Source: Trichoplax adhaerens (lineage: Eukaryota; Animalia; Placozoa). Taken from it: 64,000 nt of DNA. The stretch spans positions 12,719,694 to 12,783,693 of the forward strand of contig NW_002060943.1 in assembly GCF_000150275.1 (NCBI RefSeq), read 5' to 3'. The notes beneath the pieces are model-generated. The model had not been told where the DNA came from, did not search any database, and was given only the letters and a program-made list of their open reading frames with translations. This document shows, in pieces, positions 1-64,000 of this stretch (positions are counted from its first letter, which is position 1; every line of letters begins with the position of its first letter). The position numbers and the translations under genes are program-made.

Positions 1-52
1 GCTAATAAGCAATCAAAATATTACGACTTAACTTTAAACCAAATAAACTTAG

Positions 53-3000
53 AGATTTAGATGCCAATATAATCCGGTATATCAATACATCAGATTTTTC
101 AATTTTTCCTAAATTGAAAAAACTGTAAGTCAATTATCGTAAGTTACCAAGAAATTTAATTTAAATTACTATTGTTTTCATGCAATATATACGTCATACT
201 ATAGACGCTTATATTTGATTGCATGACATAAACCGTTAACTTTCGCTTTAAAGGCACTGACTTTTGCTCCTGATTAATATCGTGTAGTACTTCTTATATT
301 AAGATCTTAAAACTTTACTCGAATGATCGATAGTTACTCAGTAACTATAATAAAGAATTAAAGATGGATTCCTTAATGATCTATCTTATAAAAATATAGT
401 AGATGAACATAAACAGTAGCATCGAAAGAATTGATAATTTTTTAAATCTTGTTAAAACATGAAGCTGCCATCTTTTCTTCATTAATTTCGAAGGTTTTGT
501 ATAAAACACTACATAAAATTTTCGAATTGCTTTTTATAATACACTAAAATGTACTGTAAGGTTGTGCTGGTTTGCAGAATTAGCATGTAATACGATAATT
601 TTCCTTTTGATATACTGCATCCTATGCAGAAATTTTGTACGGTTGCAAAGTCAGTAACCGTCTAATTTTAAGGATGGGTATATAATGGCTTTTATAGCCT
701 AATAACCAATACACGTTAATATGATTACAATATCTAATTATACTGCAGGTAATTCTAATATGCTGCACAGTATTACTATAAAATTTGAACTACAAAATAC
801 AGATTACAGTTCGTGTAAGATGCAACATGCCTTAACATAATTCTTACTATCTAACGAAGAATTAGTTTCAGTCACAATTAAATAACCAGTTATTGTAAGT
901 AATTTTACTTCTTCGGCAAGCAATAAAATTCTGATATAATAACATTGCTATAAGTTTTCAACAATATCATTTTTTGATAACGATAGTCGTTTCTTCTAAA
1001 TTTACCTTTAAGACATTTTAAATATTGTTAGAGGGATTTTAACGGTAGCTGTAGGCATTTTAATTTTTACTATTTTAGAAATATTGTGAGTTGGCAAGCT
1101 CAATCCTTTATTATTTATGTGATTATAGATGATAAAATGCCAGGATATAGTTCAACCTTAGTAGGTTTTCCTTTGTTTCTCATTGACTAATTAAATATCT
1201 TGTCATAACTATGCCGTTATAGAAACTTAGGTTTTAATCCAATCGAAAAATTAGAATCTGCGCCGAATGTAAAATCTTTATATGAGTTTGAAACCTTGTA
1301 AGAGACTAAGATAAATAATGATATTATTATTAGCTAAAATTTAAAGTGAACCTTGATTTTTCGTGTTCTAATCTATCGTGCGGTACTATGGAAATCCGGA
1401 TAAGGAAGTAATGTTGCACCTGCCCTTTATTGAGATTGATCAATTTGCTAAATTGCGTATAAAAGTAGTATAATCTGATAAAATAGACTTGCACATGCTT
1501 AGTTTGTGAGGAGCTAGCAAAGTATGGCATCACTAAATCAATCCTGGCAATTTTTACTAGTGTTGTTCACGTTTATATCTATAGAATGAAAGAGAAATTA
1601 TAATAGAATCGATCGATTATTAGTGTTTCGCTGATGTTTTTTGCCATGTATTTGGATTGTACTGTAACTGTAATCTACTCTTAAACATAGACATTTTGTA
1701 TTGCTATTAAATACAGACACATTTACAGTCTGTTCGCTCTACATTCAAATATGGCTTACTACATTTAGTTATTACAGTCCTCGCTATTTTCTACAATCAA
1801 CTGCTATTCTATAACCTGTTATGGTATATGTTGTATCTAATCCTACAATCATGTTCTCTGCATGTGTTCTAATGCCATAGCTATAAATACCGCCGTTTTC
1901 TACCTTAGATTTGTTAAGTGGCATTATTAGTCACAGTTAGTATTCACACTTTACTCATGGCAGCTACCACGCTGATCTACCGCCATTATCACATTGTACC
2001 TAAGTACTATCTACAATAAAGTATCCTCTTTTCTTAACCTCCTTGATCAATTCTCTGCATGGCAACTAAAATTATTATCTGACTCTTCGAATCCTCTATC
2101 ACATTTTTAATAGACTACTGAAAGAAAATCCTAATAGCAACTTAAATGGAGGGGCACTGAATATTTTTAATCGAGCGGTTCGCGTGTAAGACATTCTATA
2201 TGCTCAATTATAGGTGGTATCTAGAAATTAAAAATAGAATATATTACTGATTCACTACCATTTTATTAATCATTTATGGCAATAGAGAATCATCAGTATT
2301 GGATTTTAATAACAGTAAATGGACTACAATAGCAAAATATGCAAATTTACGCACCTTGTAAGTGTAGAGTTTGCCTTTTATCTGTAATGAATTTATTTCT
2401 AGTTGTAAGAGATTTGCTTTGATGTTAAATTTCGCAGTTAATTAGCCATTTTTGGAACTAATATTTTCCTTTAAATTGTCTAGGATCATGTTTGGGTGTC
2501 GCATTCCACGAAGTTATACGTTCTCTTATCATTTAAAGTTACAATACCTGTAAAAGAATAGAAATGATACTCTAAAACTTTATAGATAATTGAACTTAGA
2601 ATTAAAGCGTTATCATTAAACTAGAATTGCATAATAACCGCGTTTAATTTTTGCTTGTTCAGGAATTTGAATAACCTGCAACGTAGTATAGATTCGTTAC
2701 ATAGAGACCTATTTTATGGATTATATAGTTTAAAACATTTGTAAGTTTAGCAGTAACAGAAAAAGTTTTTTCAGATAATTGTATTTAGGGACATTAATCT
2801 TATTGATCTATTATATTAAAAAGGTATCAACATTTCGCTAATTGATTTTATGTTCTGATAGAACTGCAACTGATAATAGATTTCTCGCAGTCAGAAATGA
2901 TAGCTTTCCTCTATTACTATCGCTAAAGTACCTGTAAGTTAAAATTTGAGAGCTAAAGATTAATATTCTGCTATTAATGTGCCGCAGTTTTTTTAGATTA

Positions 3001-6000
3001 TAATCTTGGTATTAGATGTGATGATTACGTGCGAAATTCACTAATAACAAACATCGATCACAAAGTTTTGATTGAAAATTTTCTAGGTATTTAGATTTCA
3101 ACCTCATTAGTTCAATCCAGGACAACAGTTTTAGCTCATTGCCCTTTTTAATTAATTTGTAAGTTTTGATCCATAAATTTTAACTGGTAATGTAACAATT
3201 CGAGAAAAATTTAATTGGTATTAAGGTAAACTTTGGTCTAATCTAACTCCGCTAATAATGATTTACTAAATTTACGGATAGTATGTGAATAAGCTCACAA
3301 GTGAAAGATTATTCTACCCATGAATCAAAGAATAACACGCTTATCGTAAAAATGCCCAGTATTTTGATATTTTATTCTAAATCTGAAAAATTATTTCCAG
3401 ATCAATATCATTCAATAAGTTATACACTATCACCAAAAAGGCATTTCTATTTTTATCAAATTTAAATTCTTTGTAAGTCTACACATGTATTAAAACTTTT
3501 AATTTACACCATAATAAGTGATTAGAGTTAATACGCCCAAAATTATTCTATATGATGCAATTTCAATTATAGAAATTTAACTGGAAATTTGATCACGAGC
3601 ATTGAAGAATTTGCATTTCAAGATCTAGTTCAATTACGAATTCTGTAAATTTCTTTTGAAGATAATGACTGCTTTAATTAAGTATAGGAGTGACGTACAG
3701 TTTCAAAATAATCTATTTTTCATTCGAAGTAATGATATTGCCTTAATGACTTCAATAATGCACTACTACTAGTCTCTTAAACAGCAATAAATTAAAAGCG
3801 CTTGGAACAAACACATTTAAGGGCCTAAAGAATTTACATGAACTGTAAGCACATTCTTCATTACAGCTTTCTTTCTGCGTACATGTATGTTAGCTTTATA
3901 AAGAAGTTATGAAGTTTAATTACACTGTCGCATAATTTCTTATAGTTTCCTTCATTTAAATTAAAGTTCTTAATAAAGTGTAATCGCGGCTAGTCTTTAT
4001 GTTAATAGATCTCATCGTAATAACCCAAGAATATTTCTAATATTTCATGCAAATTACTCCACCAGTATAGATATCACGGTGGTTGCTATATTTTTAAGTT
4101 ATATAGTCTCAAATTGAATATTTTACAAATTTTATTTTGTTTGAATTGAGGAGGACTTCCTATTAGCCAGTTTAGACTTCAGGAAAATTTTCTGCCTGGT
4201 TTTATGACGCTTTTACAATTAACGTATTTCAAAAATATTTGTCTTAGTCATTTGAGAGCAAATCAACTAGAACATGTGAATTTGATGAGCTTCAAGGCCA
4301 TACCAAGTTTATATAAATTGTAAGTATATCATTTACATAAGTCAAATGCATAAATACAGCAGCTAACAGTAATGAGAAACAAAGAGTATAAAGGTTGTTT
4401 GCTAACTGAAGAGGAAACTATCAGCGCTGACAATGTTTTGTTAATTGAAGATTTTCGCCAATTACACTAGACTCAACGTTTAAATTTATTCTTACGGCCG
4501 TAATTTATGTCCATTAATGTAATGTAGGAAATGCTTCTTATAGTAGTAGGGTTAAATAAAGATACGAGTTTTTCACAAGAATCTGTCCTCTTACCTATCG
4601 CAGTTTTAGTAATCTTATTCTATACTGCACTCACACTTGTTTAAGTATGCATAGAACAAGCGAAGATTACCAGTAACAAGATCAAAAACAGATTTCCAAA
4701 ATCTCTAACATACTTGCAGACTAGTTAATTTGTTTACCCTGACCTAAAAATGGGTAGATTTATCATTCTTCTGATATTACCAACTGTAGTGCTGCACTCA
4801 TATTCGATTGTGTTAATAACTATATTTGATATAGTTAGGTTACTCTGAATAGATATTATCATGAAGCTGTAATGTAACTTAGTATTGTAATTGTACAGTA
4901 GACTGTTAGCTATGTTTCGTATAATGTACGGTAGATATTTATCCTAAGAGATATTTGATAGCTATAACTATAGACTGTAGTGGTAGAGACTCTATACTAG
5001 AGTACAGATGACTATATACGGTAAGTTGTTGAGTTACTAATAAGGCTATAGGTAAAAATAGAACTGTAAATCATATATTAGGATATGGTTAATTCATTGT
5101 ACTTTGGCTGGTGTGAATAATGTCTACGTAAGTACTGTAGTCGTATCCATATCGGATTAATGATGGTCCGCAGTAGAATAGTCTTACTAAGAATAATTTA
5201 ACTATGTGTAAAATAAGGTAAAAGGTTGCCATGCGGATTGTAGCTGCAAATGCTACGAAAAGTATAAAAGCATGCAGCCTTAGATTATTCAGTTAGTTCG
5301 TTGTAGAAGTCTTTAGAAGTAGTATTGGGCTAGAGTAAAGCTGTGTGTAGTTAATCTTTGTATAAGATTCAATAAAGCCCTTATTTTTCTAAAATTTGGA
5401 ATTTCGTGACTGGTATATATCACAGAAGTTATATTAGATGATTGCTAACTACTATATAGAAATTGTTGATGACTAATATTAGCCAGTTGACTAATTATGG
5501 TACAAGATTATGTAGCTAGAAACACTGTAGTTGATTTGGATTGTAGAAGATAATGATGCACTATTTGAGAAAAGTACTTTGTTAGATAGCCCATGTCTGA
5601 TTGTAGATTAATCAAGTTATCATAAATAGATTTAATGAAATATATTTAAGAACTGCAGAGATTAGTTCAAGGGAAAAGAAATCTCACTTCGCTTTGAGCT
5701 CGGGATACTTTAGATTTTAGACTGGATTCTTGTAGCAATTAATTATTGCTCTACTATTCCTAAAACCTTGTAATAAAAGCCCATTAGAACATATCATTTG
5801 ACTAAGATAGTTATTGTGAGACATTTTTATTACATTTACACCAACCTTCAATTTATTTAGTTATATTACTAGTCATAGCCTGGTCCAGGGTCTCAAGAAG
5901 TTTCCTTTCTATTTCATAATCGACTTACGAAACAATTTAATTTATTAGGCACTATTTATAGCTCTATATTACATGCTGTGATACTTAATATATCATAGTT

Positions 6001-9000
6001 CAAGCAACTAACTATTTACCTCCCCCTCAACGCAGTGCTTCGATTAAGATAGTGAAGCAAATAAATGGGTAGAGACATAGCCATCGAAAATAGTCGAATG
6101 CTCAGACGAACTGATAAGATTGAAACCTTGCGATAACAATCTGTCCTTTATTGATTAACTTAGACTTTAATATACATCCTGCTTACTTATTTTGTAACAG
6201 TGCAATGTTTAAAGTAATTGCTTAAAAATTAACGACTGATACTTAATTATAAATTTGTTTAAGGATTTCTTATATGTAAACATACGAGTAAACATCGAAT
6301 TAGGATAGTAAAAAAAATTTTTGCATTTGCTATGAATCATAAATGATAGACGGAAAGTTTATTCCTAACTAAGTGCATTTAACTTTTACCGTTGAAAATT
6401 TTTTTAAGAAACCTAATATCGAACCAAATAAATAAATTTATTGTCAATGATGAAAATCAGCAATCTGCGGCGCTGCAGGCAGAGATAATGTAAGTTATTT
6501 CTTAAATAAAAATCATCAATATCACAATTATGACTGAGCTTAAGCTTTCGAAATATCGATAGTTTAATGTCAACTATGCCCACATTTACATATCATATAT
6601 TTCGGCTCTATAGTGAACTTGACGACAACAAATTTAACCCGGTATATTGGAAACAATTTCAATGTGACCGTTTACGAGAGATGTAAGTAAAAAGTTGAGT
6701 AGATTCATACTTCTCCAGTGTACGACAAGGTACTATACTTTCGTTGTATGAATAGAAGTAAAAACTCATAAAACTAATCTTCCAACAAGCCGCTTATTAT
6801 ACTTGTAAGGAAGTTGTTAGTCTTACTTACAGTATCTCTCCGTAGTTAGTTGGAGTGACTAAGTAGCTAGTAAGTTAGTTGATCACTCACATCAGAATAG
6901 AGTAGACAGTGGGATTACTGCTGTGAGTGATAATAGTAAATATTGAAAATATGATACTAGGTTCTAAGAGAAGATTTGTTGATTTTGCTTTTTCGTTATG
7001 TGATCACAGAGATGGTTTTTAATATATGTTTATCGCAGATTAGCGGATTTGCTTAATTAAGCAATAGCTTGATGTCACAAAACAGCTTTGCAACAAGATA
7101 ACGTAATATACGGTCAATAAGTCAATTCCTTGAACCACGTATCAAGGAACGATATCTGCACTATTACAAACACTTTTGCTCTACTAGCAGACTACACAAA
7201 GACTTAGACGCCTCGTATTTTACGTTAAACACTAAGTTTGAGAATTCACTTTATTACACGATATACTGCATTTATATACTATTCCTCAATAGTTCATGAG
7301 TCATAGTTAATACAATTAACATTGGAATCATTTACTGAATTAGATATTAATTTTAGCTACTGCTCCCTTAACGCAGACAACAGCATTTACGAACATAGAC
7401 ATGTAATGACTAATGCAGAATAGTCAGATTACGATATGTCCTATCATGGAACATTTCCATGATAATTTACAATCTACCATAAGTAAATTACAATTACAAT
7501 GATTCGAACTGTAAGTAGATGATTTACATTCCCTATTATAACTATTAATTTCAGTATGTGTATAAGTGTCACTGTCATAAAAAGTCAGTGTTATATTAAA
7601 ACACAGTATATCCAAATTAGAAGTTAACTAAATAAGGATAGTCTAACAGGATTATCCTAACATAGATATGTCTACTATAATGCAGTATTTGACACTGTAA
7701 CACTTGATCAGAATTTTGAATGAATGGTATCGCTTGCCTGCCTATAATATATTAAAATTATCTGTTTCATTTATTTGGCGTATTTGTTACGAAGCTAAGG
7801 TGCTAGCACTATAATCCTATCGGATATCAGCACAGTTTAAGGCATATATCGTTTCCTTTTCTAACGATGTTTAAATGGCATCGAAATTCTTTTTTCGATT
7901 TTACATTTATTACAATATTGTCTTAAGGGTAAACTCTTGACAGAATTTCGTTTATAATTTAATATAATGGTTAATGTATAACCTGCATAAATTGTTATTA
8001 AATATTTAAGAGTAAATCATAGCAATTAAACTTTACAATAAATAACATTTTAGTAAATGCTACAAATGTAAAATACGGGACTTACATTCTGGTTACTTCG
8101 CGAATATGACCAATCTTCAGACAGTGTAAGTTTACTAAGTTTTATACGCAATGATTGATGATTTTTATTCAGTCTATGTTACTTTTAAGGGCTATCAAAA
8201 ATCTAGCTAATACGCATTTCATTACAGGTAATTTGGATTAGTCTATTTTAAATACTAAAATAATTTCTTCCAAATACAAAAAGAGATTTGGCAGGAAACA
8301 TATTAACTAGTTTACCAGCCAATTTATTTCAAAATACGCCCTATCTGCAAAGCATGTAAGTACTATAAAATATCCGATCTATTCACTTAATCATTAATAT
8401 GGTCAGTTTATAGCGCTATCGCACATAGTAAAAGTGCAATTAGTATTATTTGTCGATTTATTGATCAGCTTAATTAAATTTCGCTAGCGATTTCTCTTTA
8501 AATGGATTACGAAGTTTTGACTTTGTAATGACTGAGCACCTGGAGAATCTGCAGGCTCTGTATGTATTATAGAAATATAAATTTTAGTCTATGCTATCAA
8601 TTTCATTATGTTTTTATTATCTGGATGTCACAAACCAGCTTCGTGACAAAGATAACGTAATACAAATCTCTAAATTAATATAGTCTGCGGGATTCAATAT
8701 CCCTTAGTTACCTCACAAGAATTTAGACGCCTTTGATCCTACGTTAAACTCACCTAGACAATTGAGAAATACTTTATTCAACTATCAGACGGGCTTATAT
8801 ACCGTTCTACAGCAGCTAACATTCATGAGTCATCTTATAAAAATACTTAGGTGAGAACGTCTACTAACTAATTTTTCACTGTAGGACTAAAATATGTCCA
8901 ATCACAGAATCATTTCAGTGCACATTACAGCACAGCATTAAATTTACTGTAACAAATTTATAATTAGAGTAATTCCTATTGTAAGTAACTAGTTGTAATA

Positions 9001-12000
9001 TATTATCACCATATTATATTAACCAAATTTAGATAGCTATTTCTTCACGGTAGTTCGTACCGTGACACTGGATTATATAATATACGCTATTTACAGCTTA
9101 TTTCAAAAGCATTCAGTATGGCAGGATTAGCTGTACATTTAATGATATGTAAAAGGTCTTACTATCAAATGATAGATCATAGTCATCCCCATTATTATAA
9201 AGGAAAATTTTATAACTCAACAGTTCAACAAATTCATTCAATTTAAAAGAATCTGATTCTAGCAATATAAATTATGCACATGAGTTCAGAGGAATCATGA
9301 GTCCAGTAGCTTCTAAATAATTTAACCCAATCTATCTACGGCAGCAAATTTGCCTGCTATCAGGCTAAAACTATTAAAAATGAACTTTTCCTCGAATTTA
9401 AAATCGACGAATTCTACCGCAAGAATATATTCTCTTCAGATATGATTTATCTTCTAGTAATATCTAATCCTGCAAGATATTGGACATCTTCATAATTACA
9501 GTACATTAATTGATCTAAAAGGTGCTATAGTATAACTAGATAAGCGTCAATTATATATGATCACAACCAAGTAGACGTAATAATAAAGACTTAGTTAAGA
9601 CCTATCTGATTGATTTCTAACAGAAACCTCTTAGGCCTTTTTTTCGCCGTTTTGAACTATTATTAATCAACTAAGATGAGTTTTAGCAATCAATATTGTT
9701 ACTAACATAAATAATGCATTACGTGCAGTATCTAAAGCTATTATTTCTCTGATTTAATTATTTGGAGATATCAATGTAATCAAATGTAGGCTGCATTACT
9801 CTTGTACTTTCATTAATTTACCTCAAAACAGAATAACGAAATGAAAAATTCTTCTTCTAAATCACAGTAGCCGTTTAGCAACTCTGCATATACAGGCAAA
9901 TTTTTTCTTCATCTTATGTTCTAATCGAAAAATTAATATTAAAGATCGATATTTTTGGGGTCACTAATACCAGTGTATATCATATTGCAGATTATACTGT
10001 CGTTCTTTTATTCCGTAAGACTAGATGCATCTTTAAAGTATTCGAAAGCAAGCTGTAGAAATATATAAAATTCAGGCTACGATGCTTTGATAGACTTGCC
10101 AGCTGTCACTCCCTTCAATAAGCAAGCTAAGACTGAGAATCGATTAAACTGTGAACCGACTAATTTTTGAACCATAAATAAATTTGAATCTAATGTAGAT
10201 GAATCGTGTAATTGTAATTATCAGAAAAAGATGCTAATGGGCGTAGTCCTTAGTCAAAGAACTAATTTGTAAATTATATTATAATTCTGTAAGAAATTGA
10301 AGTCTTGCTTTATTTTAAGACCCTGACAGCAACATTTTACTAAAAATGAAGCTGATATTATTGTGAATGTTTTATTGCTCTACTTTATATACGCTCGTAA
10401 ATACGGAGAAATGCAAAGACTATTGCGATAATTGCAAAGTTCATTACCTACCGTTAGTAAAGCAAGCACTGGCTTGCTTTCTGATTTTACAGGAGTAAAA
10501 TTATATATTTATACAGTAATGTAATGCAACAGCACATTTTATTGATTCGAATAAGATATCTTGGAATTATAATTATAGATTTGTATGGATATCATTTTTC
10601 ATTTATCACGTTTAATTTTAAATTTTTAAACGTGAATCTGGTTCACGGTAACGCTTTAAAATTATTGTCAATCTTATAATTACATAGATATCTACCATTT
10701 AATGCCTTGACTCATCTGCAAATGAAAACTGCGAAGAATACCCAGACAATTAAAAATTTGTAAGTTAGCTGCAATAGTTTATGTATAGGTCAGCAATTAA
10801 AGTTGTTCTATAAGTTATATGCTGCTGTATTTCACGATTGCTTTTTGTCTGCTAGCAAATGAGTTTTGAAATACGATGCTAATAAACAAATAGTGAATTT
10901 TTAGTACGTGCAAAAAATTAGAAATTCATTACATCTTTGCGCAAAATATGCAGTACTACGCGCAGCCCTGCTCTTATCCGATTGTTACTTAACTAAACTT
11001 GCCTAATCTAAACTAATTTAGATTACCCTAGATAAGTAACAATGACTGAGAAATACACTTTCAGAATCTTCTAACTATATCTTTATTCTAGAAAATGCAA
11101 GTCTAATTTAATATTCAAAATCAATCATTTAAATAGCTTTTCGAGGCATTAAACCGGTTTACGATGTGTGATATATTTCGACCAGTAAGACTTCGAGAAT
11201 ACATTAAATTATTCCTAGTCTAATCTAGTGAATTTGTAATATTACTATAGATTAACTTTATGTTTGCCCTAGCTTATAATTAACGGGATTTATATTGAAT
11301 TTGCCATTAGCAATTCATTTACCATATTTAGTATAATTTAACCTGTATTAGGAACAGGTTTATATCGGCTATATTAAGTCATCAAATAATTCATGCACAT
11401 ATCCAAATTAATAACTATCTAAACGTGATACATAAACATGTCTAAATTAAGTAAGTTATCATTCATCACGGTAGATTCACTACCGTGACACCGATACACT
11501 CACTTGAAGATCTGAAAATGAATTACCAATCATCTGAACTTGTATGCGTATAGATTTTCCGTAGAATCTGCGGTCACAATCAATTATACATTAAAATCTG
11601 TTCTTATACTACGAATACAATTTTCGCGTTGACTCTTCGCAGGAACTTAAATCCCCTTAAATTTTACCCTAACAACTAAAAAATTGATTTGGTTCATTAT
11701 CTATCGCGCTTTTATATTCTTCGGCAGCAGGCAACATTGATGAGTTATCGTAATATTCTAATAGTTAATTTATACTTTATAACTAAATGAAGATAGAAAT
11801 ATTTATAGTTGTGATATATACCGATCACGAAATTCCAAATTTTAGAAAAATAAGGGCTTTATTGAATCTTATACAAAGATTAACTACACACAGCTTTACT
11901 CTAGCCCATTACTACTTCTAAAGACTTCTACAACGAAGTAACTGAATAATCTAAGGCTGCATGCTTTTATACTTTTCGTAGCATTTGCAGCTACTATCCG

Positions 12001-15000
12001 AAGGGCAACCTTTTACCTTACTTTATACATAGTAAAATTATTCTTGGTAACACTATTCTACTGCGGACCATCATTAATCCGATATGGATACGACTACAGT
12101 ATTTACGTAGACATTATTCACACTAGCCAAAGTACAATGAATTAACCATATCCTAATATATGATTTACAGTTCTGTTTTTACCTATAGCCTTATTAGTAA
12201 CTTAATAACACCTTACTGTATATAGTCATCTGTACTCTAGCATAGAGTCTATACTACTACAGTCTATAGTTATAGCTACTAAATATCTCTTAGGATAAAT
12301 ATCTACCGTACATTATACTAAACATAGCTAACAGTCTACAATCACAATACCAAGTTACATTGCAATAGTCAAGGACATCTACCGACTAATTCTAGATAAC
12401 TGGAAATGAGTATGTGTATTCACAGAATCATTTGCAGTATGACGTATTAATTATCGGTCGTCAGGAGGATTTCTATTACAAGAATTAGAAATATAATCAA
12501 TTAAGGCCCATTGCTATATAAAATTCTTGTTACAGTACAATTTATAATTTATTACAACAATTAATTGCAAATAACGTTTGAAATGTTGAATTCACTAAAT
12601 TTGTGATATAATTCTTTACGGTACCAGCAGTTGATACTGTGACAATACCGCCAATTACATCCTAAATCCAAATGAGTTCGAGTTTAAAATCCAGTGTGTT
12701 CTGCCATGATAGCATCTTTCTAAACTTTAACTTATAAGCGGATTGCGATTTGTTCTAGTTATACTCAAATTTTAAATTTCTAATGCAGCAAAGCTTAATA
12801 AAATTTTGGAAATCAACTGCGTATAATCTTATTTAAAATGAATGCATTAACTTTGACAGGCATTTGCATAACAATTACATCTCCAAAATCGATGATGGAT
12901 TCTTCACTGCCTTTCGGTCCGTCATTGAAGTGTAAGTAAAAATTATTCTATAGCAAACAAGCTCAATAAATGTGAGAAGAATATATTCAGACTCATCTGT
13001 GCTTGGCTACTATGCATACTTGAGTACCTGCAAAAACAAAGAAATCTGTTTTAAAACAAAGACAACACTTTCGTTAATACTTATATCTCCAGGAAACTAC
13101 AATTCAATCGTTTGCAATTTCTTCCTTCTCATGTCTGCACAGGAACGCAAATAAAATTTTTGTAAGTAACTATATTTCGGTATTCATTAATAATCATTAA
13201 TAAATCAGTAAAATCTGAAAACTTATTCATTGTATATAAAATCAGTAATGCAAGCCATAATCTTATCCAATCTATCAATCGCAAACAATTCAGAGAATGC
13301 AAAATATTGCAGGAATTGTAAGTATTTCGATGAAGCAGTGATCTGTACTACATACCTGATTCGCAATTATGCAGATGTAACGATCATATGTAGGAATTTT
13401 ATTTATATGCAATAAGAAGTGAAGCTCCTCATAATGCAAACGAGCTTATTACTCATATTCTTATTACTGTTATGTTTTAGTTTAATGCATGTAGTGAATA
13501 TTGATTTATTGCTTTTAGTTTTAAAGCAAAGTACAATATGGTTCTCCTTAATATTGTACACAAATAATAAAACGCCACTAAAAAAACGAAGCGTTGGCTT
13601 GCAATATATTTAAATCAGATTTTCCTACAATATTGTCATAATAGCTTAATATCAGTAAAAGAAATCATTTATAATTAGTAACAGCTAGTTAGGGTGATGA
13701 TAGGTTATGGAAAATACAATAGCATTATCAGATATATGACACTAAAATAATTCTTCTAGAGCTGTAAGCAACGTGATTGAGGTGACGTGATTTAATTAAA
13801 ACTTTCGTTCAGTCTTACTTTCGATAGCATAAATATTGAAATTTATTAACTAGATACTCGTATATCGCCATAAGCGTATACCCTAGGTCGAAATAAATAG
13901 ATAGCGTCCGAAAATTTAAGTAGCTTTAATAATTAAGTTGGCAAAATCTTGCCTTGTCATTTAGGTCAAAAATTACCTGTTGTGTTAAGAACAAAATATA
14001 GATCACAGTAAAATAAATCAATTTTTGATGTCTGCATATAATTTACACAATATTAGAGATTTGAGTGCCAATAGGATATCAGAGCTGCCAACGAATGTGT
14101 TTATGGACCTGATTGCCTTAGAAAGGATGTAAGTCCATCTGTATTTTTAGACAAATATTTCAGGTCTTTCTTTTTATTATACAGCAAACTATCATTTTGC
14201 ATTATAAATAATTCGACATAAGAAACATTATTATAAATATGCGTTATCGCCTTTTAGTAAAGCTTTTGAGAACTGATAGCAAATTGATAGCACCTTTTGC
14301 CTGCTTAGAATCACTGATTTGATCCAAAATAGCTGAACAAGCTAACTTAGACAGTCATCATTTAGTTATTATGATTATAAGAACACAGCATTACTATACT
14401 AAGGATCAGTTCGAAGCCGGTTGGCAGCATGTGGTAATAAATGCTTGCGATTTTTAACTTGCGTTGTATTAACATCTTTCTATTTTTAACTGACAAAAGC
14501 TAATTTACTTTCTTTAATATACTCATAATATTGCATAATAAAGTAATGTAGCCTTTAATTTTTGGTTGTAATCAGTAGCGCATGCATTAAAATAAAATGT
14601 GATTGGATGACCGATGGTAAATCCAACCTATATGTTGTAAAGGACTTGCATTGCTATAACGCATTGGTTGGCATAGAAATTTATTCTGTAACAAAGAAAA
14701 ATGAAAATAATAATTTACTATTAAATTAATCACTGATTAGCAATACAGCAGAACTTTTAGTTATTACGTATCTAATAAAAACTGTACATTGACTAAACAG
14801 TCTCGCCAATCAAGCTATGTCCCAAAGGGACGTTAAACTTCACCTAAATTTGTCAAATATTAATCTTGCCACAGCACTAGCAATGGCTTTGATTTAATGT
14901 CTGCTAACTAACCTAAAGTCTAATTCCGTTTTACAATCAAATAGAAATCTGAATAATAATCAACTAGAAAATCTTGGCGCTCATCTTTTCCCTCCCAATT

Positions 15001-18000
15001 CCCCATTGCAATCTGTGTAATTAAGCTACTTCGATTCGAAATATAAAATACATTACCTATACTATAACTTTGAAAGGCACAGTTCGATATTTAATTAGTG
15101 TAACTCGGAATTATTTATTATTGAAATAGGAGATTTATGAATAACAAAATATCCAAAATCGACAAAGAAGTGCTTGGTGTAGATTCCATTGCTCATACTC
15201 TGTAAAAATTGATTATTAACAAACTACCTTATGTCCGATACCTAATGAGAATCGTAAAGAACAAGTATGCAAAAAGATGATTATTCTCTGTTTTATTGCT
15301 TTTTAGCACATTAAGTGGTAATAATCTAAATGAGATTCCGGTTCAGCTATTTACAAATACCCCGCGTCTCATAAACCTGTAAGGCGAAGAATAAATAGCG
15401 AAGTTAAATGATTGTGCTAAGATTATTTACCTAAAACTTCATACTATGGTTTTTCTAGGAATATATTTTTGATTTGATTTTAACTACATGATAAAAATTT
15501 TTACTCTACTTTATCTTATATAATTTAGTTGCAATCTAACAATTTGTAATAATTCTACAAAACATCATTAGATTAGAATACTATTTCAAGATTTAACCAT
15601 TGGATTTGTATATGTTTAAAAACTATGTTGGTATTTTATAGTAGTTAAATGGTCATAAAATTTTAATTCTGAGAAAATTTATAGATGTCATTTTATCGCT
15701 TATTCAGGGAGTTAGATCGTAATAAAATTGAAGTAATTCCCGATTTTGCTTTTGTTGGAGTTAGTCTTATCGAATATTTGTAAGTATCCTACAAAGCATA
15801 GAAAACCAAAGCACAAATTACGCTATTGATAATAACGACACCATTTACCATATCTGTAGGACAATGCTTAATATTTTGGCATCGTTATGACTTGATCCAA
15901 AATCTATTTAATGTCTTTCATAATTCAAAGTAAAGAGAATAATTTCCATAAAATTTAAAAATAATTTCTAAATAAAAGCTGTATATTTAATATTTCTTCT
16001 GCAGGAATTTAAGTAATAATAATATTTCTTCTATCGTAAAGAATACCTTTGCTGGCTTGTCTCATATACTGGCACTGTAAGTTCAATAATAATACAACTA
16101 CTTATTTGCATTTTAATTAAACGTAAATTAATAGCAACTGTTCATTACTTTTATTAGTTATCTTAACAACCTACCAAAACTAAAGTATCTAGAAATGGAA
16201 ACATTTACTGAAATGAATTCGCTTGTTGGCTTGTAAGGCATACAAATTTCTCTTTGCTACTCGATAAATATAATATCATAGCCAAAATTCCAATTGAATT
16301 TTATTCACAATTTGATAATTCACCTATAAACCTTCACCTACTGTACATCTTGAGCTTTTGAGTTGCTATGAATTCATCCAAAGCTAGCCTTGCAAGGAGA
16401 AATATACCAAACCAATGCTTTTAGTTTACGGATATTTGAGGAAACTACTCATCCTTCTAATTGCAATTTTGTAGCGACTTTTTACACTTATTTGTTTCTA
16501 CATTAACTAAAATTTGACTGGAAGACGTATTACAAATTGACGAACTCTTGCACTCCGTCGCAGTAGCCAAAAGTAGTGATATCTCTACTTTACCTATAAG
16601 TTGAAGTCGCGAAATTTAAGCTCAGTTACATAATTAAAGTTGAAATATTCAAATGTAAAAGTTTAATAATGAATCCATGATAGCTGCATTACAGTGTCTT
16701 GTTTATAGAATCATTTATGCAATAAAATTCTTTACAATCTAGCTACTAAGTTAAGCAACTACATTATGGAGATGGGAATAGGAATTTTTGTCTACGTTAG
16801 AATAATTTGATTAAGCTTAACCTTATTTAGTCAATTTCTAGTATTAATACATAGTATCATGTTTTATTACTATACCGACTATTGTGAGATAGCAATACTA
16901 AAATTAATATTTATATGAAGAAGCTGAGAACAATCTTTTGATAGTTTGAATAACTGTGATTGAATTGATTTATGAGAGATTGTTGATTAATTTAAGAATA
17001 TTCTGTGTGTCGGTGATGCAATTTGACTACCTTGTAATAGTCATTGGACATCTTTACTGATAAAGACTACTGTCTTCATCAGCTACCTAAATTACTATGT
17101 AATCCACTAGAAGGTTTCAATACTAGTAATGCAACTACTTAGCTTAAACTACGAAGCGTCAAGTTCTATCTGATATTTGGTTTAGGAACATACCAAATAG
17201 ATCGTAAATTGTGTTGCTGTTAATAGCTGATATGCTGGATTTACAGTAGCATTACTAGACCGTAAAGGCAATTTCTGTAACAAATCTACAATTAGAATTA
17301 CAAGCGTAAGGCCTTATACTATTCTTATTGTCTTTTATTTACCATATAGTAACTAAATTATGTGCTATACAATTTGTTATAGTTTTTTTTATAGTTACAA
17401 TGGCTCCTGCTTAAAAGTATTCGATCTCAATCACTTGACATGAATATTAAATTTATTAAATTTTGCAAACTACCTTTAATAGCCCTTTGTACCGTTATAG
17501 AATAAGAAATTATAATTCTGGTTAGAACTTAGAAGTAAAGAGAAGATATTTTCGACGTGATTATATTGATTTCATAAACTAGATCTTTGCAATATTGTGG
17601 CCTCAATGCTTCCTTTGTAAATCAACTGATCCATTATTTGCCAGGCATATATGATTTGTGAGTGAAAAGAAAATAATAACGAATTTTTGCCAATAAGAGT
17701 TTGTAGAAACGCTAATTTTATGATATAGAACAATAATGAAGTAAACATTTGGAGTTATTTGAAGTACTCGTGTCAGTTACTGCATTAGAAGTAGTAGACA
17801 ATGTCAATGTAGAAATTAAATTGGTGATGAGTATTCTTATATTAAAGTTACTTTATTACAGCTTACTTGCAATAAAACACTAATCCGACAAGTCTAGATT
17901 AAGCAAATTCTGGCATTGTAGATTTATTTTTCAGCAGACTAATGAAAACTGTAACAGGTGTAGATTACAACTACTTTATCACTAATGTTAGTCTTATCAT

Positions 18001-21000
18001 TCAAGACCAGTTAAACAACAAAAATTTTACTATCATATATTAGAACAGTATCGAGAACAGAGAACCAAATATCAACTACTAAACTTATGCTGTAATTTAT
18101 ATGCGGACTTTATATACTCCCACTTAGCCAGCGACAGTGCACACGAAATCATAATTAATACAAAATTAGATTAATGTAATTTAGCATCCCTACTGACTAT
18201 ACCTTAGCAGATAACATAAATTACTTTTATGTATATCAAAACTTATGATTAACCAACTAACTCTCCGTAACTTAGTACTTTACGATAGGAAAGTATACAG
18301 TAAGCATAAGATAAGTATGCATTACCAGATATTGTCTGCATGGTTGCAAGAGTTGCAAGATGAACAGCAGCTTTAGTAAATAAAACTAAAATAAATTATA
18401 GCATTGATTACGAAGTTAGAGTACCTGACTCTGTAACATACCTTTCCTAGTTGTAACTTACATTTTCTAGCTTACAACAACATAAATACATGAAATTGGT
18501 TTTTGAGAAGTAAATCGTCTTTTTCAGATCACTTGATGGTAATAACTTAATTGGTCTTAGAAAAGACTTTGTTGAAAAATTGTACCGTTTAGATGACGTG
18601 TACGTACGAGTATAAGTTTTATTTTAAGAAACAGATCAAAAGATTGTTATTTTCTAAAGTCGGAAATAATTAACGAATGTATGATCTTATCAATTAAGTT
18701 TTTCCATACTTTGGTAATCATTAATTAGGACATTAGGTTACACTCGCCTTTCTAGTAATGATATTTTTGAAATTTTATCAAAAAAGTCTGAATATACAAA
18801 GCTGTAAGTTGTCGTCGATATTTTTATATGACTTGATAAAACATATCATAGAATATCTTCTTTAAAGATTTGATACTACTCGTATTCTCTTAGCGCATAG
18901 AAGAGGCTATGAGAGCTATATGGAACTATAGCTAGTTTACAGTCGATGTTATTACTACGAGTAGACATATGAAATGTTTGATATATAATTATAATTTGAA
19001 AATTTTGAGTTTATTTGACGTTTTACAGTAAACTACATTATCTCATAGACATAGGTTACTCTTAGATACAATTTTTATAAATAGATAACTACTCTTAAAT
19101 TAATAGCGGAATTAATGTCTGCTTTTGTATCATCGTTTTAGCGTACTGGATGGTCTTCAACTGCGTTCGTTCCCTCCAAAATTACTACCTTACATACGCT
19201 CCGTAATAACTCTGTATGTGTACTTAAATTAGTGCATAATCTCCGTTCACTACAATTTATGGTAGACGTCGAAAGTCTAACGCGACGGGAATAGTCAATT
19301 TTAGAAGTTTCATGAAACATAATTTTATCTGCCAGGATTGTAAGGAAATAATTTCTTCCTAATCAATTATTAGGAGTTTAAAAGACAATCTCATCCAGTC
19401 TCTGGATGAAAGATTTATCAAGCTGCTAAATCTGGTATCGCATCTGTATGTTACTACTGTTTTTACATTATTAAATTACCGTCATCTATTCACTAAGACA
19501 GGCAGTGCATGCTAAAGTTTAATAAATTACATTTAAACTGTACTAGCCCGCTCATCTATTATTCTGTTATTATAAGTTCAATTTTTAAAATAGCCTTACA
19601 GACATTTAAATTTTACTTTTTATCTTGAATCTACAATAAATGTCTTGTAGGTTTACTTGTCATTAATATATACTAGTAAGTTATTAAATCATTTAATAGC
19701 GGTACATGTTTCAAAAATTTGATAAATTTCAATTAGCATCGGTTCTATCCAACAATTATATATCGATACTTGACTATCCCTAGTGTAATTCCCACACTGA
19801 ACAGCTGAAGTACACCAAATTATTGCCTAGATTTAGAAACCATGAAATATAAAATTAATTTAATCATAGCTTACATTTTTAGCTTAAAGTTCTAAAATAT
19901 GAATTACTACTTCTGTTATCTAGTTCCATATTAATCCTTCCATTTTCCTATCTTAAATCGATCAGTATATCTTAACACACATATGTGGAATGTATCTTTG
20001 ACTCAACTTTGATCTTAAATAGAATATTTCTAAAAATACTCTTCTACTACATCTTATTGAAGCTCATATTCATAGGAACGCCCCCCCCCCCTCAAAGAAA
20101 TAATTGCCATTTCATAATAATGAACTATAACAAAACATAATCAGAAACATGTCGAAGTAAATCAGCTTCTTTTAATTACAGGAATCTAGCCAACAATCAA
20201 TTAGGAAACGAAGACTATTCTAAATTGAAATATGTTCGAAGTTTGAAATCTGTGTATGTATCATAACTTAACTTACGAACTACTACCCGACAGTAATAGA
20301 TTACTTATTATCTCCACTACACCTGGAGGCCTACTGTGTGGTGTTCTATACTACTTGCGGCCACATAGGAATAAGACCGTTCTAAGAGTTTACTATAGTT
20401 GTATTAATTGAGTATTCGAAACGCTATCTAATCACGAACTAAGAAGCTGAGCATTCACTCCTCCTTTTATACCCTACCACCACACATGTGGTGCACACAT
20501 AGTAATTTAGCAACATAATATTTACATGGTTCGTATAGATAAACAATCCTCAATAGCTATATAGTTCACTATAAGTACAACTAGTAAACAATTTTAATTG
20601 GCAATAACTAATAAATAGCGAAAGAAACGAACGAGACTCTGCATGCTACTCGCACGTTACTCGCACTTTGCGGCGAGTGCTAAGGTGTGGCCAATATTAG
20701 TATCTATAAAGATTATACTAATTGATTTCAGAACACGCTTGCATCTTGGTTGTCTAGCAAAACTATACACGATTAATGTTCATAATTACTGCTTGCTGTA
20801 TTGCTATTAGCTACATGCGAAGCCTACTTAATTAACATGTACAATGCTTAGCTCCGTAACAGTATGTAACCAATATTTTGACATACTTTCGAATTAGTTT
20901 CTTATTGCAATAGTTATGAAAATAATTAATTTTTATTAACGCAATTATTCATTTAGACTGCTGTAGAATCAAACTTGGAGTTAATGAAAAAACTGTAATT

Positions 21001-21995
21001 AATACTGTATGCTTCAAATTCATGCATTGCAGAGACTTATCTTATAACAAAATTAGCAGCGTTTGTTCCAGTGATATAAACATTAGGACGTGGTTATCAT
21101 TGGCAATCTTGTAAGGCTGGCACATTCATCTGCTAATAATTTGATTATTTACTTAAAATAACATGTGTATTGCTATCTTGGAAATTTTTACCTATTTAGA
21201 TACCCGATATTTTAGAGTATACCTATTCTTCATGTAAATTCTTTACATGCTTCAACTTCTATAAACATAGTTACCCTACGTCCTATCACTTTGTTTCAGA
21301 ATTTACTTGTTTATCATAGTATTTCTTTAACGGAAATTTAGACAAATTACCATAGCTAATTTATTTTCCTTAATTAAAAAAATGAAATATGGAACATAGA
21401 TTTGACTTAGTAAACAAATTATGTATGATTTAAAATCTTGTTATAACAACTAACGAATGAACACTGAATTAGTGTTATCTAAATTTTACTGCGAACGAAA
21501 ACAGGTTATTATTAATCAATAGAGGCAATGAAAAATATCAGTACGTTAACGTTTTACTAGATTTTTAATAATTATAATCTATTGCATTCCTGAACAGAAA
21601 TCTAGAAGGAAATCAAATAAAGACCTTAGAAAATTATTGTCTGTCATATTCTCGCAGTTTACGAGTTTTGTAAGTTAATTGTGAAATATAGCATATAAGA
21701 TATAGCAAATAGAAAATAATAGATGTTTTTGGTGTTGTTATTATTTTTTAATCCTAATTATATTAGATACGACAATATTTTCTCAATCTTAATTTAATTC
21801 TATAGTAAGTTACGACAAATAATGTCAGAGTACTAAACAAGATGATGCCTATTACTGTCAGACTATGATATTTCAATAAAATAACGTTGATTTCTTAATT
21901 TTTATGCTATTTATGTCGTTCAGGAATCTACGAAATAATCCATTAATCGAATTTTCTGGAGATATTCTGTTAGAAAACTCTGTATTACGAGAAAT
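53..21995 (+). CDS. Array of 36 single-LRR exons (66-81 bp, mostly 72 bp, all phase 2-2): receptor ectodomain
   Basis: Exons: 53-124, 1223-1297, 2286-2357, 2484-2549, 2663-2740, 2862-2933, 3087-3158, 3401-3472, 3573-3644, 3773-3844, 4248-4319, 6409-6489, 6614-6682, 8054-8125, 8284-8355, 8488-8559, 10688-10759, 12860-12931, 13093-13161, 13246-13317, 14057-14128, 14945-15016, 15130-15201, 15307-15378, 15708-15779, 16005-16076, 16158-16232, 17583-17657, 18528-18599, 18729-18803, 19142-19213, 19374-19445, 20182-20253, 21033-21110, 21598-21669, 21924-21995. Most translate to xLxxNxIxxLxxxxFxxLxxLxxL-type units, e.g. DLSANRISELPTNVFMDLIALER, NLTGNLITSIEEFAFQDLVQLRIL, DLAGNILTSLPANLFQNTPYLQS; a few are divergent. 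Confidence 0.85.
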
Positions 21996-24900
21996 GTAAG
22001 CATATTTATTTACTTACTCTTAGTATATTATTTAGCCAAGTTTGTATCGTGGATTATTTGCTACGTTTAGCATAGCGATCTACAAATAGTTCAGAAAAAT
22101 TGCACAGTATGAAGATACTCTACTGAAGTATAAATGATTTTAAGCAATATTATGCTAATAGTGACATTTACATATGTGCAACTCCTATCTTTAGGCATAG
22201 TAGTTTGTTCAGTAGACTAAATATCGGACTGAAAAATGAGTATTTTGCAGCATTAATTATAATCGTATTGTATAATAACGGCGACTCTTTCAATTCTATC
22301 TCGGCCGAGACTGTTACTTTATAAGAATTAGATTCTTAAATTTTGATCAAATACTTTTGGATATATTTATTACAATCCTAAGCCACACAGGTTTAATTAT
22401 TACGCTCTTTAATATTCAGTATAATCTTGGCAATAGTAGCAGAAAAATTTACTTGATCATTTTTCTATTAGATACTCAACGCGAGTTTATCTCTGTTGCG
22501 TTGTACCATCCTCAGTGACTGTATGTGAGCCTTTTGCAAACCAAATGGAGTTATCTACATGTTCAGATCTATTATCCCATGGCCTATTAAGTATTATGAT
22601 TTGGATTTTTGGCTCTATATCCATTATTGGTAATGTTCTTGCTGCCATATGGGGAATACGATCCAAGGATTCTAAACGTCCTATTTCAACGAGACAATTG
22701 CTTCATTTGTCGATTGCTGACTCTATCATGGGATTCTACTTAATCGTTATTGCATCAGCTAATATTTACTTTGCGGGAGTTTATTCAGAATATCTTGAAG
22801 CCTGGTTACGAAGTCCAATGTGTTTATTGGCATCCTTTCTCGTCTCCTTATCTAGTTTTATGTCAACTATAGTTTTGTTCTTAATCACACTTGATCGTTA
22901 CTTGCATTTAGTTTACCCTTTTTCTGATTGTCGTTTATCACTTAAGACTAATAGCGGATTATTAGCCATGGCATGGTTGATATCGTTTGTATTTATTGGT
23001 GTACCTATTATTTTAAGCTTTAATCAGCCTGCTATTAATCGTTTATATGGCAGCAATAGCGCCTGTTTACCCAGTAATTTCGACAATCCAAATTATGTAG
23101 CATGGCTATTCGCCTACTGTGGTGTAACTTTTTTAATATGGATAGCCATTGCAATTATGTATGCTGTTATCATCTTTACGCTAACTCAAGCGCGTAAGGC
23201 AGCAAAACGCGAAGAACGCTTTAATGATAAAATTATACGATACAAGATGATCACCATTGTTCTTACTGATTTGATCTGTTGGGTTCCGTTATATGTTATA
23301 TTAGCCAAAATCCTGCTTGGTAACATTCTGGACATTCATACTTTGCCGTTTGTTGCTGTACTTTCTTTGCCACTGAATTCATGCATTAACCCAATCCTTT
23401 ATACATTATTTACAACAATGTTTATGAACGCCGCTAAGCAGTTTTGGGATACTTCAAGCCAACATTTTCGTCAATTTATGCCATCACAATCGGAATCTGC
23501 TCAAAAGAAACCTAATTCTAGCAATAGCTTAGGAAGTAAAGAGTGTAATAGTTATTTCATGCTGTGTTTATATAACTAGTTTATTGTTGTTTAACGATTT
23601 CATTAGCAATAGATAATCTCAGTATGCCATTTATAGTTATTATTGACGGCTTGATTCTGCTTCTCTTTAGACGCCATTTTTAATTTCGACCAAAGTCTAT
23701 ACATGAAACTATTGGCAGTAATAAATGACGATATCGTAAAAGTGAGTATTCTATTTAGTAACTACCATACACATTCCACAGGTGCCTCTCTAACCAGATT
23801 CCAGACGTTTTGTACTTTACACTGTTAAAAATGCTCTTTCATATTGTTGTCTTTCACATTAATTTGAACAATTAAAATTATGACGATATCAAAAATAAAC
23901 AATGATCAAATTTCGTATACTTAAATCTTATCGAATATCTTTGTCACCAATATTAACTGTTCACATCAAATTTATTTACAGTAGCTGATGCTTTCACGAA
24001 TAGCTCATTAAAATATTATTGTCAATTTATTTCTTACATTTGGATGCAGTATCTTAATATTATAAACAATCTATCGATTGTTCTAATAGGCGAATCTTTT
24101 GGATATAATTAGGATTGATTCAAAGTTTAAATCATTTTTGATATAATTAGGATTCATTTAAAGTTCAATTTCACGCCAAAAACAAAAAGAGTGTGATCGC
24201 AATTCTTAAATTGTATGACTTAAAAGATCGAAAATTATGGGAAAACGAAAAGCAATTTCAGAAAATGATGAGATCACATAATTATCAATTAAGAAATATC
24301 GTCAATAGCTTGTATTTAACCGAAGGAAGAAGCTTCCATTTTAAATTGGAACAACATAATTTATCACAAAAACTGTAAATAAAGATAACAAAATTAACTT
24401 GTAATTATTAAGAAATTTTCAGTTATTAAGCTTGGTTAATAGCTTTAGAGCTCATAATTTTGCATCCTATGTATATTGCACAACATAAAGTAAGCAGGAC
24501 CTTTTAATCCTTTACTTTATGATCGTATGATATAGGATAACTTGCTACTCCATAGTTAATGAAGAAATACAACCGTTGAAGAGTTTAATTCATTCCAAAC
24601 TTCTAACAGCAAAAAATATCCAACAAATCGTACGTGATCTTATCCAAGCAATGGAATCATTATTTTCCAATTTCATAGTACATGGCAATGTCAATCCTGA
24701 ATCTATTTTGGTCGCAATATCTGATCAGGTAATCAATTACGCTAACTGACTTGTCCTTATCTCTTGATACTATGGCTGCTATCTATAGACTCTACTTCCT
24801 AAGCATTTTGCTGAACTAAATTGTAAATCACCGACACTATCGTAATAGCTAAAACATTGATTAACGATTTATTTTATAACAATATTTATATTAAATATTA

Positions 24901-26205
24901 GCAAAGCCAGTACTCACACCCTTCTAAAGTCTCCTAATTTGATATAGTATGATATTTTTTGACTTTAATTAGCAAAATTAATGTTTTCAGTTTTTGTAAT
25001 AATGCTGGTATATGCTCTCTTTAACAAATGAGACTAAAGTCCGAAATATGAACGCATTCAATGTTTGATAAGCTAAAGACACCCAGCTATGGATTCATAT
25101 AATAAGCCTCATCAACTCATCATTAGTAGTTTCCTCTACTTCTTAAAATAGGAATTATAACATTTGAGAAATACACGCTCGCGAAAATAATCGTGCTAAT
25201 ATTCAGTTCACTATCACTCATGTTCCTTTACTTAGCTGTTGAACTCAACTTTATTAAATTCTATCAGTATGTATTGTAGTCCATCGTAGCTTTAAATTAA
25301 AATAATAAGATTAAAAGAAAATGAATTAATTGAAAATTCGATTGTAAGATTGTTTGCTAGTGACTATTCTTAAATGATATTTATGATTTGTGTTGTTGCT
25401 TTTACCCACCCTTAAGTATATCATGACTCTTAAGGTATTAATACATTATACTTATTTACTATTATGCAGAACTTATCGCAACGCTTTAATTTGAAGTGAT
25501 GTTTTATAATTGATCCTACAATATAAAATTTAATGTAATCATCCAACTTGATATGAAAGTTATGGTTTGATTGAAAAATCAAGTTTACGTAATAATGAGA
25601 AAGATTTACTAATTCTGATTCTAATTATATAGATACCTAGTCGCACTGCAATAATTACTTATCTGTCTAATTTAGAGACAAGAAGTTCATGCTGTTCTGG
25701 GCAATTTTACATCTACTCGGTGTTTTAATAATTCATCGGATTGCTTGGAAGGAACACGCCATGATTTAGTGAATGTCTCCAAAGTATGCGACATGTTTAC
25801 AGGTTATTATAATGCTATTTTTTCTCAATCATCTGATATCAGCAGTAACTATGAGTTTGAAAGTTGCATCAAGAGCTCAGGCTCAACCGAAACTGATTGG
25901 ACAAAAACCATGACAATGGTATGTTAACTGTGATTCTGTAAAATAATCTACTGTAAGATCTTAAATTGCAGTAGCAGTTGTAAATGTATTACTGCTTCAG
26001 ATCAGTCATCCATACAATGATTTCGTATCTGAAGATAACTTTATGACATTAATTAAAAATGCCATGTCTGTTTAAATGATTTTCTTTATAATTTAAGATT
26101 CAAACAGTAAGCACAGCTATTATCTCACAGCAGCCTGCAATACAACCGAAAGATTTAATGAAAAACTTACTAGCTATTATGAAAGAAGCCAAAGGGTGTA
26201 AATAA
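53..26205 (+). CDS. Multi-exon LRR-containing GPCR (LGR/RXFP type C-like 7TM) with predicted C-terminal pseudokinase domain; 5' end upstream of window
   Basis: Manual exon chain with AG/GT boundaries and consistent phase. 36 LRR exons (53-21995); hinge+7TM exon 22472-23535; linker exon 23671-23741; kinase-like exons 24151-24374, 24536-24728, 25676-25918; terminal exon 26001-26075 or 26098-26205. That all LRR exons belong to one transcript is inferred, not shown. Confidence 0.75.
4785..5840 (+). mobile_element. Solo LTR, family B (older), interrupted by a family A solo LTR
   Basis: Starts TGTAGTG, ends TTTACA, flanked by direct repeat CCAAC/CCAAC. Both halves align by eye with 38564-39088. 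AATAAA near the 3' end. Confidence 0.7.
4868..5424 (+). mobile_element. Solo LTR, family A copy 1 (~555 bp)
   Basis: TGTAATG...TATCACA termini; TSD GAAGC/GAAGT; internal TATAAAA and AATAAA; highly similar to 50168-50719 and to the reverse complement of 11810-12364. Confidence 0.85.
7073..7702. mobile_element. Solo LTR, family C
   Basis: TGTCAC...GTAACA termini; TSD CTTGA/CTTGA; 5' half similar to 8626-9067 (GATGTCACAAA...AGATAACGTAAT...TTAGACGCCT...TTCATGAGTCAT). Confidence 0.7.
8626..9067. mobile_element. Solo LTR, family C
   Basis: Perfect terminal inverted hexamer TGTCAC...GTGACA; TSD CTGGA/CTGGA. Confidence 0.75.
10983..11490. mobile_element. Solo LTR, family C-related
   Basis: TGTTAC...GTGACA termini; TSD CCGAT/CCGAT; 3' end (TCACGGTAG...TACCGTGACA) matches the end of 8626-9067. 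Confidence 0.7.
11572..12644. mobile_element. Degenerate family C-like LTR hosting family A copy 2
   Basis: Segments on either side of 11810-12364 resemble 8700-8930 (e.g. CAGCAG..AACATT.ATGAGT.ATC; CACAGAATCATTT). Ends CTGTGACA. No clear TSD; left boundary approximate. Confidence 0.45.
11810..12364 (-). mobile_element. Solo LTR, family A copy 2 (inverted)
   Basis: Reverse complement of 4868-5424; TG...CA termini; perfect TSD ATAGT/ATAGT. Confidence 0.85.
22472..23535 (+). CDS. Hinge + rhodopsin-class 7TM exon of the LRR-GPCR
   Basis: ORF 22515-23579 extended to the acceptor at 22471. Hinge YLCCVVP..CEP..LSTCSDLL; TM3 LDRY; ECL2 LYGSNSACLP; TM6 TDLICWVP; TM7 LPLNSCINPILY. These motifs are typical of relaxin-receptor/GRL101-like LGRs. 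Confidence 0.93.
24151..25918 (+). CDS. Protein kinase-fold (pseudokinase) exons downstream of the 7TM
   Basis: Exon 24151-24374: ...VIAILKLYDLKDRKLWENEKQFQKMMRSHNYQLRNIVNSL (beta3 Lys / alphaC Glu). Exon 24536-24728: ...IVRDLIQAMESLFSNFIVHGNVNPESILV (alphaE + catalytic loop). Exon 25676-25918: VHAVLGNFTSTR...RHDLVNVSKV (DFG-equivalent, subdomain IX). Splice phases are mutually compatible. Confidence 0.75.
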
Positions 26206-26374
26206 CGAGAATTAGCAATTCGCATTGATGAGTTAGTCTATTTAATTATGAAATCTTTGTATTAATAATGGACTATTCATGAAATAGCAATGACTGATGT
26301 TACTGATTTTAACGGTTTAATTCATTTACGAAATTTCATTTCTCTTAAAATTCAGCATTTCTAGCCGACTACCT

Positions 26375-26867
26375 CGCTTTGCAACTACTAAACTTTGCAA
26401 TGATGCTAGCAATGAACACTAACACTGCAAAATTATCCGTTAATTAAGTCATTGAACTTCGTCGCAATAATTTAAATAATTAGCTATAACCGATTTTAAT
26501 TGCCCATGATTGAATCCAAAATATCTTGCATTTAGAAATTTTATGAATCAGTATTTAGCATCTGCTGAGAAATAATTCCTGTTTAAATACCTTTGTGCCG
26601 TTGTTGCGGATTGATTTATCCTAATTGTTGGATAACATTATTGTTATCAATCTATTCTATTACTTACTTGTCTCAGGATGAACTCTTATCGTTTTGTTGT
26701 CACTTAGTTTCACTTGCAGGCCTGTAAACCACCAAAGAAAGGTATTATTTAGCTAATTTATAATTTGATTATAAATCTATTATTACCTGTAAAATAGTTG
26801 TCAAGTTATATACAACTGGGAAAGAAATGTATGAAGTTCTTAATTTTCATAAGGCGAAGCTGGTATC
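26375..26867 (-). pseudogene. Possible decayed exons of an unidentified gene
   Basis: Exon-like blocks with AG/GT ends on the minus strand (e.g. ~26669-26722 GLQVKLSDNKTIRVHPET). Neighbouring blocks contain in-frame stops; no family recognised. Confidence 0.25.
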
Positions 26868-28398
26868 TGTAACCATCTAGATTAATTCTGTTAAAATCGG
26901 AATTTTATCTATCCTCTCTGATGTATCCAATTAAATTATCCAAAATCTTGCAAAGTGAATAATACCATATCTCATTTAAGCTTGCTATAGTATAAAAAAT
27001 CGTTAAACCTTCTTGTATGCATTTCTTACTCGAGAGTTTCATATTCAAGATACTCTCCGTTTAAAAGTAAGCAAAATGATCGTTTTCGAGAATAATTATT
27101 ACGATGCTATCGCACAGCAGAGAAGTTAGAGATGTTTAGTGTTGTAGCCTTATTTAGGTTATATTCTTCTACTTAATATTGTAAATTAATAACATCCAAC
27201 AGCTTTTTCGAGTACTATAAATTAGAAAGGTATCGACTACGTGTGATGTCGAATCAAGCACTGCAAATGTAAAACGTAGAAATTATAGTTCATGAAAATG
27301 AGTGCAGTATATAGAGTACAAATTCTAGGTGAATAAATCTACTGTTAATGGTATTCAGAACATATACAGAATGACATAGAGTATAGTAGAGTCCTGTAAA
27401 ATTCCAAACTTCTTATTCCAACTTAAATTTGTAATCTTTAATCAATGCTTTATATGCTCTTTTGCAGTATTATAGACTTAAGCTTTCATGTTAATGTACA
27501 TAAGGATAGCTTACATACTTGTATAATAACCGAATTTTCAGAAAAGTAGGAGTAGCAAAGCATTAATAGAATGATATATATAAGCTACTGTAAGTCAATT
27601 TTCAACATCAAGTATCATCATTCAATTTTCATGCTCATCTTATTTATTAACTTAAATCACAATTGCCCAATGAATAAATATTGATGAAAGTTGAAAACTT
27701 TGAAACTTCATAAATGGTTACTAATGAGAAATTTTGGATGGTATATTATAACTTCGTAGCATTCGACTCCTATACCGTCTAGATTTAATAAGTTTGGTAA
27801 AATTAATAGTTTTATAGTCTTTTACATGTTTGCCCATGGAGCTTGAAATTCTTTATCATAAATTTTACGCATATTAGAATTGGATAAGAATTCAGCCAAA
27901 ATTGCAGTGAGATTAAATTATCGTAATTTAGTATCTCGAAACAGGTGCAGACTTTTCGGTAACAGATTATTTAATTTACAATGCCTAGTTATCTTAAAAC
28001 ATAAATTTAACTTTTGCAAGTAAAGTCTGCTTTAGATTTAAGTGCAATCCTTTATGCAATAAACTACTTAAGATGTTCAATTCTTTAAGCTAATCTGTTG
28101 TAACTATGTATCTGGACATTAAACGCCTATGTTAATAAATTATAATTAATAGACACTTCTATTAAGCTATCATAAATCAACGTAATAACAAGTTGTACCT
28201 ATAATTCTAAGGTTGTAACTGCAAGTTAATGTCAAAATACTTTAGATTGTGTGCACTTTGAGTGTTGCATGTTATTATATCATTTTTATACCTATATTTT
28301 AAATTATTTTTATATTTATATCAAAAAATATAATTGCTATGTTTTTAGTAATTTTATTGACTGTATACTGAAAGCGCATTAAACCTTTAAATCGTTGC

Positions 28399-28739
28399 TT
28401 ATGGTGATTTTGTTAGACACATTGCTTTCTTTAGCAACTTTTTCCCAAATTTTCGTACCGTATTAACTGAATGATTTTCAAGTAACAGGCAAAATTTTCG
28501 AAAATCACTATTGTCACGCTTGTCTCGTAATATGCTTGAAAGCTCCGCTGCTTTATCTTCTTTATGAATCATGTTTTTAATATCAGTAACCTCTCTGGAA
28601 CTCAAAATACCCTTTGATTTTAACGGCTCTACTAATTCATCTACAGGAACTATCCGAATAAAGTCCTTGTTATATGTATCTAGGGCTTTTTGTACTTGTA
28701 ATTTCGATATCGATTCACATTCCTCTTCTTCGGATGATC
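28399..28739 (-). CDS. CARD-domain terminal exon
   Basis: ORF 28399-28758 with acceptor GCGTAG at 28740-28745. Joins in frame to donor G|GTGAG at 29749. Six-helix CARD-like pattern. Confidence 0.75.
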
Positions 28740-31700
28740 CTACGCAACATAACGCCAAAGTAATAAAGAATTAGTATTATTAATGCTATTATGATCGTAA
28801 TTTAAGCTAGGATTAAAGTCATGATCGCGTTAAAATCTTTCAAATTCATTTTTGAGATTTCAATTACGTAAATTATTTCGTTTATAAACAGATAACAGAA
28901 TTCAAATAATGTATCGCTATTAAGGGAAGTACCTTTAATTTGCGATTATAGACAGTTGGAATTTAACACAAATTAGTAAATTGTCTACAATACAAGTTTC
29001 AATGGCAGTTTGTCACAAATGCATTAAACTTGAGGGATTAATCGTAGTAGGTTTTCTTTTTTGGAGGTCTGAATTTTTAGTCTGAGTAAATTGTTGGAGA
29101 ATTTTAGACTAGATCACTATAGAAAAATTTTTTCGCTGTATTGTAGGAAGAAAGGTCAACTATTGCCAAGTAGCCAATTAATATTTATTCTTATGTCAGA
29201 ATTTCATTGATAAACATTGACATTGCAGGCTATAGCAATCGTGAGTTTTATTTTATAATGATTCAACCTCATTCAACCTTATGCATCAATGCATCAACTA
29301 TGAAATTTAGAAAGCTGATGTTTGAATGAACGTCTACAGATTTATTCATAGTAATCCCTGCTTTATTCTCTTTTAAAATTGTCAAGAGCATATCAAGTAA
29401 CTAATCATACGCTTAAATCGTTTAAAATTATTTCATTAGGAATTTTACAAGCATCAAGGCACACTGCTTATTCTATTTTCCAAGCTGTTTTCTGTACCGC
29501 ATAATGCATGTGTAAATTAAGAACATTTAAGATCTAGTAGTCAGAGACTACTTGACTGATCAAAAAACTTTTATATTTATATTCTTCGTTACAAAGTACA
29601 GGAGTTTTCACCATAGAAGCAGTTAGAAAAGCTTATTCGTGTAATAGATGAAGCCTAACTGTAAATAAATTCAGCTACCTGTACATTTCGGTATTACGGG
29701 CTTTTATAAAAATAATATTTTTTATTACTTTATAGGAATATTCCTCACCAGTTTCACTAGCTATTCTTTCATTTCCATTCATCATCCAATCACATACCGC
29801 TTTCGATTTAAAAAACTTTCTACATTTCTCTTGGTCACATCGAATATAATCTGGACTCGGCATCGATGGAATATCGACCTTTTCTACTATTTCACTGCAA
29901 TAAGAGCATTTGACGTAAAATCTACTTTTAGCTCTCTTAAATTTTGGCATTCGTTCATGAATAATCTGGTCCAATTGATCCTGGACTTCGAAGAGTAGTC
30001 GTGCTTCACTAATCCAATTAAAGATATTCTTCTTAATATGTGCTGCTGCGTCGGGCGGATCTTTCTGATAGCAATAGATTAAGCCAATGTAAGATTCTTC
30101 TTTCTTAAGAATAATCTGATATGGATATTTTGGCATGACGTATATTGCACATCGATAACTAGTTTCTACTTGTGTAACATTCCAAAGTTTTAAACAGGCT
30201 GATAAATGGCAATAAAATATGCCATCAGGAATATAGGGCATAATATCTTTATTGTATCCAATGTAAAGCCAATCTGATGTACAGTAATCATTTAAATCTA
30301 GATCATCAGTAAGTGGATCGAGTAAATAAGGTACAAAATATTGTTGAGGACATTTTTTAATATCCTGGCCACTAGATTCGTCCTCGATTTTACAGATAAT
30401 GTTATAACTGTCCATTAACTGTATTAAAAATTCTTTCTCAATCTCTTTCAACTCAAATTCGGTCGCCACACTATTAATGCATACTTCAGACATTTTGCCA
30501 GTTCGATGAGCTTGATTGTAACATTCTATTACATTAGCATTAGTAAATTCGTGATCATCAAGCTTAATAATTGATCGAAATATACGGAGTAGCCAATCAA
30601 GATTAGTTACAACCATTTCTTTTACGCCTTTCTTCTGACAAAAGACAATATCACCTATATCATGTAAATATAATAGCATACTGCGTAATTTCTTGTCGCT
30701 TTCATATAATTCGCAATCTTTGGCTAATTGTTTCACCTCTTCAAATGTCATAATATTATGAATTCTATTTATTGTGTTACTGAATTCTGTTTGTGATGCA
30801 GCTAGTCTGCTTGCATCATCGGCTGAAGTATGTAATATCGATGCCATGAGATACCATCGAATTGGAATTTTTTCTTTCATAAACGGTAAACTAAGGGCGA
30901 ATTGCTTTATTAACTCATGTAATTGTAATGTAGTCTGTTTACGCTGTTCAATAGCCGCTTGGGAATCATCGTTGGAATCATATTGGAAGATAATGCCAGA
31001 ACAGCACAGGTTGGATTTGTATGCAGATAATGTCTGAATAATAGAATCCCTAAATGCCTTAAATCTACTCTCGCGTTCTTTATCGTCTTTAATTTTATCA
31101 CCATGTGATGCTATCAAGATAACAACTGGTAAACAATACTCTTCCTTTTTACCATTAATTTCTACTTCAATAGTCTCATCGCCATCATGGCTGCCTATGG
31201 TTGATGTAAGCCATTCCTGCATAGCATGTCTATAAGTCATATTAGTCTTCTTTCCTTGCCTGTCAATAACATAATCATCGAATTTATGGGTAATATTAAA
31301 AACTAAAATATATATACTGTTTCCTGATAGAAATGGACGATGTGTAACATGATAAACAGCTTGACCTCCAAAATCGACTAATTTACCATATTGACTGTCA
31401 TCGCTTTGTACCTTGCCTTTTAAATCAGTAACAGATCGCATGAAATCTTCGTAAATTAAAATTTTGTGAAACTTTGTCTTTGTAGATACCGTAGATAAAG
31501 CAGTGTCGGTAGAATCATCTACGTTTATTGCACTATTAGTTTTGACGGTATTTGACAATGTATTTGTATTCGTCGTCAGTAATTGACGATCTATGTGCCT
31601 ATCTTGGATATTTTGACTTGCGTCAGGTGGAGATTTCAACGTCTTTTTGAATTTCTCTATCGCCGCTAACACTTTCCCATATAATACTAACCGTAAATTA

Positions 31701-33151
31701 TCAATTTTCTTGTCTAAAATATTATATGTAATAAAATTGATATATCTGCCAGTGTTATCCATGATCTGAGTTTGTGTTATGCCAATAGTGACTTCCTGAT
31801 TTGTAAAGATGTTCATAATGGTCGTTTTACCCACATTTTCTGGACCGCTAAAGACAATTTTAGTGAAATCATTGCGACATTCCCCATATTGTAGAGCTTC
31901 ATTATATTCATCTCGATATTCTTTTTTATTGATGTCTAAATGAACATGAATTAAACTTATTATTTACTTCATCTAAGGATAGCTGTTAATGTATATTAAT
32001 ACGTAGCCAATCTCTATAACAGGTAAATATATATACTCTATAAATGAAATTAAAGTTTGACTTTATAGCAAAATTATTTATGAATAAGAATAAATCTATT
32101 CAATAAGAAATATAAATTTTGATATTTATCAAAGTAAGTCTGAAATGGATTATTCATCAAGATTGATTGTCGTATCATCAATTTTTAGCAACATAAAGTA
32201 GTTATTTGAAGCTTTTACAGTTTAAGTAGCGTTATTCTAGGGTACATATAAAATTAGTGCAATTACGAAGGCATAAATGAGATCGACAATTTCATCGCAA
32301 TACTTGAGATAAAAATGAGAATAATAATCAGTAATAACAGTTGATAGACAAGCATAAATACTTCTTTACCTTCTGAAGGTAGAGAACTTTCATTTCTTCT
32401 ATCTATATTTGAGACGTTGAAGCTACCTTCTATTTATCAATTAATGAGCCAATACAAAATACCACAATTTAGACTTTTATCCACGAATTATAATTAACTA
32501 AAGCAACGAAATTACCTTGCAAAATTTTCATAGCATAATTCGATAATAATGGATCAGATTGAGCTTCTAGTAACAAATCGTTAAGAGTCTCTACGATTTT
32601 ATTTTGTTTTTGATGACGTAGAGTTGCTCTTAATACTATCAAATGATCTTGTGACGGATTTTTCTTATGCCAAAGACGTAGCATCTTATTAGCTAAAGCC
32701 GATCTATTACTTACATGATGATCTAGTTGTTGGATACTTATATATTGAATATCGTCATCACAAATATTTAAATTTCTTGCTATCTGCATCCATTCATCTC
32801 CAATTTCATTCGCAATAGTGGAAAAGCACTTTTCTACAGTGCAATGTAAAATACCATAAGGTTAAATGTGGCTGTTTTAAGGATACTTATTACTCAGAGA
32901 CTGTGTTTCCGTTAATCATTATTTAATTCTCATACTCTATTGGCTATAATGATTGTTTTATAATAGTAATGACTATACAATAAATTTGAATCATTCTTCT
33001 ATACATAAACGTTAATTATATTAGCAAGGAAAGTTTCCTCCTTATAACTAACCATTGAAATCATCTATTGCCGTTTGTTCTTCATTTCTAGACTGGTTGA
33101 TCGATTTATCTTCAGGTTTCTCGCTTTGTTGGCCAAGCTCTACAGTAGAAT
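28399..33151 (-). CDS. ROCO-family GTPase: Death domain - Roc - COR - Cys cluster - CARD (5' end unresolved)
   Basis: Phase-1 exon chain: 33151-33053; 32833-32516 (DD: IANEIGDEWMQIARNLNICDDDIQYI...ANKMLRLW); 32429-32370; 31935-29749 (P-loop GPENVGKT, G3 DFGGQAVYHVTHRPFLS, G4 ILIASHGDK, COR LLYLHDIGDIVF/VVTNLDWL); 28739-28399 (CARD-like: LVEPLKSKGILSSREVTDIK...EDKAAELSSIL...FRKFCLLL). Confidence 0.82.
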
Positions 33152-33605
33152 CTACAGCAGCATCAGTGTTAAAAACAATTTTTGTTGAAAGTTATGATTT
33201 CAAGTAACAAAATATCTGTATGTTTATTTTATGTTTATTGACTCGAGCATTTTAATAACGACTACCGTAATTTCTTCAAAATAATTTCATCGAACTATAT
33301 CTACTCTAACATACTGTTCGCATATGAATTGACATGAAGGTCCATGTACATGTATATTATTTTAAAATTTATTTTCTATCGAAGGTGACATTGAAAATTG
33401 AAGTTTATTTTAGTGACAATTATCGGAGAATAAATAGAACTATCTAGTTACACGTCTAATATTGTAGTAATGATTTGTTCAGAAATTGCTTAACCTTTGA
33501 GAAGTAATTTTTATCAAGTGTTGTTGTTGCTGTTTACTAATTGCTAGCAAGTATCGGTAAAGAACAATTAAGTCATAGTTATCGAAATTAGCATAATATG
33601 AAGAT

Positions 33606-35657
33606 GTAGTGCAGCCCCAAATATAGCTTGGATTGTGATTGGAAGACTGTACGAAAGTAGTGGTACTCGTAGGTTAGATTGTATGATTTTGAAGATATCT
33701 ATTTGTAGAAGAGGTTCACAATGCGTATCGTCTAGATATTATTGAGATGTTCATGTTAAGATTGCATGATAATAATAGAGGTAGCACTAATTATGTTAGT
33801 ACTGTGAGAATTGCATTGTGATGCTTTAATTAGACGCGTGAATGACGAATAGCTCGCGCGATATAAACTGTATCTATNNNNNNNNNNNNNNNNNNNNNNN
33901 NNNNNNNNNNNNNNNNNNNNNNNNNNNNNNNNNNNNNNNNNNNNNNNNNNNNNNNNNNNNNNNNNNNNNNNNNNNNNNNNNNNNNNNNNNNNNNNNNNNN
34001 NNNNNNNNNNNNNNNNNNNNNNNNNNNNNNNNNNNNNNNNNNNNNNNNNNNNNNNNNNNNNNNNNNNNNNNNNNTGCAATATAATTATGGGTATTTTAAG
34101 TTGCGTATTTTTATTAAGCAATAACAATCAGCAGTAAGCAATAACAACATATTCATTGAAGCTAATGATAAATAGCGACGAGTATAAACTGTCGATATAC
34201 TTCAACATTAATCTACTATATCGTACATTGCCTACCACCGACTTCCTTCATTATACTTGCTTAAAGAAACACTTACATAAAGCTAACACTAATTGCATAG
34301 CTGCTAGTGTCTTCAAATGGAAACTTATTTTCCATAATCGTATGGGAAGGGCAAAATTGAATTATCAAAGTATATGTATATGCTATACATAGATAGCATG
34401 CATATAGTATATAGCGTAAATATAGCATGAGCCCAATGACTTGACTCTGGTTAGGATTTATCATAATATCGTAATCACATATTCATGGAATTGCAAGTGT
34501 ATTTATCATTTATATTAACTGTATTATTGCGAAGAAGTAAAACTAATCATGGAAAATTAGTATTTTAGGCTAGAGAACATCAAAATGATGGCTTACAACG
34601 GTACTATCAGTTAAATAGAAGTAACGGTCTTTTAAAATGGGGATTAGTAATGCAATTACACTTACATAGAGCAGCCCCGAAATTTACGTAGGATTAAGTT
34701 GAAATTGTTATTGCTAGGCTGATACAGTTGACATTATAAAATTAGTAAGAAATCGTGCTGTTTGTTATAGTAGCTGCAAGATGCTATATCAGAACTTTAA
34801 TAAATTCTTTAAAAAATTCTTTTACCGGTATTGTAGAAAATCATTATTTTTTAATCATCTATCCAGCATAATAATAAATGAACGATCTTGCAGGAAAAGT
34901 CATTGCTGTTGGTAATATTAATTACCGTATATTTCAATCGAAATTGAGTACCGTATATTAATGTGATTCCTAATAATTCATTAATAGTTTATATCACTAC
35001 AGTATTTTACCAGTGATGTGAAATTTATATGTAAATTCTGCTTGCTTAAGAAGCTGCAAAGACCTGAAACTATGTGGAGGTTTTGGTGGAAGGAGGGAAA
35101 TAGCAAGGTTTGGTAACTTTGAACGTATGTGCTTGTAATTTTTCTTTGTTCTCTTTTAACCAAAATTGAGTAGATATTGGCAGATTATATAGATTAATTC
35201 AAACAGCAAATAAGCATAATCTTGGNNNNNNNNNNNNNNNNNNNNNNNNNNNNNNNNNNNNNNNNNNNNNNNNNNACTGAGTGTAATATGGCCCAAAATA
35301 GAATACTGCCTGAAGCTTATACGGTGTAAAATAGAGGTTTGCAGTTTGCAGATTATAAGTCCTGCACGGCCAGGCAATAACTTAAGATTTACGTACATTG
35401 CGTTATTCTGAACTCGCGGTTATGGGCAGTTTAGTGAATAGAGAAATAAAGCATTACTATACTTAACCGAAGATTACCAAGTTGTTGTGAGTCAGTAGGT
35501 CGAATATATCAGCTATCCGACAGTCGGAGTACCTTGTGAGTTAATCCCAGCTCCATCTCATCACGATATACCAAACTGTAACAATATTATAACTACTAGC
35601 ACGAATACTCATACCACCTTAGAATCAATGTTTAAGTTATATTGGGGCTGCACTACA
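33606..35657. repeat. Repeat-rich interval with two inverted copies of a TGTAGTGCAGCCCC terminus and two assembly gaps
   Basis: TGTAGTGCAGCCCCAA at 33606 and its reverse complement ending 35657. A related terminus (TGTATGCAGCCCCTAAGATAGCTTAGATTGTGAT) occurs near 56488. The flanks do not form a shared TSD. Confidence 0.5.
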
Positions 35658-35864
35658 CACTACTACTACAATAGGTTTGTCATTGAACGATTTTCGCGAT
35701 CTATTCGATCTTATTAGACTAATAGACCGACTTAGAATTGAACAGGGTTGAAACGCCTATACTTTAAGAAATACTTGGTGGACATGTTGTTTACCGACTG
35801 CAATACTTCAGTATGGTATCGTAGTGTGCTGTTAGTGCTGTAATTATAATGAAAAGCAGAATAC

Positions 35865-37724
35865 CTAAAGCAAATATCTAATCAAACACCTTACAAAGCG
35901 CTCAATGGTACCTGCTAACTCATCTTCCTCTTCTTGCTTCTCGTGTTTCTCTTCCTTTTCTTGCTTCTCTTTCTCTTCTAGCTCCTCTTGATGCCTTTTT
36001 TCCCCTTGCTCTTCTTGCTTCTCTTGCTTCTCTTGTTTCTTCTCTTGCTTTTCTCGCTTCTCTTGCTCCTCTAGCTCCTTTTGCTTCTCTTTTTCCTCTT
36101 GCTCCCTATTTTCCCCTTGCTTCTCTTGCTTCTCCTCATGCTCTTCTTGCTTCTCATGCTCCTCTTGTTTCTCCCCTTGCTTTTCTTGCTTCTCTTGTTC
36201 CTCTTGTTTCTCTTTGAGTGATTTCTCATTCGTAGAAATAGCTTCTTCACGCTTACCTTCAGCTTGATAGACATTTCTTAGATTGTTATATGACTTTGCG
36301 ACATCAGGATGGTTGTGACCCAAAACTGATAATAGAATGTTATAGGATTGCTCGTACATAGAAATAGCTTCTTCATGCTTGCCTTCAGCAAGATATACAT
36401 TTCCTAGACCGCTATACGACTTTGCCACATCAGGATGATTGCGACCCAAAACTGATAATCGAATCTTAAGGGATTGCTTATACATAGAAATAGCTTCTTT
36501 ATGCTTGCTTTGATTACTATAGACATGACCAATGTTGCTATATGTTATAGCAATACTTGGATGATTGTCGCCAAGTTGTGTTTGTGTAATCTTGAGTGAC
36601 TTGTTATACATTGATAGAGCGTCATCATACTTGCCTTGATCATCATAGACACTTGCAATGTTGTTATATGTTGTAGCAATACTTGGATGATTGTCGCCAA
36701 GTTGTGTCAGATTAATCTTGAGTGACTTGTTATACATTGATAGAGCGTCATCATACTTGTCTTGATCATCATAGACACGACCAATGTTGTTATATGTATT
36801 AGCAATACTTGGATGATTGTCGCCAAGTTGTGTCAGATTAATCTTGAGTGACTTGTTATACATTGATAGAGCGTCATCATACTTGCCTTGATCATCATAG
36901 ACACTTGCAATGTTGTTATATGTTGTAGCAATACTTGGATGATTGTCGCCAAGTTGTGTCAGATTAATCTTGAGTGACTTGTTATACATTGATAGAGCGT
37001 CATCATACTTGCCTTGATGATCATAGACATTTCCAATGTTGTCATATGTATTAGCAATACTTGGATGATTGTCGCCAAGTTGCGTCAGTTTAATCTTGAG
37101 TGACTTGTTATACATTGATAGAGCGTCATCATACTTGCCTTGATCATCATAGACTTGTCCAATGCTGTTATATAATACAGCAATACTTGGATCGTTATTT
37201 TCAAGAATTTTCAGTTTAATCTTTAATGATTTATTGTATTCCTTTAAAGCCTCGTCATGCTTGCCTTGATTCTGGTAGACCAAGCCAATGTTATGATAGG
37301 ACTTACTGACATCAAGATGTTCACTCCCTAACGATTTTAATTTTATTTGAAGTGATTTGTTGTAATCACTCAAAGCACCCATAAAATCACCTTGAAGTCG
37401 TTTACAGTCGCCCTGGATATCGAAACAATAAGAAATCTTGACCTCTTCTAGTTTCTTAGCTAACTTTTCTGCTTTTCCACTGTATTCATTGGCTTCTATC
37501 AATTGATATTTTTGCAGGTAAGATTGAGCCATAGCGAGATAAATAGAATATTCAAGTTGACGACGACTATCGCTACTCTCCGCTATCGATTTGATTCGAG
37601 CTACAGCTTTTTGAAAATAAAATAACGCGTCTTCATAATTGCCTTCGCCATGATATTTCACGCCCTTTTTGCGTATAGATTCAATCTCGTCAAATATCGC
37701 AGAATTGCTAGTCTGATTGGCCAT
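35865..37724 (-). CDS. Tetratricopeptide-repeat protein (42-aa KLC/NPHP3-type repeats) with E/K/Q-rich tail
   Basis: 619-aa ORF. About nine 42-aa units such as KSLKINLTQLGDNHPSIATTYNNIASVYDDQGKYDDALSMYN, preceded by divergent TPRs and followed by a low-complexity EKQ tract. Confidence 0.9.
   Translation of the reverse strand: MANQTSNSAIFDEIESIRKKGVKYHGEGNYEDALFYFQKAVARIKSIAESSDSRRQLEYSIYLAMAQSYLQKYQLIEANEYSGKAEKLAKKLEEVKISYCFDIQGDCKRLQGDFMGALSDYNKSLQIKLKSLGSEHLDVSKSYHNIGLVYQNQGKHDEALKEYNKSLKIKLKILENNDPSIAVLYNSIGQVYDDQGKYDDALSMYNKSLKIKLTQLGDNHPSIANTYDNIGNVYDHQGKYDDALSMYNKSLKINLTQLGDNHPSIATTYNNIASVYDDQGKYDDALSMYNKSLKINLTQLGDNHPSIANTYNNIGRVYDDQDKYDDALSMYNKSLKINLTQLGDNHPSIATTYNNIASVYDDQGKYDDALSMYNKSLKITQTQLGDNHPSIAITYSNIGHVYSNQSKHKEAISMYKQSLKIRLSVLGRNHPDVAKSYSGLGNVYLAEGKHEEAISMYEQSYNILLSVLGHNHPDVAKSYNNLRNVYQAEGKREEAISTNEKSLKEKQEEQEKQEKQGEKQEEHEKQEEHEEKQEKQGENREQEEKEKQKELEEQEKREKQEKKQEKQEKQEEQGEKRHQEELEEKEKQEKEEKHEKQEEEDELAGTIERFVRCLIRYLL
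35925..36215 (-). repeat. Coding low-complexity repeat (TTCTCTTGC-like units) encoding an EKQ-rich tract
   Basis: Pyrimidine-rich degenerate 9-12-bp repeats on the + strand; translation EKQEEQEKQEKQGEKQEEHEKQEE... Confidence 0.85.
36535..37190 (-). repeat. Near-identical 126-bp tandem repeats (core of the TPR array)
   Basis: About five copies of ...AGCAATACTTGGATGATTGTCGCCAAGTTG...GAGTGACTTGTTATACATTGATAGAGCGTCATCATACTTG... at 126-bp period. Confidence 0.92.
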
Positions 37725-38563
37725 ATTTTACTTTTCAACAACAATCAAAATATACAATTCGAGAAAAATAATCAATCACAATTTGTCTACTCGATAGGGT
37801 TAACAATTTTGATCGCTGTACAAATGAGTGATAAAATACGTAAAGAGCACACTATCATGGATGCTCGATGCTTTCAAATCAAGATCAGCATTACAAAGTC
37901 TATTTCAGTTAGGAACGTGCTCTAATTAGCCAAATTGGATACGCCTTTATTTGTTAGCGGTTTTCAATCATTCATCCATTATTCTCTTACAATTCATCAG
38001 GATGATGGGGATGAAATAAATTAAAGTGGGCAGGCTTTCTTGTCGATACTTCTTTCTATCCGTTTTTCTAATATGCCAACGTTAGTAATCTACGTCATGT
38101 AATGATACAATTGTAAGCTCACTTATTAGCATATCATTGGTATAAAATCAGTCAATCGGTCGCATTTTATAAATGTAAAATTATTTTCAATATAAATAAA
38201 TCATGACCATCACAATAGTACTATACCTATTCATAACAATATTGCATATATCATAACCTATAAACTGAGCAGCAGGTAGATATCATTTAGCACAGTTCTA
38301 CTCAAATTACTTTGGGTGCCTTCCTTTAATGATCACCCTCATCTTACAAAGATATCAACCATCAACATTCTCTCGATCAATTTTAAATCAAATTTATATT
38401 GGTATCCAACGGTTCGATTTATGATTTACTGCAAAGTATTTAATTACCATATGTTACAATTCTCCTTTGTAACTAGAAAACGGGTCTTAAACACTATCTT
38501 CACTAGTACTCGTGTTCCTAACGAACTTAGGGACCTATCATAGTTGAATTAACTCTCAACTAC

Positions 38564-39088
38564 TGTAGTGATGCACCCTAGATTTGCTTGTGTTGCGTAC
38601 TATATTTAGAATAGTTAAGTTTCTAAAAATAGATATTCTTGTGCTGCTAGATTTAGGTGACTGGTAACTACTATATTAGAAAGTGTTATTCACTAATATA
38701 GCTGTTAACTAATTATGGTACAGGACGTTATACGACTTGAAATACTAAGATTGTAAAGATGCCCAATACCTTACGGTGTTGGACATTAATGGTAAAGTAA
38801 TAATATTGTAGCAGTTTGATTAATACTGTAAAATGTAGTGATGATTCATGTCTGATTGTAGACGATGTTATTGCCTTAAATAGATTCAGAGAAAAGTATA
38901 TAAGGTGTACAAATCTGAGCGTAAAGGAGGAGAAAAGATTTGATATCTAATTGAGCTCAGATTACTTTAGACTAGATTCTTGTGAGTAATTAATTATTGC
39001 TGTACTATTCTTTAGAACCTTGTAATAAAAAGCTTTTATAGTACTGGATTCCTCTGTGGACTAAAATTACTGTGGAAACGATATTACA
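38564..39088 (+). mobile_element. Solo LTR, family B (uninterrupted copy, ~525 bp)
   Basis: TGTAGTG...TATTACA termini; perfect TSD ACTAC/ACTAC; internal TATATAA and AATAAA; homologous to 4785-4867 plus 5425-5840. Confidence 0.78.
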
Positions 39089-41985
39089 ACTACACAAATA
39101 AGCTACTTATGACTAATAGGTTGAAATACTTCACTTTATTTACGTTAATCTTAGTCGTAAAATGTACTAAAGAAAACGTAAGAAAATTCTTAGCAATAAT
39201 AGTCAAGTGATCCTGCAAGTGACTAAATGGAACTGAGCAGCTTAGCTAGTGCTCGGCTTTTTATAGTCTCGGCCTACGCCGATGGTGCACTTGTGAATAT
39301 TTTTGACTTAGCGACTTCCACTGTTCAGTATACATATCCTAGTATATCGGTGAGAATATCTATCTGTTGAGTAGCTTGATACATTCCGTGATAAACGTTG
39401 GAAGTTAACACGATATAATTTGCTAGAAATATTCCTGTAATTTTCTTCTTTGAAGAATATCTTGAGTTCCAAACCGTAAAGGCACAATGATTTCCTATTC
39501 GAAATCCCGCCGCTGCCACCAATTGTTAAACCATATCATCGTTCCATTTTCATACTCATCTTTATCAATGAATTGTATTATAAGTTCGGCAGTAACAAAT
39601 GCTCATAAATGCTAATAACTTGGAGATATTATCAATAAATACTAATGCTAAATAAATAGTGCTTCTTTATAGAGTTTGAATATAGTGTATAGCTTGCAAA
39701 TATTCTCGTCTATTGGAATTTTAACTTTTCTAGTAGCGTTTTATATCCAGTTTACGATTTAATTTTCGAAGCTAATGTTGAAATTAATTGATTGATCAAC
39801 TGTAATGCGGCAGACTATATCTTATTCTGTATAAGATTACTAAATCATAATAAATTTAAACCTACGAAACGTAAGATAAAATTCTGCTTTTATTACAATA
39901 TTTAAAAAGATCCATAAAGAATTCATAAAGAGATAAATTAATCATTTAGTAATATTTTATAGTCTAATCGATTCTAGGATAAACTGTGAGATTATCCAGC
40001 CTTTGGTATCACTGACTTAACAGCCAAGTCATTCGAAAATTAATTTTGGATGATACAGATAATGAGAACGACTATCGTAGCATGATTTCTTGATTGTTAA
40101 GTACATTAACCAAAATAATGACAAGGGATTAAAATCACTGCTAGTAGCTTACATCCTAGAGCATTAGATACTGAACTTTAGTGCCATTTAACTGGCTTCA
40201 GTGAAGCGTTTTAAATAATCTATTTTTGCTCAGGTTTTGCTCGGATTTAAATCGCTGAAACATAAAACACAAGCATTTATCTTATGCTCTGTCGATAAAT
40301 CGTTCGGTATTGAATGAGAAATATTTAGGCAGTAGTTAGGCAGAGAAATAGGCAAAGCAAGCTGATGGCGATCATATTGCTGAAAGTTTGCGGCAAGTCC
40401 GTGAAGTGTTTGTATGCTTGCTGAAGACATGCGATTGCAGACAGGTTACTTGCATCAACGATTTCTCATGCAACAGATTATTTTAAAACAGTGCTTAGAC
40501 CTGAACATCTAAGAATGATATCGTCAATCTAATATGACCACAATCTGAAATATCTACTAGTGAAGATTTTTCGTTCACAGGCAGTCTATGCACAATTTAT
40601 AGTACTGTATACTCTTAAACGTTACTTCAATAGGGAAATTGCAAGCTTAGTTCTATCACCGGTAGAAGCAATCAGAATTCCATATCTATATAGTGTATAG
40701 CTCCGTTACGTAATATTCTTATTAGTTATTTTGTGTTGATATCTTTCTCGAGATCGAGTTCGATCAGCTTTTCATGGCTATCTGTAATGGAAATTTAGAT
40801 ACCAACATCGTTTGATTCGACTAATTTATATGCCTTGTCGACTGATAGGTAAATCTTAGAGCCTTTCTTATCTGTTAGCCTATCACCGCTATTGCAGCCA
40901 TTTCTGACGAAAGTCTTCCAGCACTGCTACAAATAACGTACAGTAAGTTAATAAGATGCTATTTCTAGCCCTACTCTGAACTAGTGACTCAAAAAATGGT
41001 CTTCCAAGAAACGTTAAAAGTAGTTTCTGATATAAAATTATTGTAGAATATTACAGTCATAAAATTTAATCCAGGTAAACTACGAATATACAACTAGCTC
41101 TTAAGCTACCGACTAAACACCCTCCGAAAAGCACACGACTATCTTAACGTCTAAATATAATCCATGAAACCAATAACCCACTCAAATCTAGCGCCGCCAT
41201 CTTACTTATGATTACTGGTACTAGGAGTTTCAATATGCAATCCATTTTCTTACAATGATCTATCTCTATTCCGCCAGCTCTCAATCCATCAAATCATCGA
41301 CAATTGCCTTCTGGCAAGCCCGCATAAATACTGGATAGTAGCGATTACGGATAGCCGATGTACGTGTATATTTCAAATATTTGTAATCGATCAAGTTGCC
41401 TTCAACTGGTGTTTCTGAAGCCAGCAAAGAAAGCAACTCGTATACTATTATCCTTTGGTTATTCCTGCCGCACCAACTGTTATAGAAGCGAAATTGACAT
41501 CAAATTATTCAGTTTACTACTCTCCATTAACAGATACTGCTTTTCGTTTATTCGCTTTAATCGATTACTCTTGATCTCCAACAGAATCTCAGCAGGAGAA
41601 GTTGAAGTAGCTTAATGGCAGATCAACTAGGATACTAGCATCTTGTCATTTCCAATTTTAAGCAATATTATGGTAAAATCAGGAAAAATTTCCAATCTTT
41701 TAGACCGCAGAAATACTAATTTACCACAAGCTACATATTCTTAGCAGTGATATAGTAGGGCATTGTACGCAGTATTTAAATGTGCTTATAAATTCTCTCT
41801 ACCTGTTAAAATTCAATTTAATTTCTATGAATAGTCTCTCTACAAAGCTATAATATTTATTAATTAATTATCATTCGTTAACAAGTGTCGTAACGGCGGA
41901 ATAGAGGCCGTTGTGGAAAACAATGTAAAATTCGTTTATGTTATTGGGTTAACAGAATATCTTTCCTATGTATTTTCTTGAATAG

Positions 41986-43706
41986 GTGTTTCCCATATTG
42001 TTTATTTGTAGTTCATCGTCAATTTTTGCTGTAAGAGAATGGTACGCTAATTCAGAGTATCGAAATGAAAGAAAATAGGCAGTATGTTCAGGCTATCATT
42101 AGCAATTCAAATTTGGTTTCTTAAGGTAAGGGCGTTCACTCTATTTAAAACTACAAAACAATAAGGCTATCCATTATCTCTGATTTCTAGCAGACGGAAG
42201 AAGGAAGTAGCTATCAACGGATGTAAAAATGGCAAACATTTTCAGATGTGTAAGTTTTAGCCCCATAGGGTCATTTCCATAAAACTACTATTTCTTAGAC
42301 CCTAGCTATGGTTGTTTCAGCTAATTATAAATAGCTAAAGTAATTAGATAGTTGCCAGCATCAAATTGGAATCGATTTTTTATTTGATTTAGCAGGCTAT
42401 ATTACATTACAAGTCTTCAATTAATTCATGATTCAGCAATATTATAGTTATTATAAAGTGCAGAGGATAGTATTAAATGATGTCTGCGGTGTTATCAAAC
42501 TGATTTCATGCTGGCGTACTATAATATCTCTACTAATGCCATATGCCATTATAAACCATAAATCTATCCTGTCGCTATCGAATTACCAGTACCCTGTGGT
42601 TACGTGTTTTAATTTATTTTTTGCTTTCAAGTAATGTATTTTCGTATATCACACGCCTAAATATATGGCAATGATCGTTTTTAAGTAAATCCAGGGTCGA
42701 TAAGGATAATAATATACGCCACCTCTATAACACTGTAAATGCAATCAGGTGGTTTCCTTCCTAACAATTGCGGGCATCGCCGATGTTCATATCCAATTTT
42801 ACTTCTTTCTCTAACAATTAGTGATAACCTCTTAGTCCTCAGTTCTGTCGACAGAAAATTATACAAGAACTTAATTAACTTGTTAGCATACCTAATGAGG
42901 CGATTTTAATGTCATAAGGTAATATTTACAAGTAATCCCTATCCATTAATTATAGAGTTAGGGAGTAATTTTATTTGCCTCATTAATAACCAGCAATGCA
43001 AATTTCCTAAGCATCTAAAAATGCATCGACTGGTGATGTCGTGAAAATTTTGATGTTATGAACTACTGTAAAGGTAATTTTATCATTTCTTTAGACGTTT
43101 CTGCGATAGATGTAGAGGATCAAAACGGATTAGAAATGATTCCTAGATCTCAGCAAGTGGCCATAGAATTTATATTTGATCAAATAGTCATTGATTTCGG
43201 GCTGTAGCATCGTCAATTCATTATCTATGGGGAAGCTTGTAAAAAATCAATTTTCAATTAATGAAAATTAGCGCAATAACCATCAACTTAGTTTCGGTAG
43301 GCCATGTCTAGGGCACATTCTTTCTTCACTACCAGAGTTGAACAATAGCTTTCAAGCAACTTCATGAATATTCAAATTTCTTTTCAAATCCTAAAGTGCT
43401 ATCGCATAATGATTCGGAAACTTCTATCAATTACTGCAATTAATGATAATATGGCGGCATTAATTAAGACATTGTTGTGAATATAAAGCCTTTACTTACA
43501 ATCTTAGCAATGTGCCATCACGCTAGAGATGCTAAGGCTATCGTATATACATCAATTAATTCTATCATTACAGTTCGCTAGTAGAATCTGCTAAATCTGC
43601 AATTAACATTCTTCATGATGGAGAAGATCGTTTTTATATCGTTGCTTTTGGTTGCAAAAGTATCCTAGTCAACGATAAGAAATTGGAATGGATATCACCT
43701 AGTAAT
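41986..43706 (+). pseudogene. Exon-like blocks of a probably decayed secreted-protein gene, or upstream/UTR exons of the mucin gene
   Basis: Phase-compatible blocks 41986-42041 (VFPILFICSSSSIFAVRE), 42191-42249 and 43095-43238, the last with an in-frame TAG at 43205-43207. A further block at ~43574-43706. Confidence 0.3.
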
Positions 43707-44273
43707 TTGAGATTGAACGGATAATAAATAAATTATTACTTTCTCATTTATATGAGATTATCATTTAAACTGTAGACTAAGTTCTAATTTAAATCCTTAG
43801 CTTTCTTTTATCGGTCATTCCTCATTATTTTAGAGTATTTAATCATGCCAGAGGTCCTTTATTGCGGGCTTGATTAATTCTGAGATGGATGTGAGGATCT
43901 CCTTTTGCGCATATAAATTTTTTCTCTACAATAATGTGCCACTAAAACTATACTGCAGATGAAAAGACTTATATTTCATGTTTAACTTTTAATTACGTAG
44001 ACCTCCTACCCAGCGTAATCAGCATTCAAATAAATCAACAATAATGACTTTTTCATAAGATACTGACAAGATTTTACAGTTTAACCTCTAAGCGCAATCT
44101 ATCTCAGAATTGATTTTAGCCATAAATTGAATTCAAACTCTGTTCAGCTATTGGCTCTCACATTTACAAACGTTTCATTCAAGCGATAGACCTATGGCCA
44201 TTAGTAAAATTTGCATACTTTAGCAATTTACTGCCACTAGCCTCACTAATAACGCTTTTCAATTCCAATGCAG

Positions 44274-47200
44274 ATGGTTGCGATGTACCTTACTATGTGC
44301 CTTTTAGCAACGGTGGTGCATGGTACTTCCATATCCATTGATAGTGATCAGTTTGATGCAAGCAGTGAGTTTCCCGGTGATAGCGCAGTTTCTGGTGATA
44401 ATTCTTATCAAGCTCTACAATCATCTATACTTGCCGGTAAATAATGCTCGTTCTATTCATTTCTAACGAAATAAAGCTAGGCTAGGATAAAAGGATAACA
44501 ATTTACTCTAGCCTCGTAGCTACTATAACGCATTTTAAAATTAATACCGCTACTTTATCATGTTCTACAGATAGTTCAGGGGATCTACCTTACTCAGTGG
44601 AAATATCTTCTCAACAACTACTATCGGAGGACAACAACTACATCACTGTAAGCGATGAAGTGTTTTCTATTGATAGCCAGTCCGACAGTGCTCCATTTCC
44701 CTCACTATCGGATGCTCTAATGGATGATTCTTCTGCTTACTTTCCAATGACTTCCGCTGAGGTTATGTCGGAACCTCTCCAAAGTCAAATTGGACAATCG
44801 CTCGATTTTTCAAATAATTATATTAGTAGCAATGCAACTGCTATGTTAACGTTGGATTCTACGAAAATGTTTATTTCAACAAATTCAAGCGACGCTTTAC
44901 AGCCAACTATTTATGTCAGCGCAAATATCTCTGCATCAATGGTTTCCAGCTATAGCAAATCGCCATCCAGTAATCTATCGGTTGTCTTTGCATCTTCAGT
45001 TGCTCAGTCCAGTATCGAAGGCAATCCTTCCTCCGAATTGAGCACTACTAAAATTTCGCCGTCATCTGGGTTTCTTAGCCAGCTTAGTGCTACTAATATT
45101 CCTATATCAACTGCAATAACAACACCGTCGTCAAGTGTCATCTTAACCAATCTATCGTTGCCTATATCAACTGCAATAACAACACCGTCGTCAAGTACCA
45201 ACTTAACCGATCTATCGTTCTCTATTTCTACTTCTAATCAGCCAATATCAAGTCAGGATACCCAAATCAGTACCAGCGTAAAGGATCAATCCAGTCTACT
45301 ATTGAGCAAGGATATTGCCTCCTCTTCTGATTCTTCGTCTTTCTATTCTCAAGACATGTCTTTATCATCCTCACCTGTAGCCATGTCTAATATGCAGAGT
45401 TCAACGAGTTTAGTAGAAATGTCGGTTTCTAGCTCTTCCAAGGTTGATATTCCACGATCATCCTTCGTTTCCAGTAATTTATATCTAAAGAGTTCTAGCA
45501 TCAAGAACGATCTATCTATTCTTCCCTCGAAACAGAGTAGTCTCTCGGTCTCAACTTCATCCAGTGTAACCCTAGATTTGTTCTTTTCCAGTGATTTATC
45601 CTTGTCCAATAACTTAATTACAAGCACACAAAATAATACTGGCGACATGATTACGAATTCAATCAGTAATCCAGCAACTACAAACTCACCTGTGACTACG
45701 CCAACTCCAACCGTGAATCCTTGCCTGAATAATCCATGCCAACCTTTTGCTGTCTGCAATGCACTATCAACATTAACGATCGGATACTTTTGCACCTGCA
45801 GAGTGGGCTATTATCAGCAAGATGTAAACGCCCTTTTAACAAATAGCCAAGGGTGCTTAGGTACGTTTATTATATAATTAAACAGCCTATGTAAAGCAGT
45901 TTAATATGCATTTTCTAGCAAGCTTCGTATGTTACTAATATTTCTAACGGCTAAAATAATACATACCGCCATTCTACGGTTAAAATTTCTTGTTTTACAC
46001 CATAGTTAGCCATAACAGTAGATAGCTAGTAAGCATTAAATAATTAGGCAAATTGATCTTGTCTTGCATACAAGCAGATACAAAATGATTTTAGAGATTA
46101 GGTTAATACATTGATAATATGATCACTTAATTAGCTGTAATCCCCCTATTTAGAGGGTAGCTATTTTACTGGTACTCTATCTCTAGACGATGTATTTGAG
46201 CCTACATTAAATGATCCTAACAATCAAAAAGGACAACGAATAAAGAATGATAGCAAAACACAGGTAATCTAACTAGGTTGCAGCTTGACTAATTTTTGTT
46301 TTATATAAGCAATTTACATGGACGAGATTTCCATGATTTTGTTTACACTGATGGTTATTTCTAGATCGAAGCCGCGATACGAAACTCCCAAGATGCAGCT
46401 ACCAATTTTCTATATATCATCATCACCGGCCTGAGGTATTAAGATTTTGCTTAAGTCTCTAGCGGCACTTTATTATTTAAGCACTAGGTATGAGAGCGTT
46501 GTCAATTAATCTTTTGCTACTAAGGTGATATTCATTTTAGAAATAAGAATGATAATTTAACAACCATAGTTAACTTCGTCAAACGCTTATCTTGATATAC
46601 ACGTATTAAGTATAACCTGAATTATACCATCTTGCTAAGACTACTGCCTAATTTTAGTATTGGTTAAGTGCACGTACAGATTTCACATCAGATATTTATA
46701 GTGAAAACTATTAATTCATTTACTATTCTTTGTCTAATTCTAGGTCTGGGAGTATTATTGTCGATTTCTATGCTGTTTATGATAATAATGCCACAGTAAA
46801 TCAAACTGCAATTCAAGACACTATCCAACAAAATGTTCAAACGGTGGGCAGCATAGTAGTTCAGGGAGTTAACGTGACGGGTAAGACCATCTGAAAATCT
46901 ATTTAACCTTTAGAATACACTTTCAAAACTTTTATGTGTAGATTTGAGTAATCTTGACAAAATAGATGACCTTAGCGTCTCTAGTTACTAAAAGTTCTTT
47001 CCGTAATAACTATCCTGCTTTTGATGCATTTCAATTTATTGCAGTATAAATGATCATGAATACAAACGAAAGCAAACATTATTCAGTCCAAGTAAAATAG
47101 TCACAAATTTTAGTTCGTTTTCTTGATTTGCATTTGATGACAAAAATACATTCGGAAATTAGAAATTAACGATAGCTTCGTTTTTCTTCAGACTAATTAA

Positions 47201-49000
47201 TACTCTTATTACGGTAGTAGCTATGAAAATAGCTAGAGCATAATGCAACAGCATATAATTTTAATGCTGCTCGATGTTGTTAAGTAATATAACGGCACTT
47301 AGTAATATTGGAAGATCAATCATGGTTTAGTATTCTCTAAAATGAATAGAATACCATATCCTGTCGTACTTAGTCTGCTTGGAACATTATATATTTTATA
47401 TCAGTAATATACGGTGATCTTAAATATTTTCAGCACATAAAAAATATTTCCGTAAATTGTTGTTGTAATCGCTTAGTCTCTTCTCTATTTTACAATATAC
47501 AATAATTATAGAAACCAATGAGTGTGCAGTCGATAATGATCCTTGTTCAGGCCAAAAAGAAACCTGCATTGATTTACAAGACGGCTTCAAATGTCAGCGT
47601 TGCCCGACAGGCTTTCAATTTAACACTTCCACCAAAGGCTGTTCAGGTATTAGTGCTACGAAATAAGATAGTCATGCATAGGCTAACTGAATCAATCATA
47701 AAGGTCTATAAGGCCAATAAAGAATTATATTCAGAGAAATAGCTAACTACATCAAGCTACGCGAATTAAGGTATATGACTTACCAACTTATAATTTAGAC
47801 ATCAATGAATGTTTGGCAAGTGTAAGTCCATGCAAAGCGAATGAAAAATGTATTAATGAAGATGGAAAATACTCGTGTACATTGAAATCTACCATCAATC
47901 CTTCTCAAGGTAGTTACAAACGTACTATAGCTGGTCGTTTATTAAATCAATTGCTTTCAGCCAACAAGATAAGCAATTTTATAGCTGTTGACATACTACG
48001 AATTCTCTGCAAATAGAATAAAAGATGAAATTAAATGTTATTTCTCCTTTAATTGTTATTTTTGACTCATTTTTCAGTGACTTGTACAGCTACTAGCTGC
48101 TTAAATGGCGGCAATTGCAGTGTTGATAGTACTGCTAACGAAATTGTTTGTATGTAAGTATTTTGATGAGTAGCATGAAATCAAGCTTACAATTCCATAA
48201 GTGAGTTCTCAAACATTGCAAAATGGAATGGTTAAGATAGCATTTATGCCTACTATATTGTTTTTTATTGGCTATAGCAATGGTGATTTCATATTAAATT
48301 GCGGTTGAAAGACTTCTACAATAATTCTATATCATTATCCATGATGACTTATAGTAAATCATTCTATTTCAGTTGTACAATCTTTTTTACCGGCAAAAAT
48401 TGCCAAAATTTAAGCAGTAAGGACTTCATTTTACATTTTTCAAAAATTACTAAGAAGCTATCGAATATTCAACACTTTATTCTAATAAAGTGAAATTATT
48501 TGCTACTATTTAGCCATTACCATCATCCTGATTACATCAGGTGCTGGACTTGGTTCATTTACTGCCATTCTCTTAGTGGCTGTAGCTTATTACCGACGCC
48601 AAGGGTAACGAAAACTAGTTAATTTACCATTCTTATCGATAGCATTGCAGTGTTATTACTATAATTAAGTCAATATTATATCTATATCGTTAAATTCCCG
48701 TAAAATAAGTTAAGTGCGAGCTAGGATATATTATAGCGATTATAAAGCTTAGTTTTTAAGCTTAGATATATTTATTCCTTAAAATCCACTTTTTCTTATA
48801 GTAAATCACTAACCAAGAAAAGTATTAATGATGACTACGAAGAAATGATTGACGGTAATAATGATCTAGTCGATAAAGAAAAGGGCTATATCAATAATGA
48901 CGCAGAGGAAATTCCTCTTCGACCATATGCTGGCCAAATAGGTGGAGAGTATACAACTATCATTTACGAAGCTAAACATAGGACTTCCATGATTGGATAG
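44274..49000 (+). CDS. Transmembrane mucin-like protein: signal peptide - Ser/Thr-rich region - EGF - SEA - cbEGF - cbEGF-like - EGF - TM - cytoplasmic tail (MUC13/HEG1-like layout)
   Basis: Exons: 44274-44436 (MVAMYLTMCLLATVVHG signal peptide); 44571-45860 (S/T-rich + EGF); 46154-46263, 46365-46435, 46744-46880 (SEA, LRSGSIIVDF); 47512-47646 (ETNEC...CIDLQDGFKC); 47799-47909 (DINEC); 48078-48153; 48373-48416; 48514-48604 (TM, YYRR); 48802-49000 (stop TAG). All phases are compatible. Confidence 0.88.
45101..45220 (+). repeat. 60-bp in-frame tandem duplication in the mucin domain
   Basis: CCTATATCAACTGCAATAACAACACCGTCGTCAAGT occurs twice, 60 bp apart (PISTAITTPSSS x2). Confidence 0.9.
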
Positions 49001-50167
49001 AAATTCTTAAAATGGTTACAGACAGAAACTGTTAACTGATAGTATTCATTCTTTTACCTGATAAGTTTGCATTTAGCACTTCTTTTAAACACTTTCATAG
49101 CTGTACAGTTTGTAGAAAATATTCCGCCATGAAGATAAACTGTCGCTATGGATATATGAACCAAACCAAAATATCCAATTTATACTTCGTTATCCTTATG
49201 ATTTTAGTTAAGATATTTATATAAATCTACGTCTTAAGTTCTGTTGGACATGAGTAGGAAAATAAATAATCTTGATGTGAAGTGAGCTAAAATTATTCCA
49301 ATATTTCAAGTATTGTATAGTCCTACAGTATGTAATACCAGTTGAATTTAAACTGTTCTCTAATTTATTAACGTGACATACTTGCCCACTGAAAAATGTA
49401 CAAACAACTAATCAAATCCTACTCTTTACCTATTTTCGATGATTTTTGATAATAAAATTGTATTAAGATGATAAGTTTGGTTAAAGTCATGATATAGTTT
49501 AGCGGAACATTTTATTACAAAGTGCAGTAATTGATCGTAATGAATTTTTTCTATGCTTAACTTATGTAAATACTATTATGAAGCTTTGTAGCTGTTTAAT
49601 AGTCCGCCATTAAGGATATTTAAACCTAAGATAAAAGTTTTCATAATTTCTCTATTTCAAGATTGGATATTACAGTGAGTGTATAATAAATTATTTTCCT
49701 ATTTTTCCAGTCATCTAATTACCGGATTGATAGCTTGCAACACGATGAGACACTTCTAATGAGAAATTGTTATGACTTTTTTCATACCATAATCTATAAG
49801 ATCAAGCCGCAATTTGAAATCACAACTTTTAATTGCGATGCCATCTTAGAAATTAGGAAATTTTTAAATTTGATCTTGCTGATTTTAATAACATTTATTT
49901 CGTTTCAAAGCAGCATAAGTAGATTTACTTTAATCTAGTGGAAAATCTTGATAGTCAATGCACGCTAAAATTGCTATCATACGAAGGAGCAGTTGTAGTA
50001 ATCCGTTCGGTCTACGTAAGGCATATCACAAGTCTAAAGTTGCCTCTAGTTAATTAAATTTATTTCGTCAACCAGTTCATCAATGCTGTCGCTAATAATC
50101 ATTTAATCATTAAAATATGTGTATCGTCGCACTAATACACTAAGTCCGAACCGTAGCGACATGTCAT

Positions 50168-50719
50168 TGTAATGTAACTAGTATTGTGATTGCAGATTAT
50201 TAGCCATGTTTAGTATAATGTACGGTAGATATTTATCCTAAGAGATATTTGGTAGCTATAACTATAGACTGTAGTGGTAGAGACTCTATGCTAGAGTACA
50301 GATGACTATATACAGTAAGGTGTTGAGTTACTAATAAGGCTATAGGTAAAAATAAAACTGTAAATCATATATTAGGATATGGTTAATTCATTGTACTTTG
50401 GCTGGTGTGAATAATGTCTACGTAAGTACTGCAGTCGTATCCATATTGGATTAATGATGGTCCGCAGTAGAATAGTCATACTAAGAATAATTTAACTATG
50501 TGTAATATAAGGTAAAAGGTTGCCATGCGGAATGTAGCTGCGAATGCTACGAAAAGTATAAAAGCATGCAACTTTAGATTATTCTGTTAGTTCATTCTAG
50601 AAGTCTTTAGTAGTAGTATTCGGCTAGAGTAGAGCTGTGTGTAGTTAATCTTTGTATAAGATTCAATAAAGCCCTTATTTTTTCTAAAATTTGGAATTTC
50701 GTGATTGGTATATATCACA
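50168..50719 (+). mobile_element. Solo LTR, family A copy 3
   Basis: Same sequence family as 4868-5424; TG...CA; TSD GTCAT/GTCTT. May lie within an older LTR-like element (~49994-51147, flanks GCAGT/ACAGT). Confidence 0.85.
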
Positions 50720-52005
50720 GTCTTGTCTGATAATTATTACTATAGTAGATAAGTTATAAGTTATAATAATCATAGATTACGAATTATCAACTTGTTACGT
50801 TATGAAAATGCTTGTCTAGGTCGTGTATAGGAATTTAGAAATTAAAATATCTGTATAGTACGATGCTGCTAAGTTACAAAACGATCCGTTACTTTTACAG
50901 CTAGTATCTTATAAAAAGGAAAGTCTTAAGACTTCTTTGGCATTGCTTCACACGATCATTCAATTACTCTGCTAATGTATGTGCAGTGTAACCTTCAATA
51001 AAGTCAATTAATTAGTAGGAAAGTGCGAGTTGCATTTTATGAAAGGTATCTCTTGTCAACCTCAAGATCCACCACAAATGCACATTAGCCTAGCAAATAC
51101 TATTCTTAGCCTATTTTTAATGACTTCATATTAAAGTTTACACCACAACAGTTTGAAAATATGCATGCGGTTAGGCTATAATGTAGCTTAATATTTAGGT
51201 TAAACTTACGTGTTCGTAAACTTAATAAATTGACCATTTTTATTTTATTTTTAACAATACTAAAGTAGTAAATCCAAAATAACACGATACATATACTTTA
51301 TCTTCCCGGATATCTCCCTACAGTACGACTCTAAATACTAATGATCTCCTTATCGTCAGAAAGTTCTATCAACCACTGGTTTCTTTAACCGAGAACTAAA
51401 ATTTAAATGTATTTATTGAAAATTGAGTCAGTTTATAGTTCAATGACAATAACCATTAGTTTCAGTATATAAATAAAAGTATAAAACAGTGGTGTTGTCA
51501 ATTAACCCTAAAAATATTACTAGATATCAATTTTAAATTATTATCAATATATTTCTAGATAAAGTATCCTATGAAAATTATATTACAGGTGCTACACAAA
51601 AGTTACTCCGTAGCGATCGGATACAATACTTTTGCTTCTTCGACGATAACAAAATCAGTTATCACGGTAGTAATAGTTGTATTATTTAATTTCTATAGAT
51701 AATTAGTAACAATATTTAGCCCAACTGTCTGTAATGATATCAATTTATACAACATAGAAGTACAAAACAGAATCCACATGACCCGCATATAATTATAATT
51801 AAGGGCAAAACTTACACTACATAAATAAGAGAAAAGTTGCAGACACATTTGTCGATTTATTGCATTAAGCAATTCAATTTCTAGAATCGGGTTTTAAGAT
51901 CCTTCTCGACAAGTACCGTAGTAATTATAAGTGTTACCCTGTACGTCGTAAAGTACAAGGGAAATTACTGTGCGGATTTACCATCAATTTAAAATTTCTA
52001 GGTTA

Positions 52006-52629
52006 TTATAGACATGAACATCGAACTGGAACAACTAGTGATAATATCAATTTTTTATCCGCTGAGGGCCAGCTCTTATCTGCGACATTATATTCAAATT
52101 CGATTCGCTGTTTTTGATTTGCTTCTTCACATTTTGCAACCACTTCAGGAGAACAGCCTACATATTTACAATTTACATAGGAATATTGAAATGGTTGGCC
52201 AAACACTAGATCGGATGATACCTTTGGAGCCTTGAACAATTTTACTGTTTGACTAATATTGCATGATGAATTTAAGTTATCTTTTCTTAGCGATTTTTTA
52301 TCTATTGCAGAAGTATGCTTGTAATCTTTCGTATTGTCGTTTTTTTTCAACGGATACCCATTCAAAAATCTTTCCTTCTCTACACTCTCATCGTGTATAA
52401 AAGGTCGAGGGCTACCATAGGGTAAGGCGATTAAAATAATCATCATTACTGGGATTGTCAACAATTTTGCAATAATGGAGTGCACCTATATTTTTGAAGA
52501 TCAAACAGGTCAAATAGTATATAACTTACTATTACAATAAAGTGAGGTTAATATCTATTAGAGCAAGCTAAGCTGGTTAAATAATTAAGCTATTGGAAAA
52601 AACTATGTATTTCCAATTATTCTCACCAT
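52006..52629 (-). CDS. Secreted cystine-knot prepro-protein, paralog 1 (160 aa)
   Basis: ATG alone at the end of exon 1 (52629-52627, ATG|GTGAG); exon 2 52485-52006. Hydrophobic signal peptide, basic pro-region ending KKSLRK, then C-x30-C-x4-C-x7-C-x36-C-x-C. Confidence 0.8.
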
Positions 52630-52770
52630 TTTACTGCTTGATGTGATTGATGATGAGAATGAAACTAGGCTGAGAAATTGCAAGTTCAACGAGTCCAAAT
52701 TGATTGCCACCTTTTTAGTTTGGATGCTACTGGTCCTGTTGGTGAACTAAATTTTGAAAGAGAATCAGCC

Positions 52771-52782
52771 CTTTTTATATTT
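52771..52782 (-). promoter_or_regulatory. TATA box of cystine-knot paralog 1
   Basis: ATATAAAAAG on the minus strand ~145 bp upstream of the ATG. The paralogous position (~58512-58520) reads ACATAAAAG within a conserved block (TCAGCCCTTTTAT...TTCGCTTGC). Confidence 0.55.
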
Positions 52783-53149
52783 TTCGCTTGCACTACAATT
52801 GCATGTTGAAATTATAATTGCCATAGCAAAGTTATGCTACATTATTTATTATTTTAATGATAAAACATAGAATTGAATAAATTAGGTAAAGAATTAGAAA
52901 AATCACCATCCAATCGATCTATTAGAAGACTTTTTTCCCTGCTGAATCTTAAGGCGTCATGCTTGTATACTGTAAATAAATAACCATCTTTTGCATTACT
53001 GCTCAACTATGCGCAAGTAAAGTACTATGTACTAGCAGTACTACTGAGTGAGTACTGAAATATTCTACTTAAAAAACTGATATGCAAAGTATCACCATCA
53101 GGTGGCTTGCATACTTATATAGATTCCACTTTAGGCAATAAACTGATTC

Positions 53150-56100
53150 AGGGAGTTGAGCTGAGCTTGTTGGAAGTTACCAAAATAAATAATGTGAATT
53201 CAGGATTGCTGCTATTTGTTTAGTTAATGAATTTTGGTGTCTATAACACAGCATAATCTGTCCATACCCTATCCATTGTATAATGTGCTGCATGTTCTAC
53301 ATTAAGAATAGTATGAAATTGATCGTATTTTGATTTAAAATTGAGGAATAGGTATTACTGTTGAAGGTATCCTAATTATTTTAATCACTAGGGCGAATTA
53401 CTGTCAACCGATATTTTAATAGACTAAGCAATTGTGTTGATTTAAGTTGCCCCTGAATGGTTCAGAGACTATTCACCATAATTCTTCCTTTCCCCCGTCA
53501 CTGTAAGTAGAACTTGCAACGTATCAGAGATTTTTCTTTCCCTGATGATTATCCACCCTCGTAGAAAGCTTTTCCCTTCATGGTCCTGATAAGCGTCTAT
53601 GTTTTCCTTTTACTCTAGTGTACCAGTATTCATTCTTGGGAAAGATTCAAACTCCAACAGAAATAAACATGCTATGCATGTACCGTATGTAGTGATTTAC
53701 AGAACTTCCACATTACTTTATAGATGCAAGGCTGTATTGGTCGCAGCTTATTTATTTTCTTTGAAGTCCTGATTCACAATCACTCAAATACGTTAACGAT
53801 GAATTTATATTTTGTAGGATAAGTCAGCAACCTGAAAATAATTAGATATACTTGTTTATAATAGAGTACCAAGCAGGTATTCGCCGAATATCATTACATT
53901 AGTGACTTCTCCATGTATATAGTCGTCGCATAAATACCCAGTGAGTACAGCAATAATTTAGAAACACTTTGATATTGGATAGTTATTATTACAGCGAGCT
54001 TATAAACATAGGTTACTACCCTTTAACGAGTAAGGGTATAATCTACGCCCTATTACAGTAAGCTAATCACTTAGTCTATTGACAAGAAAATTACATCTTG
54101 GTAAAATCGTTTTATTTACATCGAAAGTTAAAATTCCGCTTACGACGCGATAAAGTACAGGTGCTCAATTTTCAGAGATGGTATTGTTTATATTCATAAT
54201 CACGGCAAAAAGTTTTGCCATGTATTATGAATCGATTGATCAAGAGTAGCCTATGAAGCTTACCATTCACACTGTTGTCGTTTTACTTCTTTAACTTAAA
54301 AACTATCCATACAGTACTGTAAAACTTTGTAATATAATCATAAACTATATCACTACGTTTGCAATAAAACCTGTTCTACTAACACGGCTCAGTATGTAAA
54401 TTATACAAAAAATTTATAATAATCAATTTTATTACTGTTGTTCTTGGATTGAGATGTTACTTAATAGCACTAAATGCTCTTAAAAGATGAGGGGGAAAGT
54501 TCTTACGACATCAGATCTTAGGATAGAAGGACAGAGACCAATAGTGACCGGAAAATATAACTGCTTAAATATTTAGCTTACTTTATTTACAACATTAAAA
54601 TTGCAAACTTGATCTCTTAACATTTACAGAAATTAGTATGAGAAAGCAATCATGTAATTAGTATTCATTAAATTCTACGATGCTGCAATCAAGCTGAAAT
54701 CAATAAACTTAAATTAATTATGGTAAACATTACTCATATAGACTGGGTACTATTTCAGGTTCTATCTTACTTTACTTCTACGTAACCTGTTGGCAATAAT
54801 AAATAATCTAACAGGCTCATTACAACATTTAAATGACATTTGATACATGGCAGTAATTACATGATGATTGATAATGCCAATATTGATTAATTCCTCTTTA
54901 ATAATAGTTTGAATTTAAGTGAATGTGATTATTACCCTTTCTCCTGAAAGGCTCCTTTGTACATGATCGTGATGCATGTCCATCTATCTCTAATTCTTTA
55001 CTGTACTGTAAATAGATTTATTTTTGAGGAAAAAAGCGAACTCCCACAAATAGATACCCCATAAATACATGTAGTGATTAACACATTTTCTGATCAATTT
55101 TTATAGATCCAAGACTGTATTGGAGCCGGTTGTGTTTATTTTCTTAAAGTTCGTATTGGAAATCGTTCAAATACTTTGCTATAAATCTCATTCCTTGTCT
55201 ATAAGATAGGTCAACAACCAAAAGATAACAAGATGAACTTGTATTTGATTGATTACCATGCCGATTTTCGTAAATGATCATGACGGTAACGACTTTTCGA
55301 CGCCAACCAATTATTGCATACATACCTAGCCAATAAAGTATTAATTTTAAAGACATTTTGATAAAGGACATGGGTAGATACTATTCTAACGAGCTTATAA
55401 CCGTGAGTTAGTATCCTTTCAACAGTAACTGGCTGGCTCTTAATCTACATTCTATTACAGTAAGCCAATTAACTCCATCTATTGACATGAGAATTGCACC
55501 CAGATAGAATAGCATTCATTCTTTGCATGATATTATGTCAAAGATTAAAAAGCGGCTTACCTCATGATAAATTTTGATACTCAATTTGACGGGAAAGGTC
55601 ATGTCATATCAAATTAATGATCATCGCAATCTTGTAATAACATATATTATAAATGAGTCGATTGAGGAAGGATTATCTATGAAAATTATTATTTGTACAG
55701 TAGCAGTTTCACTTCTTCAATTTATAAACTAGCCGTCAAGCGTAATGTTGTAAAATGCTATATAGGCTACATCGTTCAACCTAAATCGATTGTGTTCATG
55801 ACAAATAGATTGAGTCAAGAAATTAGGCAATTCTTCCTTGATGATCAAGATCACTATTTCTGTTCTCACTCCAGTATGAATATCGATTCTGGTATACTGT
55901 AGATAGTACGATCTATTTCAGGGATACATTTCTAATTTATTCAATCTAATACTAACCTTTTAAAATACGATCATGACTAACTGGCTAGAGTCATGCTCGT
56001 CGTCAGCAAGATACTCGACAACAGTCTAACTGTCTCGTCGTTCTCGGCCAACTGTAATGGAGTAGCGATTGCATTTAATATTTATAACATTGTTCGTAGC

Positions 56101-56485
56101 ACTCAATGTTGTTTTATGTGGTTTCTACAGATAGCGACTTTGGCAGATGCTAAAAGTTTTCTTCGATTTCTCTATTTGGAGATAGGATAGAACAGCTTAT
56201 CGTTGGTAGTTATGCCCAAGAGAGAAAGGAGATATTCCCTAAGAGTTCATATATTGTCGTAGCTTTCAGAGGATTAATTAAGGGAGATTGCTTGCGATTG
56301 CAGCACATTGAAAGTCTTCCTACGGGTACTGATCGTTTAAAACTTCTCTAAAACCTTGCAGTATAGTGCAAATAGTTTTCAGCATTGTGATTTTGAAATT
56401 CTATTTTATTACTATAGCCTTATGTAGATACAGTACATCTTGCTAAAACTCCAAATCCGCAAGGTCACGAGCACCGAATAAAGTA
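53150..56485 (-). pseudogene. Heavily decayed coding-like relic with an internal ~1.4-kb repeat (copy in unit 1)
   Basis: Segments ~53560-54300 and ~54925-55720 are similar to each other and to ~59300-60080 and ~60710-61370. Minus-strand translations share broken motifs (CIACxFLLGFEFFP, MDxxxDHVxxSLSGGRVII, VTVMIIYENR) with many stops and frameshifts. Confidence 0.4.
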
Positions 56486-57560
56486 ACTGTATGCAGCCCC
56501 TAAGATAGCTTAGATTGTGATCCAAGCAAGATTGTATGAGAATAGCTTAAATTGCATCGTCAACGTTTGCCTGTTTTACGGTATTATTCTTTGTCTATTT
56601 TTAATAATTTAATACCAGGGTTTATACAACTACAGTTTGACAATATGCATACAGTTAGGATACGATGAATCTTATTATTTAAATTTAAACTTTGGGTCCC
56701 TAAACTTAACAATTTGGCCAATTTTATTTTATTTGTGCTGATAGTACATACAGTAGTATAGCTAAAATGACACTGTAAGTCTGTTTCATCCTTCTTGATT
56801 TCTCCCTATAGTATGTGAGTAACTACCAATGATCTCCGTATCCTCAGAAAGTTACAGCAACCACTGGTCTTTATGCGATAAAAAGTGAACTTAAACTTTA
56901 TTAAAAGTTGAGTCAATTTGTACTTCAATGGCACTATCCATTAGTTATCAATACTTAAAGATAGAAATATTAATTAACATAGTTATCGATTAAAAATATT
57001 ACACGCGTAATATGTCAATTTTATGATATTATCAATAAATTCCAAGATAAAGCCTACTAGAAAACTGTATTAGTCGGATACCATATTTTTCTATGTCTTA
57101 CTTTCACAACGACAACAAAATCAGTTATTACGGTAGAAATTCTTGTTTACTTAGTTGCTATAGATAATTAAATTATTCACAGTCGTGATATACAATACTG
57201 ATAGTAGTCCAACATTGCATGATAAATTTAAATTCTGCAAAATTGGATGTAGCGCGGAAAAGCTTGCCAGGGCAAATAAGCGAAGTTAGTCTATGCCTAT
57301 TAGATATATAAATAGAAGTAGTACTTGATACATCTTTCTATAATCATGTCAACTTGAACAATATATAAGCTTAAACGGGATGTATATGACCCGAATATAA
57401 TTTATAATTAAGGGCAAAACGGCCACTAATATAAACAAGGGAAGGATACAAAAGTATTTTATCGTGGTACTAAATTTAATAATTCTTTATCTGATATTAA
57501 TTTAAACTTCTTCTATGGCAAGTTATGATCTTTGACTTATACAGCATAACAGAAAGTAAA

Positions 57561-58370
57561 TTACGGTTCTACTATCAATTTAAATTTTACTTCCTGTTGT
57601 ATACATGCACAATGGATTGGTACATATAATGAAAACACTGCTTTCTTATCCACTGAGGGCCAACTGTCATCTAAAACATCGTATTCAAACTCAATTCGCT
57701 GCTTCATATTCGCTTTTTCACATTTTTCAATCATTTTAGGTGAACAGCCTGCATAATCACAGCTTGTATAGGCATATTGAGAAGGCCCACGAAGCGTAAA
57801 GTTGGATAATACTTGTGGAGGTATGAATGCTTGTAGTTTCTCAGCGACAAAGCAAGTGAAACCAAAGTTGTCTGTTTCTAGCGATTTTTTAATCTTTGTG
57901 GATGTATGCTTCAAACCTTTGGTGTTATCGATTTCTTTCACTGAATGCGAACCCAATTTTGTTTCCTTGCACATTGCATCTTCGGATTGAGAAGATCGTG
58001 CACTACCATAGGGTAAGGCGATTAAAAGAATCATCATTACTGGGATTATCAACAATTTTGAAATGGTGGAGCGTACCTATATTTTCAAAGACAAAGCAAA
58101 ATCAGTTAATGTTTCTCATGCATTCCATTGACGTAAGTTAGCAATGAATTAAGCTAAATAAAGAATTGAGACTAATTATTTAAATTTTAAATGTTATAAA
58201 CTCTTAAATGAAATGGTTAGTAATAAACTTACTATGTATGACAATAATACCAACAATTACTACCATTATTATTACAAAAAACTAAGACTAATATCTATTC
58301 GAGCTAGCTAAGCAGGTTAAGAATTTAAATTAAGAACAAAAAACAGTACATTCTAAATTATTCTCACCAT
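57561..58370 (-). CDS. Secreted cystine-knot prepro-protein, paralog 2 (~172 aa)
   Basis: Exon 1 ATG at 58370-58368; exon 2 58076-57561 (VRSTISKLLIIPVMMILLIALPYGSA...). KKSL site and identical Cys spacing (C-x30-CDYAGC-x7-C-x36-CAC). Confidence 0.8.
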
Positions 58371-58899
58371 TTTGCCACTTGATGTCAACGATAATTAGAT
58401 TGAAACTGACTTGAGAGATTAAAACTTTAACGAGTCCAAATTAATGATCGCCTTTTTAGTTTAGAAACTACCGGTGCTGGTGATGAATTGAATTTTGTAA
58501 GAAGATCAGCCCTTTTATGTTGTTCGCTTGCTCTCCAATTGTAAGTCGAGATGATGATCACTATGGCATAAATAAGCAGCATTGTTTATTATTTTAATAT
58601 TATAATGTAGCAATATTGCATAAATTACGCAAATTACTATAAAATCACCTTCTAAATGATTCCTAAGCAGATTTTTTCCCTTTTCGATGATTTAATGAGA
58701 TCTGGTTATAGACTGTAAATAAATAATCATGGTCTACACTGCTATTCAGCTATGAGCAAGTAAAGGGTTGTAGCACCGCATTAGCAGCACTACTGTTTTA
58801 AAAGTCTATCGAGATATTCTTCCCTGAAAACAGATAGCTGCAGCATCACGAGCGGAAAGTTCGACTAGTGCTACTTACTTCATTTTGGGCGATAGTTCG

Positions 58900-61800
58900 A
58901 TTCATGAGGTTGAGCTGAGTTTATTCGAATTTATGCAAAATAATATGGATTCATTACAGGATTGTTGCTATTTGTTTACATAATGAATTGTGATGATGAT
59001 TATGATACAGTATTATCTGTCGATACCCTACTTTTTCACTGTATAAGATATTGCATATTCTACAGTAATGACTGAAGTATGTCTATCGTATTTTGATTTA
59101 AAATTGGGGGAGTTGATATTACTGTTGAAAGTATCCCAATTATTCTAACCACTATGTTGAATTACTGTCAGTCCATGTTTAATGGACAAAGCGTCTTTAT
59201 TGAGTTGAACAGCCCCTGACGGATTCGAAGATTACTTGCCAAAGTGTATCCTTTTCCCTACGATTGTATGTTTAACTAGGAGTACACCAGGGATTTGTCT
59301 TTCCCTGATGATTACCCATCCTCCTGAAAGGATACTTCGTATATAGTTGTGATACACGTCCATTTATCTCTACTAAACTAATATACACGCATTCATCCTC
59401 GGGGAAGAATTCGAATCCCAAAAGAAATGGATACCCCATACATGCATGTCACGATAGACAGAATTTCTAGATTATTTTAGAGATCTAAGAATGTAAAGAT
59501 GCCGGTTTTATTTATTTTCTTGAATTCCCAAAAGGTGAAAGCTCGAATATTTATGGATTAAATTCCTATTTTGTAGGATAGACTAACAACCTAAAGATAA
59601 TTAGATAAACGTAGATGTGGTTGATTGCTAAATCTATTTTCGTAGATAATCATTACAGTAATGAATTTTGGACTTTTCATGATCAATACATAAATAGCCA
59701 GCGAGTGTGATGTTAATTTTAAAGACACTTTGATATTGGATAGTTATTATCATAACGAGCATATAAACAAGAATCAATATCCTTCAACAACTAAAGGTCT
59801 AGCTCTTAGTCTACGTCCTACGGCAGTAAGCCAATCAACTCAATCTATTGGCAAGAAAACGATATCTAGACAGAATGATATTATTCACATGATATTATAT
59901 CTAAAGTTAAAATTCAGCATGCTTTATGATATAGGACCGACGCTAAATTTTAAGAGGATGATACTATTTGCTTTCATGGCCAAGGTAAATCTTGTAATAC
60001 AAATTATAAATGAATGGATTGAACTGGGGTTTACCTATGGAAGTCATTTATACAGTTGCGATTTAATTTCTTCAATTTAAAAGCTGACTAGCGATGCAGT
60101 ACTGTCAAATGTTATAACGTTATCGTAGACAATGCCTTTGCATTTGTAATAAATCTGTTCTACTAACTCTACCCAGCATGTGAGTTACAAGAAGAATTTT
60201 ATAATAACCAATTATATTTTTGATTCTCTAATGATTGAGATACTTCACTATGAAATAGTGTAACAAATTCTAACAGTCGAAGAAGAAAGCTTCTTGCAAT
60301 AGATCTTGAAAAAGGAGAACTAAGAATAAAAGCGTAAGAAATGCATATCTGCTTGAATATTTAACCTACCTTATTTACAAGATAAAAATTAGTAACAAAT
60401 CCCTTAATACTTAAAGAGCTACGTATAATGAAAACAATTCTATGATTAGTATTATATTTTTCAAAGTTCCAATCATTCTACTGAAATTGTCATAAATATT
60501 ATTGTACGGGTATATACTTATTATCATCAGCTCTAGATTGGGTATTATATTCAAGTTCTACTTAGTTTACTCGACATAACCTGCTGATAAGAATAACTTT
60601 TCCAGCAGCTTTATTACAACATTGAAATGACATTTAATGACGGCAACTACACAATGATTTAGTCAATATCAATCGATTCTTCTTCAATGATTGCTTTAAA
60701 TCAAGCGAATCTGATGATTACCCTTCCTCATGAAAGGTGCTTGGTGGTATATGGTTACGATACACATCCATTCACTTCTATAGCTCTACTATAGATGTAC
60801 TAGTATTCATTTTTGGGGGAAGATGGCGAAACCCAACAGAAATGAGCATGCTATGCATGCATATAGTGATTGACAGAATTTTTGTATCACTTTATAGATC
60901 CTAAACTAGATTCGCAATCACTCGAATATATTGCTATAAATTTCATTCCTATTTCGTAAGATAGCTCAACAAAGTCAAGATAACGGCCGTTCCATACTTT
61001 ATAATCATTACATAATTGGTCAGCGAGTGCCGAGAAAATTTGAAGGCACTTTAATATTGGAAAGTTATTATTATAATAAGCTTATAACTATGGGTCATAC
61101 AATATCCATTAGTGATTAAAGAGCTTGCAGCTTAGTAAATGTCTTATTACAGTAAGCTAATTGACTCTGTTCTATTGGCCTAAAAACTCCATCCAGATAG
61201 ACTAGTATTATGTGCTTGATATTACATCGAAGGAAATTTGAAGGGAAATATGATGTTATATTAATGATCATAGTGAAATCTTATAACAAGCATCATGAAT
61301 CGATTGAACAGAGGTCACGTATGAAGATAATTATTCGTACAATTAAAGGTTTACTTCTTCAACTTCAAAACTAGCAGTTAAATATAATACTAGAAATGGT
61401 TATTATATTGTAGGCTGTATCGTTTAGTCCAAATCGGTTGAATACATGACAAAATGATCCGATTCCAAAAATTAGGGTAATTCCACATCGATGTTCAAAA
61501 CAAATATTTTTCCGCACTTTTAATATGAACAATAATTCTTGCGTAGATAGCACAATCCATTCGGGGGTACATTGCTGATAATTTATGCATTGTCGTATTA
61601 AAAATGTGAAATGCTATCATGACTAATGTAGCTGGAGTCATGCTGTTCATCAGCAAGATACTCCACGGTGGTCTAATTGTCTCTTTGTTTCCGGTAAACT
61701 GCCACGGGGAAACGGCTGCTTGTTGCTATTAATAATTAATCTATGTTTTTCGTGCCACTTAAAGCTGCAATTTCGCTTCTATATGGGGATTTAAAGCAGT

Positions 61801-62150
61801 AGCTTTGGTTGATACTAAAACTTTTAATCGATTTCTCCATTTGGAGATAAAATAGCACTTGGGATTGTTGGCAGCTATGCCTAATAAGGGAGAAGTGAGA
61901 TTCCAGAAGAATTCAGATTTAATGGCATTCCATAGAATTAAGAAACATCCTAAGGGATTGAAGCATATTGAAAGTCTTCCTAAGGGTGTTGATCTTTAAA
62001 AAGCTTCTGTAATTTTGCAATATAGTGAAATTGTTTTCTACATTGTGTTTTTTGTCATTAGATTATATTTCTGCAGCCGAATGTGGATAGGATACATCGA
62101 GCTGAATTTTTAAATATGCAAGGTTATGAGCACTGAACAAGGTAATTCTA
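58900..62150 (-). pseudogene. Heavily decayed coding-like relic (copy in unit 2)
   Basis: Paralogous to 53150-56485; same broken motifs; no long ORF. Confidence 0.4.
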
Positions 62151-64000
62151 ACCTTAATTTAATAGAGTTCAATTATTCGTTATTCCTAGCACTCGTCCTT
62201 TTTAGATTAGCAATAATTCTCTTATGTCAGAACTTTGGGTCAAATTAATACACTCTATTATAATTGCAATTTCAATAGAATTTCAATAGATAGTCTATAT
62301 CCTATATGTCAAACTTAGTTATTCTTCAATTGTAGTTTTTTTCATCTGAACTCTCATAAATATTATTTAAATCGAAAATACAAAGTGATACGAAGTTAGG
62401 GTAAGAAACGAAAAGGCCAGTTTTCAGCTATGGCTGTTACTAAATTTTATTTTAAAGTTTTTATGTGGTAAAAGGTTTGCATTTTGCTACTGTTGACGAA
62501 CTATAATAAGCTAAAGTATTATAGAAATAGTAGATGTTGATAGGATCATCACGTTCAAATAAATAGGACCAGCTGTATCGTGAGCAAAATTAACTAACTA
62601 AAATAGCTGTTGAAATTAATATAAGAGATTCTATACTAATAGGGATGTATTATCCATTGTTAATGATTACAAGAACATTATCGATTAAAGGTTTATGAAC
62701 AAGGTTATCAGTTATTTATGCCTTATTGGAAAACGTAGATAGTAATATGTGGTATATTGGTGTCAATAGAAGTCGCTACTGCACTAATTTGCAAGTTAAT
62801 TTTACTTATCAGACGATAAATGATGTTTTTGTCAATTGCATATAAAGTAAAATCTTTCTCTAATGGGTAGTTTTTATCCTTCGTTAAGATTGCACTCCCA
62901 ATAAATTGGAAGACAAGCTATTACTATTACTCCATGCTAAGGTTTTCTTTGGATTTGAATTTTATTGCACGGTCAATTTAATTTCCTAGCATAATGAACG
63001 AGTTATTTACGTTATTTTCTGGGGAATATTTTCTAACTTTGATAAACCTTAGAAAAATTTTCGAATAGGCGACCATAAACGTATACGAGTGTATATATAC
63101 ATACAATCTACAGGGCGATTCATTCTTTCAATTTGTCCTATAAATGAAGAGTTGTCTGTCATTCGTAATACCAATTTCATTATTGAGAAGTTAAAATAAA
63201 TAAAATTGTATGAAAAGCATATTCAAGCGGTGTCAATATGCTATCATACAGCTCAGTTGGGTGAATTAAGATCATGCAAAGAGCTTAAATTAATTATATG
63301 CAATTCGGTCTTTGTGGACGAAGGGAACTAGTCAGCTTAAGAATAATCAAGAGCCGAAAATACTAATATTTTCCAGTAGACTTTGTAACAAGGGCAACAT
63401 CAAAACTGTAAAATTATTTGCTGTAGATTTTAAGCGGTATTCTCTCAGTATTAATTATTATTCACTTGGGAATACATAACAAGGTGAGAATAATCAAGTG
63501 TACAATATGGCTTTCATGGAATAGTTATTGTATCTCTCTGCCACAAATTGCTTGTAACAAAGACACTCAATCCAAAAGTTTAGAGTAAACACTCTGCGAT
63601 AATGTTGTAAATAGTGTTAGATATTACGATATATGTTACATTAGCTATTAGATAGAGCGTTAAGTATATGATTAGAATATCATGAATATCATCTGTATAA
63701 GTACTTACAATATGATGACTTGTATGTAGTCTTGTAATACCGTACACGATTATACTGTAAAAGGCGGACTGATAATTTATTATATATATATGTATATGTT
63801 GTAAAGTAAATAATAGCTATAATAGTTAGTAATTAGATGTAAGCTTAAAATGCCACGACGTAAAAAGGCAAAATGTGTAAACTGGAATATCTATAAATAC
63901 CCAGCGTTTTTAATAATAAAGGCAACATAACAGGTTCTTTATTTAGTCAACAGCAGGCTAAGTTCATCTACGAATGCATGGATTAACTTACGTCTATTAT

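What the first reader, a model, noticed from the sequence alone, without database searches (positions are those of the whole stretch)
22472..26205. LRR-GPCR fused to an intracellular pseudokinase: a candidate receptor-kinase-like GPCR
Seen: the 7TM exon has a donor at 23535 (GGA A|GTAAAG), ahead of the ORF stop. It chains in phase (1,0,2,0,0) through 23671-23741, 24151-24374, 24536-24728 and 25676-25918 with no stop. These exons give kinase subdomains in the correct order: IAILK (beta3 Lys), WENE (alphaC Glu), IVRDLIQAMESL (alphaE), IVHGNVNPESILV (HRDLKPxN loop with HRD->HGN), AVLGNFTSTR (DFG->NFT), HDLVNVSKV (subdomain IX). No Gly-rich loop is visible and the activation segment is very short. 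The 7TM keeps DRY, CWxP and NPxxY. Established: canonical animal LGRs (FSHR/LHCGR/TSHR, LGR4-6, RXFP1/2) have no kinase domain, and HGN-type loops occur in pseudokinases such as receptor guanylyl cyclase KHDs and SCYL. Inference: one protein that couples a very large LRR sensor to both G-protein output and a scaffold pseudokinase, conceptually like plant LRR receptor kinases. The ORF track misses this entirely.
Basis: partly seen in the sequence, partly recalled or inferred. Interest (0 to 1): 0.92.

Follow-up and report, generated by a model that had tools for sequence, protein, structure and literature searches.

The report
LRR-GPCR with a built-in pseudokinase tail
This placozoan (Trichoplax) gene encodes a hormone-receptor-type GPCR with a very long leucine-rich-repeat ectodomain and, spliced onto its cytoplasmic end, a catalytically dead protein-kinase domain; about 15-20 such genes exist in the genome, and no paper in the searched library describes this domain.

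Summary
The exon chain 22472-23535 | 23671-23741 | 24151-24374 | 24536-24728 | 25676-25918 | 26098-26205 is open, in the stated phases, with AG/GT at every border.

An RNA contig joins 24728/25676 and 25918/26098. The Trichoplax sp. H2 ortholog in GenBank (RDD40171.1, evidence-based MAKER model) uses exactly the first three junctions. No read was seen across 23535/23671.

About 26 single-LRR exons lie upstream.

The tail is a protein-kinase fold:
- Pfam gives sub-threshold kinase hits.
- A family profile finds only kinases in the PDB (best E 1.2e-4).
- An AlphaFold model of a paralog's tail (pLDDT 86.9) matches kinases only. Foldseek gives at least 500 hits. The best Z scores, 17-18, are to plant receptor-like kinases, IRAK1/3/4 and NFR5.

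It is a pseudokinase. The beta3 Lys and alphaC Glu are kept. The Gly-rich loop, HRD Asp, catalytic Asn and DFG Asp are lost.

All 13 intact 7TM paralogs of this clade on long contigs carry the tail; about 45 other LGR-like loci do not. Tail dN/dS is 0.25-0.32.

Weaker, related "HG" tails occur in hemichordate and echinoderm GRL101-like receptors.

Verdict: a new variant of the known GPCR-kinase fusions. The fused proteins are already in GenBank, but the domain is not recognised there.

The parts
53..21995 (+). Array of about 26 single-LRR exons. Most are 72 nt, phase 1, with AG...GTAAGT borders. They encode the ectodomain, and the gene's 5' end lies beyond the window start. Exons: 53-124, 1223-1297, 3087-3158, 3401-3472, 3573-3644, 3773-3844, 4248-4319, 6614-6682, 8054-8125, 8284-8355, 8488-8559, 10688-10759, 12860-12931, 13093-13161, 14057-14128, 14945-15016, 15130-15201, 15307-15378, 15708-15779, 16005-16076, 18528-18599, 19374-19445, 20182-20253, 21033-21110, 21598-21669, 21924-21995.
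   Evidence: Pattern scan: 44 site combinations on the + strand, reducing to about 15 distinct exons, against 2 combinations on the minus-strand control. A relaxed scan added more. The last two exons are the first two segments of the H2 ortholog protein P0221. Paralog proteins hit Pfam LRR_8 at E 7e-23.
22472..23535 (+). Hinge plus rhodopsin-type 7TM exon, with DRY, CWxP and NPxxY. The donor is GAA|GTAAAG at 23535. If unspliced, the frame runs on to a stop at 23577-23579.
   Evidence: Pfam 7tm_1, E 8.6e-25. The public T. adhaerens model P0205 covers only this exon. The H2 ortholog leaves the exon after ...SNSLG, which is this donor. The donor at 23544 has the same phase.
23671..23741 (+). Tail exon 2, a linker plus the predicted beta1 strand of the kinase N-lobe. 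It has a pyrimidine-rich acceptor and an AAA|GTGAGT donor.
   Evidence: Open and in phase. It is present as a segment of the H2 ortholog P0221, with 22 of 23 residues identical. It is poorly conserved among paralogs.
24151..24374 (+). Tail exon 3: beta2, beta3 (IAILK Lys), alphaC (WENE Glu) and beta4.
   Evidence: Homologous exons lie in at least 14 paralog loci. It is aligned in A4 and A6. K is kept in 9 of 11 and E in 11 of 11 family members.
24536..24728 (+). Tail exon 4: hinge, alphaD, alphaE and a catalytic loop degenerated to HGNVNPES.
   Evidence: On its own it hits Pfam Pkinase at E 2.6e-4, profile positions 84-132. It has 20 paralog hits in the genome. It aligns in register with the HRD loop of MAPKAPK3 and KSR.
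24789..24845 (+). Alternative short terminal exon used by the H2 gene model. It ends the protein right after the catalytic loop. It may be a real isoform or a mis-prediction.
   Evidence: The last 18 residues of P0221 are encoded here, after an AG at 24787-24788 (sequence). Not confirmed by RNA.
25676..25918 (+). Tail exon 5: beta8, a DFG-equivalent GNFT, a short activation segment, alphaF (HDL...) and following helices.
   Evidence: An RNA contig joins it to the end of exon 4 and to exon 6. It aligns with paralog exons in A2 and A6.
26098..26205 (+). Tail exon 6, the C-terminal helix, with the TAA stop at 26203-26205.
   Evidence: The joint 25918/26098 (GT..AG) is seen in an RNA contig. Equivalent terminal exons occur in paralog models P0223, P0227 and P0231.
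26206..26337 (+). 3' UTR, at least this far.
   Evidence: A contig of RNA-library run X17 covers 26160-26337.

Best explanation
The window holds one large gene of Trichoplax adhaerens. It encodes three parts on one polypeptide:
- an ectodomain of at least 26 leucine-rich repeats, one per exon;
- a rhodopsin-class 7TM domain of the LGR/GRL101-like type with intact DRY, CWxP and NPxxY motifs;
- a roughly 280-residue cytoplasmic protein-kinase-fold domain, spliced on through five small exons.

The kinase domain keeps the beta3 Lys - alphaC Glu pair and the overall bilobal fold. It lacks the Gly-rich loop, the HRD Asp (HGN), the catalytic-loop Asn and the DFG Asp (GNF). It is therefore a pseudokinase.

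Inferred mechanism: ligand binding to the LRR horseshoe switches the 7TM bundle, which can couple to G proteins. The tethered pseudokinase acts as a conformation-sensitive docking or dimerisation module that recruits or allosterically controls other signalling proteins. This is how IRAK3, KSR, NFR5 and JAK JH2-type pseudokinases work.

Shown here: the gene anatomy, the fold, loss of the catalytic residues, purifying selection, and the family-wide linkage of 7TM and tail.

Inferred only: that all transcripts join 7TM to tail in T. adhaerens, G-protein coupling, the scaffold function, and the ligand.
For: Chain and RNA:
- The chain is open with canonical splice sites.
- An RNA contig joins exons 4/5 and 5/6.

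Public gene models:
- The H2 ortholog RDD40171.1 (P0221) comes from the evidence-based MAKER annotation (PMC6057997). It has exactly the junctions 23535/23671, 23741/24151 and 24374/24536.
- H2 models of 809-1129 aa carry LRR+7TM+tail for paralogs.

Linkage of 7TM and tail:
- 16 of 20 exon-4 paralog loci have a 50-60% identical 7TM exon 1-2.5 kb upstream on the same strand.
- All 13 intact 7TM loci of the >=49% identity clade on long contigs carry the tail. About 45 LGR-like loci at <=40% identity do not.

Kinase fold:
- Pfam Pkinase E 2.6e-4 for window exon 4 and E 7.6e-4 for P0221.
- Pfam PK_Tyr_Ser-Thr scores 22.8 bits against a cutoff of 23.1 for paralog P0003.
- ESM Atlas feature score 0.97, with all ten top hits kinases, and structural TM 0.52-0.57.
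- The family profile finds 218 PDB sequences at E<=0.1. All 60 shown are kinases, best E 1.2e-4.
- AlphaFold model: pLDDT 86.9, pTM 0.85.
- Foldseek: at least 500 hits, and the top 50 are all kinases.
- VIA-align: Z 17.8 to 17.0 against a rice receptor-like kinase, IRAK1, ScRIPK, NFR5, TGFbR1 and IRAK3.
- UniRef names a tail fragment 'Protein kinase domain-containing protein'.

Other:
- Catalytic-residue table.
- dN/dS 0.25-0.32, with no indels in the exons compared.
Against: - No read or contig seen here spans 23535/23671, 23741/24151 or 24374/24536. The gene models could be partly ab initio.
- The H2 ortholog model ends in a different short terminal exon (24789-24845).
- The public T. adhaerens model stops at 23579.
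- Pfam scores for the window's own tail are below the gathering thresholds.
- The confident structure is of a paralog's tail, about 30-40% identical. The window's own joined tail was not folded.
- Exon 2 is not alignable between paralogs, and my splice-path test across paralogs was uninformative.
- Two tail loci (C1404:1078767 and C1385:243995) have no 7TM exon within 16 kb.
- Function, ligand and partners are untested.
Confidence: 0.78

Rival explanations
1. Two neighbouring genes. A 7TM-only LGR ends at the 23579 stop. A separate small pseudokinase gene starts at the ATG at 23705 in 'exon 2'. The pair was always duplicated together.
For: - The T. adhaerens public model is 7TM only.
- There is an in-frame ATG in exon 2.
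- No RNA was seen over the first junction.
- Two tail loci lack a 7TM exon.
- The in-phase fit alone is weak evidence.
Against: - The H2 ortholog and seven paralog models join the parts.
- Exon 2 has a strong pyrimidine-rich acceptor, which a first exon would not need.
- The exon-2 and exon-3 equivalents in the public paralog models P0003 and P0002 carry no early Met.
- Co-occurrence and order hold in 13 of 13 intact loci of the clade.
- Hemichordate RefSeq models also place a related tail behind the 7TM.
- The orphan loci sit behind a satellite and behind an unrelated COPI-delta-like gene, and look like partial duplicates.
Confidence: 0.12
2. The tail is a catalytically active but atypical kinase. 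It would phosphorylate the receptor or its effectors, making this a true receptor kinase.
For: - The beta3 Lys and alphaC Glu are conserved, in 9 of 11 and 11 of 11 members.
- Some kinases work without canonical residues (general knowledge, e.g. WNK, CASK).
- A few paralogs keep the DFG Asp (2 of 10), and one keeps HGD.
Against: - In the window gene the Gly-rich loop, HRD Asp (N), catalytic Asn (S) and DFG Asp (N) are all missing.
- Across the family the HRD Asp is present in 1 of 13 members, and the residue at that position varies freely: N, S, C, G, F or H.
- Close structural matches include the bona fide pseudokinases NFR5 and IRAK3.
Confidence: 0.06
3. The tail exons are decaying remnants or gene-prediction artefacts with no function.
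For: - Pfam scores are sub-threshold.
- One paralog (C1394:269514) carries stop codons, and there are orphan fragments.
Against: - dN/dS is 0.25-0.32, with no frame-breaking indels in the exons, while introns carry gaps.
- Open frames are conserved in more than 13 paralogs at 30-40% identity.
- Spliced RNA exists.
- The fold is predicted with confidence.
Confidence: 0.03

Closest known systems
GPCR-kinase fusions: GPCR-TKL/K and GPCR-TK of choanoflagellates and sponges; GPCR-kinases of oomycetes and amoebozoans (PMC12716839)
   Same: A 7TM receptor carries a protein-kinase-fold domain on its cytoplasmic C-terminus.
   Different: - Here the 7TM is a rhodopsin-class LGR with a huge LRR ectodomain.
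- The kinase domain is degenerate and too divergent for Pfam thresholds.
- The organism is a placozoan. That paper, whose data set included T. adhaerens, reports such fusions in sponges but in no other metazoan lineage.
LGR / GRL101-like receptors. Hauser et al. 2022 (PMC9545775) count 46 LGRs in T. adhaerens, 41 of them non-canonical.
   Same: An LRR ectodomain, a Cys-rich hinge and a rhodopsin-type 7TM. GenBank names the H2 orthologs 'GRL101-like'.
   Different: That review never mentions a kinase (0 occurrences). FSHR/LHCGR/TSHR, LGR4-6 and RXFP1/2 have short tails without a kinase fold (established knowledge). No LDLa repeats were seen in the window.
Plant LRR receptor-like kinases and the RLK/Pelle/IRAK group, including the pseudokinases NFR5 and IRAK3
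   Same: An LRR sensor outside and a TKL-like kinase fold inside. These are the closest structural matches: Z 17.8 to a rice receptor-like kinase, 17.6 to IRAK1, 17.3 to NFR5 and 17.0 to IRAK3. NFR5 and IRAK3 are also inactive scaffolds.
   Different: Those receptors are single-pass or soluble, not 7TM. The Z differences to other kinase groups are only 1-2 units, and no kinase phylogeny was made, so membership of the TKL group is not shown.
Kinase-homology domains of receptor guanylyl cyclases and JAK JH2 domains
   Different: The receptor architecture is different. No sequence-specific relationship was tested here.

Membership tests
LGR (leucine-rich-repeat-containing rhodopsin-class GPCR) | N-terminal array of LRRs | tested here: met
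   About 26 single-LRR exons lie upstream on the + strand, against 2 site combinations on the minus-strand control. The last two are part of the ortholog protein P0221. Paralogs hit LRR_8 at E 7e-23.
LGR (leucine-rich-repeat-containing rhodopsin-class GPCR) | Rhodopsin-family 7TM with DRY, CWxP and NPxxY, preceded by a Cys-rich hinge | tested here: met
   Pfam 7tm_1, E 8.6e-25. The motifs were read in the translation. The hinge STR.YLCC...C.P...LSTC is shared with the paralogs inspected.
LGR (leucine-rich-repeat-containing rhodopsin-class GPCR) | Orthology to canonical type A, B or C (hinge type, LDLa module) | not tested
   Databases name the relatives 'GRL101-like'. No LDLa exon was seen in the window, but the 5' end is outside it. 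The literature places 41 of the T. adhaerens LGRs outside types A-C (PMC9545775).
Protein kinase superfamily (ePK fold) | Bilobal kinase fold | tested here: met
   Tested on paralog tail P0231:725-1004, with the window exons in the alignment: pLDDT 86.9; Foldseek top 50 all kinases; VIA Z up to 17.8 over about 210 residues. The window's own joined tail was not folded.
Protein kinase superfamily (ePK fold) | Score above Pfam's gathering threshold for Pkinase or PK_Tyr_Ser-Thr | tested here: not met
   Window exon 4 scores 20.9 bits and P0221 19.4 bits, against a cutoff of 31.7. Paralog P0003 scores 22.8 against 23.1. The hits are in register, and the family profile finds only kinases in the PDB.
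Protein kinase superfamily (ePK fold) | Catalytic residues: Gly-rich loop, HRD Asp, catalytic-loop Asn, DFG Asp | tested here: not met
   The window gene has no GxGxxG, HGN, S and GNF at these positions. Across the family the HRD Asp is kept in 1 of 13, the Asn in 2 of 12 and the DFG Asp in 2 of 10. This makes it a pseudokinase. The beta3 Lys and alphaC Glu are retained.
GPCR-kinase fusion proteins | 7TM and kinase domain on one polypeptide | tested here: inconclusive
   Supported by the H2 ortholog and paralog gene models, by linkage in every intact paralog of the clade and by RNA for two downstream junctions. No read seen here crosses 23535/23671.
GPCR-kinase fusion proteins | Homology of the 7TM or kinase to the described choanoflagellate or sponge GPCR-TK / TKL-K families | not tested
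   No sequences of those families were in hand. The 7TM here is of LGR type, which argues for an independent fusion.
Plant-type LRR receptor kinase | Single-pass transmembrane topology | tested here: not met
   Seven-helix rhodopsin domain. The resemblance is functional and architectural only.

The most novel reading that the evidence does not exclude
LGR-pseudokinase receptors may be an old animal receptor class, not a placozoan oddity. The same degenerate 'HG' kinase-like tail sits behind the 7TM of GRL101-like receptors in hemichordates and echinoderms, and possibly in a spider and an abalone. That would date the fusion to before the placozoan-bilaterian split.

In placozoans the class expanded to about 15-20 genes. 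It may act as an LRR-based pattern or ligand sensor that signals through both G proteins and an IRAK/RLK-like scaffold. That would be an animal counterpart of plant LRR receptor kinases, built on a GPCR chassis.
Probability: 0.25. Interest if true: 0.85.

Novelty: new variant of a known kind. Interest (0 to 1): 0.72.

Why it matters
GPCR-kinase fusions were thought to be confined, among animals, to sponges (PMC12716839). The large placozoan LGR expansion has been described only from the outside of the cell (PMC9545775).

A kinase-fold module tethered to an LGR points to a second, G-protein-independent output of these receptors. It offers a testable handle on what the 41 non-canonical placozoan LGRs do.

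It also flags a domain that standard Pfam annotation misses, both here and in ambulacrarian GRL101-like receptors.

It is a clean natural system for asking how a 7TM conformational change is passed to a pseudokinase.

Tried and rejected
- **First AlphaFold job.** I folded P0156:140-407 with an alignment lacking C-lobe rows. The model had pLDDT 54.5. Foldseek found no hit at E <= 0.001 and VIA gave Z <= 6.9 on the N-lobe only. I put this down to the poor alignment. It was superseded by the A6 model.
- **Misplaced exon-5 fragments.** MAFFT misplaced exon-5 fragments whenever exon-3 or exon-4 fragments were present (A1, A3, A5). Six full-length H2 tails as anchors solved this (A6).
- **Word-index protein search.** A search with the tail of P0003 returned only P0003 itself, a limit of the method. 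The H2 models came from cluster look-ups instead.
- **Splice-path test.** I asked across 16 loci whether in-phase paths from 7TM to exon 3 score better than out-of-phase ones. The test was uninformative because my small splice matrices also score known sites poorly.
- **Conservation profile.** A profile among the recent C1394/C1288 duplicates could not mark exon 2, because introns and exons are similarly conserved.
- **7TM tree.** The 210-row tree did not finish. A 46-row tree shows one placozoan tail clade (support 99) and 4-7 label changes elsewhere, so single versus multiple origin stays open.
- **RNA runs.** Runs X11-X13 behaved as DNA, being contiguous through donors. One X17 contig covers intron sequence at 21500-21597, so that library also holds unspliced or genomic material.
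- **Not done.** The joined window protein was not sent to any search, fold or complex tool. Exons were searched singly by reference. Whole-domain tests used the database proteins P0221, P0231 and their relatives.

Full report
**What the window is**

The window has 31% G+C and GT-AG introns. It lies at C1414:12719694-12783693 of a 105.6-Mb assembly in 1414 contigs. Database matches name the organism Trichoplax adhaerens (TRIADDRAFT_ models).

**Check of the observation**

- 22472/22515-23535
- 23671-23741
- 24151-24374
- 24536-24728
- 25676-25918

The end phases are 1, 0, 2, 0, 0, and the chain is free of stops. A last exon, 26098-26205, ends at a TAA. This joined translation was made only in a local script.

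The first exon is a rhodopsin-type 7TM domain (Pfam 7tm_1, E 8.6e-25) with DRY, CWxP and NPxxY. It begins at the acceptor before 22472 with the hinge motif YSTRVYLCC.

The in-phase fit of the first junction proves little on its own. Five phase-1 GT sites lie near the end of the 7TM frame, 23544 among them.

**Transcript evidence**

Only one laid run (X17) is on record as RNA. One of its contigs does three things:
- It carries the 13 nt that end exon 4 (24716-24728) directly in front of exon 5.
- It skips 25919-26097 with GT..AG.
- It breaks off after 26135 with 12 unmatched letters.

A second contig covers 26160-26337, the 3' UTR.

No RNA contig covers the first three junctions. Runs X11-X13 behave as DNA.

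**The ectodomain**

Upstream on the same strand lie about 26 exons. Nearly all are 72 nt, phase 1, with AG...GTAAGT borders, and each encodes one leucine-rich repeat. They run from 53-124 to 21924-21995. The minus-strand control gave 2 site combinations against 44 on the + strand. The gene therefore exceeds 26 kb and starts outside the window.

**Paralogs**

Exon 4 finds 20 loci in the genome.
- In 16 of them a 7TM exon, 50-60% identical to the window's, lies 1-2.5 kb upstream on the same strand. Homologs of exons 3, 4 and 5 follow in order.
- Searching the other way, all 13 intact 7TM loci of the >=49% identity clade on long contigs have the tail.
- About 45 further LGR-like 7TM loci (<=40% identity) have none.

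The exceptions are:
- one locus at a contig end (C1266);
- one with an assembly gap (C1288);
- one pseudogene (C1394:269514);
- two orphan tails without a 7TM exon within 16 kb. One lies behind a 189-nt satellite and one behind a COPI-delta-like gene.

Tail exons of paralog pairs give dN/dS of 0.25-0.32 and have no indels, while the introns do.

**Public gene models**

The T. adhaerens model of this locus (P0205, 327 aa) is 7TM only. Its 90% cluster also holds RDD40171.1 of Trichoplax sp. H2 (P0221, 583 aa, partial).

That protein runs through two LRR segments, the hinge and the 7TM, ending ...SNSLG. It continues through exon 2, exon 3 and exon 4. It then ends in a short exon that lies at 24789-24845 in the window.

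The H2 annotation was made with MAKER from Trinity and Cufflinks transcripts plus Augustus and GeneMark (PMC6057997).

For paralogs, H2 models of 809-1129 aa contain LRRs, 7TM and a complete tail: RDD40274.1, RDD40245.1, RDD45091.1, RDD45093.1 and RDD36286.1. RDD36152.1 (641 aa, partial) carries only the hinge, the 7TM and the tail.

JGI's TRIADDRAFT_60495 (697 aa) also fuses 7TM and tail.

An unrelated metagenome contig (ERZ27263980) shows LRR exons, a 7TM exon, exon 3 and exon 4 in the same order.

**Is the tail a kinase fold?**

Sequence evidence:
- Window exon 4 alone hits Pfam Pkinase at E 2.6e-4.
- The ortholog P0221 hits Pkinase at E 7.6e-4 over profile positions 21-132.
- Paralog P0003 scores 22.8 bits on PK_Tyr_Ser-Thr, against a cutoff of 23.1.
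- All of these are in register but below threshold.
- UniRef names the tail fragment TRIADDRAFT_62588 'Protein kinase domain-containing protein'.
- A profile of the family alignment A6 includes six H2 tails, the window's ortholog, window exon 5 and exon fragments of other loci. It finds 218 PDB sequences at E<=0.1. All 60 shown are protein kinases. The best are MAPKAPK3 (1.2e-4) and KSR (3.6e-4), aligned through alphaE, the catalytic loop and the DFG strand.

Structure evidence:
- The ESM Atlas gives kinases as all ten nearest clusters (score 0.97). Its own model superposes on kinases at TM 0.52-0.57.
- AlphaFold2 on A6 (target P0231:725-1004) gives pLDDT 86.9 and pTM 0.85.
- Foldseek returns at least 500 PDB hits at E<=1e-3, and the top 50 are all kinases.
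- VIA-align gives these best matches over about 210 residues: Z 17.8 to a rice receptor-like kinase, 17.6 to IRAK1, 17.5 to ScRIPK, 17.3 to the NFR5 pseudokinase, 17.1 to TGFbR1 and 17.0 to the IRAK3 pseudokinase. 285 chains reach Z>=8.

An earlier model built with a poor alignment was uninformative.

**Active or dead?**

In the family alignment:

| Position | Kept in the family | Window gene |
|---|---|---|
| beta3 Lys | 9 of 11 | kept (IAILK) |
| alphaC Glu | 11 of 11 | kept (WENE) |
| Gly-rich loop | none | none |
| HRD Arg | Gly in 12 of 13 | Gly |
| HRD Asp | 1 of 13 (otherwise N, S, C, G, F or H) | N (HGN) |
| catalytic-loop Asn | 2 of 12 | S |
| DFG Asp | 2 of 10 | N (GNFT) |

This is the pattern of a pseudokinase whose fold, but not its chemistry, is under selection.

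**Beyond Placozoa**

Among the best 150 representatives found with the 7TM exon, several long LGR-like proteins have kinase-like tails.
- Two are above Pfam's cutoff: Glandiceps talaboti XP_077989864.1 (29.5 bits) and Ptychodera flava XP_070533608.1 (24.5 bits).
- Others are just below, from Glandiceps, Ptychodera, Saccoglossus, the crinoid Antedon and Holothuria.
- The placozoan tail profile scores three of them at 30-37 bits (P0071, P0044, P0048). The others score 11-23 bits. The best of 177,635 PDB sequences scores 24.6.
- Most of these tails carry 'HG' in place of HRD; some are more degenerate.
- Most are short and cover only the hinge-to-alphaF part.
- In Glandiceps an intron also follows the 7TM exon.
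- A 46-row 7TM tree gives one placozoan clade. It cannot decide between one origin with decay and several origins.

**Literature**

- GPCR-kinase fusions are described for oomycetes, amoebozoans, choanoflagellates and sponges, and reported as not found in other metazoans (PMC12716839).
- The review that counts 46 LGRs in T. adhaerens does not contain the word kinase (PMC9545775).
- A paper on ambulacrarian GRL101 describes only ectodomains (PMC8286064).
- Searches for placozoan or LGR pseudokinases found nothing relevant.

**Verdict**

The steps still inferred are:
- the physical joining of the 7TM exon to exon 2 in T. adhaerens transcripts, which rests on gene models and family-wide linkage;
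- everything about function.

The fused proteins have been in GenBank since 2018 under the name 'GRL101-like'. The novelty is therefore the recognition of the pseudokinase domain, its family-wide association with one LGR clade, and its likely relatives in ambulacrarians.

Noticed in passing
P0044, P0048, P0071, P0042, P0092, P0072, P0146 (hemichordate and echinoderm proteins); L047:21474-25782: GRL101-like LGRs of Glandiceps, Ptychodera, Saccoglossus, Antedon and Holothuria have a kinase-like segment with 'HG' in place of HRD right behind the 7TM. So, more weakly, do a spider and an abalone protein. Two are above Pfam's PK_Tyr_Ser-Thr cutoff. Most cover only the C-lobe core.
   Followed up: partly
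window 24789-24845: The Trichoplax sp. H2 ortholog model ends in a short exon inside intron 4. This would truncate the pseudokinase after the catalytic loop. It may be an alternative isoform or a mis-prediction.
   Followed up: partly
window 26135-26160: The RNA contig that joins exons 5 and 6 departs from the window after 26135 with 12 unmatched letters. There is no GT at that point. The cause could be a strain difference, an indel or a contig-end error. The run's other contig differs from the window at 5 of 178 positions.
   Followed up: no
window 21500-21617: A contig of the RNA library covers intron sequence upstream of the LRR exon 21598-21669. That library therefore also holds unspliced RNA or genomic DNA.
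   Followed up: no
window 28399-28758 and 29675-31834, minus strand: A 119-aa death-fold-like frame and a 719-aa frame that looks like a Roc-COR GTPase lie just downstream on the other strand.
   Followed up: no
L027:1260-3480 (G000:C1404:1074030-1076250): A tandem array of a 189-nt unit lies upstream of an orphan tail copy. That copy is the only family member that keeps an HGD triplet.
   Followed up: no
L028:1450-3450 and 5100-6200 (G000:C1385): A second orphan tail copy (exons 3 and 4, YGS in place of HRD) sits about 1.6 kb downstream of exons that look like a coatomer delta subunit gene. No 7TM exon lies within 16 kb.
   Followed up: partly
L039 (G000:C1394:263514-273500); L044 (G000:C1411:7553271-7553789): One family member has stop codons in the 7TM exon, exon 3 and exon 4, so it is a pseudogene. 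A lone 7TM fragment with a stop lies on C1411 without a tail.
   Followed up: no
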